Positions 1-64,000 of a stretch of 64,000 bases of DNA are shown here, in pieces. The notes below the pieces were generated by a model, which was not told the origin of the DNA, did not search any database, and saw only the letters and a program-made list of their open reading frames with translations. Location: positions 32,001 through 96,000 of IMG/VR virus record IMGVR_UViG_3300036770_008700; one strand, 5' to 3'. The position numbers were made by a program, and so were the translations under genes. The stretch comes from a virus. Positions within the stretch are counted from its first letter, which is position 1; each line of letters starts with the position of its first letter.

Positions 1-34
1 AAACAGATAACTCATTTTATCGTCTATGGCTAAT

Positions 35-202
35 TTACTTCAATGTAGATACTTCAAAACTATAACCACACTTCTCACAAGCTAGCTTTGTTTTAGTTTT
101 GTCAAGCTTCATCATGTGCTGCAACGCACATTCAGTGTTGTTGCTGTTCATGCGCTTAATTAGGCCAGACGCAGCGTTACTAGCAAATATCGTTGTTTCC
201 AT
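35..202 (-). CDS. small putative Zn-ribbon protein (55 aa)
   Basis: Hand-translated ORF below the track cut-off: METTIFASNAASGLIKRMNSNNTECALQHMMKLDKTKTKLACEKCGYSFEVSTLK; C/H pair plus CEKC; co-directional with neighbours. Confidence 0.5.
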   Translation of the reverse strand: METTIFASNAASGLIKRMNSNNTECALQHMMKLDKTKTKLACEKCGYSFEVSTLK

Positions 203-218
203 ACTTTCTCTTTCATAT

Positions 219-602
219 TCAAATTTTCTTGCGTTGGCTTTTAGTAACCTTGCGAATGTTTGCTTCCATCAAAGCTAGCTCACCAACCTCTACATTCTTT
301 CCAGCTTCCGCATGACGCTTCTTGAGATGATAGCTCTTGTGACAACTAGAATGACACAACACCATCCCAGCCACATATTCAAGATTCTCCCAATCATCAA
401 CCTCTCGTGAGCCGATCACGTGATGCAATGTAAGACTTTTACCGGGATAACGAGGATTGTAACCTTCTGCCAACGAACCTCCACAAATCGCACAAGGATG
501 CATTCTAATGACAAACTGCATAATCCAGTCAAGCTGCTTAACCTTGCTCGTCACAGACCCCTTGCGACGTACAACAGCCTTCTTGACAATATCCTTTTTC
601 AT
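219..602 (-). CDS. HNH endonuclease-like protein
   Basis: CAICG, LTLHHV and LCHSSCHKSYH give the Zn-binding HNH pattern. Confidence 0.65.
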   Translation of the reverse strand: MKKDIVKKAVVRRKGSVTSKVKQLDWIMQFVIRMHPCAICGGSLAEGYNPRYPGKSLTLHHVIGSREVDDWENLEYVAGMVLCHSSCHKSYHLKKRHAEAGKNVEVGELALMEANIRKVTKSQRKKI

Positions 603-632
603 ACCAAAAGAATATCACAGTAAATAGATTAT

Positions 633-938
633 CTAAAGATTTAGGTTGATTTTTTTTGGATTAACTTTTTTCCAGTAACCTAAACCAGCTTCGCTAACTT
701 GTATCCACACTGGACATGCATCGCCAGTTAATACCTTCATCCAGTAATAGTTTACAGATGATGTTGTATACTCAGATATCGATGGCCATATGTCAGCTTG
801 ATTTTTAATCTCAAGCAAAACAACATATGAACCATCTTCAATATGAACACGATCAAAGTAGTATGAAACACTGCCTGGATTGCCAACATGACCATGAAAC
901 TTCCAGGGCGCTTTATACAACTTTCCTATCTCCAACAT
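633..938 (-). CDS. hypothetical protein, distant member of the 'GKLY' family at 8883-10061
   Basis: Likely start MLEIGKLY (938; 953 is an alternative); shares xGKLY, LLE, KVLT and WI with the four tandem paralogs. Confidence 0.6.
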   Translation of the reverse strand: MLEIGKLYKAPWKFHGHVGNPGSVSYYFDRVHIEDGSYVVLLEIKNQADIWPSISEYTTSSVNYYWMKVLTGDACPVWIQVSEAGLGYWKKVNPKKINLNL

Positions 939-994
939 CTTGGTTTTCTTCATTTGACTGGTAAAAGTAATCAGTAATGTTAAGTAACTTACCT

Positions 995-2062
995 TCACAT
1001 AGAAAGGTTCTGAGCCGTGAATCCAGAAAGCTCTTGAATACGCTCCACGTAATAAGCCTTGAGAGACTTGCTAATACCCCGCCAAACTTCATCGGCAACT
1101 GTGGCAGTTGTACGAAGAGAGGTAGGAGTAGGGTCAACACGAGGCTGTGCATACGGGTTGGTAATAGTATAAGACGGATTAGTGTTACCACGCTGGCCGG
1201 GAAGCTTCTTGATAAGAATTCCATGCATGGTCTTGAGTTGTGAGATAGCAACCTTGATACTGCTAGGAGCAAGACCACTGCGATTAGCAATCGTAGCAAG
1301 AAACAACGTGCCACCACCATTGCGGTGACTTGCCATAAACACATCATAAACCTTCTGGCAACCAGAAGTCATGCCAATCCAAGACGCACGAGGACGACCA
1401 CGGCGAGCAGCAGGTTGAGCAACAGTCGCAGCAGAACCCTTTGAAGCTTTAATAAAGGATGAAAGAAATTCAACCCAATTCAGAATGGTATCACCATTGA
1501 TAGAACCAGAATGCTGGCGAAATTCAATCGTGTTATGCTTGGCAAGCGCATGAAGGTTAACCTTGTAATAACGATCAGGCAAAACACGCTGGAGAGCGTG
1601 CATAGTTTGGCAACTTTCAACCATATTAACTACATTAGAACCGCCCTTTGTGTAATACACATCAGAACCACGACGATTGGTAGGCATCATAAGATCAATG
1701 GTGCTCTCAAATTTAGTGTAACGATGGAAAACAGTCTTAACCTCTTCAACGCTAAGATCGCTTGCGTCAATATGAACATGCAATCCACAACTGCGATTAA
1801 CGAATGCACCCATCGCTTGAAGTGTTGCACATACCTTGCGCACAGTGCGCAAATCAGAAGCCTCTTCGGTGTCAAGAACAGGAGACACAAGCTCCATGCT
1901 GAAAAAACCATCAACATCAGACAATGAACCATCGTGCACAATACGCCATTCCGTACCATACCACTTTTCAATCATCAACCCACGCACATGCTTGCGCAAA
2001 TTCTCCACAGTGTTGAGAACGTTCTTGGGGCTGTAGAACTCGATCTCAATTCCGAACTTCAT
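995..2062 (-). CDS. putative amidoligase (COOH-NH2 ligase type 2) with C-terminal AT-hook/HTH-like insert
   Basis: FGIEIE, HDGSL, ELVSPVL, SCGLHVH, RYYKVN and TIEFRQHSG motifs; RRGRPR and a helical segment near the C-terminus. Confidence 0.85.
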   Translation of the reverse strand: MKFGIEIEFYSPKNVLNTVENLRKHVRGLMIEKWYGTEWRIVHDGSLSDVDGFFSMELVSPVLDTEEASDLRTVRKVCATLQAMGAFVNRSCGLHVHIDASDLSVEEVKTVFHRYTKFESTIDLMMPTNRRGSDVYYTKGGSNVVNMVESCQTMHALQRVLPDRYYKVNLHALAKHNTIEFRQHSGSINGDTILNWVEFLSSFIKASKGSAATVAQPAARRGRPRASWIGMTSGCQKVYDVFMASHRNGGGTLFLATIANRSGLAPSSIKVAISQLKTMHGILIKKLPGQRGNTNPSYTITNPYAQPRVDPTPTSLRTTATVADEVWRGISKSLKAYYVERIQELSGFTAQNLSM

Positions 2063-2068
2063 ACAACT

Positions 2069-2077
2069 AGAATACCA
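2069..2077 (-). promoter_or_regulatory. extended -10 promoter (TGgTATTCT), probably leaderless
   Basis: Minus strand reads tggtattct-agttgt-ATG; similar TGnTAnnnT elements lie a few nt before the starts at 602, 10061 and 51544. Confidence 0.5.
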
Positions 2078-2263
2078 AACGTTAAGAAATTTCTAAAGGA
2101 ATTCTTTCTTTTTTATCTTAACGTTTTTTTAGCTGCTTTACAGGCAAAAATTTAGTAAACAAACTGAACCATTGAATGATAGCAAACAAAAAAACAAGCA
2201 AGTGAATTATTTGTGGATGTTTATCTTTAAAGTTTAGGTGTGACTTGTTATGATAGAGTTTAT

Positions 2264-2359
2264 ATGGGCGACAACGTTTTGGAAGATACGATTGCAGGAG
2301 TGTATTTTTGCATGGTGATTCCATTTGTTATTGTTTTGGCATACAACGTTTTCAACTGA
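2264..2359 (+). CDS. small single-pass membrane protein (31 aa)
   Basis: Hand-translated MGDNVLEDTIAGVYFCMVIPFVIVLAYNVFN; preceded by TGtTATGAT; first ORF of the + strand unit. Confidence 0.5.
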   Translation: MGDNVLEDTIAGVYFCMVIPFVIVLAYNVFN

Positions 2360-2375
2360 TTGAAAGGTGAAATAC

Positions 2376-2582
2376 ATGAGTAACGATGTTTTTGTTGTAA
2401 TGGAAGGTGCAAAGATTGCTGGCGTTTATCGTTATAGAGAGGATGCTGTTAGTCATGCACAAGCCTGTGGAGGAAATTTTATCGTGCAACCTATTCGTAA
2501 CGAGATTCCTGGTTGGGTTCAAGTTATGGTAGATTCAGCAAAGAAAAAGGCTCAAATGCAAAGCTCGGGAGTAATAAGATGA
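2376..2582 (+). CDS. hypothetical protein
   Basis: ATG at 2376 after aaaggtg SD; ATGA overlap with next gene. Confidence 0.65.
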   Translation: MSNDVFVVMEGAKIAGVYRYREDAVSHAQACGGNFIVQPIRNEIPGWVQVMVDSAKKKAQMQSSGVIR

Positions 2583-3025
2583 GTAAAGAAACATTTAAAC
2601 CATCAAAGAATGCTGCCGAAATGTTAGCAGAAATGCATGACATGAGTGATGAAGAACTTGAATGGTTTAGTGATATGGGAATGGGTATTGCTGCCACAAT
2701 GGAAGACTTAACCGCTCAAATTGAGAATCCACCAAAAAAGCGTGTTAAAGGCTGCGAAGTGATTCACTTGGGAGCAGAGTTGTTTTTACCAATGCGTGCC
2801 TTAAAACAAAGGCTAGAAGCCGGTGGTTTAGAACTAGAAGATTATGTCCGAGAACTTGACCAAATTGTTGATAGGTTGAGTTTTGTTGTAACAGAAAATC
2901 AAAAAGTACTAAGCAACCCCAAGGTTCGTAACCATATGAAACAATTAGCAAACGCTGTTGTGCTTCACCTGGAAGCTGGTCCAGTGCTCAATAATATGTT
3001 TGGTATTCTTAGTCAAGAACAGTGA
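2579..3025 (+). CDS. hypothetical protein (helical)
   Basis: Likely start MSKETF at 2579, coupled to upstream stop. Confidence 0.7.
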   Translation: MSKETFKPSKNAAEMLAEMHDMSDEELEWFSDMGMGIAATMEDLTAQIENPPKKRVKGCEVIHLGAELFLPMRALKQRLEAGGLELEDYVRELDQIVDRLSFVVTENQKVLSNPKVRNHMKQLANAVVLHLEAGPVLNNMFGILSQEQ

Positions 3026-3044
3026 CAGGTCATGTTTTGTTCAA

Positions 3045-3479
3045 CTACCCCAATCCTGGCGAATAAACGATAAAGTTTTCAAAACTAGCTGAACCTGTGT
3101 GATAAGGGTCACTTGCATTAAATGTGAATGACCCCGTAAGCGTTGGTATGCTTGCTGTTGGAATGCCTGTTAATCCAGCTAAAATCTGAAAATTAACTGA
3201 TCCGCTGCCACTTGGTTTCTTAAGATATATTTCTTTTACACGAACTTCAAATGTAGCATATCCATTGCTACCGATTGTAAAATGATTGGAATTACTGACT
3301 CCGAACGCTGTAAATCCAACATCTAAAGAACTAGTATTGGAATGAATCGTTATAAACTTGGTAACGTAGGGAAAGCTTATTTTAACTGGCGTTGTTGAAG
3401 CAGATGATGCTGTAACATATGGCAAACCAGATGCTAGGTAAGCTGGAACATCATTATAGCCGGGAGAGGGATATTGCAT
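3045..3479 (-). CDS. putative virion structural protein, paralog of 3483-3902
   Basis: Beta-rich, S/T/G-rich; shares SGLPY, FPYVTKFIT, TFEVRVKE and AGLTGIPTASIPTLTGS with neighbour. Confidence 0.7.
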   Translation of the reverse strand: MQYPSPGYNDVPAYLASGLPYVTASSASTTPVKISFPYVTKFITIHSNTSSLDVGFTAFGVSNSNHFTIGSNGYATFEVRVKEIYLKKPSGSGSVNFQILAGLTGIPTASIPTLTGSFTFNASDPYHTGSASFENFIVYSPGLG

Positions 3480-3482
3480 AAA

Positions 3483-3902
3483 TCAACCGATACCTTCATA
3501 AGTTAAAACATTAGTGAATGAATTGCTGCCAGTAAAATAAGGATCAGACGAGCTAAATGGATATGAGCCTGTGAGTGTTGGAATGCTTGCTGTTGGAATA
3601 CCTGTTAATCCAGCAATGATATGAAAAGTATGAGCACCATCAATATACATTTCTTTTACTCGAACTTCAAATGTAACGGTATCATTGTTGGAAATACTGA
3701 AATAGTTTGTCCCTGCAACACCGTTTGCTGTGAATCCAATCTTTAAAGATCCACCGTCAGCTTTCACTGTAATAAACTTGGTCACGTAAGGAAACTGCAC
3801 ATGATATGCAGGTGCTGATGTTGCGGTGCCTGTGAGAGCATATGGTAGTCCAGAAATTTGATAAGCTGGAGTAAAGTTAAAGCCGGGCTGTGGCCATTGC
3901 AT
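3483..3902 (-). CDS. putative virion structural protein, paralog of 3045-3479
   Basis: Same conserved blocks as neighbour; AATAGTTAT motif upstream. Confidence 0.7.
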   Translation of the reverse strand: MQWPQPGFNFTPAYQISGLPYALTGTATSAPAYHVQFPYVTKFITVKADGGSLKIGFTANGVAGTNYFSISNNDTVTFEVRVKEMYIDGAHTFHIIAGLTGIPTASIPTLTGSYPFSSSDPYFTGSNSFTNVLTYEGIG

Positions 3903-3969
3903 GTTGCTTATACCTTTTTTGTTGGTTGAACATAACTATTCAATAAACCAGAAAAGGATTTACAATCTC

Positions 3970-4092
3970 ATGCATGACAAACTTACTCTAGAAAAATGTT
4001 GCTCTGTGTTCGGTGACTCAAAATGGGCACCCCTCGCTGGCTTCCTAGCGGTTACAGAAGGTCTGCAAACCCTACACCACAGTCATCACTAA
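3970..4092 (+). pseudogene. truncated 5' remnant of a Dps/ferritin-like gene
   Basis: EKCCSVFGDSKWAPLAGFLAVTEGLQTLHHSHH* aligns ungapped (18/33 identical) to the Dps N-terminus at 4736 and stops where the HNH gene ends. Confidence 0.85.
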
Positions 4093-4691
4093 CCTTCCCA
4101 TCTATTGTTCTTTTTCAAGTTATCAAACGCTGGAAGAGGTTGTAAATTTTCAAGAGCCCAGCACGCTTTAAACTCTGATGAATCTGTCGAATCGTAATTA
4201 AACCAAGAATCTGGTCTTATGTGGTCGATATGCCAATAAGTTCCATGATTTTCCCACGACATTTCTGGCGTAAATTGTTTTTCTAAATGTTCTTTTAACT
4301 GCTCTAAAGTGTAACCTACAAGATCAATCCAGCTTGTCCTATTTTTCGTTAAAAATCTAGTTTTAAGAGCATGGTTCATTCGTCTGCTCATGTTTTCTCT
4401 TAAACGAAACTGTGGATCAGTTGCTCTTCTTATTCTATTTTGTTCGTTCAGTTGTTCTTTTAATCTTTCACGACGTTCACGTTGCTTTTGAACGTAATGA
4501 TCTCTTCGTTTATGTCTGATTTCTTTCTTTTTCTCACGCAGTTTAACTTTGTTTTTTTGACAATATTCACGGCATGGCTCTTTTCTGCAAATTTTGCATA
4601 TGCTAAGATGGCCATCTTTTGATTTTTTATTTTTGTGATAATCAGTTAATGGTTTTTCAATCGAACACGAACTGCACTTTTTCAACGTCAT
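4089..4691 (-). CDS. free-standing HNH homing endonuclease-like protein
   Basis: N-terminal CSSC/CKIC Zn finger, charged helix, C-terminal WHIDHIRP...LENLQPL...NLKKNN. Confidence 0.85.
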   Translation of the reverse strand: MTLKKCSSCSIEKPLTDYHKNKKSKDGHLSICKICRKEPCREYCQKNKVKLREKKKEIRHKRRDHYVQKQRERRERLKEQLNEQNRIRRATDPQFRLRENMSRRMNHALKTRFLTKNRTSWIDLVGYTLEQLKEHLEKQFTPEMSWENHGTYWHIDHIRPDSWFNYDSTDSSEFKACWALENLQPLPAFDNLKKNNRWEG

Positions 4692-4735
4692 ATACCTATC
4701 TATAAGTATTCTAAAAATAACTTAAAGGGATTTAT

Positions 4736-5233
4736 ATGGACAGTATTGATAATGTTTGGGAATCTATGGTTGAGATCTTTGGTCCAAATGAATATGCACC
4801 ATTAGCTGCATTTTTAGCTGCTACAGAAGCTCTTCAAATGATAGCGCACAGTCACCATTGGCAAACCAAAGGTGAAAACTTCTATGGCGATCACCTTCTT
4901 TATCAACGTCTGTATGAAGCTATCCTGCCTGAGATAGATTTGATTGGTGAAAAACTGATTGGTGTCAGCCAAGATGTTTCTCTTACCAACTACTTCAAAC
5001 GTGTTAAAGCAATGGAAATGTTTCTTAAAGCTGTAACACACAGCGATCAACCATATATTGTTGTAAGCCATGATGCAGAACTAACATACGTTCGTATGGG
5101 TGGCGAACTAATGGACCAACTAGAACAAGCTGGTTTGCTCACAAGAGGCTTGGAACAAATGCTAGGCAACGTTCTTGACAAACATGAAGAACATATCTAC
5201 TTGCTTGACCAAAGAGTTAAAAGCAACAAATGA
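4736..5233 (+). CDS. dps: Dps / ferritin-like protein
   Basis: HSHHWQTKGENFYGDHLLYQRLYE...DLIGEK matches the Dps ferroxidase signature. Confidence 0.8.
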   Translation: MDSIDNVWESMVEIFGPNEYAPLAAFLAATEALQMIAHSHHWQTKGENFYGDHLLYQRLYEAILPEIDLIGEKLIGVSQDVSLTNYFKRVKAMEMFLKAVTHSDQPYIVVSHDAELTYVRMGGELMDQLEQAGLLTRGLEQMLGNVLDKHEEHIYLLDQRVKSNK

Positions 5234-5856
5234 AACTATATCCAATATTATTTGAGCAACAAGAAACAGAGCATCCTTTCTCTCCAGAGTTGTTTGATGC
5301 TTTAAAAGAGTTTGTTGACAAAAACAATATTGAAAAGCTTGAAGCATTGATGCCAGAAATTAAAGAGTTGGTTTCATCAAACAAGTATCCAAATATAACA
5401 GATCCAAGTGATGTTAAAGTATATCGTGGAATGAAAATCAGCTTTAAACGAGCAGAAGAGCTATGCAAAACTTATCAATGCATAGAAGAAGAAACAAGTA
5501 AAAACAACGTTGTTTATAAGACGTTTAAAGGTTCTGTTGTTGTTCCTACTAAACGTAACGTACAAAGTTGGTCTGGAAATGTTAACGTTGGCATTCAATT
5601 TGCTATGGACCCAGAAATTGGTGGTGAAGTTCCAATCGTGTTCTCGGCAATAGCTTCAAAAGACAAGTTTTTCGGTAAGCCGGGAGAAATTGCAAGAATT
5701 GTTTTGCCAAGACGAGCGAGTGAAATGGAAACAATATCTATTTCTCCAGTAGAATCAGATGGTTTTGTTTTGGCAATTCCACCAGATGATTTCTTTGGAA
5801 GGAATCCAAGTTTAACCGATCCATATACCCTCAAGAAATTGACTTTAAAGCTCTGA
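5230..5856 (+). CDS. putative ADP-ribosyltransferase (R-S-E clade, Alt/Mod-like)
   Basis: VYRGM, QSWS...FA and EMETI in the order expected for R-S-E ARTs; N-terminal MKLYPILFE. Confidence 0.6.
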   Translation: MKLYPILFEQQETEHPFSPELFDALKEFVDKNNIEKLEALMPEIKELVSSNKYPNITDPSDVKVYRGMKISFKRAEELCKTYQCIEEETSKNNVVYKTFKGSVVVPTKRNVQSWSGNVNVGIQFAMDPEIGGEVPIVFSAIASKDKFFGKPGEIARIVLPRRASEMETISISPVESDGFVLAIPPDDFFGRNPSLTDPYTLKKLTLKL

Positions 5857-5888
5857 AATTATTTTGACACAAAAGGAGTATAAAACCC

Positions 5889-6542
5889 ATGCTTTTGTCT
5901 GATATATGGAAACTTCAAGGTTCGGCAAAACAAGAACAAGCATTGTTAGAAGAGCTAACTAAAGCTCCACTGGTGTTTAAAGAAGTAACGTTGCAAGACG
6001 CAACCAACGTTTTAGTTCTTCAAGTTACAAATGATTACTTGTGCTTGGAAACCATAAGAGTTTCCTTGTTGCCAGCAACAGCTCAAAAAGTTGCCAACCA
6101 TTTCAATTGTATACTTCCAACCAAAAACCTTGTTGATAAGATTTGGAAAGCTTGTGACTTAAAGTTAAACCCAAAGTCTATGTCAACCAATCGTGGTTCT
6201 TATGACACACTCAAAGCACACAATGACTCAATAAATACTCAAGTAAACAACCGAGAGTTTGTTTTGATTGGTGGTCATAAGAAAGACATTGTAATCAATA
6301 GCAAAATGCCAAAAGGCAAAGTAATCATATATGGCTGGCATTACCCTAATGGTAAACCTATTCAACCAGAAACAACTGTTCATGGTGATTTCTACAAAGA
6401 CTATTCACATGGAACAAGACTTGTAAGTAAAACTGTAATGTTGAATGGTGAAGTTAAAAATATCTGGGATGTGATTAACAGTGCTGTTTGGGAAAAACTG
6501 GTTGGAGATAAACCCTTTTTAGAAACTGGATATAGAGTTTAA
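5889..6542 (+). CDS. hypothetical protein, possibly enzymatic
   Basis: 217-aa ORF with enzyme-like motifs GHKKDIV, IYGWH, PIQP and YKDYSHGTRLV; family not named with confidence. Confidence 0.65.
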   Translation: MLLSDIWKLQGSAKQEQALLEELTKAPLVFKEVTLQDATNVLVLQVTNDYLCLETIRVSLLPATAQKVANHFNCILPTKNLVDKIWKACDLKLNPKSMSTNRGSYDTLKAHNDSINTQVNNREFVLIGGHKKDIVINSKMPKGKVIIYGWHYPNGKPIQPETTVHGDFYKDYSHGTRLVSKTVMLNGEVKNIWDVINSAVWEKLVGDKPFLETGYRV

Positions 6543-6575
6543 ACTTTATCCTTTTGTTTTAAGAACAAATTTAGG

Positions 6576-6698
6576 TTATTTGGTGGTTCGCAATCCACCA
6601 ACACAAATGACCCACGAATCTGTGGCGTCTTTCATTTCTGTGTTGTGGATTTTAGTTGTGTTTGGTTTTCCAATTTTCAGTATATTGTTTTTACTCAA
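6576..6698 (-). pseudogene. displaced 3' remnant of the RuvC-like resolvase gene
   Basis: Hand translation KNNILKIGKPNTTKIHNTEMKDATDSWVICVGGLRTTK* aligns ungapped to resolvase C-terminus KKHVAKTGKSANQEVFNSEMKDACDAWVVVVGGKRLDGIK. Confidence 0.85.
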
Positions 6699-7716
6699 TA
6701 CTGTTTGTGGGCAAAGTTGTAGAAACATTTTCTTTCTCTTCCTGATCTAATAAAATCCAACCCTTATAAGCCTTTCTTTTACCTTTAATCAAATCATGCA
6801 TTGATGATTGAGACAAACCATGTTCTTTGCAGAATTGGTTTAGGTTTGAAATAGGTCCAAAAACTTTATTTGTTGGGGATTGAATTCTCACATCATATGT
6901 ATTGCTTATTTTTGAGATTCTGTCAGTTTTTATTGAATCTTTTGTGATATGCTTATTTTCCAAAAGTCTCCAACCTTGGCAAATTTTAGCATAGCCATTA
7001 ATCATTGATCTAAAGTTTTTATCATTGATTCCATGCTCTCTGCAAAATGCTCTAAGATTAGTGATAGGACCATACTCTTTATTATTCGGGCACACAACCC
7101 GCACATCGTATACTTTTTGTAATTTTTGAGCTAGTAAATCTTTTGCTGGAATGTATGGAATGTCTTTATTTATTGCTAATCTCCAACCTTTACAAGTTTT
7201 TACTTTACCCTTTCTTAACTGCAAAAGATGCGAATAAAATATGTTGTTTTCTATGCAAAATTTACGTAAGTTAACCACCGACACAAATTTACCATTTGGA
7301 TCAATCAAATCTACTGATAGTTTTTTCTTGGAATTCGACAACTTTTGTTTAGTTTGCTCTGAGAGTTTTAAACCCAAATTAGAATAAGCAGTTGGATTAA
7401 TATTGTAACATTCATTTTGATTGTCATAATATTGATCAAGCCAATATTGCTCTCTCTGAACGATGTTGTCAACAGTGCAATGTTCTAAAACACGCATCTC
7501 AAAACTATCAAAATACTTCAAGTATTCTTTTTGCAGGTAAGGGCTTGCTCGTCCTTTTCTTAAATTTGTATTATGCACCCCAAGTCTTTTGGTAATCGAC
7601 AAACAACTTCCTATGTAAATTTTATTGTTTCTGACATTGCGTATTTGGTATATGGCTGGTGTTTTTGGAGTGTATTCACCATTCAATATAATTGGCCCTA
7701 GTAATCTTCTTGTCAT
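6691..7716 (-). CDS. GIY-YIG homing endonuclease with repeated C-terminal DNA-binding modules
   Basis: AIYQI...KIYIGS...R...EQYWLD...YN; NUMOD3-like LSEQTKQKLS; three NLxxFCxExxI...KGW repeats. Confidence 0.9.
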   Translation of the reverse strand: MTRRLLGPIILNGEYTPKTPAIYQIRNVRNNKIYIGSCLSITKRLGVHNTNLRKGRASPYLQKEYLKYFDSFEMRVLEHCTVDNIVQREQYWLDQYYDNQNECYNINPTAYSNLGLKLSEQTKQKLSNSKKKLSVDLIDPNGKFVSVVNLRKFCIENNIFYSHLLQLRKGKVKTCKGWRLAINKDIPYIPAKDLLAQKLQKVYDVRVVCPNNKEYGPITNLRAFCREHGINDKNFRSMINGYAKICQGWRLLENKHITKDSIKTDRISKISNTYDVRIQSPTNKVFGPISNLNQFCKEHGLSQSSMHDLIKGKRKAYKGWILLDQEEKENVSTTLPTNSIE

Positions 7717-7738
7717 GCGAGATAAGTAGTTATACCAT

Positions 7739-8299
7739 TTATTTTATCCCGTCAAGTCTCTTTCCTCCAACGACAACCACCCATGCATCACAAGCATCTT
7801 TCATTTCCGAGTTAAAAACTTCTTGATTGGCACTTTTACCTGTTTTTGCCACATGTTTTTTCCAAGGAAATTCTGGATGTAGTGCTGTGATAAAATCAAA
7901 CACTTTCTCTTTAACGGGACGTTTATCGGCTTTGTTATTCTTAAACCCTACAGCTTTTCTAGCAGAAGTTACGTTAACATCAACAACTTCTGCATTAAAA
8001 GCTTTATGGGAAAGATAGGAAATGATTCCATTAAATTTTGATAAGACTGCAAGTGTATCTGCGCTGCTAAAACCCTTACTAAACATCTTAGCATTAGCTT
8101 CAACATAGATACGTTCTACTTTTTTATCACCAACTAGTTTCTTTATCTCTTCAATACCTCTATCTGCTTTGTCCCACATAGTATGTAGTGTGCTGGAAGT
8201 CAATTTTACAGCATCAAATACAACAACTTGTTCATTTTCATCAACCAAACAAACTCCAGTGCAACTCGTGCTGATATCAAGTCCTAAGAAATATTTCAT
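7739..8299 (-). CDS. RuvC-like Holliday junction resolvase
   Basis: LGLDISTSCTG, IYVE, RKAVG and DACDA catalytic pattern; likely start MKYF at 8299 after aagga. Confidence 0.8.
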   Translation of the reverse strand: MKYFLGLDISTSCTGVCLVDENEQVVVFDAVKLTSSTLHTMWDKADRGIEEIKKLVGDKKVERIYVEANAKMFSKGFSSADTLAVLSKFNGIISYLSHKAFNAEVVDVNVTSARKAVGFKNNKADKRPVKEKVFDFITALHPEFPWKKHVAKTGKSANQEVFNSEMKDACDAWVVVVGGKRLDGIK

Positions 8300-8325
8300 A
8301 TTGATTCCTTTAACATCCCAAACAA

Positions 8326-8841
8326 TCATTCGTCATAAACCTCGCAACCATAAAGACGCCTAATCTTGTCAACTGATTGCTTTGGAATCTTGCACGTATA
8401 ACTTACTTGATAGCAATCTTTGTTTGAAGCAGCTAAAACTACATGGTCTTTCCATGTTGGCTTCATGTTAAGAAACTCAACACCTAGTTGCTGTTGAAAC
8501 AACTCAACAACAGCATTTACCCAGCCCCAGCCGGTTTTAAATGCCATTTGCTTGCCTCGTGGAATATTAATGTTTAGTCGTTGTGTTTTGTAACCAGCAA
8601 TGGTTTCATTCGACCATACAGCTTCATTCAAAGCAATCCAATCATTATTCGAGGTACGTGAGTATGCAGCCGCAAAATCCTTGAGACGACGACCTACTTG
8701 AACATAACATTGTTCTGGCAAAGCATCTACTAATGCTTTTCTTTGCTCGGTCATTGCTTGCTCAAGTGTTGAGTAAAAGTTAACTGTAGTGATTGCTTTG
8801 TCTTTATTGCCAACAAGCATGTAATACGATTTTTGAATCAT
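8326..8841 (-). CDS. hypothetical protein
   Basis: 171-aa ORF with aaggag SD. Confidence 0.7.
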   Translation of the reverse strand: MIQKSYYMLVGNKDKAITTVNFYSTLEQAMTEQRKALVDALPEQCYVQVGRRLKDFAAAYSRTSNNDWIALNEAVWSNETIAGYKTQRLNINIPRGKQMAFKTGWGWVNAVVELFQQQLGVEFLNMKPTWKDHVVLAASNKDCYQVSYTCKIPKQSVDKIRRLYGCEVYDE

Positions 8842-8882
8842 AATGGTGACTCCTTACGCTAAGTTATCACACACGTTTTTCT

Positions 8883-9185
8883 TTATAAACCAATATCAAA
8901 ACATTCATTATCACACCAATCATCAGGAACAAAAATCCATCCAAGCTGTCCATTGTTTGAAAGAACTTTTAAACAATTTCTATCTCGCTCAATCAAACAG
9001 AATATACTCTTTGGTTCAAGATAAGAAACGTTGCAGTTTAAATGAAATGAATAATATTTGGCTGCATCGCTGGTGTCTCGAAGACTACATCGTCGAATAG
9101 CAATGCTGCTGTGTAGGATACTATCTTTTGAAGGATACAACAACCAAAAGTATTCCTTGATTTGATAAAGCTTTCCAACATTCAT
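8883..9185 (-). CDS. tandem 'GKLY' paralog 4 (most divergent)
   Basis: MNVGKLYQ..YFWLLYPSKD-[variable]-YYS..CNVSY..PKSIFC..G.LGWI. Confidence 0.8.
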   Translation of the reverse strand: MNVGKLYQIKEYFWLLYPSKDSILHSSIAIRRCSLRDTSDAAKYYSFHLNCNVSYLEPKSIFCLIERDRNCLKVLSNNGQLGWIFVPDDWCDNECFDIGL

Positions 9186-9475
9186 TGGTTTACTTCCTCA
9201 ATATAGTTCTTGTCCTTGTAAAAATCAGAAAGATAAATCCAACCAAGCTCACCATTAGTTGAAAGGATTTTACAGAACTTACCATCTTGCTCCAAAAAAC
9301 AGAAAATGCTTTTTGGAGAAATATATGAAACGTTGCAGTTATATTCCTTGCTATAATAAGCGGCGGCGGAGGCGGTGGTGTCGAGGGAGGCGAAGAGGAA
9401 GGCGTCAGCAATATCCTTTGAAGGATAAAGTAACCAAAAATACTTCTTGACTTGATAAAGCTTTCCGATGTTCAT
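9182..9475 (-). CDS. tandem 'GKLY' paralog 3
   Basis: Same scaffold; ATGA overlaps with both neighbours. Confidence 0.85.
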   Translation of the reverse strand: MNIGKLYQVKKYFWLLYPSKDIADAFLFASLDTTASAAAYYSKEYNCNVSYISPKSIFCFLEQDGKFCKILSTNGELGWIYLSDFYKDKNYIEEVNQ

Positions 9476-9768
9476 TGATTTACTTCCTCAATATCGGCTT
9501 TGCACCAATCAGCAAGATTAATCCAACCAAGTTCTCCATTAGTTGAAAGAATCTTGCAACAATACCCATCTTGTTCCAAGAGCATAAAAATGCTGTTTGG
9601 AAAAATATATGAAACGTTGCAGTTGAAACGCTTGCTATAATAATCAGCGCCCTCTACGGCTTCGGTGAAGGAGGCTCCAGCAACAGCGGGGTAGGTGGCG
9701 ACTTCATCCTTTGAAGGAAAAAGAAACCAAAAGTATTTCTTGGCTTGATAAAGCTTTCCAACATTCAT
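9472..9768 (-). CDS. tandem 'GKLY' paralog 2
   Basis: Same scaffold; ATGA overlaps. Confidence 0.85.
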   Translation of the reverse strand: MNVGKLYQAKKYFWFLFPSKDEVATYPAVAGASFTEAVEGADYYSKRFNCNVSYIFPNSIFMLLEQDGYCCKILSTNGELGWINLADWCKADIEEVNQ

Positions 9769-10061
9769 TGATTTACTTCCTCAATGCAACCCTTTGCCCA
9801 ATCTTTATTTTTTGGATAAATGATCCAACCAAGTTCTCCGTTGGTTGAAAGAATCTTGCAAAATCGTCCATCTTGTTCCAAAAAACAGAAAATGCTTTTT
9901 GGAGAAATGTATGAAATATTGCATTTGAAATACGTGCTCCAATAATCAGCAACAGCGGCGGTGGCGGCGGCGGCCAGATCGTCTTCGGCGGCAGCAATCT
10001 CCTTTGAAGGAAAAAGGAGCCAAAAATACTCCTTGACTTGATAAAGCTTTCCAACATTCAT
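9765..10061 (-). CDS. tandem 'GKLY' paralog 1
   Basis: Start MNVGK at 10061 by homology; upstream TGgTATACT is a likely promoter rather than coding sequence. Confidence 0.85.
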   Translation of the reverse strand: MNVGKLYQVKEYFWLLFPSKEIAAAEDDLAAAATAAVADYWSTYFKCNISYISPKSIFCFLEQDGRFCKILSTNGELGWIIYPKNKDWAKGCIEEVNQ

Positions 10062-10098
10062 GAATCCAGTATACCACATGGAAAAATGAATATAACGG

Positions 10099-10530
10099 TT
10101 ATTTTTTCGCTTCTAAAAGCTTTGTAAATCCTTCAATAACAGCGTCACTCCAAAATTGATACTCATAATCCTCTAACTTATTCTCTTTTAACCACTTCCT
10201 CGTTGCCGTAGCCTTGGCAATAACTTTTCTGTCAGTCAACTTGTCGGCACGCTTGACTTCCACAATAACCTTTTTACCGGTTTTATACAGAACCAAGAAG
10301 TCAGGAGTATAGTTTCTATACCTGCCAGCTATTGCATACCGGATAATAATGCTCTCATATTCGTAAGAAAGCACATCTGGATTCTGATCTAGATAGAGTG
10401 CAACCGTGTATTCCCAACCTGATCTATATTTTATTGGTGTTGGACATTTAGGAGAATAATGTGTCCCAGTTATGTAATGCTTTTTACGCTTGCGTCGCTT
10501 TTTTACAGTTTTCTTTTTATCAGTTTCCAC
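10099..10530 (-). CDS. TnsA-N / T4 gp4-like head completion nuclease (PD-(D/E)XK)
   Basis: YRSGWE, YEYE.IIIRY, YTPDFLV and VEVK motifs. Confidence 0.75.
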   Translation of the reverse strand: METDKKKTVKKRRKRKKHYITGTHYSPKCPTPIKYRSGWEYTVALYLDQNPDVLSYEYESIIIRYAIAGRYRNYTPDFLVLYKTGKKVIVEVKRADKLTDRKVIAKATATRKWLKENKLEDYEYQFWSDAVIEGFTKLLEAKK

Positions 10531-11918
10531 AATACCTTTTCCATTACCAATGCTTGAGTCATTTCTTGTAACCCAGATAAACGCTGAAAAGCAGAACGAC
10601 GAACAAAGTTGTCTGAATCTTTTGCCAGTTTCTCTAAAATATCCCGAGGAACTTTGGGATTGTCTGCAACAGCTTCCCGTGTTAAAGGGTCTGTAGAATC
10701 ATCAGCAAGATACCTTAAAACTTCCTGTGGTGTGTTTCGATTTCCTGCAACCGCTATTCGAACCACCGGTTGCTTCGCTAACTCAGCTAAAACATCGCCT
10801 GGAGTGTCTTCATTTCGTGCAACAGCAGATCGTACAGTCTCTGCTGGGTCTTTTGAAAAAGTTGTTAAAACCTCTGGTGTAACGTTTAAATGGTTAACCG
10901 CCAGAATACGAATAGTTGTATTCTCAAGGTCGTCTAACTTTGCTAGACTTGCCAAAACTTTTGGCGTTGCTGAGTTGTTGTTTACAACAGCCATTCGAAC
11001 ATTAAAATCTCTATCGTTAGCAAGAGCCACTAATAAATCTTCTGGAGATTTCTTATTCTTTGCCAGAAGCACACGAACACTATCTGTGTCAAATAAAAGC
11101 GACTTCAAAACTTCTGGTGGAGCGTTTTCATTCCCTGCAACAACTTTTCTAATCTTCCAATCAGAATCCTGTGCAAGACTCGCTAACAACTTCGGTGAAG
11201 AAGTTTTTGCAAGCGTAATCTTCCTTTGATAATCTCTTTCCTCTGTGTCAAATAATTGATCAACATCTTTTATGTTGCTACTTTTAAGTTCAATCACTTT
11301 TACTAAATCAAGCTTGCTTGTATCAAAAAATACTGCTTGACAAGGCTCTGAATCATGAATAATAGAAAGGCAATCGTCGTTAACTCCATCATAGCCAAGC
11401 TTCTTGAAAAGAATTGACCATTTACCTGTTGCGCCGCCACCTCTTGCCACTGAATCATCATCAGTTTTTTTGTCAGAACCACTCAAAAGTCTTGTAACAT
11501 TCCAGATTTTTCCAGCAGGAGTTTTTCTTTTAGCTTTTGAAGCTGCTTTCTCAATCACTTCTAACGAGTTGCCCATGTCAACAAGCTTGGCAATGTCTGC
11601 TTTGTAGTCACTCTCACTATACTTCTTAATCTCTAGAATATTAGCTTCTGGTTTAGGCTTAAAGATAATAGCATAAGGTCTATCAATCGCAAAACTTTCC
11701 ATCTTATCTCTATCTAAAGGATATGCGTAAAATCCAATAGGAGTGTTGTACTTGTTAACAATGTATAACCCTATTCTTGGAACATTAGAAAAGTGAATGA
11801 AATATCCACCTTGTTCCTCGTATTTAACAAGCTCTTCTTGCCAACGAGGAAAATTTTCTCCTATCTCTTCTTTGTATCTGGTTATTTCGGATAAACGAAT
11901 GGTTTTTCTCTTGGTCAT
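10503..11918 (-). CDS. ART-like N-terminal domain fused to LRV/HEAT-like repeats
   Basis: FIHFS..PIGFYAY, LGYDGV and IIHDSEPCQAVFF, then ~24-aa repeats LAxDxxxxVRxAVAxNxxTPxxVL. Confidence 0.65.
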   Translation of the reverse strand: MTKRKTIRLSEITRYKEEIGENFPRWQEELVKYEEQGGYFIHFSNVPRIGLYIVNKYNTPIGFYAYPLDRDKMESFAIDRPYAIIFKPKPEANILEIKKYSESDYKADIAKLVDMGNSLEVIEKAASKAKRKTPAGKIWNVTRLLSGSDKKTDDDSVARGGGATGKWSILFKKLGYDGVNDDCLSIIHDSEPCQAVFFDTSKLDLVKVIELKSSNIKDVDQLFDTEERDYQRKITLAKTSSPKLLASLAQDSDWKIRKVVAGNENAPPEVLKSLLFDTDSVRVLLAKNKKSPEDLLVALANDRDFNVRMAVVNNNSATPKVLASLAKLDDLENTTIRILAVNHLNVTPEVLTTFSKDPAETVRSAVARNEDTPGDVLAELAKQPVVRIAVAGNRNTPQEVLRYLADDSTDPLTREAVADNPKVPRDILEKLAKDSDNFVRRSAFQRLSGLQEMTQALVMEKVLWKLIKRKL

Positions 11919-11995
11919 ACATCATATATATTCTTGGATGTGGAAGATAACCAAGAGGAGAGAGGGAGGGGGAGAGAGAGGATGATTAAGAGTGT

Positions 11996-12016
11996 GTATG
12001 GGTGATGATAAGTAGT
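11996..12016. repeat. 21-bp direct repeat, copy 1 (gtatgggtgatgataagtagt)
   Basis: 19/21 identical to 13017-13037; the two copies flank the endonuclease gene. Confidence 0.85.
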
Positions 12017-12999
12017 TACAGTATATTCATCTCTTCTAACGTTTGTTTTGTTAGCAGTTTATAAGCATCGATCCCATTTGCTCGACAATACTCTTCGGCT
12101 GCTAACTGCTTTTGCTTAACTTTTTCAGATTCTGAATAAGCTGCTGGCTTGATTTCCCAAAGTTCTTTCCGTCCATCGGTATATTCAATCAGAAAATCTG
12201 GAATATATCGTCGAGCATGTTCTCTGTTTCCTTCGTTTAGTTTGTAGCAGATCACGAACGGTTCATATGTAAACGTTCTAACTGTCAGTTCTTTATCCAA
12301 CCATTCAACTACTGCTTTTTCCCAAGATGACCGATAAAAGACTTCGTTGCCCAATTTTTCAGAAAAAACGTGTCCATTTTTGTGGAAGTTTTTCCCATAG
12401 GCTTGACGCTTTCCTGCAACCATTTCTGAAGAAACAATCTCTGACATTTTTTGTCTAGTCTCTAGTGAATGGTTTTTGCCGTACATCGGATTTCTCTCTC
12501 CACTGAAACAAGCTGTATCTTTATGATGTTTTGAGATTTTTTCTTTTGCTTCCTTTGTATGATGTTTACCAAACATAGGATGTTTCGTTTTGTCTTTCAG
12601 TCTCTCAGTCATAGAAGCACTAAGTTTTCCTTTTACTTCATCGTCCATTCGTGCATTATTAGGAATCAAACCTTCTCTAATCGCCGCACCACGACAAGGT
12701 TTGCTACAAAAATGATGTACGAACTTAGCGATCTGATTTTTCCATTGCAAAACCAACTTTTTGCAATAAAAACATTCAATTTCTGCTTTTCTGGGAGAGG
12801 GCTTATAACTTTTTTCCATAACTCTTCGATGTGCATATGCACATTCAAGTTTACAATAATGATTTTTGTTCTTTAGTTGCTTGTATTCCAGCTTTTTTGG
12901 AGTAAAAACAGTGTGGCAAAAATCACACTCGAAAACAACAATTCGTCGCTTTTGTTTTGGTTTACCAACAACGGCTTCCATCTTGTCTTCTATTATCAT
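12016..12999 (-). CDS. homing-endonuclease-like protein: Zn fingers, NUMOD3 repeats and TnsA/gp4-like PD-(D/E)XK nuclease
   Basis: CDFC..YCxxxC, CFYC..FCSKPC; HPMFGKHHTKEAKEKIS, NPMYGKNHSLETRQKMS; YRSSWE, YIPDF, EIKP. Confidence 0.8.
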   Translation of the reverse strand: MIIEDKMEAVVGKPKQKRRIVVFECDFCHTVFTPKKLEYKQLKNKNHYCKLECAYAHRRVMEKSYKPSPRKAEIECFYCKKLVLQWKNQIAKFVHHFCSKPCRGAAIREGLIPNNARMDDEVKGKLSASMTERLKDKTKHPMFGKHHTKEAKEKISKHHKDTACFSGERNPMYGKNHSLETRQKMSEIVSSEMVAGKRQAYGKNFHKNGHVFSEKLGNEVFYRSSWEKAVVEWLDKELTVRTFTYEPFVICYKLNEGNREHARRYIPDFLIEYTDGRKELWEIKPAAYSESEKVKQKQLAAEEYCRANGIDAYKLLTKQTLEEMNIL

Positions 13000-13016
13000 A
13001 TCTCACCTCTATTGTA

Positions 13017-13037
13017 GTATAGGTGATGATAAATAGT
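13017..13037. repeat. 21-bp direct repeat, copy 2 (gtataggtgatgataaatagt)
   Basis: 19/21 identical to 11996-12016. Confidence 0.85.
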
Positions 13038-13046
13038 GGGTATAGG

Positions 13047-15467
13047 TCAAAAGTCTATTTTTATCGTGAACTTAAGCTTATCGCCACTGCGCTTCAAAAC
13101 CGGTTGAGCCATTTTTGTTTTTGCCACTATGTTCAAGTTTTCATCGTGAAGATATAAGTCAGTGATATACACATAACGCTTATCAAAATCACTAGCAAAA
13201 TCTGTTGCTTCCAAGTCACGATTCCAGCTTGGGTTACTAGAACTCACAAGCTCTAAAGGATTAGCATAAAGGTCAGCTTTCATAACATGAATGTTGCGCT
13301 CACCTTGAAACGTGCATTCGAATCCGTTTTCACCAAACCAATAAAGACTTGGATTTTTGATTAACACAAGGCCATTGTCATAAAAGATGTTGCCAACAGA
13401 GTTATATTGAGCTTGTGATCCAGAGCAATCTGCTCTGTAAAGACTTCCAAAGCCATCATCCTTTAGTGTTATACCAACTTTACCATAACTGTTTGATACG
13501 TTGTTATCGGTTATTATAAACGTACCGGGAGCTATTTTGTTGCCATAAAACAAGTTGGATATATCGAATATGACAACTTGCAAGCTACCGTTTTCTTGTG
13601 TTCGCTGGAGGATGGTTGGTGTGCGTTGTGGATTAAGTGTTCCTAGTGAGCTTGTTACATCAAAACCAGACAACGCTGCAATAATGCTTTTTGGATTAAG
13701 GTCTGTGTTAAGAGTTGCACTACCGCTTACTGGTGGAACTAAATCGTATATAGAATCCAGAGAATACATGTTTTTTAACGTAACCAAGTTATAAGCTTCT
13801 TGGCCTTTGTCGGTAACAAAGGAGCTTGCGCTTAGGTTACTTAGCAGTTCATAATAGTTTGGTGTGAACTTACCATTATCGTTTGGCAGAACAGTTAAAC
13901 TGTTTCTGCGTACAGAGCCAGTGTTGTAAAGAAACTGGTTTGAGGTTAGTTGTTCTGTGTTACCAACAAGAGCACTGCCGGTTAAGTTGATTAGTCTTGG
14001 ATAATTTCCTGTTGCAAAGTCTCTTGTATAGTTTTCTAGATTGATATAATGTCCACCAGTATCAAAACTCATGTCAACATTAAATGGATGTTCTGTTGTT
14101 CCATTTACACATTGGAATGGGTGAACTAATACACCACCAAGTCCAGCAACCGTGTCAACGCTTCTATAAGGCGATTCTTTTGTGAACATTGGTGGAAGAT
14201 AGAACAATAGATTTGGATCGCCTAATGGGGCTCCTGATAGGCTTCTTGAGGCTATCTCATTTTGACCAAGATACTTGTTATAGATTTTCAGTTCATGCAC
14301 TTCTGCATTAAGAGGATGTGCTAACGTGTATGAAGTTGGTTCATCTTGTGTGGGACTTGTTATGAACGCTGAACCAGTGACAGGTATACCAAATCTTGTT
14401 TGTGCTCTATTGGAGAAAAAGTAGGCTGCTGGACCGTTTTCTGGGCATTCCAAAAAGTTTCCAACAGTTAAAATGCATGGATTTAAAACCAGCGTTTCTT
14501 CTTTGGGAGCAATGCTTGCAGAAGGAATATAGAATGTTCCTTGTTCAACTCCATCAATCATGAAAGAGCCGCTACCAAAGTTATAACTGTTTGTGCCCCA
14601 ACGAACGGTTACATGTTGCCAAGTGTTTCTTGACAAACAGTTGTCGTTCGAAACAAAGTTTAAACCTGTTGTGCTTGCTGGATTGATTGCGGACGGTAAT
14701 GTTTTTGCTGAACTACTAAGTTGCAACAATAACCTATAACCGTCTGTTAGACCATTTGAATCTCTACTTGAGCCAGAGATAAGAGATAACGCATATGCTC
14801 CAGAAAGATGAAAAATTGTTCCTGCTTTAAATTCACTTGTTTGTGAGTCTATTGTATACTTTGGATTTATCCAAAAATCGAAAGAGAATGCACCAGAAGG
14901 AATATAGCTTGAAGAAACAATGGTTCCAGCACCATTCAAAGAAGCAGTAGTGGGATATAGCAAAGCAGAGTTAGATGGAAGACCACTGGCTGTAAAGAAG
15001 TTTAATGAATTATAGTTGGTAAATGCGAAGTTATAGTTTGTACCGAACAAGCTATAGTAAGGCATGAGCACGTTGGTTGTAACAAACTTACGTGTCATGT
15101 TTAGGTCAAGGTTCACACCAGGAGTAAATCTTACAACTTCTTGTTTTTGTGTGTTTCTTGGGTTGGTTGGTTGGTTTTTAACAACCGACAAATATTCGCT
15201 TATTCTTTGGTTTAACTGCGCTGGTGTTTTTGATTGTTTAGCAAACGCAAGAACATCATCTATATCATTGATTTGTTGGAATGAGCCTGTTGGAGCACCA
15301 GATACAACCGACCAATTCACATAATAGTCTTTCATTGCATTTGAGCGGCGAGGATAAACGTATGCTGCTCCAGTTACACCTGTGCTACTTGACACAAAGG
15401 TTGTGCTTGGTACAGTTTGTATTGAGAAGAACTCAATATCACCGGGCTCGAAACGTTGGATAGACAT
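13047..15467 (-). CDS. virion/baseplate protein with LamG-like domain
   Basis: FSFDFWINP, WQHVTV, ELKIYNKYL; C-terminal ITDLYLHDENLNIVAKTK..PVLK similar to 16803-18041. Confidence 0.75.
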   Translation of the reverse strand: MSIQRFEPGDIEFFSIQTVPSTTFVSSSTGVTGAAYVYPRRSNAMKDYYVNWSVVSGAPTGSFQQINDIDDVLAFAKQSKTPAQLNQRISEYLSVVKNQPTNPRNTQKQEVVRFTPGVNLDLNMTRKFVTTNVLMPYYSLFGTNYNFAFTNYNSLNFFTASGLPSNSALLYPTTASLNGAGTIVSSSYIPSGAFSFDFWINPKYTIDSQTSEFKAGTIFHLSGAYALSLISGSSRDSNGLTDGYRLLLQLSSSAKTLPSAINPASTTGLNFVSNDNCLSRNTWQHVTVRWGTNSYNFGSGSFMIDGVEQGTFYIPSASIAPKEETLVLNPCILTVGNFLECPENGPAAYFFSNRAQTRFGIPVTGSAFITSPTQDEPTSYTLAHPLNAEVHELKIYNKYLGQNEIASRSLSGAPLGDPNLLFYLPPMFTKESPYRSVDTVAGLGGVLVHPFQCVNGTTEHPFNVDMSFDTGGHYINLENYTRDFATGNYPRLINLTGSALVGNTEQLTSNQFLYNTGSVRRNSLTVLPNDNGKFTPNYYELLSNLSASSFVTDKGQEAYNLVTLKNMYSLDSIYDLVPPVSGSATLNTDLNPKSIIAALSGFDVTSSLGTLNPQRTPTILQRTQENGSLQVVIFDISNLFYGNKIAPGTFIITDNNVSNSYGKVGITLKDDGFGSLYRADCSGSQAQYNSVGNIFYDNGLVLIKNPSLYWFGENGFECTFQGERNIHVMKADLYANPLELVSSSNPSWNRDLEATDFASDFDKRYVYITDLYLHDENLNIVAKTKMAQPVLKRSGDKLKFTIKIDF

Positions 15468-15474
15468 AACTATT
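15466..15474 (-). promoter_or_regulatory. putative late promoter motif TA(G/C/T)TTA (representative copy)
   Basis: Same motif in sense orientation upstream of genes at 3932, 4702, 7722, 12008, 13029, 29143, 39924 (minus) and 61475, 61935 (plus). Confidence 0.55.
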
Positions 15475-15493
15475 TGATTTGCTTTCTGCTAAC

Positions 15494-15832
15494 TTAAATA
15501 CTCTCAATGATATTTTCTAGTTTGTTTTCTTTCAATAACGCATGAAGCCTTGGAGCTAATATCGTTGCAACAAGTTCAGAAAGATTTGCACCCTCCTTCA
15601 TCTGCCTAGACACTTCCTCAATCCCAGAGTTATCAAGCATTGTGTGAAGAATCTCATGCATCAATGTTTCTTCTCTTACATCCTTTGCCATCGATCCATT
15701 TACAACAATCTTGCTTTGATAATAGTCTGTGAAACCACAAACTTCTGAGGCATCTCTGCCTGTCATAGCTTCAATCTGTTCTTCAGACCATTGCTGAATG
15801 GAATAACAACGTGTTCCAACTTTCAAGTTCAT
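15494..15832 (-). CDS. small zincin-like metallopeptidase
   Basis: ETLMHEILH (HExxH) preceded by CGFT..KIVV. Confidence 0.7.
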   Translation of the reverse strand: MNLKVGTRCYSIQQWSEEQIEAMTGRDASEVCGFTDYYQSKIVVNGSMAKDVREETLMHEILHTMLDNSGIEEVSRQMKEGANLSELVATILAPRLHALLKENKLENIIESI

Positions 15833-16743
15833 TGTTTCCTCTTTTTATTCCCATATGTTTCTGTTTTCTTGTGACATTCAATACACAAAGTTCTACCATT
15901 GTTTATATCCCATAACTCTTTACAGGCTTCAGCTTGTTCTGTTGTGGCTATATTGTTTTCGTTCATGATATCAGAAAATCTTTTAATATGATCTGCGTTT
16001 ATATCTCTTGATGCATCTCCGCATTGAACGCAAATAAAGTTATCTCTTTTAAACACAGCCAATCGCCACTCTTTGTATGCTTGCAACTGTCTTACGATTG
16101 CATGTATTACAGAAACGCCTTGACCGTTTTTCCAGTTGGGATTTCTTGAACCAACATTGCTTCTTATACCTAGTTTAAACTGCTCTTTTTGCGTAAAGGA
16201 TATTTTTCTTCCAAGATCTGCTATTTCTGGATCATCTTTTGCAGTTTTGCCTTTTGTCCACGGCTCATAACCTTGCGGCATCTCTGGGTGCTTGCCGTAA
16301 AAATGATGGTTTTCTCCAGATTTTGCACATGACCTTGAACAAAATCTAGAAGTTTGCCAATGACTAGACCCAACCTTATACTCTTTCCCACAAGCTTCAC
16401 AAGTTTTTGTTGACGGAACTTTTCTACATTCCCATGAACAATAGTTTTCTTTGTTTACAGCAGAAGCTCTACGCTCAAACTCTTTACCACACCGATTACA
16501 GTTGATCTTTATAGAGTTCTTTCTGGATAATCCAGCAACTTTTCCATGACACTTGTGACCGCAATATTCTTGTTTTTTATGCGAAGGAATATATTTCTCT
16601 CCGCAACCAACACAAGACCTTTCAACTTTCCACGTTTCTGCTATCGCAACAAAATAGCACTTTTTGGAGCAATAAACTTTGTCTGGTTTGCGATGTTGAA
16701 AAGGAGTATTACAAGACTTGCAAACGTAATCATATATCTTCAT
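15829..16743 (-). CDS. HNH homing endonuclease with N-terminal Zn-finger repeats
   Basis: Four CxxC...(Y/F)CxxxC repeats, NPNWKNG, WRLAVFKRDNFICVQCG..ADHIK..NNGRTLCIECH. Confidence 0.9.
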   Translation of the reverse strand: MKIYDYVCKSCNTPFQHRKPDKVYCSKKCYFVAIAETWKVERSCVGCGEKYIPSHKKQEYCGHKCHGKVAGLSRKNSIKINCNRCGKEFERRASAVNKENYCSWECRKVPSTKTCEACGKEYKVGSSHWQTSRFCSRSCAKSGENHHFYGKHPEMPQGYEPWTKGKTAKDDPEIADLGRKISFTQKEQFKLGIRSNVGSRNPNWKNGQGVSVIHAIVRQLQAYKEWRLAVFKRDNFICVQCGDASRDINADHIKRFSDIMNENNIATTEQAEACKELWDINNGRTLCIECHKKTETYGNKKRKQ

Positions 16744-16802
16744 TGGCTAATGCCTCTAAAGATATATAGTGAGTATACTTTTATAGTATGGCTAGAAAGT
16801 TT

Positions 16803-18041
16803 TTATTTCTTCGAGGAAATACGGATATTTTTCTTTGCAAAATAATCCAAACGTACCTTTACAGTGTATTCACGTTGATAGTTTTTCAAAATCGGGCGTG
16901 AGGTCTTTGCTACAGCCAATAGGTTGTTGTCAGCATCATACAAACCAATGCTAGTGATGAACGCAAAGCTACGTTGAATGTCTTCTTGACCAGCATCAAT
17001 CACAACAATACGCCCATCGCTGTCTGTATAAGTTGGATTGCTGGAATAGTTGAATCTATCTGCTGAAAACTTACAGAAGTAAACGCTGGAGTTGATGTTT
17101 GTTTGGTTTTGAAATGCCATAACTGTGGCATCTGAACCAGTGAAACGAGTAGAACAAACATAGTCAAGAATGTCATCAACAGAAGCTTGATAAAACAAAC
17201 TTCCTGTGCTTGTATACACAGAGCTTGAAAGAAGAGAACCTTCAAACGGTTGTGTGAGAGTTGTTACGCTTTCAATTGTTCCTGTAATGCTTTGTGTTAC
17301 GTTAAAGACACGAGATGCATCAACAATAACAATACCTTGATCATGCCAAATAAGACCAACTGCATTGGTTGTTGCTGTGTCTACAAGAGTACCAACAGAA
17401 CCTCCAGGGAATGAATAGTTTACATTTGTTGCAGAACCAAGGTCTGTGTAAATCTTTTCAGCCGTGCCAGAAGAAGAAAGATCGCTCACCGTTGCATTTG
17501 ATCCGCTATAAAACATTCTGAGAGCATATGTTTCACGCTTTAGTTGATCTCTGGAGAACAAACGTTTAAATGAGAAGAACAATGCTTCTTTAATTGATGT
17601 TCCAACAACAGATGTGCCATCGAAAGAACCTGAGATAAACGTAAACGCTTGTGTATCATTTCCGAGAAGTTGTTGAGCAAATGTACGATAGATATCAATC
17701 TTTTCACGCATCATCAATGAGTTGCTTGGAAAGTAATATTGATCGTTTACTGCATCATAGGATGTTGTTGTTTGAGTAACGAGAAGTGAACTTGTGTGAA
17801 GACCAACAGTAACATCGAATACGGGGTTAGCTGTTTGTAGTGAATAATCTTGGTCAAACACAGTTTGGAATAGAGAAGAAGTAACACCGGGACCGGTACC
17901 AGAGCCTGTTACCCAAACTTGATATTTTCTTCTTGTAACAGAAGAAGAAACGTCGTTGCCGATAACGTCAATAAGCTGCTCAAGCACATCGCTTTGAGTT
18001 CTTTTATCTGTTTGAGCATTGAAAAATTCAAATGTAGCCAT
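16803..18041 (-). CDS. baseplate/tail structural protein
   Basis: In the structural operon; C-terminal ITSIGLYDADNNLLAVAK..RPILK resembles tail-collar fibre domain. Confidence 0.75.
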   Translation of the reverse strand: MATFEFFNAQTDKRTQSDVLEQLIDVIGNDVSSSVTRRKYQVWVTGSGTGPGVTSSLFQTVFDQDYSLQTANPVFDVTVGLHTSSLLVTQTTTSYDAVNDQYYFPSNSLMMREKIDIYRTFAQQLLGNDTQAFTFISGSFDGTSVVGTSIKEALFFSFKRLFSRDQLKRETYALRMFYSGSNATVSDLSSSGTAEKIYTDLGSATNVNYSFPGGSVGTLVDTATTNAVGLIWHDQGIVIVDASRVFNVTQSITGTIESVTTLTQPFEGSLLSSSVYTSTGSLFYQASVDDILDYVCSTRFTGSDATVMAFQNQTNINSSVYFCKFSADRFNYSSNPTYTDSDGRIVVIDAGQEDIQRSFAFITSIGLYDADNNLLAVAKTSRPILKNYQREYTVKVRLDYFAKKNIRISSKK

Positions 18042-18061
18042 CTTGATATTATCCTTTTATT

Positions 18062-18772
18062 TCACTTTGAAATGGAAGCAACGAACTCTTTTACAGCGCC
18101 GCTGCTCATACCTGTTACTCTAACAACAGATCTAATGTTGTTTTTGTTGCTGGGTTGACCGAAAATAAGAAACTGAGCGTTTGTAATAGCTTTTGCTGAG
18201 ATTGCAATGCTAACGGAAGCTCCGCCTTGAGAGCTTGGAGCAGCATTCCTTGTAAGAACATACGTTGCCATGCGGTTGCGATCAATAACAGGTGTACTTC
18301 CAGCAATAAACAAGAATCGATCATCACACATAACCAAGAACTGATTGTCAACAAGTTCTTGTGGAAGAGTTTCACCGCCTGTAAGAGTTTGTTGAATGGT
18401 TACGCTTTGTTGCTGTGGTGATGTTGATGTTGTACTATTAACACCAAGAGTAAGTGTATCCCCAGTTAGTCCAGCAGTTGCAGACAAGGTAAGTAAAGGC
18501 AAGGTATAACGATTTGGATCAGGAAGAGAAACCAATGGATGTACCAAAGCTAGTTTGTTGTTTGTGATAGCTTCGAATACTGGTGTATTCTTTTCAATCT
18601 TTTCTTGACCTACAGTACGTCCGTATCTTACAATCATACCATAATCAACTTCATCGTCTCCAGCAGCAAACTTGATAACATTGAATGTACCTTGTGCCAG
18701 CTTTTGACGACCTAAATCTGTAAGAACGGCGTCTACTATAATGTTGTTTGTATCTTGTTGCAAAAAGCCCAT
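18062..18772 (-). CDS. baseplate/tail structural protein
   Basis: N-terminal DAVLTDLGRQKLA..KFAAGDDE; paralogous start to 26834-27910. Confidence 0.75.
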   Translation of the reverse strand: MGFLQQDTNNIIVDAVLTDLGRQKLAQGTFNVIKFAAGDDEVDYGMIVRYGRTVGQEKIEKNTPVFEAITNNKLALVHPLVSLPDPNRYTLPLLTLSATAGLTGDTLTLGVNSTTSTSPQQQSVTIQQTLTGGETLPQELVDNQFLVMCDDRFLFIAGSTPVIDRNRMATYVLTRNAAPSSQGGASVSIAISAKAITNAQFLIFGQPSNKNNIRSVVRVTGMSSGAVKEFVASISK

Positions 18773-18807
18773 TGTTTAGTTCCTTTTCGTATACTACTAG
18801 TTATGGT

Positions 18808-20619
18808 TCAAGCTGGATTTCTATCATCCATAATGGTTATATCTACAAACTGATCGGTTTGTAGATCTGTGTTAATCAATTGAATCCTGTATTTGTTTTC
18901 TGGTCCAAAGTTCACAATCTTTACATTGTCTCCATTACGCTGTGTTAACTCGTAGTATTCTGGATTAAACACAACAGTCATTTGGGAATAACCTTCGTTT
19001 TTTATTGTGTCAACAAAAGCATCTTTGTTCAAATATAGGTTTGGATAAGGCTTTGGTGCATTTGGTGCCGATGCATCAATACGTTCAATCGTGTTTCGTT
19101 GCTTGTTAAAGTTTATACCGATTTGATTGCTGTAGTTGCTGGTTATGCCATGAGCATCAACACATGCAACAGCGTAAATGTAATAACTTTCTCTGTCAAA
19201 ATCATCATCAATATAACAGGTTGGAGAAAAAACGTCTAGGTTAGTGATTGTTGTTTGGTTAATTACAACATTGTTATCGATGTTTCCTTCACCTTGTATA
19301 AACTGAAACAAACCAGTTGTGCCGGGAGGAGGAGCTACGAAAAACGTTTCAAAACCATTTTGCAAGTCATTAAAATCGTACATTCTAACAAGTTCAAAAG
19401 GACGTTGTGCTGGTCTTACGTCTCCAATATTCTTTCTTCTAAACACTTGAAAATACTTAATGTGTCTTCTTGTATCAATAGGAAAGTTCCAAGTAAGAAC
19501 AGGCTTCTTTAATCCATAATCCCAACGAATAAAAAAATCTGTTGGAGGTTCTGGAGGTGTTAAGTCTTCACACATCACCATTGTTCTTGTTGACTTGCTG
19601 CCAACCAAAAACGTTGAGATAACATTTACACGATTTTCAGGGTCAAATGTTAGTGTTTGGAGCGCAGTAATCACTCTGATAAAGTAAACATAACGTTGGT
19701 TGTAAAGTACCTGTGTGTCAAAGAACTCGGTTGTGTTTGGATCTTCAACGTAAAACGTTGTTTTCTCTACCAGCTCACCTCTTGCAAGTTGACGGTATCT
19801 ATCAATCACATACCCAGTTGTTTGAAACACTAAACCAAAGTCAACTTGTAAATCACTAATTGTTACAGATATCGGATTATCCAGCGATATATCGTATTGC
19901 GAGCCATTAAATCTATTTGCGTACTCTTTAACTGTATTTTGTGTAGAAAACAGTTTTGAAACACCATCTACCATTGACGGTGTGATTGCTAACAATGAAT
20001 CGTTTGTAAGCTTTTCATGAAACAAAGTACCAAACGCTTTATTTGCTACAGGAACAACAGTTGCTATGTTTTCTAGTGAGTTTGCTGGGTCAACTTCTGT
20101 TGTATCAGTGTTTGTTGTGTATGCATAGTTCAAATATTTGTTAAGGTATTCTTGAGTTACTCCTTCTGGAGTTATTTCATGCAAGGCTCTAACAGCGTCT
20201 GTAAGCCCAGCATTAACACGATTATAGTTTATTTGTCCGTACAACCGACTTAAATACTTTTGACGTTCGGTAACAAAACTGTTTTCTTGTTGTTTGAATG
20301 TGTCAAAGTAAGCAAGAGATAAATCGTCTTCGTCTAATATCTTGTTTGCATTAGCTTCAATTGAAATATCAATAAACTCTTGCTTTACAACTGTGTTTGA
20401 TCCAACGTTTACTTTATTCCATGAAAGCCGCACGTATCTTGGTACATTTCTGGAGAAGTCAACTGTGTTTGGCCGAGCGTTAGTTGCAATAGAAGGATTT
20501 ATTAGCTCGTCTGGACGATAAAAGTTGTAGTTGAACGTTGCATCAAACGTTTGAATCTCTGGAATGTCTGCGATTGTGATTGGCAGAGAAGGTAAGGATT
20601 CTCCTATTGTTACAGCCAT
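18808..20619 (-). CDS. structural protein with FN3/Ig-like segments
   Basis: PPEPPTDF..LTWNF..FQVFR..YYIYAVACVDAHG..SNYS resembles FN3. Confidence 0.7.
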   Translation of the reverse strand: MAVTIGESLPSLPITIADIPEIQTFDATFNYNFYRPDELINPSIATNARPNTVDFSRNVPRYVRLSWNKVNVGSNTVVKQEFIDISIEANANKILDEDDLSLAYFDTFKQQENSFVTERQKYLSRLYGQINYNRVNAGLTDAVRALHEITPEGVTQEYLNKYLNYAYTTNTDTTEVDPANSLENIATVVPVANKAFGTLFHEKLTNDSLLAITPSMVDGVSKLFSTQNTVKEYANRFNGSQYDISLDNPISVTISDLQVDFGLVFQTTGYVIDRYRQLARGELVEKTTFYVEDPNTTEFFDTQVLYNQRYVYFIRVITALQTLTFDPENRVNVISTFLVGSKSTRTMVMCEDLTPPEPPTDFFIRWDYGLKKPVLTWNFPIDTRRHIKYFQVFRRKNIGDVRPAQRPFELVRMYDFNDLQNGFETFFVAPPPGTTGLFQFIQGEGNIDNNVVINQTTITNLDVFSPTCYIDDDFDRESYYIYAVACVDAHGITSNYSNQIGINFNKQRNTIERIDASAPNAPKPYPNLYLNKDAFVDTIKNEGYSQMTVVFNPEYYELTQRNGDNVKIVNFGPENKYRIQLINTDLQTDQFVDITIMDDRNPA

Positions 20620-23600
20620 TATCTTACAAGCTCCACGTTGATAAAGTACGAATCAAGTAAAAGACCTTCAGACTTCTTATAAGTCTCGCCGTTATTAGTG
20701 TATGTTTGACCTGTATTAACTAGCTTCTGTAATAAAGCATCACCTTCAAACGTTTGACTCATTGCATTAGTATCAATAGGAAACCTATCAATATCGTACA
20801 AGATGTTGAAAACACGGTCGTAATCCTTTTGACGAAATACAGTTTTTGGAATGTCGTTGCAAAGAGTTAGCATTAGCTTTAAATCATCTTGACTTGCTTG
20901 AAACGCTGATAGAAGTTCACGATATTCTGGTGTCATAAACTTAACCTTGGTCAAGTCTGCGGTGCCAAGTTGTATCTTTTGCATTTCAGTTACAAACTGA
21001 GTTGTTTCCGCTTCTGTGTAGGATATAAACGTTTCTTCACTAGTATTCAATCCAGTAGTAACATGAACATACATGTCTAGAATAAAGCTACGATACAAGT
21101 TCTCTGCTACTTCTGCTCCCAGCTTTCTTCTATCAATTGATGCGTTGTAATATCCATCAGAACCAACAAACTGCGTTGTTGTTTTTGCAGTAACTTCATC
21201 AAATGGTTGGTCTTCGTCAAAATCATAAAACTGAAACAAATCTCTTAGTGAATAATAGTTCTCTCTTGATAGCTGTTCTACCGGATATGCATCAAACCCT
21301 CTGGCAAATAAGGATAAATCAAATTTGAACTGTTGTGGTTTATAAATTATTCCATCGTTGTTCTTGTCAAGTTTGTAAACCTTTATGTTAATCAAGTCGC
21401 TGGTGCTTTCCTCCAGCTTACCATTGTTTACTTCACTCTTGTTTAGTCGGGCTCCAAGTGCTGATTTTACAAACCCATATGGTATTCCAACAGTAACAAT
21501 CTTTTTCTTGCTACTACCAACAAAATCGTTTTGTTTCATAGCAGCCTTAACAGCTGCCCAGTTTCTATCGCTCACAGCTTTACCCGCTGGCAAATAGAAA
21601 TCCAAAGCTCTAGAGTTGTTTGGATTATATACAGCTCTTTTATTCACTATGTTTGCAAGAATACCTTTTGCAGTTCTCGTTGTACTCAATGAGTTAGGAT
21701 TATTAGTGTTAACTTCCTTTATTACTAACAACTCTTGATTTGTTGGAGATACCACATTAGTAAAGCGATTGTTTAACTGCTCAAAAAACATCAATATGTT
21801 TTCAATGATACGATCTTCCTGTGATAGCTTGGTTCCATAGTCAGTGAGAATCTCGCTATACTGTGGAGCACCACGCACAAAGTTTCTTATATCAGCAGAT
21901 ACTTGCGACAATGCATTTCCAACAAAGTTAAGCTGAATATATTGTGTTGTTGGCAGTTTTGTGTTTTGATTGCTTTCTACTAAGTTATACGTTATGTTCT
22001 TGGTTGCAAACTGATCAACTAAGTTAGAAAACATCTCAAACATAAGCAGAACAAAGCCTGATAGGGTTAAACCGTTGTATCGTGTAACACTTGTCCCAGG
22101 AAATAAATGATATGCTATTTCGTTTGTGCTAGCTGCTGCAAACATTTCCTTGCACATATCCAAAACGTTCTTGAACAAGTTGTCGGTTGTTCTTAATGCG
22201 TAAATCAAATTAGAAAACTGTTGGATCTGAACTTGTGCAATGTTGTTTTCTGGATTCCTGTTATTTGAAGGAGGTGCAGGTACTCCTTTTCCAAGTTGTT
22301 GCTTTTGTTGGTTTTGCTGTTTTATTATTGATTGATTTTTTGACAGCCCAGTTCCTGTTTTGTTGACAGAAGTAGAAGGAGGAAGCGGAGCTACGTTCTT
22401 AAGAACCAACTGCCTTACAACAGCTATCTGATTGTCTAAAAGGTTGGGAATATTGTTTTCGTTAAGATTCTCAGAAAATCCTTGAATGTTTTGTTGTGAC
22501 AGTTCACTTAGCAACAAGTCTCTGAATTTATCAGTTTGTGCAACATCTTGAGTAACAGTTTTGCGTGTGTCATACAAAGCAACAAGAAGTAAAAGTTTAT
22601 AAACTTCAAATTTGATTTTTGGACTTGAGTTGCCCAAAGAAAACAACACAAAGCTTAACAGGTTTGTCGAATCGTTGTTGTTACCACGAACAAGGTCTTG
22701 TGAAGATACGTAATACTGCAACATTGAACTCAACATACGGCTTGATAACAAACCATTTGATGTACTATCAAAAGAATCTTGTTGCAGTAAAAGCTTATTG
22801 AAAACGTTTCGTGCTTTTGTAATACGTTCAGAAAACGTTTCACGGTAACTATTGTATGTAGTAAAGTCTCCGTTCAAGATGCCGTCAGAAAAGTAGTTTG
22901 TTCCTGGGACAAATACAGTTTCACCATCGCCAGCAACTTGACGACTCTCAAAAGGCAATACAACAGCATTTTGTGTGCTTGTTTTCAGATAAAACAATGT
23001 AGACAAACTGTTGCTACCAAGAGGAGCAACAAATATGTCTGATGGAGGACTGCCAATCAGATTATCAAAAGGATTGCCTTGGTTACCAAAACCAAAAAAG
23101 CTCGCTTCTGGGATTTTATACTTACCTAAACCTTTTGATACTCTAAACTCCTTAGATAACAGGTTAACTAAGAACTTAAACCTGTCGGTGCTAGTAGCTG
23201 GCAAAACGTTTAAAACGCCGTTAAACGTTACGTAATCAACAATGTACTTACCACGAATAGCATTCGAGGTATATAAAAGGTTATCGCCGTATGTCAAGTC
23301 AAGAGTTATAGAGTCTTGTACTCTTTGCTGACGAGAAGAAACTGGATTGCTAACATATGCAGAACGATCTGCGTCAGTGAAGTTAGACAAAAGATTAAAT
23401 GAACACTTCTCCAGTATACCACTCAAATCAAACAATAATTGATAAAGTATTTTTGTATCAGAAAACCCATTATAGGATTGCTCTGAAAATAACATTCGTT
23501 GACTAACAAAGTTTCTTAAACCAAGATAAGGTGTTTTGAATGCATATGCTGCATCCATGTTGTTTTTCAAATCCAAAACATTGTTGATTTCCTTGATTTT

Positions 23601-24368
23601 TCTTATTAGTCCATCCAGGGTTCTTATGGTTCCTCTAGAACGTTCTACATCTTGATTTACTCTTGTTGATATTGAGTTTAAAACCGAGCTAAACTGCGTA
23701 TCAACCGTTGCACGATTAAGAATCAAATACTTTCGCAAAGTGTCTCGTATCAAGCTTGATTGATACAAGTCGTCAAAATAGTTACCAAATCTTGTTTTAA
23801 CGGTGTATTGATATAGATCGTAGATAGGTTTAAAATCGGTTAGTGTAATAATCTCACCACGTAATCTTGATATATCCAAAACAGGCTGACCATTAACAAA
23901 AGTATGGGTATCCAACGACAATGTTTCTTCTACCATGTCGCTTTGAGTTAACAATTTAACAGGGTTTGGCTTTGGTTTGAATATTACAGGCGGTGCAATA
24001 AATGGCTCTGCCCTCCCAGTGAGTGCAATGATAGGTACAAGCACAGTATTTTGCCTGGCATCCATTACCATAGAAACACCAAAACTTCTTGGTGTAGGAG
24101 TTACTCTTGTTGTATTAATCGTTAATACTGGCAAAGGAATGTTTGCGCTTGAGACACTATCGGAAATCGGAGATGGTCCAACTGGAACTGTTACCACAGG
24201 AGATGATAATGGGGAAGGAACTGTGGTTGATGAAAATGGTGTTATAGAACCAGCGACTTGAGGAGTGTTTGTTGTGGTTGTAGTTGCTGTAGGAACCAAT
24301 GTAGGAGTGTAAGCAGGTTGTATAGCTATATTTGTTCTTGTTTGGTTACCATTTCTTGTTGCACCCAT
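20619..24368 (-). CDS. large putative virion protein (1249 aa)
   Basis: Long ORF in the structural operon; P/T/S-rich N-terminus. Confidence 0.7.
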   Translation of the reverse strand: MGATRNGNQTRTNIAIQPAYTPTLVPTATTTTTNTPQVAGSITPFSSTTVPSPLSSPVVTVPVGPSPISDSVSSANIPLPVLTINTTRVTPTPRSFGVSMVMDARQNTVLVPIIALTGRAEPFIAPPVIFKPKPNPVKLLTQSDMVEETLSLDTHTFVNGQPVLDISRLRGEIITLTDFKPIYDLYQYTVKTRFGNYFDDLYQSSLIRDTLRKYLILNRATVDTQFSSVLNSISTRVNQDVERSRGTIRTLDGLIRKIKEINNVLDLKNNMDAAYAFKTPYLGLRNFVSQRMLFSEQSYNGFSDTKILYQLLFDLSGILEKCSFNLLSNFTDADRSAYVSNPVSSRQQRVQDSITLDLTYGDNLLYTSNAIRGKYIVDYVTFNGVLNVLPATSTDRFKFLVNLLSKEFRVSKGLGKYKIPEASFFGFGNQGNPFDNLIGSPPSDIFVAPLGSNSLSTLFYLKTSTQNAVVLPFESRQVAGDGETVFVPGTNYFSDGILNGDFTTYNSYRETFSERITKARNVFNKLLLQQDSFDSTSNGLLSSRMLSSMLQYYVSSQDLVRGNNNDSTNLLSFVLFSLGNSSPKIKFEVYKLLLLVALYDTRKTVTQDVAQTDKFRDLLLSELSQQNIQGFSENLNENNIPNLLDNQIAVVRQLVLKNVAPLPPSTSVNKTGTGLSKNQSIIKQQNQQKQQLGKGVPAPPSNNRNPENNIAQVQIQQFSNLIYALRTTDNLFKNVLDMCKEMFAAASTNEIAYHLFPGTSVTRYNGLTLSGFVLLMFEMFSNLVDQFATKNITYNLVESNQNTKLPTTQYIQLNFVGNALSQVSADIRNFVRGAPQYSEILTDYGTKLSQEDRIIENILMFFEQLNNRFTNVVSPTNQELLVIKEVNTNNPNSLSTTRTAKGILANIVNKRAVYNPNNSRALDFYLPAGKAVSDRNWAAVKAAMKQNDFVGSSKKKIVTVGIPYGFVKSALGARLNKSEVNNGKLEESTSDLINIKVYKLDKNNDGIIYKPQQFKFDLSLFARGFDAYPVEQLSRENYYSLRDLFQFYDFDEDQPFDEVTAKTTTQFVGSDGYYNASIDRRKLGAEVAENLYRSFILDMYVHVTTGLNTSEETFISYTEAETTQFVTEMQKIQLGTADLTKVKFMTPEYRELLSAFQASQDDLKLMLTLCNDIPKTVFRQKDYDRVFNILYDIDRFPIDTNAMSQTFEGDALLQKLVNTGQTYTNNGETYKKSEGLLLDSYFINVELVR

Positions 24369-24369
24369 G

Positions 24370-26760
24370 TTATATCACCACTTCATTGCTAGTATAATCT
24401 GGACTAAGGTTTAAGTTGAAATATTGCATCGTTATGATGTACCTAAATACCCCAGAATCTGTATACCTCACAGCATCAGTAAACAAATAGTTGTTCAGCA
24501 CGTTAATCCCATGAGCTTTTCCAATCAAGTCCAACTTGCCTGTTGCTACGTTCTGTCTGCGAATAATAAAATGGCTTATGTGAGATTGATCACCGTTAAC
24601 ACTCCACGTTAAATCAACTTGCTTGCTGTTAAAAGCACTTGCTTTTAAGTTGTTGATGCTGGGAGATGGTGGCTTAAGGTCCAAAGAAATATAGCTGATA
24701 TCTGTAATGTCTGCAAACTCTAGTTGATCAAAACCATATTGTAGAACAAACTCATCTCCACTTTTCTTTGGGTTGGTTCCTGTAAGCAAACCATATGGAT
24801 TGTTGACGTTGTAAGGTGTGTAAGTATAAGAAGGTGGACTTAGCTTGCCGTTTGTTCTTGGTGTGGAAGAACCAGTTAGAACAACTGCTTGCAAAAGAGT
24901 TGCAGGGTTTCTAACAAACGTTGTTAATTCGTAAACATATTGTGAACCACGATTCAAAGGACCATATTTCGTTGTGCTTTGCACGTAGTTTCCATCGATA
25001 TAAGCCATAAATAACTTATCGTTTGTTTCCAAGTCACGAAGTTCTACCTTGGTCACCAATAACTCCTTGAGACGTTCACGCTTGATATCGTCACCAAAGT
25101 ACTGAATCAATCCTTGATTGACAAGAAACTGTTTAACGTTGTCCTCTAGCTTGTTCGTAATAGCATAGTTGATATTAAAACTTACATCGTAATATTGCGT
25201 GCTGCTTCCTGGCAACTGGATTGGTGTAATGTTTGGTGAGGTTGCTGTTACTGTTGCATAATCTTGTGTTTGAGGAAGATAAGCAAACTCAATAACCCCA
25301 GAAGATTCAAAACGTTGACCTCTTATGTCAACCAAAGCACAACGATACCGATATGATTTGTATCGATCCAATCCTGTATCAAGATATGCATAACTTGCAT
25401 TGCTGCCTTGGCCTCCAATAAAAAACGTTGAAAGCATAGTTTCAATGTTGTTAGTTAGGTTAGTACGATAAAGCTCTAAAAATGCTATATCGTCTGGAAT
25501 TTGACTTATTGAAAGTCTTAGACCTTCTCGATTGTATTCGGGACTCAAACTAACAAACACGTTATCTTTTGTTGATGTTACTTCGCTCGCTTCTACTTCA
25601 ACTATTTGACTTGTGAAGTCACTGCTTGTATCAGAGTTTGCGTTGTAAGACAATGCACGAAACAATAAAAGACCAACGCTAGAGTTTTGAATGTTGAATA
25701 TTCTTGTTTCTCCAGCTGGGAGATCAAAACTACCGATTACTTCTTGTGTGACTTCGTTTGTTTTTACACTTGGATTGTAAACAGTTTTGTATATCTTTAC
25801 ACCAGTGCCGTTTACATCTCTTTGCTTAACTGTTACCAATAGTTGTCCACCAGCAAGTTTCACAACATTAAAATCTGGTGGTATTGTAGCTCTTTGCAAA
25901 CGTGACAAATTTGTTTTATGTTTAACAAGCTTTACAAACTCTTGCACCAAATTGTTTTTTGTGTCATAAATTGAAAACATCAAGTAAAAGTCTTGTGTCC
26001 CTACTGATTCAGCTGGGAATAAGAACTCTGGATGAATATTGATAACATCACGTTCAACAACGCTATATGATTGCAATCTAGGTTCAGAATTGTTATCAAT
26101 ATTGTTTGTTGTCATTAAGCTTTCAGCAATTAATGATTCAATTTTGTTTTGGTTGCTATTGTAGAACTTTCCTACCAAACCGTTATTTGATTCGTAAGAA
26201 GTATTGACGGAATATATTAGTTTGATTGAGTCTGCTGGGTCTGTTTTGTATTGATTCAGCAACTCTTTACTTAGCTGCACAACTGTTCTATCTTCGTTTA
26301 AAGGTTGTTGTGCTATGCTGTTTGGGGCTGCATATACTTCGTTTCTTACTGCGTCTTTGGGGTTGTTTGTTACAACGGTATAACCAACACCATGATTGAA
26401 CTTATCAATTAAGTCTTTGAGTGTGTAAGTTTGAGAAGCAAGGGTATTGTTTCTGGTAGTTGTTATGCTTGTGGTTATGTTGAATGCACGTTTTTGAATG
26501 TTTTTAACCAACTGTGTAGAGTTTTGGTTTAAAACGTTAAGCACTTGCATATCTTGATTGAACACGGACAAGGGAACAGCGTTCTTTGGATTTTCTTTGT
26601 ATGCACGAAGTATTAGTTGTGTTGCTACAGAGTTGAGTGCAGCTGTTTTGCTTATTTGCAAGTTAAAACGATACAAATAATTTTCTGACGTTGCGTATTC
26701 TAGAGACGCAAAATCATCTGAGGTAGCTATAACTTGAACGGTATTTATTTTTACTTGCAC
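24370..26760 (-). CDS. structural protein with FN3/Ig-like segments
   Basis: GTG start; YLDTGLDRYKSYRYR and VDLTWSV..HFIIRR patterns. Confidence 0.7.
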   Translation of the reverse strand: MQVKINTVQVIATSDDFASLEYATSENYLYRFNLQISKTAALNSVATQLILRAYKENPKNAVPLSVFNQDMQVLNVLNQNSTQLVKNIQKRAFNITTSITTTRNNTLASQTYTLKDLIDKFNHGVGYTVVTNNPKDAVRNEVYAAPNSIAQQPLNEDRTVVQLSKELLNQYKTDPADSIKLIYSVNTSYESNNGLVGKFYNSNQNKIESLIAESLMTTNNIDNNSEPRLQSYSVVERDVINIHPEFLFPAESVGTQDFYLMFSIYDTKNNLVQEFVKLVKHKTNLSRLQRATIPPDFNVVKLAGGQLLVTVKQRDVNGTGVKIYKTVYNPSVKTNEVTQEVIGSFDLPAGETRIFNIQNSSVGLLLFRALSYNANSDTSSDFTSQIVEVEASEVTSTKDNVFVSLSPEYNREGLRLSISQIPDDIAFLELYRTNLTNNIETMLSTFFIGGQGSNASYAYLDTGLDRYKSYRYRCALVDIRGQRFESSGVIEFAYLPQTQDYATVTATSPNITPIQLPGSSTQYYDVSFNINYAITNKLEDNVKQFLVNQGLIQYFGDDIKRERLKELLVTKVELRDLETNDKLFMAYIDGNYVQSTTKYGPLNRGSQYVYELTTFVRNPATLLQAVVLTGSSTPRTNGKLSPPSYTYTPYNVNNPYGLLTGTNPKKSGDEFVLQYGFDQLEFADITDISYISLDLKPPSPSINNLKASAFNSKQVDLTWSVNGDQSHISHFIIRRQNVATGKLDLIGKAHGINVLNNYLFTDAVRYTDSGVFRYIITMQYFNLNLSPDYTSNEVVI

Positions 26761-26833
26761 AGTGTCTTAGACCTATTCCATATATAGTGATTTATACAAA
26801 TCAGAATAGATTGTGGAGGGAACGTTTTGCAAA

Positions 26834-27910
26834 CTATTGGAAAATGAGGCTGAACATGTTTATGAATTTATCGTTACCTGTAGCGTCTGTTAAAACTTTA
26901 CCAACAAAGTAAACATGAATTTTTGTTGTGGCTGTTACAAGGTCTGGATTTAAAGGCGTCGGTATAGCATCTGGAAACAATGGAAGTAATGGTGAGTTGT
27001 TGGCTACGCTAAACACACCAAAGTCAACAACGTCCAGCTTTGTTACTTTACCGTTTGCCATCTCAAACATTTGTCCAACAATTCTGTTGGTGATTGTTGT
27101 TTCACTAAATCCAATTGTTGTGCGTTGTAGTTGAACACGCTCTTGAACTGTACCATTCGCAACAACAATGTTGTTAAACTCGTTCTTTAAATCACTGAAT
27201 GTTAAGATCTGACGGTTACCGTTAATGGCACCTGCATAGTTTCCTATAGGTTGTGTAGCTGCGCTAGCACCATCTGCTCTATTAACAGGAGGCAAATAGG
27301 AAAAGTTGTCTATGTGAGATAACCTGCGGTCAAAGAAAAGGTTTTCTGTACCCTCTAAATTACCAACTGTTACACCTCCAGCTAATATAGAGTTGTTTGT
27401 TATATGGTAGGTTACCGAACTAGTGGTAACGATAAACTCATCACGATTGGTATAAAGCAAGTCAGGACTTTTCAATATCATTAACTTGCGAAAGTTGTTG
27501 GTGTTGTCTCCAAGAACCGTTGATGCAACAGAAGCAAAAGTCGCAGAACTTGATAGAATCTCTGGCGTGCCATTCTCCCAGCCCTTAACAAGTTGTCCAC
27601 CTATAACACGAACTGTACCTTGAGAGCTTGTAAAATAGTTGTTGTTGCCGGAAACTCTTAAACCACCACTATCATCTGCTTCAAAGGTAATTTGATCTTG
27701 TGGAAGTGGAAAAGCTTCAAAGGTTAAAATGGTTCTTATGCTGGAATCTGGAACTGTACCTGTGACGTATGTATCTAATGATGAATACACAGCACTAGAA
27801 TCACCAAACGAATAAAATGCTGGGATAAACTGACCTGTTCCTAGTTGTCTTCTACCTTCATCTGTGATGATGGTATCTAAGATTCTTGTTTTGTTGTCAA
27901 TAAGTCCCAT
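26834..27910 (-). CDS. baseplate/tail structural protein
   Basis: MGLIDNKTRILDTIITDEGRRQL..FGD is paralogous to the start of 18062-18772. Confidence 0.7.
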   Translation of the reverse strand: MGLIDNKTRILDTIITDEGRRQLGTGQFIPAFYSFGDSSAVYSSLDTYVTGTVPDSSIRTILTFEAFPLPQDQITFEADDSGGLRVSGNNNYFTSSQGTVRVIGGQLVKGWENGTPEILSSSATFASVASTVLGDNTNNFRKLMILKSPDLLYTNRDEFIVTTSSVTYHITNNSILAGGVTVGNLEGTENLFFDRRLSHIDNFSYLPPVNRADGASAATQPIGNYAGAINGNRQILTFSDLKNEFNNIVVANGTVQERVQLQRTTIGFSETTITNRIVGQMFEMANGKVTKLDVVDFGVFSVANNSPLLPLFPDAIPTPLNPDLVTATTKIHVYFVGKVLTDATGNDKFINMFSLIFQ

Positions 27911-27911
27911 T

Positions 27912-29138
27912 TTATGTTCCTACTCTTGGATCATCGTCATGCCACGGTTGAGATGCACGATATTCCTTATCGAATATACCTGATCCATATGGATTAACTG
28001 TGTAAGCTGCTGTAACATTTGTAGATTGATATATTGATGCTGTAAGATAGTTGTTGCTTTCGCCGGATAAAGCACTTCCAGAGATGAAGTTTATACCTCC
28101 ATCTGTATCCATTGGTCCACCGATTTCTTTGTTGTTATATGTTTTTGTGTATGGCCTACCTTCAAGCATGTCTCTTGGTTGACCATAATGGTTTTGACGA
28201 AACACACAAGAAAAGTTGGTTGGAACACCGTTGTACAACCCATACTTCCAGCCTTCACAGTCTACTGTATAAGAAAGTTGATAGGAATAGTTTTCATATG
28301 TACCAAGCGTTGAAGGCGCAGGAACAATTAAATCTACATAACTAGGCTTGATACCATAAACTAGTTTTCTGCCGAAATTATTCGTCATTGATCCGAAAAA
28401 TAAGCCATAGGAATATTCATGCCAATCTTCTGGGAACAAAGGGTCAGTATATCCAGGGTCATAGTAACCAGGAATGTCCAGAAGGAGATCTAAGCTTTTT
28501 GTATATGGCGAGACTGTATCAATATATGCACTTCCAACTATGATACTCCTTTTGTTGAATGAAATATTTTGATTAGCAACTGTTTGAAATATGTTCTCAA
28601 ATGAATAGTCTACTTCATAATAGTCAACTGTCAATTCGTATGTGTCACGATCAACACTTCTTGGTACGTAATTGTATTTCTTCTCAAACGGATATGAATT
28701 AATCCATTCATAATTGCTAACAACACCGCTATCACTTCCAGTAATAGCTGGAAAAGAGCTAGTTGCGAATAAAATCCACAAAAAATCTACACCGGCCCCA
28801 GCAAAGTCTCGATCTACAGCTGGTTTACCTGCGCCATATGTGCCTGTTGCATGCAAACTGATGACATCAGGAACAAAACTATCTTCTATTTGTTGTGTGC
28901 TGCTTGCGATTCGCAAGTATCGAACTTCGCCGGACTTATAGAAAGGATGTGTCCGCTGGTATACGAAATCGCTTGCAACAGTCGCAGCTTTAAATTCTTC
29001 CGAACCACTTACAACACTCCCAGAAACTGCTCTAAGCCATGTTGTATCACCCATTTTTGGTTTTGGTGGACCAACAAGAATATTATCTGAGTAGCTTTTA
29101 TAGTAAGAGAATCTATTTTCTACGTCGTAGATTGGCAT
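27912..29138 (-). CDS. putative structural protein
   Basis: In operon; FRQNHYGQPRDMLEGR block. Confidence 0.65.
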   Translation of the reverse strand: MPIYDVENRFSYYKSYSDNILVGPPKPKMGDTTWLRAVSGSVVSGSEEFKAATVASDFVYQRTHPFYKSGEVRYLRIASSTQQIEDSFVPDVISLHATGTYGAGKPAVDRDFAGAGVDFLWILFATSSFPAITGSDSGVVSNYEWINSYPFEKKYNYVPRSVDRDTYELTVDYYEVDYSFENIFQTVANQNISFNKRSIIVGSAYIDTVSPYTKSLDLLLDIPGYYDPGYTDPLFPEDWHEYSYGLFFGSMTNNFGRKLVYGIKPSYVDLIVPAPSTLGTYENYSYQLSYTVDCEGWKYGLYNGVPTNFSCVFRQNHYGQPRDMLEGRPYTKTYNNKEIGGPMDTDGGINFISGSALSGESNNYLTASIYQSTNVTAAYTVNPYGSGIFDKEYRASQPWHDDDPRVGT

Positions 29139-29146
29139 GATAGTAA

Positions 29147-31423
29147 CTATTCTCCAATCACTTCATGAACGCTGTTTGAAGAAAGAAGCTGATTTAATGT
29201 ATCATGATATTCTTCAAGTTGATTTGTTTCTGGATTAAGTCTTAATGTTGATCCGTAAAGAATGATTTTGTTGACACCAGTTGTGAGAAAACTTAAACTG
29301 TTACTGCTTATAGCATTATCATTATCCCAAGGTAGTTGAAATCCGAATGTGAGCTTATCTGTTGGTAGCAATATATAAGGATTGGGTTTTGTATATACGT
29401 TGTTGATTGCGATGGGATTATCATAGTTATTTATGAAATACGAGCCGTTGCCTATGATATTTGGTGAACTAAATGTGCTAACCCAATCCCGACCGTTCGC
29501 TGGTTCAATTTGATTTCTACCTGATAGATTAAGTGTTGGAATGACATATCTGCTGTTTGGGAACGAGATAGTAGAGCCAGAAAAAATATAAGCAACGCCT
29601 TCTTCAAAAGCTACAGAGGATTTAACAGAAGAACTCATTATCCACTGGCCATTAAAAAATGTTCCATTATCATTCGGAATTATAAGTTCTCTTTTTAAGT
29701 ATCCTGCACTGTCTCCAGAGGCTGAGAGAGCCATTTGAATGATATCAACCACATCATTTATGGTTGATGTTGTCAATGACGACGTAGTAAAAGTGGAAGG
29801 AGCACTGGAGCCACCAAATTGATACTGTATATTTTGAGGAAGAGAAGGCTTGTTTTGCAAATAAGGTCTTTGGTTTAAAAGAAAAAATGTCCAAATAGCT
29901 GGAGAAAACGGCGATTTACCTGGTAAATAGATTGAACTGCTTATTTCTAAGCATATTTTTTCCAACATGAATGGTTCAGACAAATAATCACTCATGTTTA
30001 TTTGCTGTGAACTGGTTGCTTGGAATTTTGGATGATATGGAAAACCAAAATTGCTGATCTGCCTACCATACAAATTGTATTGCTGCGGTAAACCCGATAC
30101 AACGCCACCATAATCAATCGAACTATGAAAACCAAAAGTTTGCTCATCTAAAGAATTCTTTAAACCGTTTAAATCTCCCGAGTAACTATCAATACCTTTC
30201 CCTGTTCCTATGCCCTCATAAAGCTTTGTGTTAGGATTCCAATATCCCATTGGATAACTTCCAACACTTGCGCTCTTGTAAAGAGTAAATGTTTGTTCTG
30301 CGGCTGGAGTTATATCAATCTCTATTCTATTCTTGCTCCAAAGAGGCTGTTGAAATCCTAAACCTGTTGTTTCAACCAAGCTACCTGTTGCAAAAAACTG
30401 ATAATTCGAACTTGTTACGTTCGATATTTTTGCATCAACTTCTGGATTTGCAAAGTCTTGAAAAGGTTCTATGTCTTGTCCTGGTGTAAACGTAACAAAC
30501 GTATCAGATACGTCTTTCTTCATACTCCCAGAAGCTACAATAGGTCGATTAAAGATCTCAGAACCAGAGAAGTATGGCTGTTTGTATAAGTCATTCTTAG
30601 CTTCTTCTGATAGTCCTGCATCAATAGCTTGAGGAGTCATAACAAGGGGATAAACAATACCCTTTACATCAACACTTGCAGTTGTTGGACCAAAACCCAT
30701 GTACTGCAAAGTTATAATGCCATTTACAGTTGAACTGCCAGTAACTTGAATTGATGTGTTTGTACTACCACTTAAACTAGAAGATATATCAGCTAGATTA
30801 CTGTTCGTCGAATCATAAAACGTCACATAATTGTTTGTTGGTATCGTTCCAAAATCTGAAAACGTAACGTATGCGTTATTGGTATCTTTAAATTGAACAT
30901 TTTGATTAACGACCAATGAGTATTGGTCGGTATATCTTGGAGAACGAAGTACGTTTACCGGTGTTCCTGCGGTTGACTGATAAATCGCACGATATGCAAA
31001 GGTTCCTTCGAACGGTGCAGAAAAATTAACGTATGACCCAGTAACAGTTTGATCCTTTATGAAAGCATTTACAGTTGGTGTGTTAGGATTGCTTGTTAAT
31101 TCTGTGATAACAACTGTGGGTAAACCAACAAAAGGATTGTCAAAAACAATACTATAAGACGAGGATGGATATCCCAGAGAACCAACAGTTACAACCTTCT
31201 CTTCATAGTCTGGATAAGTTGTAACAAAAATTCCAGCATCTGTAACAGGTTGATTGAATCGTATAACCTTGTCATCATTAAAGAAAACAGGATAACGACC
31301 TGTACGGTTATCACTTGATGTTCTCCATACTGTTGGAAAGCTACCTGTTGCATCTTGTCTTTGTGACAATAATACTTTGGAAGGTAATCCTCTCGCTCTT
31401 GTTCCTTTAAGAGTTCTTGCCAT
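29147..31423 (-). CDS. putative structural protein
   Basis: 758 aa, S/T/G-rich, in operon. Confidence 0.7.
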   Translation of the reverse strand: MARTLKGTRARGLPSKVLLSQRQDATGSFPTVWRTSSDNRTGRYPVFFNDDKVIRFNQPVTDAGIFVTTYPDYEEKVVTVGSLGYPSSSYSIVFDNPFVGLPTVVITELTSNPNTPTVNAFIKDQTVTGSYVNFSAPFEGTFAYRAIYQSTAGTPVNVLRSPRYTDQYSLVVNQNVQFKDTNNAYVTFSDFGTIPTNNYVTFYDSTNSNLADISSSLSGSTNTSIQVTGSSTVNGIITLQYMGFGPTTASVDVKGIVYPLVMTPQAIDAGLSEEAKNDLYKQPYFSGSEIFNRPIVASGSMKKDVSDTFVTFTPGQDIEPFQDFANPEVDAKISNVTSSNYQFFATGSLVETTGLGFQQPLWSKNRIEIDITPAAEQTFTLYKSASVGSYPMGYWNPNTKLYEGIGTGKGIDSYSGDLNGLKNSLDEQTFGFHSSIDYGGVVSGLPQQYNLYGRQISNFGFPYHPKFQATSSQQINMSDYLSEPFMLEKICLEISSSIYLPGKSPFSPAIWTFFLLNQRPYLQNKPSLPQNIQYQFGGSSAPSTFTTSSLTTSTINDVVDIIQMALSASGDSAGYLKRELIIPNDNGTFFNGQWIMSSSVKSSVAFEEGVAYIFSGSTISFPNSRYVIPTLNLSGRNQIEPANGRDWVSTFSSPNIIGNGSYFINNYDNPIAINNVYTKPNPYILLPTDKLTFGFQLPWDNDNAISSNSLSFLTTGVNKIILYGSTLRLNPETNQLEEYHDTLNQLLSSNSVHEVIGE

Positions 31424-31431
31424 GTTGTTAG

Positions 31432-32469
31432 TTATGCTCCACGATAATATCCACCAAATGCAACAGAATCCGTGCCATACAAAGCAACGTTACCATATGT
31501 GAATCCTGCTGTTGCACTTTTTTGATCTCTGGTTTGTAAGTTTGAATCACTTAAGCTATAATTTTCACTAAAAAATGGTTGTATAATGGAACCAACAACT
31601 TCACCGCTTAAATTAACAACACTGGAAGTAACTTGAACACTCAATAAATCGGTTGTGTTTGTTAGTTCTGGAAAGAATGCACCATTAGGTTGATCAACCC
31701 AAGGTTCCATTTTTGGCTGAACTGTTTGATCCATAACGGCGTTAGGTCTTGTATCAATCACTCCAACAACACTGCCATTGCTAGCTGTAACAAGTATGTA
31801 TCCAGCACCATATTCCAAAAACGAACGAACCATTTTAGGTTCTTCACGATAAACCATTTGCTCAACAATATCGGTACCGAATCTACGTTCATCACCAACG
31901 TTACCAGCTTCTAGAAAAGCATAGACACCACGGATTTGCTCTTGTGGACTTTCGTTGGTTGCAAGACGAAAAGGCATAGGAAACGGTTCTATAATCGATT
32001 CCTCATAAAACTGTGGGCCACCATTCATGTAAATCGGATAAACATCATCTGCGTTCAAATAACCTTCAACAATAAGTCCAGATTCAATCAAGTAGTTTGT
32101 TGTTTTACTTATTCTTTTTCCATCAACCAATATAGTTCCGTCAACACCAACATGTGAATCGTTGAATATGGTATTGGAAGTGTATTGGATATAGTCTCCA
32201 GCTTGACCATATGTGATAAATGCAGACTGATGAGTTAACTCACCATTTGGCTTAACTTCATGGTCTTGTGTTCCATCTTCAAATATAGCCTTGATTTGAT
32301 TAGAGCTGTATATGTCTTGTATTGTTCGTAGGTTGACGCCTTCACGATATATGTCGATTTCTTTGGTTGGCATTCCTCCAGACACAACAAGGTTACGATT
32401 GGTTTTACCGTAATAGTTTGCTATGTCAAAAAACGGTTTAAAAGATGTATCGTTAACCCAGTATGGCAT
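31432..32469 (-). CDS. putative structural protein
   Basis: 345 aa, in operon. Confidence 0.65.
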   Translation of the reverse strand: MPYWVNDTSFKPFFDIANYYGKTNRNLVVSGGMPTKEIDIYREGVNLRTIQDIYSSNQIKAIFEDGTQDHEVKPNGELTHQSAFITYGQAGDYIQYTSNTIFNDSHVGVDGTILVDGKRISKTTNYLIESGLIVEGYLNADDVYPIYMNGGPQFYEESIIEPFPMPFRLATNESPQEQIRGVYAFLEAGNVGDERRFGTDIVEQMVYREEPKMVRSFLEYGAGYILVTASNGSVVGVIDTRPNAVMDQTVQPKMEPWVDQPNGAFFPELTNTTDLLSVQVTSSVVNLSGEVVGSIIQPFFSENYSLSDSNLQTRDQKSATAGFTYGNVALYGTDSVAFGGYYRGA

Positions 32470-32481
32470 GGTTGGTTATCC

Positions 32482-35400
32482 TTAGTATTTCTTAAGTACA
32501 CCAGTGAAAAGTTGCAGCAAAAGAACTTCTTTTTGACGGTTTCTATTGTTTTCTCCAAGATAGATATCCTCAAAGTGATATTCAAGCTTTGGACGTTCGA
32601 GCATGTGAGATTGAATCACATAGTTGATACCTTGAAACTTTGTTTTTCTTGGTAACAACTGTGCAATAAATCTACCCATGTTTGTGTTAAACCATTGATA
32701 AAAATCAAAGAAACCACGAACATTCAACTTGTCTGTTAAACGGTTGAAATATATGTCTCTTAAGGATTCTAAATCTGGATAATCTGGAGAAAACATCATG
32801 TTGGGGTCACCAAGTATGTTGTTAAACACCTCAAGAGAAGAAAACATTCCAATCATGTCTTGGTTAAGAGAATCAACAATAGAGAAATCAATGCTGAACT
32901 TTGCATTGTCTTGTGGGATTTGTTCTTGTTGAATTTCGTACACTGGAGCCATTTGAGAGTACATTCCAACGTCTTGGTCTACGAAGTCCAAGCTTTGATA
33001 GCTTCTTACACGAACCTTTTGATCGGTAACAGCTTCGTCAAAGTTTGGTGAGATAAACGAGTAATAAAAACGTTCGGGAACAATTACGTCTTTAGAGTTT
33101 GGAAACAATGTACCAGTAGCATGTAGCTCATGCTGAGAGAAATCAAATATTTGAATCCCGCCTGTTACATCAGTTTTTAGCTCGATTTGATCGGTATTCC
33201 AATCAGCTCTTAGTTTCTCAAATGAACCGCTTCTAAAGTTTTCGAAGTTAAAGTTAACTCTTGGGTCTTCAACACCAAGAGACTTGTAATCTCTAACGTG
33301 TTCTCTCCATTCATCTAGTGTTAAAGCTTTGCTCCACCAACGTAGCTGTGTAACTTTACCATCAAACGTTTGAAGTGAGTTTTCATTAACAAAATCTGTG
33401 GTTGTTGCAATTGTTGTGCTACCACTACCAATAGCTAAAAATGAACCTGATGTGTTGTATGTTGCACTGCGAACTTGCCATAAGTTGTTTGCTGAGTTTG
33501 TTCCAAAGTTATCATCAAACAAAGAACTGGTAACATATTCTTCAACAATACTTCCAAGGTTATTTCTACCAATGCGAAGAAAGTATGAAGAAGAAACTTG
33601 GCTTATGGAGTCTCCACGTTCTCTACCAAAGCTGATGTTCCAAGCTTGACCACTCAATATGTCTGGTGTTGTTATGCTCATGGTAAGAGCGGTTGCACCA
33701 ATCGTAGAGTTTGGACGAACATATAACGTTACACCAGAACCACTTGTAGCATACAAGTTAGCTAACACGTTTTCTGTATTCCCAGAACCAGAACTCACAA
33801 TGCGTACAAGACTTTGAATAGAAGATGTACTAGGCAAACCAGCGTAGTTGTATATGCCTTCGTATGTCCATGAACCACTGGTAAATAAACCATCGTTAAC
33901 GTCTGTGGTATCTATATTATGACCTGTAGTTGGATCTACAACGAACGTTCCCACAGGTGTTGGATAGCCTGGTTCTACTCTACTTCCAGAAAGATAAGGA
34001 GACTTAAAGTAACCACCGCTAACAAAGCTTAACGCTGTACCTATTTCATTTCTTGACTCTCTTAAAGAATCAAGAGTGCGTTGTGTTGGCCCACCATATT
34101 CCTTAAATCTAAAGATGTTGTCACCATCAATGCCAACAGCACGTAACAAAGCTTTAATACTGTGAATGGTACCTTTGCTTTTAAGAATATCGTTAGCGTT
34201 AATCAATATTCTGCGCCAGATTTGGTTTTGAAGGTATTGAAGAGTGTATTCGCTGTTAACAATGTTTGGTGTTACGTTGTTACCATTAACAAACTGACTA
34301 ACATCTGAACCAATAAACAAAGGTGGAAGATCCAAACCATAAAAGTCAGCAAGTTGTTTTAGGAATGCATCTGGCACTGTATCATATTGATCGTAATCAA
34401 CATGTCTTATTGTTGAAAAGGCATCAAGAAACAACTTGATTTCATCAAAAAAGCTTGCCCACATATAAAGCAAGCTTAGTAAAGTTTGTGTACTACCAAG
34501 AGCTACTGTGTTTGGTTCTGAACCATATTGCAGCTCATTGATTTGACCTTCTTCGGAGTCTAGTGCAGCTTGTTCTTGTCCGTATGTAAAGTATTGTTTT
34601 GGTACAAGTTTAGTAATAATGTTTGGATTAAAAGAGTCGTATGAAGCTCCGTCAGATATAAGGTTTTCACGGTATGTTATGACTTCTGGTTGATCTGGAA
34701 ACAATATCGGGCACATTCTTATATCTTCGTAAATCATTGGGCTGGAGCCCATGTAAGAACCAGTGTTAATGTTTCTTACCTTAAGAGTGTTTAATGCATA
34801 GCTGTTTAGGGTACCATGCATACCTTTACCAGAGTGATCCAACACAAGGTTGCTTGCTGATCCACTAGGCTCATTAAACTTAAAGTAAAGAGCTAAATCT
34901 GGTTCAGCATATATGCTGCTGCTTTGGTATGATATCATTTCATTTGTTGAAACAATTCGTTTAAAGTAACGCAGTTCATCCAAAGCACCAGAAAAGGTTG
35001 TTTCTGGGACAAATAGTGGAGAAGTTATGTTGCTACCGGTACCTACGAACAAGCTTGCTGTTGCAAAGTTCAAGCTTTTTATTGTTACTTGGCTACTTGT
35101 TGCAACCAATGAACCGCTAACATAGCCGTATAACTGGTTGACTCCACTTGTACGATCCCAAGTAAACGTAACAGGTGTCCAATTGCCTTTAACAAGGCTT
35201 ATAGAGGCCGACATTACATCTGTTGACCCAGACACCACAAAGAAAGTTAAGGGCGCTGTAGCCCCCGTAGAACTCGATAGAAAGCATCCAAAGCCATGCT
35301 GTTCGGTTCCTGTTACTGTGTTAAGTTTTTGAAATACTATTTGGTTGGTGTTTGAGCCTGTAGCAGCATAGATTTGAAACTGAAAGCTTATTGAACTGCT

Positions 35401-35937
35401 TGTTGGATCAAGCCTGCTAGCACCGTTTGGATTCTTGGTGAGAAATGGAAACGTTGTTCCAGCAGAATCTTTTACTGTAATCCAAGTTCCTTTTGTTGTT
35501 GTATCACCAACGTTGCTACCAGAAAAAAAGAGATAACCCTTGTTTTTTGGCATGTTGTCGTAAACATAACGTTCAAAACCTGTCATTTGGTCAAAAAACA
35601 ATTCGGTTTCTTTTTTGGTTCCATCAAAAGGATATCTATCAAAGATTTTGTTAAACGCTGAGTTAACTTTTACTTGAGCACTGTTGAAAAACACATGGTT
35701 TTCAAACAAACTCCAATCAACATTTAACTGTTGAGTGCTTTTGATACCAGAACCAATAGGATCATAACGAAAACTACCTGTTTCTGCAACAGGTGCATTT
35801 GCTAAAAACTCTGCGTTTTCTGTTGAAAACGATGTTAAACCACCATCTGGATTTGTTATTCCACGAACAAGCGTTGGACTAAAAACCCCTGGTCTAACAC
35901 GAACCAGTCTTTGAGTTGGTGACAATAATGTTGTCAT
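32482..35937 (-). CDS. baseplate wedge protein (T4 gp7 / P2 gpI-like core) with LamG domains
   Basis: LKQLADFYG..ILKSKGTIHSIKALLRAVG core; FSGALDELRYF and FDGKVTQLRWW LamG motifs. Confidence 0.75.
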   Translation of the reverse strand: MTTLLSPTQRLVRVRPGVFSPTLVRGITNPDGGLTSFSTENAEFLANAPVAETGSFRYDPIGSGIKSTQQLNVDWSLFENHVFFNSAQVKVNSAFNKIFDRYPFDGTKKETELFFDQMTGFERYVYDNMPKNKGYLFFSGSNVGDTTTKGTWITVKDSAGTTFPFLTKNPNGASRLDPTSSSISFQFQIYAATGSNTNQIVFQKLNTVTGTEQHGFGCFLSSSTGATAPLTFFVVSGSTDVMSASISLVKGNWTPVTFTWDRTSGVNQLYGYVSGSLVATSSQVTIKSLNFATASLFVGTGSNITSPLFVPETTFSGALDELRYFKRIVSTNEMISYQSSSIYAEPDLALYFKFNEPSGSASNLVLDHSGKGMHGTLNSYALNTLKVRNINTGSYMGSSPMIYEDIRMCPILFPDQPEVITYRENLISDGASYDSFNPNIITKLVPKQYFTYGQEQAALDSEEGQINELQYGSEPNTVALGSTQTLLSLLYMWASFFDEIKLFLDAFSTIRHVDYDQYDTVPDAFLKQLADFYGLDLPPLFIGSDVSQFVNGNNVTPNIVNSEYTLQYLQNQIWRRILINANDILKSKGTIHSIKALLRAVGIDGDNIFRFKEYGGPTQRTLDSLRESRNEIGTALSFVSGGYFKSPYLSGSRVEPGYPTPVGTFVVDPTTGHNIDTTDVNDGLFTSGSWTYEGIYNYAGLPSTSSIQSLVRIVSSGSGNTENVLANLYATSGSGVTLYVRPNSTIGATALTMSITTPDILSGQAWNISFGRERGDSISQVSSSYFLRIGRNNLGSIVEEYVTSSLFDDNFGTNSANNLWQVRSATYNTSGSFLAIGSGSTTIATTTDFVNENSLQTFDGKVTQLRWWSKALTLDEWREHVRDYKSLGVEDPRVNFNFENFRSGSFEKLRADWNTDQIELKTDVTGGIQIFDFSQHELHATGTLFPNSKDVIVPERFYYSFISPNFDEAVTDQKVRVRSYQSLDFVDQDVGMYSQMAPVYEIQQEQIPQDNAKFSIDFSIVDSLNQDMIGMFSSLEVFNNILGDPNMMFSPDYPDLESLRDIYFNRLTDKLNVRGFFDFYQWFNTNMGRFIAQLLPRKTKFQGINYVIQSHMLERPKLEYHFEDIYLGENNRNRQKEVLLLQLFTGVLKKY

Positions 35938-37529
35938 GCTGTTACAACCTTAAACTTAAAACCTTGATTTTCAATCAAGTAACTTTCATTGTTTTCTTTG
36001 ATTAAGAACTGTATTTCTAAAGGTTTGTTGATTGGAAGGTCTTGCATGTACAAAGTAAAGTACATACCACCACCATCAGCCGACAACTTTGTACCAACAT
36101 CATCAAATGGAATCAATATTTCCTTTGTAAATGGATCAATTAATCTCCAATACATTTTCTTAAACACTTTTGGTTTAGCGTTATATGGCAAGTAAAAGCT
36201 TTGAAGTGTTGGATCAAAGTCATACACAAAAACTTGAAGAGTTGTTGGTGCCGTGTTGATATAAGTTTCTTCAAGGTTGGTGATGTTAATACCATAGTTT
36301 TGTGTGTTCACAATGGTCTTGTTACCTTGAAGCGCTCTTAGAGTTATACTTGACCCTGTAGCGAATATAACAGTATTATCCAGCGACTTCCAAACAGATT
36401 TAAACTCTACGGAGTTGTCTGATCGTAACACCCCAGATAATCCTGCTATATTCAAAGGAATAAACACATCAGCATAATAACTTCCGGTTTGATATAAACC
36501 ACCGAAACTTATTTGAGAACCAGTAAAGCTTTGAGAAAAATAGTTCCAACTTGCTGAAGTGTAACTTATCGACATTGAATGACTGAAACTGTATGTTGTT
36601 GCTGTAACATACACACTCTTAGATGCAATAAGCTCAAGCTGAATGCTTCCAGAACCAGATACCTCAGTGCTGCCAGACATAAAGTTTGATTCAACACCAA
36701 ATGGCGAATAATAGTAGCCTATTTTGTTTGGATAATCAAAAAACGATTGAACTTGGTTGTCGAAAAAGCTATCGTTGTATTTTACCACAAGTGCTGGATG
36801 TATATTCGTGTTTCTACTTTGTCTTGAGGAAAAACGTTTAACAAATCGTGTAACTGTGTCTGTTTCTTGTGAACCAGAATAAGCTATACGAAAACCATAA
36901 TCAGGTATTTCTCCTGTTATTGCAGCAGAAACTGCTGCTGTAACGTCAATAAAAAGGTCTTCGTCCCCTCTTGGAAAGCTTTGAGAGAATGATAGTGGAA
37001 CATAACCAAGAATAGAAGAACCAGATAGATAATAGTCAGCATTAACGTCTGATGTGTCTCCAGCATATGTTATTCCACCACTTGTCCATGTGGTTATGTT
37101 TGCACCATCAATAGAAGCTGTAAACCAGTTAACTGCATCTAAATCACGGTATCCAATAACGTCGTTACCTCTTCCTTCAGTAAAATCTTTTCCAAGAGGA
37201 TTAACAACAAGCACAAAGTTTGATGGAACTGTTTGTCCACCATAAACGTTTTTCATGGACAAATAAGCTTTAAAACTTGGGTCTGTAACATCTAACAAAG
37301 AACTTGTAAGAGCTTTAAGGGTAGTTAAATCAAAGTGAATAACACCACGACTTATCTCTATTCCAGATGTTCCACTAGCAACAGGAGTTACGTTGTACAA
37401 CTTGAATAAATCAATTGTTCCAGCTTGACCTACATTAGCATCAGTACTGCGGGACAAAGCTGTTTTGCTGCTGAAAATAAGCTTGTTAGTAACGTAACTG
37501 TCTTTGTCAGCTTTAAGAATGCGATACAT
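35934..37529 (-). CDS. baseplate-associated structural protein
   Basis: Between the gp6- and gp7-like genes; ADKDSYV..IHFDL..PDYGFRI..FSSRQ..PALVVKY beta-sandwich pattern. Confidence 0.7.
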   Translation of the reverse strand: MYRILKADKDSYVTNKLIFSSKTALSRSTDANVGQAGTIDLFKLYNVTPVASGTSGIEISRGVIHFDLTTLKALTSSLLDVTDPSFKAYLSMKNVYGGQTVPSNFVLVVNPLGKDFTEGRGNDVIGYRDLDAVNWFTASIDGANITTWTSGGITYAGDTSDVNADYYLSGSSILGYVPLSFSQSFPRGDEDLFIDVTAAVSAAITGEIPDYGFRIAYSGSQETDTVTRFVKRFSSRQSRNTNIHPALVVKYNDSFFDNQVQSFFDYPNKIGYYYSPFGVESNFMSGSTEVSGSGSIQLELIASKSVYVTATTYSFSHSMSISYTSASWNYFSQSFTGSQISFGGLYQTGSYYADVFIPLNIAGLSGVLRSDNSVEFKSVWKSLDNTVIFATGSSITLRALQGNKTIVNTQNYGINITNLEETYINTAPTTLQVFVYDFDPTLQSFYLPYNAKPKVFKKMYWRLIDPFTKEILIPFDDVGTKLSADGGGMYFTLYMQDLPINKPLEIQFLIKENNESYLIENQGFKFKVVTA

Positions 37530-37537
37530 GGTGTCTC

Positions 37538-39403
37538 CTAAGCAGCTGTGCGACCTATCAGATCGAAGTTAACATATTTGATTTCAAACATGCCTCCAGG
37601 TGGAGGAATAAGAATAGAGTTGTTGATTAAGTTGGTTGTAATATCGTATCTAACGCTGCTATAAACTCTGTCACCAACTGTTCCAGTAACATTAGTTGCA
37701 GTTATACCTCTAACACCCAAAACACCAACGTTGTTGTAAACAATGTTTCTTACGTCGTCAAGAATTAAAGGTTGATCCATTTGATAGTTTCCAACATCGA
37801 AATAGTCTACCAATTTTGCTTGCACGTTTTGCAATACTTGTTGACGGTTAAACGTTGGGTCAACTGTTATGTCATAGTTGATTTGCAGGTTGATGATTCT
37901 ACCATCCAGAATGTCAATAGCATCTGAAATCATACGATATTGATTGAGATAAACTTGCAAGTTCTTTTTAAGAAGGTCTGGGGCAAGGATAAGTTGATTT
38001 AAGTCATTTCGGCAAAGAACGTAAAGCAATGCACTGTTTGGGTTGTCGGGATTGTTTTTTATACTAGCACGATAAACACGGCCAAAGTTTGCTGGCAGCG
38101 AGTATATTCTTGCCATTAAATCTTCTTTGCTTACAATACGGCTTTGTGCTGCTCTGGCTGAAGGTATTTGTAAGCGCAGTTCATCTAGAGTTGGAGGGTC
38201 TGCACCACCAGCACCAGGAGCATTATTGTTTGCATCGGCTGAAGCACGTACATCGCTGGCTACTGTGGAGGTTGGTCCGTTTGGAAACTCTGTAATCAGC
38301 GTTGCTATCTCTGTTATACTTTGATTTGGAACGTTGTGATTTAAACCACCACCAGCACGATATGTTACATAAACAACTACATCTGGAGCTATAGCACCTA
38401 GCGTAGATGTTCTTAACAAGTTGTTTGGGTCGATAGTAAATCTGGAAAAGTTCTTACGACCATACAAAGGCAAAGCTGCTTCGGATGGATCGGGCACAAG
38501 GTCATCATTCATTGTTTGACCAGAACCACCACCGAATGTTAAAGTTGTTAGTCTTGTTGCTAAAGAAGTTGTTTTATAGAATCTAAACGGAGCAGGTTGA
38601 ATTTCTAGGTTAGCTTCCACGTATTGTTCTGTTGGTGGTGATGCAGAAGCTGGATTTCGATTCTGAACAAGTTTAAAAACTGTATCTTGCGTTAGATACT
38701 CTACTTCGTAGTAATTGTTGCCATCACTATCAACAACAGAGATAATATCGGTTACGTCTCTGTTTTGCAGCGTATAACGTTTAAACTGTTCGAAACCATT
38801 AACTGTAAATGATTCGTTGTACGTAATGTTACTTAAACAGTTTCCAGTTGCTGAGAAAATGTAGTTTGCTGGATTGTTGTTGTTATCAACATCACCAACT
38901 GTGTATGTGATATTGTTTGCTGGTTCTCCATTGCTTTTCGTAACGGTGAAATTAACATCTTCAATTAGTTGAAACTGTATTGCACGATTTGAGTTAACAA
39001 CTGTTCCTTGTTTAACAACAGGTAAAGCAGTTGTGTCAAATTTTCCTTGTGAATTAACTGGAATACGAAAGTAAAAAGTAACAGGAAGAACGGCTGGTGC
39101 AGCTCCAACAATCTGCACCCCAGCTTCTCTTAGTAGCTTTTCTAGGTTCTTTGATTCAACAGCTGTTTCGGCATTTAGCTCACCAAACTGATGGTCCAAA
39201 TAAAAGCTTTGAACGTCACCAACATATGATGCCAGTTCTAGCAGCAAGCCTCCAAAGCCGTTTGCAGAAAAGTCTTGCAAGCGATCTGGAAAGAATGTTC
39301 GTGCGTATTCTTCTAAGTCGTTTCTGAAAGCATCAAAGTCTTTGTTAAGATACTTCCTTGCTTTAACGATTTGGTTTACTGTTCGTCTGGAATCAACCGG
39401 CAT
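37538..39403 (-). CDS. baseplate wedge subunit (T4 gp6 / baseplate J-like)
   Basis: YLNKDFDAFRNDL, LLELASYVGD..SFYLD, GGADPPTLDELR, AQSRIVSKEDL. Confidence 0.9.
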   Translation of the reverse strand: MPVDSRRTVNQIVKARKYLNKDFDAFRNDLEEYARTFFPDRLQDFSANGFGGLLLELASYVGDVQSFYLDHQFGELNAETAVESKNLEKLLREAGVQIVGAAPAVLPVTFYFRIPVNSQGKFDTTALPVVKQGTVVNSNRAIQFQLIEDVNFTVTKSNGEPANNITYTVGDVDNNNNPANYIFSATGNCLSNITYNESFTVNGFEQFKRYTLQNRDVTDIISVVDSDGNNYYEVEYLTQDTVFKLVQNRNPASASPPTEQYVEANLEIQPAPFRFYKTTSLATRLTTLTFGGGSGQTMNDDLVPDPSEAALPLYGRKNFSRFTIDPNNLLRTSTLGAIAPDVVVYVTYRAGGGLNHNVPNQSITEIATLITEFPNGPTSTVASDVRASADANNNAPGAGGADPPTLDELRLQIPSARAAQSRIVSKEDLMARIYSLPANFGRVYRASIKNNPDNPNSALLYVLCRNDLNQLILAPDLLKKNLQVYLNQYRMISDAIDILDGRIINLQINYDITVDPTFNRQQVLQNVQAKLVDYFDVGNYQMDQPLILDDVRNIVYNNVGVLGVRGITATNVTGTVGDRVYSSVRYDITTNLINNSILIPPPGGMFEIKYVNFDLIGRTAA

Positions 39404-39441
39404 CGTGTTTCACCTTATGTTAGATATAGTTCAGCAATATT

Positions 39442-39918
39442 TTATGTTACTGCAAACGTTATTTGTAATCTTGCTGTGGGAATAGAAGCTCTTGGTATGC
39501 TGTAATCAATTGTTATTGTTACAGAACCTAAACCTGGATCTTCTGTAAATGACCTTTGAGAACTATCAAATCCCTCTAGTTCAACGTATGGCATATATTT
39601 TGCAACAGCATTCATAATACGCTGCATAGCCGCTTCATCAAACGCATCTTTTCCTATTTCATATTCAGTTACTAGTGGACCAAGATTAGCTCCATAATCG
39701 TACAATGCTAATCTTTCACCCCAGTTGGTCATGATTAAATCACGAAGATTGTTTTTCATGGTTTCACCAACTGTATAGTGCATACCAAGTAAACCTTCGT
39801 TGCTGTTACCAAGCCTTAAAGGAGTAACGATTCCTATGGGAATAGGAGTTGATTGTACGGCTCTTTCTTGTTCAGCTAGTTCGGCTGATGTAATACCTAC
39901 GCTTTTAAAGCTTCTCAT
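39442..39918 (-). CDS. baseplate wedge subunit, gp25/GPW-like
   Basis: NLRDLIMTNWGER...YGANL...AVAKYMPYVEL. Confidence 0.85.
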   Translation of the reverse strand: MRSFKSVGITSAELAEQERAVQSTPIPIGIVTPLRLGNSNEGLLGMHYTVGETMKNNLRDLIMTNWGERLALYDYGANLGPLVTEYEIGKDAFDEAAMQRIMNAVAKYMPYVELEGFDSSQRSFTEDPGLGSVTITIDYSIPRASIPTARLQITFAVT

Positions 39919-39927
39919 GCTTTATAA

Positions 39928-40710
39928 CTATAGACCAAACAACTTACGGTATTCTTGATATGTAATAGGTTCATTTGAACGTTCGCTTGGCTGCCATTCT
40001 GGTTGAGCAACTGTTTGTGCTGGAATATTTGCGCTTGTTTGTCCTTGATTTGCAGCCTGAGAAGTTTGACTTTTGAGTTCGTTTGTTATGTCCAAACCTG
40101 TTGTTGTAACACCAGCGGTATTTGCTGTTTTTGCTACAAACTGATCAAATGTGATACCCTCACCAGTGTCGGTTTCACTTTCTGTTGTTTGTTGCGGCTG
40201 TGTGTCAGGTTGTTGTACATTGACAATGTTAGATAAGTTCACTGCCACTGTGGAATTAAAACTAGATATTTGATTGTTTAAAGCTCGATTGTCCGAATCT
40301 TCTGCGGCTTCTGCCGCTTCTCTGGTGCCTTGCTGCAACTGCTCGTCGTTCGAACACAAAGGAAAAAAAGAACCTACAATTGGAAGAGGGTTAAGCAAGC
40401 TTTTAATAAAACACCAAATAGCTTTTATGATTGCAAACGCAATTGCGAGAGCAACTAATTTAACAGGATTGTTGCTACCGTCTGGGCTTGGGTTTTTGAC
40501 GCCTAAAAGCGATATATTTAAAGCTGCAAATGTTCCTTCGCCCAAAGCAGTGGCAGCAGCGTTCAAAGGCGGTGGTAATGCCCTAATAATTTGTTGCAAT
40601 ACAACTATTTGGGCAGCCGTTGCGGTTTTATTGGCCTCGTTTTCAGCATCAGCTCGACGAGAAGCCGTTTCGCTATCAGCAACTCGACGAAGATCTTCTA
40701 CGCTACTCAT
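39928..40710 (-). CDS. hypothetical baseplate-region protein
   Basis: 260 aa between gp25-like and gp5-like genes; contains a hydrophobic segment. Confidence 0.6.
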   Translation of the reverse strand: MSSVEDLRRVADSETASRRADAENEANKTATAAQIVVLQQIIRALPPPLNAAATALGEGTFAALNISLLGVKNPSPDGSNNPVKLVALAIAFAIIKAIWCFIKSLLNPLPIVGSFFPLCSNDEQLQQGTREAAEAAEDSDNRALNNQISSFNSTVAVNLSNIVNVQQPDTQPQQTTESETDTGEGITFDQFVAKTANTAGVTTTGLDITNELKSQTSQAANQGQTSANIPAQTVAQPEWQPSERSNEPITYQEYRKLFGL

Positions 40711-40722
40711 GTTTTGTAGTTC

Positions 40723-42495
40723 CTATTGACCAAAAATTTTTGAGGATCTACTCTTATATACAGCTTCATTTGTTTTTACTCTTGATCTCTGCACTCTAGT
40801 ATTCAATGCTTCTTTGTTTGACGCACAGGTTGCATATAGACCAGCCCAAGCTGCATCGGGTCCACCTGGAGCACAGCTAGTTTGTACAGTGGCTCTATTT
40901 AAATTGTCAACCAGTTGATTATAAGAAGTTTGCAGAGCATCAATTTGATTTTGTAAACCTTCTACAACTTTTTTAAACTCACTCCATTTGATATAAGGTT
41001 CCGCACCAGCAAATGTGTTTTGTTGACCAACACTTAGTTCTGCGGTTGATCCATCTTTGTTTCTTGGACGATCAGGTGCTGGTGCTTGTGGATTAGCTGG
41101 AGCGGGGTCAGTATTAATCGCCGCACCACCAAGAAATATCTGCATTCCATCTACTTGAACCCTGCCTTCAGGAGACATGTACAAATAAGCTAAATGATCT
41201 GTTGCAGCAGAACCAGCGTTTAAATCCTCTGGTGTACGGTTTCTACCTTCCTTAACAATCAACACAGAACCAGATATAACTGGATCAAGACTGTCTTCTG
41301 CTGGCACAGAACGTCTTGCAATCAATCTTATATGGTCAGCTTTGGTTACAACATATGACGATCCAACATTTGCACTAGAAGAAGCAAACTGTATTGGATA
41401 CAAGCTGGTAGGAGAGTAATTTATCCCTGAAGATTGCAATGCGTCGTTAACAGTTCCTTGTGTTGTTCTTGCTGTTTTAAAGTTGACATCACCAAGAGTT
41501 TTCATGCTCATGTATATGCGTGCAGCATCACGAACAAAATCTGGATCACCTTCTTTTATTTGCTCAACTCTATTGTTTAGTCTAGGAACTTTATCAACTT
41601 CATTAAGGCTTCTAGAGTTTGTTACAACAAACGGACTTGTTCTCTTATGCTCTGTTGTTCTACTGTCTTCTGGTGTTAACAAATAGCGACTACGACCTGT
41701 TACGATATCAATAGTTCCAGCATAGCTTGTTTGTTCTGGTGCTGAACTTGTAACATATCCCACTCTATCTCTTCCAAGCATAATAAGAGAGTTATTCATG
41801 CCTTGAATAACAAATTCTTGTGGTCGTTTTGTCCAGCGTGGCACTACCTCATATGCGTGTTGCAAACTACCAGAACGAGATTGTTGATATAACCTATCGT
41901 ATGGATTTGTTGTTGTATCTTGTGGAAGAGTGTTGGTGTTGTTACTGCCACCACCGTTAGGAAAGCCAGGAGTATAGCTATTACGATTTAATGATTGACT
42001 GATACGTGTCTCAGCAAAATATTCGGCATTAAATCTTCGGTCATTATGAGTAAAGTTTGGATCTTCAACAGGCAAACCTTCTGACGCTCTAGTAATCCAT
42101 TTACCACCCTTAAAACCGTACTTTTGAAAGTCTTCAAACACAACTGTAACTTGTTCACCAATTTGCACAGGCAACATGAAGTGACTTTGGAAAAATGGAG
42201 ATAAAAGTACTTTTGTTGGTGTAGAGTCGCTTACACCATCAGAAATAACTGTTGCAATAACACTGTTTGATGCTGCTTGATCTACTTCTTCTTGGTTGAC
42301 AACTAAAGATTTTAATCTATCTCGGTCTTGTGTTGTTAGTTCTTTTGGGTTATAGATAACTTCTTCAACGGTTGCACGTTGAAAAGTTGGTGGTGAACCA
42401 GCCATTTGGCTGTTCAATATTAGTTTTGTTGGGTTTAAAGTTGGCTCTGTTGCACCAGCTAAAATTCTGCCAACGTTAAGGTTTTCATTAGGCAT
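40723..42495 (-). CDS. putative baseplate hub/spike protein (gp5-like N-terminal OB fold)
   Basis: MLPVQIGEQVTVVF OB-fold pattern, IQGMNNSLIMLGRDR, position upstream of gp25/gp6. Confidence 0.6.
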   Translation of the reverse strand: MPNENLNVGRILAGATEPTLNPTKLILNSQMAGSPPTFQRATVEEVIYNPKELTTQDRDRLKSLVVNQEEVDQAASNSVIATVISDGVSDSTPTKVLLSPFFQSHFMLPVQIGEQVTVVFEDFQKYGFKGGKWITRASEGLPVEDPNFTHNDRRFNAEYFAETRISQSLNRNSYTPGFPNGGGSNNTNTLPQDTTTNPYDRLYQQSRSGSLQHAYEVVPRWTKRPQEFVIQGMNNSLIMLGRDRVGYVTSSAPEQTSYAGTIDIVTGRSRYLLTPEDSRTTEHKRTSPFVVTNSRSLNEVDKVPRLNNRVEQIKEGDPDFVRDAARIYMSMKTLGDVNFKTARTTQGTVNDALQSSGINYSPTSLYPIQFASSSANVGSSYVVTKADHIRLIARRSVPAEDSLDPVISGSVLIVKEGRNRTPEDLNAGSAATDHLAYLYMSPEGRVQVDGMQIFLGGAAINTDPAPANPQAPAPDRPRNKDGSTAELSVGQQNTFAGAEPYIKWSEFKKVVEGLQNQIDALQTSYNQLVDNLNRATVQTSCAPGGPDAAWAGLYATCASNKEALNTRVQRSRVKTNEAVYKSRSSKIFGQ

Positions 42496-42496
42496 A

Positions 42497-42913
42497 CTAT
42501 CCTCTGCTGTTGCGCTTTATTCTATCAAATATTGCTTTACTATCTGGAACCTCATCTGCTTCTTGTTTATCTTTGGCTTTGTAAACTAACTCTGCAAGCT
42601 TTAAAAGTTGTGTGTTAGCTTTTTCCATACGTTCCATATACTTGGACAAATGATCGCCGTGAATAACGTGTTGTTCTGGATTGCCGTGAACAGTTAGGTA
42701 TAAGTCTGTCCAAATCATATAAGCATTACGTCTGTCAATTAATGCATTCTCATAGATTTGTTTCCAAAGAAGCTTTAAACGTTCGTCAATAGTGGTGATG
42801 CTATTTAGTAAATCAACAAAAGTAGCAAGGTCTTCGTCTGTTTTCTTGATAAGTTGTTGCCCAGTTGGATTGCTATCCATCTGACTTATTTCTTCTTCAA
42901 AAGATTGACTCAT
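42497..42913 (-). CDS. hypothetical helical protein
   Basis: 138 aa, coupled to the sigma-like gene. Confidence 0.7.
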   Translation of the reverse strand: MSQSFEEEISQMDSNPTGQQLIKKTDEDLATFVDLLNSITTIDERLKLLWKQIYENALIDRRNAYMIWTDLYLTVHGNPEQHVIHGDHLSKYMERMEKANTQLLKLAELVYKAKDKQEADEVPDSKAIFDRIKRNSRG

Positions 42914-43647
42914 TCTGTTTGCTCATATTCTTGCTTGGAAAGTTTGTAATGCTTTTTCATGAGGGAAAGCACAACAGAAAGTTGTTTAGGTGAAAGGTTG
43001 GTTATTTCTCTCAAGTAAAGCATTACCGCACGCTTGTTAAGAAAATCAAGTTCATTAATGTTACTGAACAACAAGTTGATTCCTTTAAGGCATTCAACTT
43101 CGTTTTCTGTTACAGCTTTAGCTGCAACTAATTCCAATAACTTCTCAATTTTCTCTTTATTGGTGTAGCTAATCATTACTTCTTCTGGTGATGGTGATAC
43201 ACTATGATTTTCTATTGTTTCTAAATCATGTTGGCTTAAAGACTCTGTATCATCAAGAGAAGTAAACACATGAACATTACGAACGCTTTGTTTGCTTTTG
43301 ATTATTAGCCAGTGTTTTGCAACAACATTGAAGTAAGAAAAAGCTTTGGTGCCTTTACTAGCATCAAACTTAGTGATTACTCCATAAAGAAACTCAATAC
43401 ATTCGTTTTGTAAATCTGCTTTGCTTTCATACTGGATTTGAAAACCATAAACATTGATTAGGTTTTCAACCAACTTGGAAAAAGCAGGAAGTATTTCACG
43501 AACGTATATGTCGTTTCGTTTTGCTGAGTTTGTTTCGGCTTTATAGTCAACAATGGCTTGTTGAGTACCTGCATTAAAATAAAACTCTTGTGGTGTTGCA
43601 CCACCTTTAGGCTTGCGTTTGATAAGTTTTTTACCGTTAGGAATCAT
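42910..43647 (-). CDS. putative phage late sigma factor (gp55-like, sigma region 2)
   Basis: FSKLVENLI..DLQNECI..KFDASKGTKAFSYFNVVAKHWLI. Confidence 0.7.
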   Translation of the reverse strand: MIPNGKKLIKRKPKGGATPQEFYFNAGTQQAIVDYKAETNSAKRNDIYVREILPAFSKLVENLINVYGFQIQYESKADLQNECIEFLYGVITKFDASKGTKAFSYFNVVAKHWLIIKSKQSVRNVHVFTSLDDTESLSQHDLETIENHSVSPSPEEVMISYTNKEKIEKLLELVAAKAVTENEVECLKGINLLFSNINELDFLNKRAVMLYLREITNLSPKQLSVVLSLMKKHYKLSKQEYEQTE

Positions 43648-43967
43648 TCGTCCTCATCTTGATCTACAAGCCGTATATAGCGTTGCTTGCTGCGCTGCGT
43701 AAAGTTCTGAATAAGCTTATGTGTTGCTGTTTGACAAACTTTAACGTTTTCCATTGCTTCATCAACCGCAGCTTTTATTTGTGGGTTGTCAAAAAACATA
43801 GGAGTTTTAACGATAGCTTCCAAAGCTTTCGCAGTGCGCTCGTGAATTTCAATTGCCTCAGCTAAGTCATCCTCCAAGATAAAGATGATTTTAGCCCAGC
43901 GTACTGCATAAAAACAAACAGTACAAAGAGCAGCTAAAAGTAGAAGCGATAAAATATAACCAAACAT
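43644..43967 (-). CDS. membrane-anchored coiled-coil protein
   Basis: N-terminal hydrophobic helix followed by a helical domain. Confidence 0.65.
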   Translation of the reverse strand: MFGYILSLLLLAALCTVCFYAVRWAKIIFILEDDLAEAIEIHERTAKALEAIVKTPMFFDNPQIKAAVDEAMENVKVCQTATHKLIQNFTQRSKQRYIRLVDQDEDE

Positions 43968-45142
43968 TACTCAGCTTTCAAATGTTCATCAAACAATGAT
44001 GAATAAGTACGTGCCACAGTTTCAAACGAATAAAGCTCGTGTACTTTTGTAGCTAAATCTTTGGCCCATTGCTGTGGCATCTGTGAAGCTTCATAAAACT
44101 TCTTTAGTCTACGTTTAACATCTAACTCGGTTGGGTTTGCCCATTTAACTCCCTTGACAAAAATTTGATTATCAACACGACTTTCTGGGATATTCGCAAG
44201 TGTATATTCTACTGGAATAAACTTTCCATGCTTAAGAAAGTCTAGGTGACCACTCCAGTTGGTTGCAATAACAGGTAGTCCACAAGCAGCAGCTTCTAGA
44301 ATAGGCAAGCCATAACCTTCACCGTGAGTAAATGTTACAAGAGCCTTAATGTCTTTGTGAGTGTATAAACCATGCATTTCTTCATCTGACATATGACCGT
44401 GAAGAAGATAAAACTTTGGACCATTTGGTTTTGTCACTTCTCCAACTAACTTTGAAAAGATTCCTGTTATGTTACGTTTATCAAGCTGTGTTTGTGCTCC
44501 GCTGTTTGTTTTTACTACAATTCCAACATCAGGGCAACCAGCAAAAGTTTCTGCTAACCACTTCAATGTATATGGAAGATTCTTGCGATCATTTTCCGTG
44601 TTATTGCCCGTTAATTGCCCTACAACAAGAAAGTTAAACTTGGTACTCAATCCCAAATCAACTGGCACAGGAGAGGCTGTAAAAGCCTCTGGGAAGCATT
44701 CTGGAATAACAACGAGAGGAACAGTTACTTCTCCTGTACTTAGAAAAGTTTGCTTTGTAAACTCGCTTGGTACAACAACCATATCCATGCGGTTAATGCA
44801 TTCAATCCAAGCTGGATTGCACTTGTCTGTCTCTACCCCAGCAGTAACACCAATATTAAAGTTACCAAGAAAAGGATTCCATTCGTTTGGCAACTGAAGT
44901 TGAATGGTTACATCGTAAAAGTTCTTTTTATTGTTTGTTGCTTGAAGAATTTGACCGATAAGACCATCTTCGGCTTCTGGATCAACAATAAGATGACACT
45001 TGCCCCATGGAAGAGGTTCTGTGGTAATGTCTAGTTGATGTGTTTCTGTTGCAACACGGAAAAGCCATTTAGCGATTTGACGGGCATGCACACCGTAGCC
45101 TGAGTGAGTAAGAAGAGGAGCACGTAGTAATACTGATTTCAT
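43967..45142 (-). CDS. glycosyltransferase, GT-B (GT4-like)
   Basis: SGYGVHAR, VVVPSEFTK, GEGYGLPILEAAACGLPVIATNWSG. Confidence 0.9.
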   Translation of the reverse strand: MKSVLLRAPLLTHSGYGVHARQIAKWLFRVATETHQLDITTEPLPWGKCHLIVDPEAEDGLIGQILQATNNKKNFYDVTIQLQLPNEWNPFLGNFNIGVTAGVETDKCNPAWIECINRMDMVVVPSEFTKQTFLSTGEVTVPLVVIPECFPEAFTASPVPVDLGLSTKFNFLVVGQLTGNNTENDRKNLPYTLKWLAETFAGCPDVGIVVKTNSGAQTQLDKRNITGIFSKLVGEVTKPNGPKFYLLHGHMSDEEMHGLYTHKDIKALVTFTHGEGYGLPILEAAACGLPVIATNWSGHLDFLKHGKFIPVEYTLANIPESRVDNQIFVKGVKWANPTELDVKRRLKKFYEASQMPQQWAKDLATKVHELYSFETVARTYSSLFDEHLKAE

Positions 45143-45161
45143 TGTTTATCCTTTCTGCCTA

Positions 45162-46454
45162 TCATTTACCAAATGGACGAAGTTGTTCACAAGTCCAACT
45201 CTTTGGCTTGCTTGTTTTCCAAGCAGTAATACACTTGTCTAGAGTTTCATCCCATGCCTTAATCATATTACCATAATCAAACTCAAAATCGGTGTATGCA
45301 CGAGCTTTTTCACCAAGAGCGTTACGTTCTTCTGGTGACATTTTGTAAAGCTTGTAATAAGCCTCAGCAATATCGAGATAGTTTACATGGTCATCATAGA
45401 TGTAAGGAACCATTTGTGAACCAACCAATGTACGGGCTGCTGGTTCGATAGCAATACCATTTTCTGAATCATCACGGTGATCTACCACTTGACGTGTCAT
45501 ACCACCGGTTTTAAGAGCAATAATAGGTCTACCAACCATCATGGTTGATAGAGTTGCAAGGCCAAAACCTTCTGCCTTGGAAACGTTAATAGTATAATCA
45601 GAGATATTGTAAAGAGCATTCATATCATTGAAATCAACTTTTTGAGTTGAGAACATAACATTTTGTGCAATGCCTAGCATTTCAGATACAGCAAGAAGGT
45701 TTGGACCTTCTGTGTCTTGTGGATCTGTGTGCATGATAATCATTGCTTTACGGTGACCTTCTTCTTTTTCTAGACGTTCTAGGAATACCTTGAATCCATT
45801 TAGCACATCGTTTGGCATTTTGCGGGTAGCATTGCGGTTAACCCATGTACCAACAAACCAATCTGCTCTATCTCCAAAGTTTTTCTTACGCAGTTCTGTT
45901 TTTGTTGCTTCTGGAAGAGGGAAATAAACTTGTTTTGGAAAAGCGTGTGGAATATAGTGTGTACGTTCTGGAAAGTGTGGCTTAACAAGCTCGTATGTTT
46001 TGTAAGAAAGACAGTTGATAAGGTCTGTTGAACGATACCAAACATCGTTAAAGGCTGGATATGGATCATTGTCCCATACGTGCCAGTAGGTTATTGGACA
46101 GATTTGATGAATTTCGTCTTCGATTTCCCAGAGCCACATAAACTGACGAGGATCGGTAAAGAGAAGGATAGCATCTGGACGTTCATTGATTAAGAGGCTA
46201 CGGATAATGTCATGGTTTCCGAATCCATCAACAGGTTTGATGATAAAGTCTGGATTAACCATGATTGTTTCGTAGTTTGGATGCTTAACAGCCCCACCAA
46301 GGCAACGAAAACTATATTTGCCTGTGTTTATTAGTCCTTGAATAAGGAATCTTGCTTGAACACCTACACCAGAGGTGCAGAGAGGGTGATCAGACAACAT
46401 CAGAATTTTGTGCTTGCGTTGAGGGACTACCGGGGCTACGTCGTTTGAACTCAT
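45162..46454 (-). CDS. glycosyltransferase, GT-B (GT4-like)
   Basis: SDHP..SGVG, NRNATRK, AEGFGLATLSTMMVGRPII. Confidence 0.9.
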   Translation of the reverse strand: MSSNDVAPVVPQRKHKILMLSDHPLCTSGVGVQARFLIQGLINTGKYSFRCLGGAVKHPNYETIMVNPDFIIKPVDGFGNHDIIRSLLINERPDAILLFTDPRQFMWLWEIEDEIHQICPITYWHVWDNDPYPAFNDVWYRSTDLINCLSYKTYELVKPHFPERTHYIPHAFPKQVYFPLPEATKTELRKKNFGDRADWFVGTWVNRNATRKMPNDVLNGFKVFLERLEKEEGHRKAMIIMHTDPQDTEGPNLLAVSEMLGIAQNVMFSTQKVDFNDMNALYNISDYTINVSKAEGFGLATLSTMMVGRPIIALKTGGMTRQVVDHRDDSENGIAIEPAARTLVGSQMVPYIYDDHVNYLDIAEAYYKLYKMSPEERNALGEKARAYTDFEFDYGNMIKAWDETLDKCITAWKTSKPKSWTCEQLRPFGK

Positions 46455-46512
46455 TTAACGGTTCTCCTTAGTAACCAGTTATCGTAGCACAAACACAAGG
46501 TTATGTTTTTGC

Positions 46513-47484
46513 TTATCGAATCTTTTCTTTCCAATGCTCGATCATTTCATCAAGCAATGTTTCAAACGTATATTCTGGTTTCCAACCCAACACAGTTCTT
46601 GCTTTTGTTGAGTCGCCCTTAAGGTACTTAAGTTCTTCTGGACGCATGAACGCAGGATTTTGTACAACATAATCTTGATAATTCATATCAAGTCTGCGAA
46701 AGACATAATCAACCATTTCTCTAACTGAATGGGTTTCTCCAGTTGAAACAACAAAATCATCTGGAGTTTCATGGTTAATGATTTTGTGCATGGCTTTCAC
46801 ATAATCTTTTGAGTGACCCCAATCACGATATGAGTCTAGATTACCAAGCTCAAGCTTATCAGTTACACCACGGTAGATTTGTACGGCTGTTTTAACCACC
46901 TTATTGGTAACAAAGTTAGAGCCTCTACGTGGAGACTCATGGTTAAACAATATTCCATTAACAGCGTGCAAGCCATAAGCTTTGCGATAGTTTCTAACAA
47001 TAGAATATCCAAAGAGTTTAGAACAGCCATATGGGCTTACTGGATGCATTGGTGTTGTTTCTCTTTGAAACCCATCTGAATCTTGGCTGTTTCCAAACAT
47101 CTCTGAGGAGCTGGCTTGATAAAACTTTGCGTTAGGGCAAAATCTACGATAAGCCTCAAGCATATTCAACACTCCAAGAGCGTTGGTTTTTACTGTGAAC
47201 TGTGGGATTTCAAAACTGATCTTAACGTGACTTTGAGCCCCGATATTGTAGATTTCATCTGGTTTAAGATCAAACAAAAGCCGATCAATAGAGCTTTCAT
47301 CAAGCAAATCTCCATAGTGAGTTACGATTTTATTGCTGATATTAGCGATACGAATATCTTGATTTTCAGCCATAGAATTTCTACGAACCATACCATGAAC
47401 TTCATATCCCAAAGACAAAAGATATTCGGCTAGATAACTGCCGTCTTGCCCATTAATTCCAGTGATAAATGCTTTTTTGCTCAT
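46513..47484 (-). CDS. gmd: GDP-mannose 4,6-dehydratase
   Basis: ITGINGQDGSYLAE, AQSHV, YQASSSEMFG, SPYGCSK, GILFNHESPRRG..FVT, RDWGH. Confidence 0.97.
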   Translation of the reverse strand: MSKKAFITGINGQDGSYLAEYLLSLGYEVHGMVRRNSMAENQDIRIANISNKIVTHYGDLLDESSIDRLLFDLKPDEIYNIGAQSHVKISFEIPQFTVKTNALGVLNMLEAYRRFCPNAKFYQASSSEMFGNSQDSDGFQRETTPMHPVSPYGCSKLFGYSIVRNYRKAYGLHAVNGILFNHESPRRGSNFVTNKVVKTAVQIYRGVTDKLELGNLDSYRDWGHSKDYVKAMHKIINHETPDDFVVSTGETHSVREMVDYVFRRLDMNYQDYVVQNPAFMRPEELKYLKGDSTKARTVLGWKPEYTFETLLDEMIEHWKEKIR

Positions 47485-47906
47485 GTGTTATCTCCAATGA
47501 ATGTTTTGTCTAGTTTCTGACCATAATATGGTCCGTTTTTGTGCTCACAGATGATCGTATTATCTTCTAAACACTCAAGACTATGCCCACCTTCTAATGT
47601 TATGTGTATCTCACCTTCAGAAAGATCGTGTGTTCCCATAAATGAGTCGTCAATATCGTAATGATACACCTTTATCTTACCTTTAAAGACCAACCAAGAT
47701 TCTTGTGCGATTTGATTGGTAACATTTAGCGGTTTAGATATATGTTTGTGTGGACGAAATTTTGTGTTCTTTGGCTTTTTTATTACAGCGCACTGCAAGA
47801 ACTCATTATCATCAACCAAATCAACTCTATCAGTAACTACGTTTAAGTCATACATCACAAATAAAAGCTTTTCTTTGTCTACGTTTGAATAAATTTTTCT
47901 TATCAC
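47481..47906 (-). CDS. cupin (WbuC-like)
   Basis: PHKH..QESW..G..GGHSL..EHKNGPY. Confidence 0.75.
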   Translation of the reverse strand: MIRKIYSNVDKEKLLFVMYDLNVVTDRVDLVDDNEFLQCAVIKKPKNTKFRPHKHISKPLNVTNQIAQESWLVFKGKIKVYHYDIDDSFMGTHDLSEGEIHITLEGGHSLECLEDNTIICEHKNGPYYGQKLDKTFIGDNT

Positions 47907-48661
47907 GCTATTTTCCTACATGTGTAAACCAAACGATAATCATTAATCGTTGCTGGTGTGTTAATCATAACATTTGGTGATACTGCCTCTAAAACAAAAC
48001 CACTATTTTTTAGTAAATCTTTAAAAACGTGATTAGACCAAAGTATATGTCGCAGCTTATATGAGAAACAATCAATAACTTCATTGTTTTCCTTGATAGA
48101 AACTGTTGTTTCCATTGTGGATAGAGAATCGAACAGGTTTGTCTGTGTAGAAGTGGTTATGTCATATGTTTTATTGTTTACTTTTCTTGTTCTGAAAGAG
48201 TTTTCCTTGGGCTTATCGATGGTACATGCAACACCATTCCAGCAATCAAAGACAAACTTAGCGTTCGGTTTCAATTGATTACTGATAGCTTTAAAGAATT
48301 CTTGCAAACCAACAATGGTTTCAATATGGTTAACCACATTGAACATCGATATAGCACAATCGGCTTTTTCCTGTATTTTTAATTCAGCAACATCACAGCA
48401 CAAACCTAATACGTTTGATATATTACGTTTTTTGAGCTTTGATATACCAACATCAACCATTGATTTAGACAAGTCAACAGCAAAAACTTGCTCAAACTTT
48501 GCTGAGAGCAAAATGGTGTGTGTCATTGTACCACAACCAACATCAAGCAGAATATTGTGATTGTTGGCAACGTTTGCTATGTACTCAGCTTCTTTTGTGT
48601 AATCCTTGTCAAGATAAAGATCATCATAATATTCCGCTAGTTTATCGTTGTATGTACTCAT
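47903..48661 (-). CDS. class I SAM methyltransferase, TylM1/DesVI-like N-terminus
   Basis: LAEYYD..KDYTKEA, LLDVGCGT, VDLSKSM. Confidence 0.85.
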   Translation of the reverse strand: MSTYNDKLAEYYDDLYLDKDYTKEAEYIANVANNHNILLDVGCGTMTHTILLSAKFEQVFAVDLSKSMVDVGISKLKKRNISNVLGLCCDVAELKIQEKADCAISMFNVVNHIETIVGLQEFFKAISNQLKPNAKFVFDCWNGVACTIDKPKENSFRTRKVNNKTYDITTSTQTNLFDSLSTMETTVSIKENNEVIDCFSYKLRHILWSNHVFKDLLKNSGFVLEAVSPNVMINTPATINDYRLVYTCRKIA

Positions 48662-49739
48662 TCATTTTCTCACAAACATACAATATCTGTTCGTTTGTTA
48701 TTCCAACAAATGATGGCAAACAAACTCCTTCTTTGTATTTCGTAATCGATATATCAAACGATGCCTTTGATGATTTCTTTAGATTGGAAAAACAAGGTTG
48801 CATATGCAACGGATAAAAGAATGTTCTGGTTTCGATATTATTCTCTTTAAGGTGATGCATCAATCCTTCAGAACCACCAGATACAGTTGTGCAAACTCTA
48901 AATGGTATATGATTGGATTTATCATTTTTTGGAGTAATAATTTTGTATCTGCTATCTAGGTTTTCTTGATATGTTTTCAATATGCAAGCTTTTTTGTTTA
49001 TAATAGTTGAAAGCTTTTTTAGTTGAACCAAACCAATTGCAGACTGAATATCTGTCATTCGAAAGTTGTACCCAATTTCTGGGTGTATAAAACTTCCTCT
49101 GTCTATTCTTCCTTGATTTCGTATGTAAAGTAATGCTTCATATGTTTCTTTACTGTTTGTTACAAGCAACCCACCCTCGCCTGTTGTAATTGTTTTGTCC
49201 GCAAAAAATGAAAAACTGCCAATATCTCCATAGGTACCAACATGTTTGTTATTCCATGTTATTCCAATACCTTGTGCAGCATCTTCAATAATTTTCAATT
49301 TGTGTGCTTCTGCAAAAGAAACAACTTGCTCCATGTCACAAGCCATGCCATATATGTGTACAGGCATAATTGCTTTTGTTTTTTTGTTAACAAGTTTTTT
49401 AGCCATATCAATGTTGATATGTAAATCCTCATTGATGTCAACAAAAACAGGTTTTGCACCACACATTTCAACCGCATTAGCACTTGCAATAAATGTAAAG
49501 TTTGGCACTAGCACTTCATCACCACGGCCAATACCCAAAGCTCTTAATGCCATATAAAGCGATAGAGTGCCATTAGGAGCTAGTACTCCGTACTCAACAT
49601 TCATAAGTTCACATAATTTTTCAACAAATTCTTTTGATTTCGGTCCCTCAGTTATCCAGTTTGATTCAAAACATTGTTTAATAGCAATGTATTCTTGCTC
49701 ATCAAAATATGGTTGAAATTGCGGAATTCTTGCTTGCAT
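48642..49739 (-). CDS. DegT/DnrJ/EryC1/StrS aminotransferase (perosamine synthase-like)
   Basis: NGTLSL, TFIASAN, PVHIYG, IEDAAQ, SFFADKTITTGEGG, GYNFRM. Confidence 0.95.
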   Translation of the reverse strand: MQARIPQFQPYFDEQEYIAIKQCFESNWITEGPKSKEFVEKLCELMNVEYGVLAPNGTLSLYMALRALGIGRGDEVLVPNFTFIASANAVEMCGAKPVFVDINEDLHINIDMAKKLVNKKTKAIMPVHIYGMACDMEQVVSFAEAHKLKIIEDAAQGIGITWNNKHVGTYGDIGSFSFFADKTITTGEGGLLVTNSKETYEALLYIRNQGRIDRGSFIHPEIGYNFRMTDIQSAIGLVQLKKLSTIINKKACILKTYQENLDSRYKIITPKNDKSNHIPFRVCTTVSGGSEGLMHHLKENNIETRTFFYPLHMQPCFSNLKKSSKASFDISITKYKEGVCLPSFVGITNEQILYVCEKMNEYIQR

Positions 49740-49923
49740 GTAACCTCTTCACTTTGGAGTTATTCTAACATAACTTACATCAATTATCCAATAAATTGTT
49801 TGTTCACAAAAACAACTTTGGTGTCTTTGAAGTTAAATTTTTTTCAAGGTGTTGACAACACTGTCAATTCCTTCATCTTTTTTTCTTGAAGAACAAAATT
49901 CGTTAATTTGCATTGCATTGACT

Positions 49924-50652
49924 CTACTGTAGTTTGCTAAGTTTTTGAAGAATTTTCATTCCTTTTTCACTTACCATTTTATGTCCTGTTGCGAATCTTG
50001 GCTTCAAAAGTTTAACGATAGAATTCTCGTTCAAAGAATAAGAATGATGGTTAAACGCACGATTTGACCACTCTACATCTTCACCTTGTCCCCAAAACAA
50101 TCTTTCATTCAGAGGAAAATTTTCCATAACATGTTTTTTAGCTATCCAGAAACCTCCACTGGCATATTGGAGTTTTTTCATGTTTCTAATGTCATATGGC
50201 AAAAATGTTTCCATGTTATTTTCAATCAGAGCTGGATGCTTGAAGGGATCAATAATCCAATCATGAAACCTATTGCCATTTATATCTAAGATTTGATTCA
50301 TCATGATTTCAAATGGCTCAGAATAATTTACCATATTCTTATACCATTCTGAGTCTAGGGAAAAATAATCATGCATAAACACAATATTTTCATATTGTGC
50401 ATTTTGCGTAATCAAATTCTTTTTTCTAGTTATCCATCCTTTGTATTTCAAATCATTGAATGGTATGTGTAGGGTATTTTCACAATCAGAGTAATCATTG
50501 TCCCCACCGACAACTATAATTTCATATTTCGGTATTTTCTGATCAAATATAGTTTTTATGATCTTCTTTACTCTGTCAGATGCTTCACTGTTGGTTATAG
50601 TCTCTCTATGATTATTGGACCCACCCGTAATTATCCCAAATGTAAAATTCAT
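49924..50652 (-). CDS. glycosyltransferase, GT-A (GT2-like)
   Basis: FTFGIIT, YEIIVVG, WITRKKN, VFMHDY, GEDVEWS; likely start MNFTF at 50652. Confidence 0.8.
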   Translation of the reverse strand: MNFTFGIITGGSNNHRETITNSEASDRVKKIIKTIFDQKIPKYEIIVVGGDNDYSDCENTLHIPFNDLKYKGWITRKKNLITQNAQYENIVFMHDYFSLDSEWYKNMVNYSEPFEIMMNQILDINGNRFHDWIIDPFKHPALIENNMETFLPYDIRNMKKLQYASGGFWIAKKHVMENFPLNERLFWGQGEDVEWSNRAFNHHSYSLNENSIVKLLKPRFATGHKMVSEKGMKILQKLSKLQ

Positions 50653-50653
50653 G

Positions 50654-51544
50654 TTAACCTTTATCAATCACAGATTTGATTGTTGGCCAAAAGTTATACT
50701 TATTTAAGATCAAATCTCTTGCCTCTTCTATCGCTGATATCCTTTTTTCATAATCATCATTTTCAATCAGTTCGATTATTCTTGGTATTTCTGTTGCTGG
50801 CTTTCTTGCATCAAACTGGATAAACGATCCTTCTGGAAAATATCTTGAAAGATCTGTTCCGCACCAAAATATTGGTACACACCAGCAAAGTAAAGAATCA
50901 CTTAGCTGAGTACCAAAAAAGTCTTTAATGAAATCTTGATTGTCAAATCCTAGACAATATTTGTAGTCTTGCAAAGCTTGCATCTTATCATTGTTGGGAA
51001 TCGTTTTATTATGAAACTCTATTGAGCCGTATAAATCCAATCTTGAATATTGCTTCAGAAACTGTTTTGTAAACAGTTTTCTTAGCTGATGCCCTTCATT
51101 CATTACTTTATTGGAAACAATGCTAGTAATGTGTTTTGTCTTAGGATATGGCTTGGTGGCTATTAGTTGATCGTATGTTTTTGCGATTCCGCTATAACCC
51201 TGAGCAGAAGCTTGCACGTTTGTACCATACCACCAACGTATTGGCAAATAACCAGTACCATCCCAGAAAGAAAATCGTTTAAACTGGCTAGTTGGATATT
51301 GATCCTTTAAATGTAACGATAAAGCTTCCCTGTTAAAATAGAGTCGATTCTCCGGTTTAAACATGTTGAGCAGCAAATTGTTATCAATCTCGTCTTGTAT
51401 AACAATAAACTCTGCTTGCTTTGGATCTCTTACGGCTACAATATCCTCCCAAACACCTTTGGCATTAGGTGTTTGATGCCGGTAATCTTCTAGTATTTGT
51501 TCACTCGAAGCCCAAGGTGTAGAAGCAAAGTATATTTTTCTCAT
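50654..51544 (-). CDS. GT10 (alpha-1,3-fucosyltransferase)-like glycosyltransferase
   Basis: IVSNK..GHQLR, LDLYG, DK..LQDYKYCLGFDN..VPIFW resembles the GT10 motif with substitutions. Confidence 0.75.
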   Translation of the reverse strand: MRKIYFASTPWASSEQILEDYRHQTPNAKGVWEDIVAVRDPKQAEFIVIQDEIDNNLLLNMFKPENRLYFNREALSLHLKDQYPTSQFKRFSFWDGTGYLPIRWWYGTNVQASAQGYSGIAKTYDQLIATKPYPKTKHITSIVSNKVMNEGHQLRKLFTKQFLKQYSRLDLYGSIEFHNKTIPNNDKMQALQDYKYCLGFDNQDFIKDFFGTQLSDSLLCWCVPIFWCGTDLSRYFPEGSFIQFDARKPATEIPRIIELIENDDYEKRISAIEEARDLILNKYNFWPTIKSVIDKG

Positions 51545-51585
51545 GATGCTAAAAGCATAGCACGAAGATCACAAATTGGTGAGTA

Positions 51586-52401
51586 TCATTCACCAAAAAT
51601 AATATCTAACCAGTTATCTCCACAATATTCTCCGTAACCCCAACGTGGATCTTTCACTTCAACAAATTCTGTCACTCTGTCGGTGTTTTTTTTAAGCTTT
51701 TCCATTTCCTCAACATCTTGTTTGCGCAAACCTGTGATGTTGATTACATTCGGCCAGCCATTGTTGCTTAATAGCTCTAGCTTTCTGATTGCCCAACGAT
51801 CTACAGAACCAACAATTTTATAGCCGCTGAACTCTGTAAGCTGACTTCCTTTTGTTTCCCAGTCCCAAGGTGACCAATCACGCTTCATATACTTCATGAA
51901 AAACGTTTTGTTCCATATTGAGAACGCTCCAGCTAGTTGATACAAGTTTCTGCCATAACCAGATTGATTGAGCTGAATGAACTTGATATCGTTTTGTGTT
52001 TTATATGGCTTTACATCCTTTGGATTTCTTCCATATTGCAATGAGCATTGCAAGTCAATCCTGCCAATGCTGGGATTTAGAATGACCTTTGCGGCTTGAT
52101 ACGCTTCTTCATCAACTGGTCTAGCAATCATAAAATCGTCGATGCCAAAAATAAAATAGTCGTCTTGCACATTAGCAAAATAGTCTAGCAAATGATTCGA
52201 CCATCCAGCCGCACCATTCATTTGTTTCGGTCCAAGAGACACAAATTCAAAGTTGGAGTCAAACTCAAAATCCGGCTTGTTAAAGCCTAAGATTTTAACT
52301 TGCATATGCTTACCCCAATATTTGTTGAAGAAATACTGAAAGTATTTTATTATGAAGATGTTGGGGTCACAAGTTGTAACATATACGGTGAGTTCTTTCA
52401 T
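51586..52401 (-). CDS. putative glycosyltransferase (GT-A)
   Basis: VTTCD, WSNHL, FGIDDF, SIWNK, SPWDWE. Confidence 0.65.
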   Translation of the reverse strand: MKELTVYVTTCDPNIFIIKYFQYFFNKYWGKHMQVKILGFNKPDFEFDSNFEFVSLGPKQMNGAAGWSNHLLDYFANVQDDYFIFGIDDFMIARPVDEEAYQAAKVILNPSIGRIDLQCSLQYGRNPKDVKPYKTQNDIKFIQLNQSGYGRNLYQLAGAFSIWNKTFFMKYMKRDWSPWDWETKGSQLTEFSGYKIVGSVDRWAIRKLELLSNNGWPNVINITGLRKQDVEEMEKLKKNTDRVTEFVEVKDPRWGYGEYCGDNWLDIIFGE

Positions 52402-52404
52402 ATG

Positions 52405-53016
52405 TTATCTATTCTTTTTCGTTACGATACAAGCTGCTTGTTCACCGTGAGGCAAGTAACCTAGCCACTTATACTCAACTTGACATTCCTGTACAAACTC
52501 CATAAACGCTTTGTACTCATGGTCTGCCCAATCGGTATAAATCCCATCTCCGTTGTGCAGTTCGTCAAATATAATCACCGTACCTTCAACAATGTTGTTC
52601 TTACAATTATCGAATATTGTTTTGGTTGAAGAATACAAGTCACAGTCAACAACCAATACCGATATATCTTTTTTCTGTTTTGATATAAAGCCTGGTAATG
52701 TTTCAGAGAACAAACCATCAATCATCACAGCACCTTCGATTGCTGGCACTACTCCACCAACAGAAAATGCTCCTGCACTATGACTGGCCCAATTTTCTGG
52801 TAAACCATTAAACCAATCAAATCCATATAAAGGTTTTTGGTCTTCTGGCATATAACTAACGTATTTTCTTGTGGTGCCTCCTGTGGCAACACCAAACTCA
52901 AGCCAAAGCCCATCAACCTTAGCAAAAGATAACGCATGTTTTATGAAAGTTTCGTAGCGTTCATCAAAACTTGATGGGTAGAACTCCACAGCCCCAGAAA
53001 AATCGATTGTTGACAT
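52405..53016 (-). CDS. TylF/MycF-like O-methyltransferase
   Basis: LEFGVATG, YGFDWFNGLPE, GLFSETLP, VDCDLYSST, IFDE. Confidence 0.85.
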   Translation of the reverse strand: MSTIDFSGAVEFYPSSFDERYETFIKHALSFAKVDGLWLEFGVATGGTTRKYVSYMPEDQKPLYGFDWFNGLPENWASHSAGAFSVGGVVPAIEGAVMIDGLFSETLPGFISKQKKDISVLVVDCDLYSSTKTIFDNCKNNIVEGTVIIFDELHNGDGIYTDWADHEYKAFMEFVQECQVEYKWLGYLPHGEQAACIVTKKNR

Positions 53017-53032
53017 GATTTGTGTTTTTCTC

Positions 53033-54397
53033 TCATTGGTGAGCTTGCAAATAAATGTTTAAATCTTCTGGGGTTCCTAAACCCCACATTTTTTCTACAT
53101 TGAACGTTGCAATCTTTTTATTGTCTTGTATTGCTTCATTAAAAACAGGACAAACATAAAACTCGTTGTTGGTTCTTATGTTCTTTGAAATCATTTGTTC
53201 GGCATATTTGACATAATCACTACCTTTATTCCAATAGTAGATGCCGGTTGTAGCAAGATCGCTTATTGGATTTTTTTCTGCTACTTCTGTAACAAATCCA
53301 CTTTCTCCAAGTTTAGCAAAGCTCCATTTTGGATGATTTGCTTTAAAGGTCACGATGCCACCGTCGATTTCTTGATCGGTCATTTGATAATAAAAACGTG
53401 TGCTATCCCACTCCAAAAATTGATCTGAGTTAGCCAATAGCAAATGCTTGTCGTTATCGATATATTCTTTTGCAAGAAGAGTAGTACAAGCTGCTCCCTC
53501 GGTTACTGAATCCACATAAACAAGTCTACATTTTGGTGCAATTCGTTGTAGGGTTTGTGTGATGCTGTATTTTTCGTGCTCTCTTTGAAGCACAAAAATA
53601 AACTGTGCATCGATATTCAAGTTCCGTACTACCTTTTCAATCATCGGTATACCTTGAACATCAATCAATGGTTTAGGCAGAGAATATCCAGCTTTTTGAA
53701 ATCTACTTCCATGGCCTGCCATTGGAATCAATACATTAAAATCGTTTCCAATCCAAACCATTTGCTTTTTTTGGCCACTAAATTTTTTAATGTGGTCTTC
53801 CACGTTTTGAATTGTTACATCGTTTGTGTCTTTTACTTTCATAATATTTGCACCACTTTCAAAAGCTGCTTCTAAGCCGTATGGACTATCTTCGACAATC
53901 ATTGTTTCTTTTGGAGTTAATCCAAAGTGACTGATAGATTTGAAGTATAACTCTGGATTGGGTTTTGGGTATCTAACCTCTTCGTTTGAAAATACTTTAT
54001 TCACATATTGCAATAATTCCATTTTTACCAATACCGAATAAACGGTATTAGCAACACTGTTTGTTGCTATGCCAATCTTAAATCCGTTTTGTTTAAGCTT
54101 TTTGAACAGTTCAGAGATATGCGGCAGTGGATTAATAAACTTATAAATGTACTCTAGAGTATACAATTGCTTTCTTTTGCTGATTGACTCATATTCTTCA
54201 GGGTCTAAGCTTTTATACCTTGTAAGAAGCTTAAGCTTTTCTTTTGTTGGTAGCCCATCGTATATCTTATAATGTTCTTCTTTTGTGATGACGTATTTTG
54301 GATCTAAGTCTTCTAATGCTTTGTTCAAACAATCATAGTGTGATTCTTTCAAATCAACCAAAACACCGTCCAAATCGAATATCACCAACTTAATCAT
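53033..54397 (-). CDS. HAD phosphatase fused to nucleotidyltransferase
   Basis: FDLDGVL, KPNP, VEDS; then IPMAGHGSRF..PKPLI, EKNPIS, GLGTPEDL. Confidence 0.9.
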   Translation of the reverse strand: MIKLVIFDLDGVLVDLKESHYDCLNKALEDLDPKYVITKEEHYKIYDGLPTKEKLKLLTRYKSLDPEEYESISKRKQLYTLEYIYKFINPLPHISELFKKLKQNGFKIGIATNSVANTVYSVLVKMELLQYVNKVFSNEEVRYPKPNPELYFKSISHFGLTPKETMIVEDSPYGLEAAFESGANIMKVKDTNDVTIQNVEDHIKKFSGQKKQMVWIGNDFNVLIPMAGHGSRFQKAGYSLPKPLIDVQGIPMIEKVVRNLNIDAQFIFVLQREHEKYSITQTLQRIAPKCRLVYVDSVTEGAACTTLLAKEYIDNDKHLLLANSDQFLEWDSTRFYYQMTDQEIDGGIVTFKANHPKWSFAKLGESGFVTEVAEKNPISDLATTGIYYWNKGSDYVKYAEQMISKNIRTNNEFYVCPVFNEAIQDNKKIATFNVEKMWGLGTPEDLNIYLQAHQ

Positions 54398-54834
54398 AAG
54401 CTGCCTTTTTCCCTTAATTTTTCAACTATATCGCTGCATACACCAAATGCGTTAGAATAATCTTGATTTGTTTGTTCCGGCAAAAGACAAATCGATCTTT
54501 CTGTTAAAGGCGATTGTGGAAACGCCCAAATATAACCTTTTGATGTAAGAGTGTATTTATCATTTTCGTGCCAAAAACAATGAATTCCATTCTGCAACAT
54601 CACATCAAACGCTTCAATATTTTTGGCATGACACCAGAGTTTTGTATTGCGTAAAAAATCAATACCTACTTCATAGTCTGGACTATCATGCCCCAAAAAC
54701 CAACAATTCCCAACAAGTCTTACATCGATCTCCACATCATAACCAAGTTTTATTGCGTCGTGAATATATTGTGGGTGATTCTCTAGATTTTTATTGATGC
54801 CTTTTGTATTTCCACGATGAGCAATGTATATCAT
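54394..54834 (-). CDS. short GDPD/PLC-like phosphodiesterase
   Basis: IAHRGN, EN, DVEIDV, LGHD, GVCSD. Confidence 0.8.
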   Translation of the reverse strand: MIYIAHRGNTKGINKNLENHPQYIHDAIKLGYDVEIDVRLVGNCWFLGHDSPDYEVGIDFLRNTKLWCHAKNIEAFDVMLQNGIHCFWHENDKYTLTSKGYIWAFPQSPLTERSICLLPEQTNQDYSNAFGVCSDIVEKLREKGSL

Positions 54835-55628
54835 TTTTGTCTGCTTTCAATTTTTTGAGGAATCATGATATCACCGTTTGGTCTTCCCCAAGGATTGTTA
54901 CGTTGATTGTATCTTCTCATGAGTCCATAAGTTTCGTACTCTAAACCATAACAGTATATACGATCTTCTAATCCTAGCTCCTTAAGCCTATAACGCCATA
55001 CTGGATGTCCTGATCCAATGCTTTTTTCGTCCAACTTCCTTGATTTTAGAAACTTAATATACTCACCTTTTTGAATGTCCAGATACTCACTATAACGATC
55101 ATGTATGTTACCATATTCTTTCATTATACTTGCACCAGACAAAAACCAAACGTCATTGAAGCCCCAACCTTCGTGATTCAGATTCCAATGGCTTACGTAA
55201 AAGTTGTTCGGGTCAAAAAGCTCAAAGCGAAACGGTTCATAGTAAACAGCGTCAAACCTAGAAATTAAAATCAAATCGTATAGCGAAGCGTCAACAAGAC
55301 TCAATGATTTCTGTAAAGAATAAAACCTAGAATAGTTGTTGCGGATAGATATCTGAGTACTATAAGGTCCGTCAGGTACAAAATTATAGTGCTTGTAAGG
55401 ATGATCAAAAACAATCTGCTTTTCCAAGATATAATCTTTTGGTTTCATTTTACTAAGAAGCTTTTCAGATTCTTTACTGTCATCATCCCAACCGTGTAAA
55501 AACAAGTCAACGTTATATTTCGCTTTAACGGTTACCTTAAAATGTTGATAAGGTATTTCAAACGATTGAGTATCGCCATTTGCGTTTTTACCGCAGAACT
55601 TACCGTAAAAACAAGCTGCTATTTTCAT
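54831..55628 (-). CDS. putative glycan-modifying protein
   Basis: MKIAACFYG, DLFLHGW, SRFYS, YDLILISRFD, FNDVWF. Confidence 0.6.
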   Translation of the reverse strand: MKIAACFYGKFCGKNANGDTQSFEIPYQHFKVTVKAKYNVDLFLHGWDDDSKESEKLLSKMKPKDYILEKQIVFDHPYKHYNFVPDGPYSTQISIRNNYSRFYSLQKSLSLVDASLYDLILISRFDAVYYEPFRFELFDPNNFYVSHWNLNHEGWGFNDVWFLSGASIMKEYGNIHDRYSEYLDIQKGEYIKFLKSRKLDEKSIGSGHPVWRYRLKELGLEDRIYCYGLEYETYGLMRRYNQRNNPWGRPNGDIMIPQKIESRQK

Positions 55629-55636
55629 GTTTCTTC

Positions 55637-57640
55637 CTAAAGTGAATCGATAAGTTTAATGTCTTCTATGTCTTTTGGTTCGTTTCTTCTTGCTTTTAAG
55701 GCACGAATAAAAGCCAGAGAAACAAACTTAACACCTTTGGTGTAAAAATAATTTTGCGGATCAAGAACTAGCTCGTCAGCAGTTACGCCATACAAGGATT
55801 CAAGATATTGGTTGTGACAATCAATCAAATCATCCTTAACAATTACGTTGCTTCTTGTAATGTAATCTAAATCCTTACCTTCTCTTAAACCATAGGCAGA
55901 CAAAACAGAGCTTACTGTTACAGCGTAATCATCTATATTAGGAACTTGTTGTTTAAACTTAACAAGAAGTTGATCAAATTTTGGAAACGAAACCTTTTTG
56001 GCATAGACCAAATGATGCAAACTGTTGTTGTTAAATACAACGTTAGCTAGTCGGATGGTTTGCTCATGTGTATCGTTGATATGAATAGTATGATTACCAA
56101 GCTTAAACACTTCTCTAATCTCACGTTTAGCTCTCACAGAGCTTTCCAAGTTTTCAAACTCAACCAAAAAGAAAAACGTAGGATACTCAGAGGTAAAACA
56201 CAAATTGGCCTTGTCTCTGTACCCAGCATAATTGTTGTGAGGCCCACCAGCCCATGCTTCGTTCTCATAAAACTCTGCCATTAGATTTAATGGACCATTT
56301 CTATCAAGCTTGACAGGCTTGTAATAAACAACCTTGCCATGCTTGTTAAGCACGTCATATGCTAGTTGACCATTTCCCTTCGCAGAAGGAAACAAAGTAG
56401 CAATAAAAGTATTTGATTTTAGCTTGGCATATTCAACAGCTGCACGATCAGCATATTTTACTGGGTACTTTAGCTGGTTAAACATCAACCAACCACAATC
56501 TTTTTGACCATCAACAGTGTTTTGTCCGTTTTTACAAGCTACTTTTCTACCTGTTGCCATGGCAGCAGCAACTCTGTGAGAACCATTTAGAATGTATTTT
56601 GAATCTTCAACAGGAACAAGAGAAATATTTGAATCAAATCCTGTTGTTTGCATTGAATCAATCAAAGCTTTAAAGTCATTGTCAAAAGCTTCAAAAGTGT
56701 TTTTCTGTGGTTTATCATACTCCTTGAAACCATTCCAAACCCTGAGATGTTCCTTATACATCTCTTTGTAAAAACCAGTTTGCCAATTTTCCACAATCGC
56801 TTTTGCATAAAGATATTTGATTGGAAGATCAAATCTAAAACCAGTTAAAAGACTAGTCGGCTCAACCCCTTGTTGAGTTGATGATTTGTTAAAATCAACA
56901 ACTTCTTTTCTTGGAAGTTTACGGATATATTGATCTGTCTCCCATTGTTCTTTTTGACGTATGTAACCATCACTGATTGGATTAGAACGATTATAAAGAT
57001 ACAAAGTTTGATCAATAAATTGAAAATTCTTACCTGCCATTTCAAGCATTGGCATCATGAAAGCCAAATCCCAAGCAACAGAATAATGCTTGCCTACTCT
57101 TGGATCGATTAGGTCTTGTTCGTTCAAACAATCCCAAAGTTTACTTTTAAACGTACGCAAATGTGAAGTAACAAACTTTGGATAAGTTCTGTAAGAGCGA
57201 GCATTGATAACTTCTTGTGGAAAAGCCTCGCAAATTCCCTTAGCACCACCAGGAGAATCAACATAACTACCATATGTTAGTAAGCAACTGGGAACTTTTG
57301 TATATACACGATTTATTACTGTTAGTGATGTAGGGCTAGCTAACCTGTCATCCCCATCAATCGCCATAAGCACGCTTTCTGGCTCCTTGGTTGTTTCTAG
57401 TCGTTTAAAACCATCAACAATGTTGAACAATGCACCTTTGTTTGAAGGATTATGTAGCTTTTGAAACCTGCTATCAAGTTGCAAGCTATCAATAACTTCT
57501 CCGGTTTTATCCTTAGAGGCGTCGTTAATGATAATACAGTCAAAATTCTTGTGCTGTTGGCTGGCAATAGATTCAATACAGTCTTTGATCCAAGCTTCTG
57601 CATTATACACAGGAACAACGATTTTCATTTTAATAGTCAT
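55637..57640 (-). CDS. GT2 glycosyltransferase fused to ParB/Srx-like and nucleotidyltransferase-like domains
   Basis: VVPVYN, INDAS, IDGDD; ILNGSHRVAA; SSVLSAYGLREGKDLDY. Confidence 0.75.
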   Translation of the reverse strand: MTIKMKIVVPVYNAEAWIKDCIESIASQQHKNFDCIIINDASKDKTGEVIDSLQLDSRFQKLHNPSNKGALFNIVDGFKRLETTKEPESVLMAIDGDDRLASPTSLTVINRVYTKVPSCLLTYGSYVDSPGGAKGICEAFPQEVINARSYRTYPKFVTSHLRTFKSKLWDCLNEQDLIDPRVGKHYSVAWDLAFMMPMLEMAGKNFQFIDQTLYLYNRSNPISDGYIRQKEQWETDQYIRKLPRKEVVDFNKSSTQQGVEPTSLLTGFRFDLPIKYLYAKAIVENWQTGFYKEMYKEHLRVWNGFKEYDKPQKNTFEAFDNDFKALIDSMQTTGFDSNISLVPVEDSKYILNGSHRVAAAMATGRKVACKNGQNTVDGQKDCGWLMFNQLKYPVKYADRAAVEYAKLKSNTFIATLFPSAKGNGQLAYDVLNKHGKVVYYKPVKLDRNGPLNLMAEFYENEAWAGGPHNNYAGYRDKANLCFTSEYPTFFFLVEFENLESSVRAKREIREVFKLGNHTIHINDTHEQTIRLANVVFNNNSLHHLVYAKKVSFPKFDQLLVKFKQQVPNIDDYAVTVSSVLSAYGLREGKDLDYITRSNVIVKDDLIDCHNQYLESLYGVTADELVLDPQNYFYTKGVKFVSLAFIRALKARRNEPKDIEDIKLIDSL

Positions 57641-58587
57641 TTGATATTTTCCTTATACCAATCAAAGGTTTTGTAAAAAGCTTCTGCTGTAACATCTGTT
57701 GGAATGAAACCTAGTGTTTGCTCTGCAAGAGTAACGTCAGCTTGTGTTTTGATCGGATCACCAACTCTTGCCTGTGCTTCTGCAATATCTACAGTTTGAA
57801 AACAATTCTTAAAATATTCAAGTATTTCAGAAATGCGAACAGACTTACCAGAGCCAATGTTGTAACAACCAAACTCTATACTTTCATTCTCAACAGCCAA
57901 TGTATTAGCGTTTGCTACATCGTATACATGCACAAAATCTCTGTAAGCTTTACCTCCGCCATCCAATCTGATTTTGTTTTCACGAATACCTTTTTCACAC
58001 CAGGAAGATATTACATTAGCGTATGGACCCGAACCTGCTTGCCTTGGACCAAAAACATTAAAGTAACGCAAACAAATCACTTTTAATCCATAGAGTTCAT
58101 TGTATAACTTGCAGTAATCTTCTATGATGCTTTTTTGTAAGGCATATGGTGACATTGGATTCTTGATTGATCGCTCATTCGTTGGAAACGTTTTAGGGTC
58201 ACCATAAACCGCTGAAGAAGAAGAAAACACAAACTTTCTAACGTTACCAACCTTACAAGCTTCCAATAAAGCAAGAGTTTTTGATACATTGTTATCATTA
58301 GACTCAACAGGCTTATCAACAGAAAAAGGAACACTTGCCTTAGCAGCAAGATGCAACACATACTGATATTTACCCGATCTAACCTCTGTTAGTGTTTTAA
58401 ACCCAACAAAATCATCTACATATACTTCCAGCTTTGAATTGCTGTGAGGATTTAAGTGTTCAAGATTTTTAAGTTTACCTGTGTCTAAATTGTCAACAAC
58501 AGTTACATGATAACCTTTATTCAAAAATGCATCAACAACATGACTACCAATAAAACCATAACCACCAGTTACCAATACTCTACTCAT
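57637..58587 (-). CDS. NAD-dependent nucleotide-sugar epimerase/dehydratase (WbpP/GalE-like)
   Basis: VTGGYGFIGSH, SSSSAVYG, SPYALQK, LRYFNVFGPRQ; start MSRV at 58587 by ATGA coupling. Confidence 0.92.
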   Translation of the reverse strand: MSRVLVTGGYGFIGSHVVDAFLNKGYHVTVVDNLDTGKLKNLEHLNPHSNSKLEVYVDDFVGFKTLTEVRSGKYQYVLHLAAKASVPFSVDKPVESNDNNVSKTLALLEACKVGNVRKFVFSSSSAVYGDPKTFPTNERSIKNPMSPYALQKSIIEDYCKLYNELYGLKVICLRYFNVFGPRQAGSGPYANVISSWCEKGIRENKIRLDGGGKAYRDFVHVYDVANANTLAVENESIEFGCYNIGSGKSVRISEILEYFKNCFQTVDIAEAQARVGDPIKTQADVTLAEQTLGFIPTDVTAEAFYKTFDWYKENIK

Positions 58588-59522
58588 GGACAATGCTCCG
58601 TTCCCGCATACGGACAAAACTTACATGATTCTCTGCTCTTTGGAAACATACGCTTTTGAATATATCCAAGCATAGTATCAATCGTTCCCATAGCCTTTTC
58701 AACAGCCTTGTCTCCTACACTCACCGTAACTAGCTCGCAGTTCCCCTTCTTCTTGCTCCTACGCAACAAAACAAAACCACACTTAACATCCTTCAAAGTT
58801 AAATTGTGCTTGCGTGCATAAAAATGCTTGTAAAAAGCTAGCTGCATCGTCTTCTTAGGATCAATACGCTTGGCTAATGGCCAAAAATAACTGCAAGTCT
58901 TCCAGTCAATAATCCAAACAATAGGCTCACCCTTCTTGTTTACTCCCTCAATAACACCATCAATAAATCCCTTGAACATATGATTGTGCTTGTCCAGAGA
59001 TTCCATCAAAGGAAGTTCAGCAGCAACAAACTTCCAATCACCAAAAGTTTCTTCCATAAAGGCTGGAACTTCGGAAAGGATAGGTTCAATGGTATCATGC
59101 CAATCCGATTCCTTTAAATCAGCTGCATTTGGAAGCTTTGAGAAATACTCAGTAAGTTGAGCCTTTACTTGCTCAATAGGTGGCATCACCTTGGTTGCAA
59201 GATATTGCTCAAGAGCATCGTGAATAACTTGACCAAACTCTGTATGCTCGGATGGTCCATCGTTTTCAGTCTTTACTTCGTCAAGATACTTGAGCTTGTG
59301 CTTGAATGCACAATCCATCCAAGTAGCAATCTCAGAGTAAGAAACATGCTTGCGAAGTTGAATGTATTCCACATTGGTTGGTGTGGACAAATCGATATCA
59401 GTTGTAATTGTCATTTTGCCATCTAAAAGGTTGTCTATACTGTTAGAGTATAACACGTCTTTTTTGGCATTCTCAAGTATATTTAGATGTTTTTTGGTTA
59501 GGTTTAATGGACTTTTACTCAT
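58584..59522 (-). CDS. PD-(D/E)XK nuclease, Cas4/RecB-like with Fe-S cysteines
   Basis: SYSEI..C, FGQVIH, E..FKGFID, IIDWKT, QLAFY, CKFCPY..C; start may be 59414. Confidence 0.85.
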   Translation of the reverse strand: MSKSPLNLTKKHLNILENAKKDVLYSNSIDNLLDGKMTITTDIDLSTPTNVEYIQLRKHVSYSEIATWMDCAFKHKLKYLDEVKTENDGPSEHTEFGQVIHDALEQYLATKVMPPIEQVKAQLTEYFSKLPNAADLKESDWHDTIEPILSEVPAFMEETFGDWKFVAAELPLMESLDKHNHMFKGFIDGVIEGVNKKGEPIVWIIDWKTCSYFWPLAKRIDPKKTMQLAFYKHFYARKHNLTLKDVKCGFVLLRRSKKKGNCELVTVSVGDKAVEKAMGTIDTMLGYIQKRMFPKSRESCKFCPYAGTEHCP

Positions 59523-59562
59523 GAAACTGAGTATAGAACCATAGTTTTTGGAAGGCTAAGTA

Positions 59563-59937
59563 TTAAACTTTTTCAACTGAAGGAGCTGGAAGTTGTGGTG
59601 CAGGTGAGGTAACCACATCACCATATTGAATCTCCAAAACTTCTACCTTCTCATTAGTTGCTTGGATACCATGCTTTACTCCAGCTGTAATAAGTGGATT
59701 GGTGCCAGGAAGAATCTTTTTCTTCATTGCTCCAAGAGTGTAGTCACCACTACCCTTCAAAAACAACCAACTCTTAACACCAAAATCTTGTGTGGTATAA
59801 GTTTCTGTTGCTCTTCCAGCTTCAACCCAAATATACTTCACTTTTACAAATGAAGTTTCCCACAATACTTTTGAACCGCCCCAAGATTGCTTAACACCAA
59901 CCTTGAAAAGCTTTTTAAACCAAGATATCATAAGCAT
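59563..59937 (-). CDS. degenerate cupin (mannose-6-phosphate isomerase C-terminal-like)
   Basis: QSWGG..L..VK.I.V..G..SW..KG.G..ITAGVKHGI..LEIQYG. Confidence 0.6.
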   Translation of the reverse strand: MLMISWFKKLFKVGVKQSWGGSKVLWETSFVKVKYIWVEAGRATETYTTQDFGVKSWLFLKGSGDYTLGAMKKKILPGTNPLITAGVKHGIQATNEKVEVLEIQYGDVVTSPAPQLPAPSVEKV

Positions 59938-60410
59938 CAACTGCCTTTCTTCTTCTTAGTTGCAACAGCTTTTACTGCTTTTGCTGGTAACAACTTTCCC
60001 TTTTTGAAAGGTGATGGTGGAGGAGGAGGAAGTTCTTCCTCTTCATCATCTTCAAAATCGCAAACACATTCATCTTCATATTCTTCACAGTCTGGACAAC
60101 GATCCACATCATCGTCCACACGACCACAAGAACATGGATCACATTCACACTCGCTGCAATAATCTTCTTCACAAGATTTATCACAAGCACCATGAGCTTC
60201 ACCATGCTCACAACAACGAACTGTAACCTTACCAAACTCCTTAAGTGTTAAATCAATTGCTGATTTAACATCTCCAAGACATTCAATGAACTTATTAGAT
60301 ACACTTCCAGTCTTTTCAATTTCTTCGATATCGTTTACAACATCGATCAACAATGATTTTAGGCCACCAACAAACATTCTTGCCTTGAGAGGATGATTTA
60401 CTTTTTGCAT
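59937..60410 (-). CDS. hypothetical protein with Cys/acidic domain and basic tail
   Basis: Start MQKVNH at 60410 after aggag. Confidence 0.7.
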   Translation of the reverse strand: MQKVNHPLKARMFVGGLKSLLIDVVNDIEEIEKTGSVSNKFIECLGDVKSAIDLTLKEFGKVTVRCCEHGEAHGACDKSCEEDYCSECECDPCSCGRVDDDVDRCPDCEEYEDECVCDFEDDEEEELPPPPPSPFKKGKLLPAKAVKAVATKKKKGS

Positions 60411-60430
60411 CTTTTTTCTCCTGTTAATAA

Positions 60431-61429
60431 CTAGCGGCGATATCCAAACGTTACCTTGCTCCAAAACTCATTGGTTGTTCTTGCTCCAACATAAGAATAT
60501 GCTGAACGCAAACCACCAGCAATCTCTTCAACAACAACCCTTGCACTAGGCTTCAAATTGGTTGTAGTGCTTCTACCTTCTGGTGTTGGTAGACCCTTTA
60601 CAGTTTCACGAATAACTGCCATTGCATCCCTTGAAGCCATTCCACGATAAATAGGTCGGTAACTGTGAGTTGTTGCATCATAAATTCTTGAACGCTCTGG
60701 ATTCTCTGGACAACCAGCAAAGAAATATCCACTCATAACCGCTGTTGCTCCAGCACCAATAGCCTTAGCAACATCACCATAAGCCCTTGCACCACCATCA
60801 GCAATAATAGGCTTGTCCGTTGCCTCTGCACAACGTTGCACTGCTGTAAACATTGGTGTATTAACACCCGTTACATTCTTTGTCTCACAGACAAACCCAC
60901 CACCAATACCAACCTTGATAGCATCAGCACCCCATGAATCAAGATCTTTAACAGCTTGTGCTGTTCCTACATTCCCTGCCATAATAAAAATATCACGACC
61001 ATAACGCTCTCTTAGCCATTCAATGGTATTCCTCATCATTTGACTGTGACCGTGAGCAATATCAACAACAAAAAAACGTGCTCCAGCACTGTAAAGAGCT
61101 TGAGTGCGCTCCTGCCAATCACGACTTGTTCCAATAGCTACAAAACATTCTAAACCCTTGTTAGAAGCTACTTGAAGATATGAAAGAACATTGTCAGCAA
61201 TAGGAAGAAAACGATGAATAGCTCCACAGGCTCCAGACTCAAATAGAACCTTTGCCATCTCACCTTCTGTTACTGTATCCATGTTAGCAGAAATAACAGG
61301 AACTTGCAACTTCAGCTTTGCATTCGAATCACTGCTTTCTAGTGTAACACTAGTATCTACCTCAGAACGAGTAAAAATATCAGAAAAACTTGGATGAATA
61401 AAAACGTCGTCATACTCGTAATGAATCAT
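60431..61429 (-). CDS. GMP reductase / IMP dehydrogenase family (no CBS domains)
   Basis: ISANMDTVT, VDIAHGHS, AGNV, KVGIGGG..C.T, IIADGG, YRGMAS, GGLRSAYSYVGA. Confidence 0.92.
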   Translation of the reverse strand: MIHYEYDDVFIHPSFSDIFTRSEVDTSVTLESSDSNAKLKLQVPVISANMDTVTEGEMAKVLFESGACGAIHRFLPIADNVLSYLQVASNKGLECFVAIGTSRDWQERTQALYSAGARFFVVDIAHGHSQMMRNTIEWLRERYGRDIFIMAGNVGTAQAVKDLDSWGADAIKVGIGGGFVCETKNVTGVNTPMFTAVQRCAEATDKPIIADGGARAYGDVAKAIGAGATAVMSGYFFAGCPENPERSRIYDATTHSYRPIYRGMASRDAMAVIRETVKGLPTPEGRSTTTNLKPSARVVVEEIAGGLRSAYSYVGARTTNEFWSKVTFGYRR

Positions 61430-61487
61430 GTATAATCCTTTCTATCCAACACTACCAGAACTTAAAAAAGAAGTCTAGTTATTTGAT

Positions 61488-61901
61488 ATGAAACTCACAA
61501 AAGAAAACGTTGAAAAAATCACTAAATTCGCAAAACATTGCATTAAAGAACTTGGCCTTAAAGGTAAAATCAAAATCACTTTAGCTAAACGTCAAACAGG
61601 CATGCCAACAGCAGGATATTTTGATCCTAATACCTGCGAAGTATTTGTGGCTGTGAATAATCGTGCTATAGCAGATGTTATGCGTACAATAGCTCACGAA
61701 CTAACTCACTGCCGCCAACAACAACAAGGAGCAGATTTCCCTCATGATGATGAAGGTCTTCAACCGCTGGAGGATGAAGCAAACACCATGAGCGGGCGTC
61801 TAGTGAGGTTTTATGGAAGAAAAAACCGTGACATATACGCAGATCTTATTACTGAAAGTCTAAAAAGACTCCTATACTCCAATCGCTCTCCAAAATTTTA
61901 A
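61488..61901 (+). CDS. zincin-like metallopeptidase
   Basis: RTIAHELTHCRQ and EDEAN. Confidence 0.75.
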   Translation: MKLTKENVEKITKFAKHCIKELGLKGKIKITLAKRQTGMPTAGYFDPNTCEVFVAVNNRAIADVMRTIAHELTHCRQQQQGADFPHDDEGLQPLEDEANTMSGRLVRFYGRKNRDIYADLITESLKRLLYSNRSPKF

Positions 61902-61971
61902 AGAATCATCAATAAAATATTCTTTCCATAAAAAGTATTTATGGAAAGACTTTAAATAGGAAAATAGTCAA

Positions 61972-63627
61972 ATGAAAAAAATAAAACTATTACATATTCT
62001 TTTTGAAGGTGAAGTTAAACCTTTCGGTGGTAACGAATTAGTTGAAAAAATTTATAAAGATGCTATTGCTTGGAGAGAAAAAAATCAACAAAATTACGAA
62101 ACAATGCCAGTTGAAACGGATAGACTAAAACCGACTCAAAAAGAAACTGAAGAGAAAAAATATAACACCACTCTTGGTCAAGTTTTAAACTTGCAAAGCA
62201 GAGATATTTTAAATGGCGCTGTAGCACTAAACTTTTTGAATCTTCAAAATTCCAAAATTCCAGATTGGGCACAAAAAAGTTTTGATTTGAGAACAAGGAG
62301 TTTCACACAGCAATTTCTTCAGAATTATACTAATGTTCTAAATGAAAGTCAATTGTCGTTGACGGTTATTTTTGCAAAACTAAGTGCCAATAAAACTTCA
62401 ATGGGTGCGTTTTACACGAATTTTTTTAAATCCGACTCAGGTTTTATAATGCAAATTGATCCTGGGATTGAAGAGACGGAGATAAAACCAACAATTCGTC
62501 ACGAATTGCAACACGGATCGCAAAATATAAATGGCATGGCATTACAATACGCTAGAGCTCTAAAAAATCCAAAACTTACAGATATATCACAACTGCAAGT
62601 TATTGATACGAAAGGCGATGCTAAAGGAGCTTATGGGGTTGCAAAGGCTGTAACGGGTTTAAGACAAGGAAGAGAAGCCGAAGCTTCTGCTCAAAGATTT
62701 GCAGCCTCAAAAGAAGCCTCAAGTGATGCTGGAATGCAAGAATTTATTGCTAGTTTAAAACAAAATCCAAAATATCTTGCTTATCTTGGAGATGATTTTG
62801 AATATACAACTTGGAAAAGTGATATTTTAGATCAAGTTATGAAAACTGTTAGAACATATGAAAGTCTTTTTCTTCAAAAATTGCAAAAAATCAATATTAA
62901 TCTAACTGGAAAAGTTTTGGCAAAGCCGCAGGTTTATAGGAACTTGTCTTCCGATGAGAGGCAGTCTTACAAACCATTAATCCAACAATCGATAAAATTA
63001 CAAGAATCATCAGGTTTTAATTTTTTAACAAGAGAATCAACTAGCATCAATGATTTAGCAAATCTGTTAACAAAAGACTTGATTGAAAATGCTGAAGCAT
63101 TAACAGGTAATCGAGCTTCGGCATTTTTTGTTAGCACTATAATGAAACTTAAACCAAGAGAGTTTGCAAAAAATATCTCAATAGATTTAACAAAACGTTT
63201 GGTTGATTATGCTAAAGAAAAAGGATTAAACTTAGCAGCAAATTCTGATACTGTTACTCCACAACAAAGAGGTTTGGGGCAACAAGCTGTATCAAAACAA
63301 CAAGCAGCACAACAAAGAGCACAACAACAAGCAGCCCAACAAAGAGCACAAACTGTAGCTCAACAGCAAAAAGTCGCTTCTGCTAATCTTCAAAAACAAA
63401 AAGAAGAAGCTTTTAGAGAACAAATGAATATGGTTCCTAGAAATACAAGAAAACATGCACCTAACGATAATTTTGATGAGGATACAGGACGACGAATCGT
63501 TGAACCAGAACAGTACAGACAACAATTTCAACAATGGCTACAAACTCAAAATAATCAATCTGTTACACCTTCAGCATTGGCAGAAGGAAGAATGAAGAAT
63601 TTCGTAAGGTATCTTTTTGATTTATAA
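61972..63627 (+). CDS. large HExxH-containing protein with Q/A-rich tail
   Basis: TIRHELQHGSQ; N-terminal MKKIKLLHILFE. Confidence 0.7.
   Translation: MKKIKLLHILFEGEVKPFGGNELVEKIYKDAIAWREKNQQNYETMPVETDRLKPTQKETEEKKYNTTLGQVLNLQSRDILNGAVALNFLNLQNSKIPDWAQKSFDLRTRSFTQQFLQNYTNVLNESQLSLTVIFAKLSANKTSMGAFYTNFFKSDSGFIMQIDPGIEETEIKPTIRHELQHGSQNINGMALQYARALKNPKLTDISQLQVIDTKGDAKGAYGVAKAVTGLRQGREAEASAQRFAASKEASSDAGMQEFIASLKQNPKYLAYLGDDFEYTTWKSDILDQVMKTVRTYESLFLQKLQKININLTGKVLAKPQVYRNLSSDERQSYKPLIQQSIKLQESSGFNFLTRESTSINDLANLLTKDLIENAEALTGNRASAFFVSTIMKLKPREFAKNISIDLTKRLVDYAKEKGLNLAANSDTVTPQQRGLGQQAVSKQQAAQQRAQQQAAQQRAQTVAQQQKVASANLQKQKEEAFREQMNMVPRNTRKHAPNDNFDEDTGRRIVEPEQYRQQFQQWLQTQNNQSVTPSALAEGRMKNFVRYLFDL
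63298..63351 (+). repeat. 27-bp tandem duplication encoding QQAAQQRAQ twice
   Basis: caacaagcagc(a/c)caacaaagagcacaa twice, one mismatch. Confidence 0.85.
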
Positions 63628-63638
63628 GTCTTGATGAA

Positions 63639-64000
63639 CTAACAAATTTTTTCTACTGCTCTCCAAAAACGGCTTGGTCCGTCCAACAAATATTCTTCTA
63701 TTTTACTAATTTCCTGATTAATCCAAGCTTCTTTTGCGTGAAGTACATTGTCATTTACTATTGGGGTACCTCCTAAAAGTTTAGATTCAGTATAGATACG
63801 GCTGCCCACATCCATATCTCTAGGAAAAAATACTAATCCCTTACTCCTGGCTAGCTCTTCCAAAAACTGTTCGTTCGAAAGATTCTTTAAAAGAACATAT
63901 TCCATATTACGTTCCTTGCAATACTTCACCGCATCCTCTGTGCCTTTAATCCAACTGTCTGAATCAAGAATAGCCCAACGATCTTGAACTTCTAATTCTC
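63639..64000 (-). CDS. partial GT-B glycosyltransferase-like protein (5' end outside window)
   Basis: Frame open to the window edge; WIKG, LARSKGLVFFP..D..SR...ESKLLG. Confidence 0.6.
   Translation of the reverse strand, partial: ELEVQDRWAILDSDSWIKGTEDAVKYCKERNMEYVLLKNLSNEQFLEELARSKGLVFFPRDMDVGSRIYTESKLLGGTPIVNDNVLHAKEAWINQEISKIEEYLLDGPSRFWRAVEKIC

Follow-up and report, generated by a model that had tools for sequence, protein, structure and literature searches.

Homing endonuclease genes of phages classically lie in an intron or intein, lie between genes, or split a gene in two. Replacement of a gene end is known from the atp6 and rps3 genes of fungal mitochondria. In so-called fractured genes, reportedly described by Dassa et al. 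in 2009, split inteins are said to be combined with an endonuclease, both halves of the gene being kept and rejoined by protein trans-splicing.

WHO elements of Torulaspora and Lachancea yeasts are among the closest described systems (Coughlan et al., 2020, eLife, PMC7282813; Osborne et al., 2026, bioRxiv 10.64898/2026.08.13.744650). According to the accessible text of these sources, the WHO nuclease gene stands beside its target, outside any intron or intein, and carries a substitute end for the target gene; the original end is displaced but persists as a fragment, in the authors' view as a homology arm. The two parts of the target gene have conflicting trees, and the replaced part is highly diverse. 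The nucleases are LAGLIDADG/intein-derived (HO/VDE) with a zinc finger, they replace the 3′ end of FBA1 and act in the meiosis of a diploid eukaryote, and their allele-specific cleavage has been proven. The accessible text of both sources makes no mention of phages (the string 'phage' occurs 0 times).

T4-like phages carry free-standing mob (HNH) and seg (GIY-YIG) genes, which move by 'intronless homing' (Edgell et al., 2010, PMC2988022). According to the available part of that article, some relatives have these genes and others lack them; each is directed at a conserved gene next to it, and repair that co-converts the flanks lets them spread. They either occupy intergenic positions or divide a gene so that two polypeptides result (nrdA of Aeh1, gene 39/60, gene 43), and the string 'duplicat' occurs 0 times in the article. 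MobE makes a strand-specific nick (PMC2790892, available text). In Tremella fuciformis, a mobile insertion carries an N-terminal host-gene copy, so that foreign sequence takes the place of part of the host gene (Deng et al., 2020, PMC7315562), and fungal mitochondrial introns and endonuclease genes with a duplicated host-gene end have been reviewed (PMC8393795); in the accessible text, the Tremella cases are introns in organelle genes.

We analysed a 64,000-nucleotide stretch of viral DNA (the window; IMG/VR record IMGVR_UViG_3300036770_008700, positions 32,001 to 96,000), in which a mobile cassette of 769 b (4090..4858, no strand assigned) is inserted in dps at the exact border of the invariant codons for His41 and Trp42; the position of the joint is uncertain by 1 base (T4090 = T4859). 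The cassette contains an HNH-type nuclease gene (4089..4691, minus strand, 200 aa), a 44-b region between the divergent starts of the HNH gene and the new dps (4692..4735, no strand assigned), and 41 new Dps-family codons (4736..4858, plus strand) that form a cassette-borne replacement 5′ end, termed type B. On the left, a conserved neighbour gene (3483..3902, minus strand, 139 aa) without Pfam or PHROG match marks the native border of the dps locus and is found in the same place directly upstream of dps in 12 relatives (52–81% identity). This is followed by the native dps upstream region (3903..3969, plus strand), which has the ribosome-binding site AAAGGA and is colinear with the regions upstream of L001 and L002, and by the displaced original 5′ end of dps, termed type A (3970..4089, plus strand). 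The TAA that closes it (4090..4092, plus strand) is supplied by the cassette and occupies the place of TGG in relatives. On the right, the resident 3′ part of dps runs from Trp42 onward (4859..5233, plus strand). The dps gene is therefore rebuilt from the new 5′ end and the resident 3′ part, and the old 5′ end is left as a 40-codon stump.

The stump ORF (3970-4092, plus strand) translates as MHDKLTLEKCCSVFGDSKWAPLAGFLAVTEGLQTLHHSHH up to its stop codon. It matches the 165-aa protein of the full gene (4736-5233) without gaps over residues 9–41 (18/33 aa, 54.5% identity), with E 1.1e-7 against the 122,895-b genome and E 3e-7 in a second search; it has the same residue as the 41-codon type-B end at 19/41 positions. 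The stump ends with cac-agt-cat-cac-TAA (4078-4092) and the full gene reads cac-agt-cac-cat-TGG (4847-4861). The stop codon of the HNH gene is at 4089-4091, with its last base (C4089 on the plus strand) within the final His codon of the target: at this junction, a target CAC yields TAG as the stop, and a target CAT would yield TAA. The ungapped 18/33 match, the stump terminus and the HNH stop position had been given in a preliminary description of this DNA, and all are present in the sequence.

The 44-b region has the ribosome-binding site AAAGGGA, and an alignment revealed TATACCT and ATAACT blocks common to it and native dps upstream regions. The region may act as a promoter; a sigma-70 promoter scan of 3700-5400 gave 0 sites (chance expectation, 4.7). 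Of the unit with a divergent promoter that had been proposed, the joint presence of the HNH gene and the new 5′ end in one 769-b unit stands, and the promoter is without a counterpart in the scan. A group I or II intron or an intein was considered and rejected: a search for intron-like RNA in 3500-8500 on both strands gave 0 Rfam matches at E <= 1, the stump stops, and the new end begins with an ATG after a ribosome-binding site.

The ferroxidase centre of E. coli Dps comprises a His, a second His 12 residues later, an Asp and a Glu, with a conserved Trp after the first His. In 23 homologues of the dps product in the window, H41, W42, H53, D68 and E72 are invariant, which we take to be the same pattern by comparison with E. 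coli Dps; the insertion point, His41/Trp42, ranks first in conservation among the codon pairs of the gene. The single dps sequence scores below the Pfam and NCBIfam cutoffs, and in the alignment with the NCBIfam Dps model, residues 23–76 correspond to positions 33–86. A profile of the 23 homologues matched 54 distinct PDB sequences, nearly all of which are Dps-family proteins or Dps fusions (best match, E 5.5e-13, positions 26–161), and comparison of the profile with solved Dps structures places the protein in the Dps family over the four-helix core.

The HNH motif consists of a His, usually after an Asp, on the first strand, then an Asn, and then an Asn or His on a helix. The protein encoded in the cassette has an N-terminal CxxC...CxxC zinc ribbon, a long helix and a C-terminal catalytic domain that contains this motif as DH...N...N (WHIDHIRP...NLQPL...NLKKNN); C32, C35, D156, H157, N182, N191 and K194 are invariant in 76 homologues, one of which is named 'HNH endonuclease signature motif containing protein' at NCBI. 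PHROG 1035 'endonuclease VII' (E 1.4e-24) and PHROG 2340 'endonuclease' (E 3.4e-12) were matched. Searches gave no Pfam match even at E <= 10, no NCBIfam match at E <= 1 and no phmmer match among PDB sequences, and in a profile search the sole match was the N-terminal zinc ribbon of Hpy99I (E 0.024). An AlphaFold model (pLDDT 95.3) has strands at 153–157 and 183–187 and a helix at 188–194; its top Foldseek rows are mostly HNH-type (beta-beta-alpha-Me) nucleases, with Cas9 HNH, ZRANB3, Hpy99I and colicin E9, as weak matches (E 0.47–3), and VIA gave Hpy99I (Z 5.4, over residues 1–41 only) and CAD nuclease (Z 4.8, over 88–200). The label 'HNH', as first used for this gene, calls for a softer wording: it is based on PHROG 1035, the motif and weak structural matches, and finds no counterpart in Pfam or NCBIfam. 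Cleavage by this HNH-type protein is a prediction. Gene-end duplication across the nuclease gene was found at 0/14 loci with more distant HNH relatives, and the end-replacing design is therefore not a property of the whole family.

The cassette-free form was found in an independent run (X12), in which a 1906-b contig (depth 16.4) joins 4089 to 4859, constituting a precise empty site. This contig follows 3844-4089 with 1 difference and then 4859-6519 with 8, so that 769 b are skipped with 1 b of overlap; over 3844-4089, 245/246 bases are the same as in this contig, where the stump sequence is the working 5′ end. Among the differences from X12 that were listed (85 further ones lie beyond these), none falls within 4859-5233. 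Low-depth contigs (3–3.4) inside the cassette are present in X12 too. The occupied form is contiguous in contigs of three other studies: those of X10 and X13 cover 3839-6496 with 10 differences each, and that of X11 covers 3875-4888 with 0. The stretch was found in 20 runs from nine studies, three of them possible sources; stretches without run coverage (e.g., X11 beyond 5300) were left out of interpretation.

In all 12 close relatives whose 5′ region is intact, dps is a single uninterrupted type-A gene, with no HNH gene at the site. Their working dps 5′ ends match the stump over all 40 residues (77.5–87.5% identity, E 1e-19 to 4e-24), a resemblance beyond chance. Distant dps loci were likewise without HNH (9/9). 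A near-identity DNA search of a phage collection with 3000-6600 gave no match, and a protein search with the same region found distant Dps-like genes only (31–39% identity). Presence or absence of the cassette is a discrete 769-b polymorphism whose borders are exact, and the HNH gene is present or absent at one exact site among close relatives, as expected of a free-standing homing endonuclease. The earlier proposal that the cassette replaced the 5′ end of dps is therefore borne out by the exact 4089/4859 empty site in a near-identical genome, and its corollary, that HNH-free relatives should have a single dps running through HSHH/W, holds in 12/12 cases, each with a stump-type 5′ end. Diverged blocks at 3179-3839 indicate that these phages are mosaic around the dps locus.

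In a tree of the 3′ part of dps, which was built by a quick method from a short alignment (74 rows, 124 columns), 39 rows have the same uninterrupted type-A form as the relatives and 22 have type-B 5′ ends, all on type-A-like 3′ parts. The A/B label requires 13 changes on this tree, at least five of which are forced by well-supported branches, so that the 3′-part tree conflicts with the 5′-end type. No fewer than five distinct 3′ backgrounds have a type-B end, two groups of identical 3′ parts include both types, and the resident 3′ part in the window is identical in protein sequence to that of the type-A protein P0005. In addition, six other 40-aa stumps occur in the protein collection, all stopping after HH[SA]HH, and an HNH protein with 199/202 identical residues goes with a stump with only 31/40. 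The same architecture thus recurs on different genomic backgrounds, and the tree and the HNH and stump identities argue that the phylogeny of the element conflicts with that of the host gene.

In six cases, a type-B dps and a member of the 90% HNH cluster have longest contigs of equal size (147544, 56414, 26746, 10460, 6298 and 2759), and 40-aa stumps share such a size in three (26746, 6298 and 3931); these equal sizes suggest that HNH, stump and type-B dps travel together. Four type-B proteins on long contigs have no close-cluster HNH of the same size (P0003, 161006; P0017, 34473; P0002, 19048; P0074, 18192), the size 18192 being shared with a 44%-identical HNH, and type-B dps may therefore exist without the HNH of this cassette. 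Degenerate DNA patterns for the type-B motif matched 0 stretches in viral_contigs and 0 in genome_contigs, and the type-B locus of the window is thus the only one read as DNA.

A second nuclease family occupies a similar arrangement at ruvC, 2.5 kb from the dps cassette. A GIY-YIG homing-endonuclease gene (6691..7716, minus strand, 341 aa; Pfam GIY-YIG, E 6.4e-10, above cutoff; TIGR01453, group I intron endonuclease, 75.9 bits, cutoff 56) lies between the resident ruvC, which has a replaced 3′ end (7739..8299, minus strand; ending in DAWVVVVGGKRLDGIK), and the orphaned original ruvC 3′ end (6576..6646, minus strand; last 22 codons and stop). The DNA of 6500-6646 is identical to that of L034, where it forms the functional end of an uninterrupted ruvC beside the same neighbour gene; the ruvC of L034 is only ~82% identical, versus 99–100% for two genes on the other side. 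The new C-terminal end is also found in L026, beside a truncated GIY-YIG gene and the same orphan fragment. Here the 3′ end of ruvC appears to have been replaced, in a mirror image of the dps case.

The most probable reading, to which we assign a probability of about 75%, is that 4090-4858 is an 'end-replacing' homing genetic element made up of a free-standing HNH-type gene, its upstream region and a substitute dps 5′ end. In a mixed infection, the HNH protein would nick or cut the cassette-free dps allele near HSHH/W. The 5′-side broken end would then pair with the stump of the donor, and the 3′-side end with the dps 3′ part of the donor. Repair synthesis would copy the HNH gene, the upstream region and the new 5′ end into the recipient, whose own dps 5′ end would become a new stump. 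Stump and resident 3′ part are likely to be the left and right homology arms for homing; both arms would therefore lie inside the conserved target gene, and no homology in the hypervariable upstream genes would be needed. The occupied genome would escape cutting, because the full site, type A plus 3′ part, is recreated at neither junction.

Cleavage resistance had previously been ascribed to two synonymous His-codon changes at the junction. These changes are not diagnostic: 13 naive alleles show free variation at the His wobble positions, and that of L035 reads CACAGTCACCAT followed by TGG, exactly as in the occupied allele. The occupied allele may still be resistant, since 10/30 upstream bases differ between the occupied and empty junctions. 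Over these 30 bases, occupied and naive alleles have 5–15 differences and naive alleles 9–14 among themselves; the occupied junction is thus no more unlike naive alleles than these are unlike one another, and self-immunity is unexplained by sequence. A peak of diversity at the target was looked for in naive alleles as a sign of an arms race, but it is not distinctive, as residues 31–36 are variable (averages of 0.65–0.71 bits) and residues 57–64 likewise (0.76–0.83).

The lack of a distinctive junction would also fit passive cargo, that is, a cassette with a single origin by illegitimate recombination that is now moved by ordinary homologous recombination via its dps-derived flanks, the HNH protein being inactive or otherwise engaged (another target, packaging or defence). 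We regard this as unlikely. It is consistent with HNH cleavage being a prediction, with the type-B dps genes that have no matching close HNH and with the mosaic structure around the dps locus, including the diverged blocks at 3179-3839, but not readily with retention of the catalytic motif in full-length HNH cluster members (199–202 aa) or with near-identical HNH genes beside diverged stumps. Moreover, a position at the best-conserved codon pair of dps is what nuclease-driven homing typically shows, and the same arrangement recurs 2.5 kb away with a second nuclease family.

The polarity of the event could also be the reverse, with the occupied form ancestral and the X12 empty site produced by precise deletion between the diverged dps 5′ copies, i.e., loss rather than invasion. 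Loss after fixation is expected of homing elements, and a short string, CACAGTCA, is common to both junctions just before each; however, the repeats differ at 10/30 bases by the junction, and yet the deletion would have had to land exactly at the His/Trp border. Since, in addition, 12/12 relatives and 39/74 tree rows share the uninterrupted type-A form and type-B ends are scattered on type-A backgrounds, such a loss is very improbable. A simple tandem duplication of the 5′ end of dps, followed by an unrelated insertion of the HNH gene, all of it a one-off rearrangement private to this genome, would leave the two tandem 5′ ends with a gene between them that are seen here, but it is largely refuted and scarcely credible, because the 5′ ends are only 19/41 alike and the stump is 245/246 identical to a working allele, 0/12 HNH-free relatives have both a stump and a full gene (relatives with both were what the preliminary description had named as fatal to its proposal), the same breakpoint occurs in six other stumps on different backgrounds, and the empty site skips the HNH gene and new 5′ end as one 769-b unit.

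With end-replacing homing as the preferred reading, the locus can be set beside the described systems. Like fractured genes, it has an endonuclease gene inside a conserved phage gene; unlike them, the old end is discarded and replaced, and there are no intein motifs. The WHO-type architecture (a substitute end, the old end as a flanking fragment and an uninterrupted frame) is found at both dps and ruvC, where the nucleases are HNH-type and GIY-YIG rather than LAGLIDADG/intein-derived, and gene ends on both sides are replaced, the 5′ one together with a translation start of its own. Cleavage, proven in yeast, is a prediction in this large phage. By analogy, and not by membership, the phage cassette would work like a WHO element without common descent. 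The T4-like homing genes are similarly free-standing HNH and GIY-YIG genes, whereas the cassette here lies inside a coding sequence, maintains one intact polypeptide and leaves a displaced gene end. Compared with the Tremella insertions, no intron was detected here, the new end comes with a start codon and a ribosome-binding site of its own, and the nuclease gene is on the opposite strand. The precedent in fungal mitochondria cited in the preliminary description does not stand alone: the WHO elements of yeast nuclei operate in the same manner (PMC7282813). A literature search that included the accessible parts of PMC10448857, PMC8351571, PMC5871332 and PMC2988022 found no phage precedent for the end-replacing design; subscription journals and supplements may hold one.

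On balance, the evidence tips slightly towards the broader view that the 'third category' of homing elements represented by yeast WHO has a counterpart in large phages, arisen independently with HNH and GIY-YIG nucleases at the dps 5′ end and the ruvC 3′ end, which invades the most conserved codons with a substitute end and uses the displaced end as a homology arm. If so, a class of selfish elements recorded only in yeast nuclei would extend to bacterial viruses and two other nuclease families, and an arms race might diversify the replaced ends and the residues by the target. Replacement of a gene end, for which the dps locus provides population evidence, would be a fourth way for a homing endonuclease to settle in a phage genome, here with an essential-looking coding site of an iron-storage-like gene occupied without intron or intein. 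It predicts allele-specific nicking of cassette-free dps and may explain short orphan gene ends by nuclease genes, which annotation pipelines ignore. In phage phylogenetics and pangenomics, concatenation of the 5′ and 3′ parts of such genes is to be avoided, and end replacement would provide a mechanism for the chimeric evolution of conserved phage genes.

The dps locus of the window contains three ORFs: a 40-codon ORF that ends in TAA (3970–4092, + strand), a 200-amino-acid ORF encoding a predicted HNH-type nuclease (4089–4691, − strand), and a 165-amino-acid ORF that is the Dps-family gene (4736–5233, + strand). As a single sequence, the 165-residue protein scores under the curated cutoffs (DUF5856, 8.5e-6; Ferritin, 0.003; NCBIfam Dps, 2e-4). 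Of 54 distinct PDB sequences hit by a profile built from 23 of its homologues, nearly all are Dps-family proteins or Dps fusions (best E 5.5e-13), and on these sequence comparisons the protein is a Dps family member. His41, Trp42, His53, Asp68, and Glu72 are invariant in this profile, and their spacing fits the Dps ferroxidase centre. The 40-codon ORF, termed the stump, is identical to residues 9–41 of the 165-residue protein at 18 of 33 positions (E 1.1e-7, in a search within its own genome). The source virus record is 122,895 b with a completeness estimate of 33%, and its relatives are contigs of 234–363 kb; the source is therefore probably a very large phage of aquatic metagenomes. Elsewhere in this genome, the window carries four tandem paralogues of a small gene of ~73 residues (8921–9991, − strand; 45–54% identical, E down to 8e-16), and ~40-residue repeats are common to several ORFs on both strands at 17.8–21.4 kb of the genome, a stretch that lies ~14.2 to 10.6 kb ahead of the window (E down to 5e-13).

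The 200-residue protein has no match in Pfam or NCBIfam, and matches PHROG 1035 ‘endonuclease VII’ (1.4e-24). Cys32, Cys35, Asp156, His157, Asn182, Asn191, and Lys194 are invariant across 76 homologues. Because of this motif and the PHROG match, it is called here a predicted HNH-type nuclease. Its AlphaFold model (pLDDT 95.3) begins with a zinc ribbon at the N-terminus, continues as a long helix, and ends in a strand–strand–helix unit; the top Foldseek rows are mostly HNH-type nucleases, with weak scores (E ≥ 0.47), and VIA-align relates the model to Hpy99I (Z 5.4, ribbon) and CAD nuclease (Z 4.8, residues 88–200). The stop codon of the gene borrows the last base of the target His codon, and either His codon yields a stop (CAC, TAG; CAT, TAA). 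G+C in the gene region (4150–4750) falls to 0.31–0.36, with flanks of 0.37–0.42. A scan of 14 loci that carry distant homologues of the nuclease found no gene-end duplication.

Scans using the Dps protein returned 7 viral and 16 metagenome loci. The 5′ region is intact in 12 close relatives (L001, L002, L025–L033, and L035; L034 and L040 break off before the 5′ end). In all 12, dps is a single continuous gene that immediately follows the same neighbour as in the window, the stump is 77.5–87.5% identical to its first 40 residues, and no HNH gene lies at the site, as the preliminary description had anticipated for relatives lacking the nuclease. At nine distant dps loci (31–38% identity), the gene is likewise single and no HNH is present. 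In DNA alignment, the window stays with L001 and L002 from the neighbouring gene upstream as far as CATCAC and diverges at TAA, where both have TGG; the full-length dps of the window realigns with them at TGGCAAACC. Upstream of dps, a pair of paralogous genes (139 and 144 residues, without a family match; 3179–3839) contains blocks that are strongly diverged or replaced between otherwise near-identical strains.

The stretch 3400–5900 is present in 20 public runs of 9 studies (3 of these possible sources of the record). Contigs of four runs (X10–X13), each from a different study outside the possible sources, were compared over 3000–6600. A contig of X12 (1906 b, depth 16.4) matches 3844–4089 with 1 difference and then 4859–6519 with 8 differences, leaving out 769 b with a one-base overlap at the joint. 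The joint is a real molecule, because the string common to both junctions is far shorter than the assembly word, and the contig is the same phage with the stump and the 3′ part joined as one gene. The same run also has low-depth contigs inside the cassette, at 4168–4381 (depth 3.4) and 4583–4789 (depth 3.0). The X10 and X13 contigs are unbroken over 3839–6496 (10 differences each) and that of X11 covers 3875–4888 without a difference; the occupied arrangement is therefore no assembly artefact. X13 additionally holds a more diverged cassette-free contig. Thus, empty and occupied alleles are both in circulation, and in at least one case they share a sample.

In the 30 bases upstream of the junction, the occupied and empty forms differ at 10 positions, with 8 among the last 21 bases and 2 among the last 12; the 30 downstream bases show no difference. 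The proposal that a swap of cat-cac to cac-cat recodes the site for resistance is not supported, given that the wobble bases vary freely in 13 naive (cassette-free) alleles and naive L035 has the same bases there as the occupied allele. Naive alleles differ from the occupied and empty forms by similar amounts, so sequence alone does not account for self-immunity; one possibility is allele-specific immunity of the kind found in WHO elements, the end-replacing homing elements of yeast, and another is a nicking enzyme tolerant of its own site. Of the divergent promoter region proposed earlier, the promoter was not detected in a search at the locus; the 44-b upstream region of the cassette does have sequence blocks and a ribosome-binding site in common with its native dps counterpart.

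Close members among 71 Dps homologues split into two 5′-end types, A (stump-like) and B (like the working gene of the window). On a tree of the dps 3′ part only (124 columns and 74 rows, of which 39 are A, 22 B, and 13 other; built by a quick method), this label requires 13 changes, at least five of them forced by well-supported branches, and both types occur within each of two groups whose 3′ parts are identical; the 5′ end thus conflicts with the 3′ tree, in line with the separate origins first suggested. Linkage on other contigs was judged by a proxy, equal size of the longest contig. By this measure, the nine-member 90% cluster of the HNH protein and the type-B Dps proteins have six exact sizes in common (147544, 56414, 26746, 10460, 6298, and 2759). 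A stump search gave two clusters with six proteins in total, each exactly 40 residues and ending HH[SA]HH, of which the sizes 26746, 6298, and 3931 equal those of HNH members. On the inferred pairing, an HNH protein identical to that of the window at 199 of 202 positions adjoins a stump identical at merely 31 of 40. Type-B ends (27–30 of 41 identical, bar one pair at 39/40) vary more than both the HNH proteins (167–199 of about 200) and the Dps 3′ parts (111–120 of 124). For four type-B proteins on long contigs, P0003 (161006), P0017 (34473), P0002 (19048), and P0074 (18192), there is no close HNH of the same contig size; they may be elements minus the nuclease or natural type-B genes, which counts against the simple picture. 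The contig size of P0074 equals that of P0089, a 44%-identical HNH with a similar catalytic domain and a different N-terminal region. The longest contig is 3856 for both the type-A protein P0012 and the type-B protein P0076, perhaps by coincidence or perhaps as one contig with two dps genes.

The arrangement originally noticed at this locus is confirmed, and its interpretation holds in its core. Very probably, the 769-b unit is a discrete mobile insertion and has replaced the dps 5′ end; the wider claim, that 4090–4858 is an active or recently active end-replacing homing element driven by the predicted nuclease, is given a probability of roughly 0.75. Its closest known mechanism is the yeast WHO element (PMC7282813), which a 2026 preprint treats as a third category alongside introns and inteins (bioRxiv 10.64898/2026.08.13.744650); phages are not mentioned in either text. 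The HNH-type and GIY-YIG nucleases of the window are unrelated to WHO nucleases, and the relationship is therefore analogy, not membership. In a review of T4, free-standing nucleases either lie between genes or split them, and the string ‘duplicat’ is absent from its text (PMC2988022); passages of three phage or virus papers contain no end-replacement case (PMC10448857, PMC8351571, PMC5871332). No phage precedent for end-replacing homing was found in the literature covered, mostly the main text of papers open without subscription.

A second locus, 6576–8299, is the mirror image of dps in that a 3′ end is affected, with an orphaned ruvC 3′ end after a GIY-YIG gene (6691–7716, − strand; Pfam 6.4e-10). 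The orphan fragment ends in NTEMKDATDSWVICVGGLRTTK. In L034, whose two neighbouring genes are 99–100% identical to those of the window, the GIY-YIG gene is absent from the locus and ruvC is continuous, ending in exactly NTEMKDATDSWVICVGGLRTTK, with DNA identical to window 6500–6646; L034 stops inside ruvC, where it is only about 82% identical to the window. The working ruvC of the window ends in DAWVVVVGGKRLDGIK, as does that of L026, where this orphan fragment recurs (96%) beside a truncated GIY-YIG gene. G+C of the GIY-YIG region (6550–7450) falls to 0.29–0.34, with flanks of 0.37–0.42. Just downstream of intact ruvC in L035 (5555–6226 of that locus), a 136-residue ORF (4980–5390, − strand) joins the N-terminal zinc ribbon of an HNH of this family with ~50 residues of an orphaned RuvC C-terminus, a possible third, decayed end-replacement. 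If this case is true, ruvC would be a repeatedly invaded site.

Follow-up and report, generated by a model that had tools for sequence, protein, structure and literature searches.

The 3′ third of a RuvC-like resolvase gene of a phage has in all likelihood been invaded by homing of a cassette that encodes a free-standing GIY-YIG endonuclease. We propose that this cassette (positions 6647–7935) consists of a foreign, functional ruvC end (codons 132–196), the nuclease gene and, behind it, the decayed remains of ruvC codons ∼139–172, and that the recipient's own ruvC end would have survived as an orphan to the right of the break. All positions refer to the window, that is, the entire 64,000-nt stretch analysed here, which is part of a virus record of 122,895 bp encoding a phage baseplate wedge protein (phrog_6); the phage is uncultured and was recovered from water metagenomes. 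The locus would thus represent a base-level, population-backed example of a selfish nuclease occupying a conserved gene without intron, intein or gene split.

The resolvase gene, as given in the ORF list, encodes 196 residues on the minus strand (7739–8329, with an alternative start at 8299). Its product matches phrog_159 (‘RuvC-like Holliday junction resolvase’; E 8.4e-13), Pfam contains no family matching it at E ≤ 0.01 (nor anything matching the orphan), and the best hit of a sequence profile search of the PDB had an E-value of only 0.035. When an AlphaFold model of the protein (pLDDT 83.6) is compared with known structures using Foldseek, the top matches, ranks 1–7, are bacterial RuvC structures (E about 6e-6; TM 0.55–0.69), followed by Ydc2, the RuvC of phage bIL67 and a poxvirus resolvase, and on this model the protein is predicted to exhibit the RNase H-like RuvC fold. 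Residues D18, E77, D178 and D181, which we take to be the equivalents of the RuvC catalytic tetrad, are invariant in 30 relatives.

The nuclease gene (6691–7716, minus strand) encodes 341 residues and starts 22 nt after the end of ruvC. Residues 21–98 match the GIY-YIG family PF01541 (E 6.4e-10; 39.6 bits compared with a cut-off of 22.6), and the protein also matches phrog_2081 (in three stretches) and phrog_314 (‘homing endonuclease’); the catalytic domain is followed by three repeated modules of ∼50 residues each. A scan of the whole 122.9-kb record identified this gene as the sole GIY-YIG match. Since ruvC is a complete ORF, and since a search of Rfam with window positions 3500–8600 provided no match at E ≤ 1 to any model, those of group I and group II introns included, the nuclease gene is not embedded in an intron or intein. 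RNA folding across the ruvC-to-nuclease junction is no better than for shuffled sequences (z 0.19), promoter-like sites occur about as often as expected (9 versus 8.7), and three terminator-like sites are found where 1.0 ± 1.1 are expected. Relatives of the nuclease in IMG/VR are few and none is close: a scan with the single protein yielded one locus (28% identity) and a scan with an alignment nine loci (24–42%). The nuclease may be inactive today.

A ruvC-like stretch begins one base past the stop codon of the nuclease gene. An earlier note, made from the DNA letters, had described it as colinear without gaps with the resolvase C-terminus, including the DxxD motif, and this is readily confirmed: in a BLASTP comparison, the translation of 6576–6692 (minus strand) aligns with resolvase residues 157–191 without gaps (17/35 identical, 24/35 positive, E 4e-11), the shared block contains the pair D178 and D181, and a tblastn search of the record with the resolvase as query recovers the same site (E 1e-6). 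In the ORF list, the peptide is held by a frame of 50 residues (6576–6728, minus strand) that overlaps the final 38 nt of the nuclease gene. The similarity is not due to chance, as the orphan ends in 71 nt that are identical (71/71) to the true 3′ end of ruvC in L022, a nuclease-free relative in which a partially recovered ruvC directly adjoins a convergent gene. This convergent gene, to which no function is assigned, encodes 217 residues, and its counterpart in the window (5889–6542, plus strand; 99% amino acid identity to L022) constitutes the resident right flank. It had been suggested that the presence of the fragment in relatives lacking the endonuclease would speak against displacement; L022 contains no separate copy, and what is an orphan in the window is the actual end of ruvC there.

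Comparison with L022 likewise defines the extent of the insertion. Codons 107–131 of the working ruvC are identical to L022 (75/75 nt); past this point, only 97/123 nt are identical in codons 132–172 and 40/66 nt in codons 173–194 (137/189 in total). From the start of the 71-nt segment (hereafter psi-right; 6576–6646, minus strand; the last base of codon 172, codons 173–194 and the stop) onward, 1634/1642 nt are identical without gaps (99.5%). This pattern of identical flanks and divergence after codon 132 identifies 6647–7935 as the inserted tract, about 1289 nt in length, containing the foreign ruvC end, the 22-nt spacer, the nuclease gene and a segment adjacent to psi-right (hereafter psi-left; 6647–6750, minus strand); contigs from other runs, described below, delimit the same tract. 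The resolvase gene is thus composed of a resident 5′ part, codons 1–131 (7936–8329, minus strand), recognized by its identity to P0002 and L022 and from cassette-free contigs, and of a foreign replacement 3′ end, codons 132–196 and the stop (7739–7935, minus strand), which diverges from both relatives, is in frame and carries the conserved D178 and D181.

Psi-right is indeed the displaced resident end: while it matches L022 perfectly, it is identical to the window's own working copy at only 41/71 nt. Its 22 residues are found unchanged in P0002, P0003, P0005 and P0007, that is, in four of the 120 relatives listed, and 20/22 are identical in P0006. One might instead assume that the end of ruvC was duplicated locally in tandem and subsequently diverged, with the nuclease gene landing between the two copies by chance, and the shared orientation of two colinear copies would be in line with this. 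Since, however, the downstream copy equals the single copy of the relatives, whereas the divergent, upstream working copy resembles other lineages, and since structures of the same type recur with other nucleases at dps and in locus L010 (see below), we consider such a duplication very improbable.

Psi-left is of a different nature. Alignment with L022 yields 58/106 identical columns and eight gap columns, and the alignment score of 2 is reached by none of 5000 shuffled sequences (−19.5 ± 5.1) and by none of 5000 random genome segments (−23.9 ± 5.9). Psi-left is therefore clearly derived from ruvC, as a decayed and frameshifted relic of codons ∼139–172, but with 58/106 identities and indels it cannot be DNA of this recipient. 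The final 16 codons of the nuclease gene read into this relic: the region common to nuclease homologues stops near residue 325 (about position 6742), and the homologues P0122, P0123 and P0124 terminate at or near the position of the motif LLNQ. No clear source of psi-left emerged when it was compared with 14 ruvC copies from 13 loci and with the working copy of the window (scores of −12 to +3; locus L018, in which a motif was not found, was skipped, and the comparison did not include L012 and L015, which are near-duplicates).

Hence, the earlier proposal that the element brought a new ruvC 3′ end and displaced the old one is borne out by the empty site in L022 and the break at codon 132, and needs to be amended insofar as part of the remnant is not resident. 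Specifically, of the 38 residues that had been quoted as the displaced end, the last 22 are resident (71/71 nt in L022), whereas the first 16 belong, together with ∼18 further frameshifted codons under the tail of the nuclease gene, to the older relic. We infer that this relic of ∼34 codons came in with the element and that psi-left travels with the cassette, for which its non-resident nature is the sole basis. An insertion in a single illegitimate step, in which only the new ruvC end was brought and the entire remnant of 38–56 codons represents recipient DNA that decayed in place, would result in the same order of new end, nuclease gene and old end, and likewise in a remnant colinear with ruvC. 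Decay in place would, however, have affected both parts of the remnant equally, whereas its character shifts abruptly at 6646/6647, with 71/71 identities in psi-right as opposed to 58/106 and indels in psi-left, and the flank that follows psi-right is 99.5% identical to L022. We thus regard a single-step insertion as distinctly unlikely.

A sharp break in ruvC near the junction, as anticipated if a foreign end had been acquired, is likewise evident at the protein level: P0002 is identical to the window's resolvase over residues 1–131, and 17 of the 63 residues that follow are different. With the maximum chi-square method, the strongest contrast is located after residues 164–166, and its strength is reached by 0/5000 permutations in five of six comparisons and by 1/5000 in the sixth. 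In a tree of the N-terminal part of ruvC (56 of the top 57 relatives; P0044, a partial sequence of 169 residues, was dropped), the window groups with P0002–P0007 (support 88), and in the tree of the C-terminal part the nearest rows are P0027 and P0025. An approximately unbiased (AU) test did not reject grouping with P0002–P0007 for the 63 C-terminal columns (p 0.43 with seven rows, 0.58 with six rows), which is not decisive because 63 columns are too few. The C-termini closest to the working end are those of the more distant relatives P0026 (84% over 38 residues) and P0009 (82%), and with best matches of 84% over 38 residues or 81% over 63 tree columns, the donor of the foreign end was not found. 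Among P0002–P0007 themselves, ruvC genes which are otherwise 93–97% identical exhibit three types of C-terminus. A metagenome scan with the ruvC alignment yielded 36 loci, none with more than 82% identity as compared with 87–93% for P0002–P0007; the DNA of the latter was therefore not obtained, and L022 served as the empty-site reference instead. A blastn search with window positions 5800–9000 against 50,697 phage records provided no match.

Assembled contigs (rather than raw reads) from independent runs show that alleles with and without the nuclease are found together in two samples, X4 and X18. In X3, a cassette-bearing contig of 1759 nt (record 13) spans 6568–8326 with 14 differences, and differences at 8012–8050 place the cassette on a different ruvC 5′ background. 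Both alleles were assembled from X4: record 22 carries the cassette (6597–7927, depth 13.6), and another contig, which lacks it, has a depth of 39.8 and its joint at 6646. In the cassette-free contig of X18, 6646 is connected with 7832 via 16 intervening nt. A single difference at 6627, found exclusively on the cassette-bearing contigs of X3 and X4, is a candidate for a crossover point. Consistent with the break inferred from L022, the cassette-free contigs in X4 and X18 exhibit no differences across 7936–8011, and differences start at 7935. The contigs of run X19 cover the flank only.

As the window was assembled from metagenomic data and samples contain both alleles side by side, one could envisage an assembly chimera, in which a cassette-bearing and a cassette-free strain were joined at a shared word, thereby creating an artificial duplicate. 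We consider this exceedingly improbable, as the junctions are spanned by the contigs of other studies (X3 record 13 and X4 record 22) and psi-left, which is derived from ruvC, lies inside the cassette-bearing path. The direction of the change also needs to be considered. The cassette-bearing state could be ancestral, with L022 and P0002–P0007 having arisen by deletion between the repeated ruvC ends, i.e. by loss and not by invasion: recombination is possible between direct repeats that flank a nuclease gene, degeneration does take place, as evident from the truncated nuclease in L010, and in X4 the allele with the cassette is the rarer one. Such a deletion would, however, leave codons 132–172 of the working copy behind, whereas the cassette-free alleles differ from these at 26/123 nt. 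Moreover, no nuclease follows ruvC in 14 of the 16 related loci, in which the neighbouring genes vary, and the end of the working copy groups with more distant relatives. An ancestral cassette appears to us quite unlikely on these grounds. That the cassette-bearing allele has the lower depth in X4 is in itself compatible with invasion or loss alike.

Based on these observations, homing of the cassette might proceed as follows. Upon co-infection, the nuclease would cut a nuclease-free ruvC allele somewhere in codons 132–172. The left end of the break would pair with ruvC upstream of the cut and the right end with the relic that follows the nuclease gene, so that repair would copy the entire interval between both pairing regions. 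Owing to the replacement end supplied by the cassette, the resolvase gene would remain intact, and the end native to the recipient, which lies to the right of the break, would survive as the orphan. The spelling of the replacement end differs from that of the target (61–79% nucleotide identity), which presumably renders it uncuttable, and in codons 132–172 both ruvC-like copies found alongside the nuclease gene are strongly diverged from the cassette-free sequence, a divergence that would fit the logic of self-immunity. As the decayed part of the relic sits between the nuclease gene and the crossover, recipients would never refresh it, and it would be carried from genome to genome. The interval of roughly 120 nt defined by both alleles (codons 132–172) constitutes the search space for the recognition site of the three-module GIY-YIG nuclease.

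The gene after ruvC varies among the 16 related loci, and two homology arms that are both located within ruvC would allow the element to spread nonetheless. It is thus tempting to speculate, with slightly less than even confidence, that the stranded end acts as a built-in second homology arm of the cassette, which would then be a portable two-armed homing unit independent of the neighbouring gene. If so, such a unit would function as an intron does, although no splicing would be involved, and core phage genes would have hot spots of mosaicism at their ends.

By analogy, the mechanism would not be new to biology, as it matches that of fungal mitochondrial mobile endonuclease ORFs (mORFs), which, according to the passages on this subject in PMC3630166, encode LAGLIDADG or GIY-YIG endonucleases and create ‘gene hybrids’ in atp6 of Allomyces macrogynus, in atp6, atp9, cox2 and nad3 of Glomus sp., in atp9 of Rhizopus oryzae and in cox2 of Mortierella verticillata. 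As described there, these hybrids share with the present locus (i) the order of gene core, foreign in-frame C-terminus, endonuclease ORF and native C-terminus stranded downstream, (ii) a native end that fits close relatives (71/71 nt here; 91–98% there, and identical in Allomyces), and (iii) a divergent inserted end (61–79% here; 64–81% there; PMC3630166). In contrast, the host is here a bacteriophage and not an organelle, so that the locus works like an mORF hybrid but falls outside the mitochondrial group; individual environmental samples contain both alleles that carry the element and alleles that lack it; and the stranded end is composed of two parts, a decayed non-resident relic followed by a perfectly resident segment, a split of which the passages on hybrids in PMC3630166 make no mention. 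In a limited search of the open-access literature, including passages of PMC10448857 and PMC8351571, no report of a gene end duplicated and carried by a nuclease was found for phages. The present locus also links phage ‘intronless homing’ with the gene hybrids of fungal mitochondrial mobile ORFs.

It is then instructive to compare the locus with phage elements. T4-like phages encode the free-standing homing endonucleases SegF, SegG and MobE, which are spread by intronless homing, in the course of which flanking markers are co-converted; these elements sit between two conserved genes, both of which are used as homology arms, and are not known to duplicate a gene end. As with these elements, a GIY-YIG nuclease gene is here flanked by genes of a large phage, close relatives differ in whether they contain it, and the adjacent conserved gene includes a short foreign tract, but both arms would be ruvC sequence and the gene end is duplicated. 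In Aeromonas phage Aeh1, nrdA is reportedly split by mobE. The latter case and the ‘fractured genes’ with split inteins (PMC2677866) have in common with the resolvase locus that a nuclease gene is lodged in the coding region of an essential or conserved phage gene whose function is kept; there, however, two expressed pieces reassemble as protein, whereas here the replacement end yields one complete ORF and the leftover is a dead remnant. Orphan ends and hybrid genes of this kind mislead gene calling and phylogeny, and for phage evolution they imply that gene ends may become points of exchange from lineage to lineage.

The earlier note had also drawn a parallel to dps and had proposed a recurrent mechanism in this lineage. 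The parallel holds, as dps carries a mirror-image swap of its 5′ end, and with the ruvC and dps events being located within 4 kb and a third event at ruvC in L010, the term ‘recurrent’ is justified. L010 contains a fusion of a truncated Zn-ribbon ORF, which resembles the HNH-like nuclease of the window (E 9e-6), with a second ruvC end from codon 144 onward; the two ruvC ends of this locus score alike, and its nearest relatives are only 89–91% identical in the N-terminal part. Judged by sequence comparison, there are thus three events in this clade, affecting two genes and involving two nuclease families. Together with the three types of ruvC C-terminus, this suggests that this mode of homing may be common in environmental phages and largely undescribed there. 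Not every nuclease-like gene of the record is associated with a duplicated gene end: tblastn comparison of flanking proteins with the DNA on the far side of nucleases, as had been advised, recovered the two positive controls (E 7e-10 and 8e-11), but revealed no flanking gene-end duplicate for three other genes (window 219–602, window 12016–12999 and G000 15013–15453; best E 0.002–0.047). The Pfam families HNH, HNH_3 and Endonuclease_7 have no match in the record, and the other intragenomic repeats detected by self-tblastn, none of which is linked to a nuclease, represent families of paralogues or else leader or intergenic sequences that recur.

Related nucleases are also encountered together with ruvC ends resembling that of the window. 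In L009, the one further locus in which ruvC is adjoined by a related nuclease gene, a GIY-YIG gene (59% identical over 179 residues, where the sequence stops inside the gene) starts 18 nt after a ruvC with an end of the same VVVVGGKRL type as in the window. An end of this type is likewise found in the ruvC P0019, for which the same longest contig of 161,006 bp is listed as for the nuclease P0122 (62% identical), and these equal values point to P0019 and P0122 being located on one contig.

The RuvC-like resolvase gene (7739-8329, minus strand; 196 aa, with an alternative start at 8299) is followed, after a spacer of 22 nt, by a GIY-YIG nuclease gene (6691-7716, minus strand; 341 aa), behind which lies an orphan frame of 50 codons (6576-6728, minus strand) whose product resembles the resolvase end. 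The colinearity of this orphan with the resolvase C-terminus, claimed in the earlier note, was confirmed by BLASTP (17/35 identical over resolvase residues 157-191, no gaps, E 4e-11), and a tblastn search of the 122,895-bp record with the resolvase recovered the orphan place too. The GIY-YIG domain scores over the Pfam cut-off, and the nuclease matches PHROG 'homing endonuclease' families. For the resolvase, a Pfam search gave no match; it matches phrog_159 (E 8.4e-13), and Foldseek applied to its AlphaFold model (pLDDT 83.6) ranks bacterial RuvC structures best, followed by Ydc2, phage bIL67 RuvC and poxvirus resolvase. The record, which encodes a baseplate wedge protein, is that of a tailed phage and is an estimated 33% complete. 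Just upstream of the ruvC operon are four tandem paralogous small genes (8883-10079, minus strand; 97-104 aa) with an MN(V/I)GKLYQ... start, further copies of which are located at 24182-24517, 29103-29692 and 100632-101212 of the whole record (G000).

Comparison of ruvC alleles with and without the GIY-YIG gene reveals that the orphan consists of two parts. In the metagenome contig L022, the 3' part of ruvC is directly followed by a convergent 217-aa gene, 99% identical to window 5889-6542, and the nuclease gene is absent between them. The last 71 nt of the orphan (6576-6646) are identical to the real L022 ruvC end (71/71), and from this resident end onward window and L022 agree ungapped at 1634 of 1642 nt. 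Left of 6646/6647 the match collapses, with 58/106 identical and 8 gap columns for 6647-6750, although this stretch is clearly ruvC-derived (codons ∼139-172; 0/5000 shuffles and 0/5000 random genome segments score as high). The step is too sharp for decay in place, and 6647-6750 is therefore not recipient DNA. Hence, the proposal that the orphan is the displaced old ruvC end holds for 6576-6646 but not for the relic at 6647-6750, for which no particular likeness to any sampled ruvC lineage was found. Homologues of the window nuclease end at about its residue 325, and the nuclease extends 16 codons beyond that end, into the relic. The inserted tract thus spans 6647-7935 (minus strand, ∼1289 nt), comprising foreign ruvC codons 132-196, the spacer, the nuclease gene and the old relic. 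A database variant of the nuclease, P0121, is identical through residue 313 and then has nine unrelated residues to its end, and loose ends at 6927, 6960 and 7595, within the nuclease gene, occur in contigs of the public run X18. Copies of the nuclease that are variant or rearranged therefore exist.

That the element brought a new ruvC 3' end, as had been supposed, is borne out by the nucleotide identity of the working gene with L022, which is complete over codons 107-131 (75/75) and falls to 97/123 in codons 132-172 and to 40/66 in codons 173-194. All 120 listed resolvase relatives from a large protein collection were aligned. The closest five among them (P0002, P0003, P0005, P0006 and P0007; 194 aa) share 145-152 of 156 residues with the window protein over residues 1-156 and just 55-66% over residues 157-194, and their C-terminal end is the orphan sequence (22/22 final residues in four, 20/22 in P0006). 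The window protein's own end is nearest, among the relatives listed, to more distant ones (P0026, 84%; P0009, 82%; P0008, P0011, P0019, P0025 and P0027, all 79%). P0002 differs from the window protein nowhere in residues 1-131 and at 17 of the next 63, and a maximum chi-square scan places the strongest contrast after residues 164-166, the observed value being reached in 0/5000 permutations in five comparisons and in 1/5000 in a sixth. A break in ruvC near the junction is thus seen in this contrast, but not in the tree test: in a likelihood tree built from the 63 C-terminal columns, the window protein is nearest to P0027 and P0025, yet the AU test on these columns does not reject its grouping with P0002-P0007 (p 0.43 and 0.58). 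Hence, it is the way in which differences are distributed, together with the orphan-relative identity, that supports the break, and not tree topology. Within P0002-P0007, whose ruvC is 93-97% identical over residues 1-156, three C-terminal types occur (...KNQGQEVY...LRTTK, ...SQKGKEIY...LRTTK and ...KSVGQEVY...YRLHK), which suggests a recurrent exchange point at the ruvC 3' end. Between strains, window 8012-8051 (ruvC codons ∼93-106) is densely substituted, and a 1-nt deletion is compensated by a 1-nt insertion at a distance of 10 nt (AVLS-type versus FTLA-type protein). This small mosaic patch within ruvC does not involve the nuclease junction.

At least part of the region is present in 20 public runs from 12 studies, two of these runs possibly representing the source sample, and assembled contigs (rather than raw reads) of four non-source runs were placed on window 5800-8900. 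Both junctions are covered in X3 by a single contig of 1759 nt (6568-8326, 14 differences). In X4, a contig with the cassette (6597-7927; depth 13.6, 3 differences) is found alongside one without it (depth 39.8), which departs from the window sequence at 6646. The cassette-free contig of X18 joins 6646 to 7832 via 16 other letters, which are L022-type codons, and low-depth nuclease fragments occur in the same run; contigs of X19 cover flank only. The first difference from cassette-free alleles is at 7935. The ruvC 5' background of the X3 cassette is different at 8012-8050, and at 6627 both the X3 and the X4 contig with the cassette differ from the window; these differences hint at separate recombination events.

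Among 16 related loci examined (ruvC 65-82% identical; L011/L012 and L014/L015 being near-duplicates), 14 have neither a nuclease gene nor a second ruvC end after ruvC, and the gene that follows varies (dps, a 'MKLY...' family member, the 217-aa gene and others). In L009, a GIY-YIG gene (59% identical over 179 aa) starts 18 nt behind a ruvC with the same ...VVVVGGKRL type of end, and the contig stops within the nuclease gene. In L010, a complete ruvC is directly followed by a 136-aa ORF (6741-7151, plus strand) with two in-frame parts: (i) the first ∼80 residues are a truncated Zn-ribbon/coiled-coil like the N-terminus of the window HNH-like nuclease (E 9e-6), and (ii) the final 52 form another ruvC end, intact in appearance and beginning at codon 144. 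Judged from its sequence, this ORF seems to be a degenerated nuclease, from another family, at this ruvC site.

The nuclease probably cleaves cassette-free ruvC at some point in codons 132-172, and a co-infecting cassette-bearing genome would then serve as repair template; upstream ruvC would be the left arm, and the right arm would be the relic that lies behind the nuclease. Recipient DNA right of the break would survive and form the orphan's perfectly resident part, and the decayed relic, lying inside the copied tract, would be passed on with the cassette. Over codons 132-172 the carrier's two ruvC-like copies are both strongly unlike the target, a requirement of self-immunity. Phage nucleases that are free-standing and co-convert flanking markers are well known; our literature search found no phage in which such an element is reported to carry a duplicated gene end. 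The architecture of the ruvC cassette is that found in fungal mitochondria, where mobile endonuclease ORFs were described first at Allomyces atp6 and later at Glomus atp6, atp9, cox2 and nad3 (PMC3630166). Since this architecture is already known, we claim no new mechanism; the ruvC cassette is a clear, well-documented case.

The dps-like gene (4736-5233, plus strand), a working copy with a foreign N-terminus, is separated by an HNH/EndoVII-like nuclease gene (4089-4691, minus strand; phrog_1035, E 1.4e-24) from a dps 5' remnant of ∼40 codons (∼3970-4092, plus strand). N-termini of relatives' dps (MHDKLTLE... type) match the remnant but not the working N-terminus; alignment with relatives' DNA runs to ∼4090 and restarts at ∼4790, with ∼70 nt of the relative matched twice. 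On this sequence evidence, dps is the mirror image of the ruvC case, with a swapped 5' end, in line with the earlier note, whose two events with different nuclease families likewise stand (GIY-YIG at ruvC, HNH/EndoVII-like at dps), next to the degenerate nuclease at ruvC in L010. Whole-record self-comparison and a sensitive flank-to-flank search detected gene-end duplicates at both the ruvC- and dps-side nuclease genes, but at none of the three other nuclease-like genes of the record. A 327-aa protein (12016-12999, minus strand), in which a TnsA-like endonuclease domain is combined with two NUMOD3 motifs, is possibly another mobile nuclease. Two genes away lies its paralogue, a conserved TnsA-like/endonuclease I-like gene of 143 aa (10099-10530, minus strand); the flank-to-flank search found no gene-end duplicate beside the gene of the 327-aa protein. 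A 241-aa RecA/UvsX-like ORF located outside the window (G000 108817-109543, minus strand, corresponding to L006 318-1043) ends abruptly past the core ATPase region and may be truncated, split or interrupted. An intergenic element of ∼100 nt is present in three copies, also outside the window (G000 17967-18092, 18776-18955 and 21264-21359), and a common leader together with a 'MKLSKILFE'-type N-terminus recurs upstream of several genes. Finally, tandem paralogues of 139 and 144 aa at window 3045-3479 and 3483-3902 (both minus strand) are 55% identical, and a 471-aa protein (10503-11918, minus strand) has a 52% identical copy ∼35 kb off on the other strand (G000 7425-8762, plus strand).
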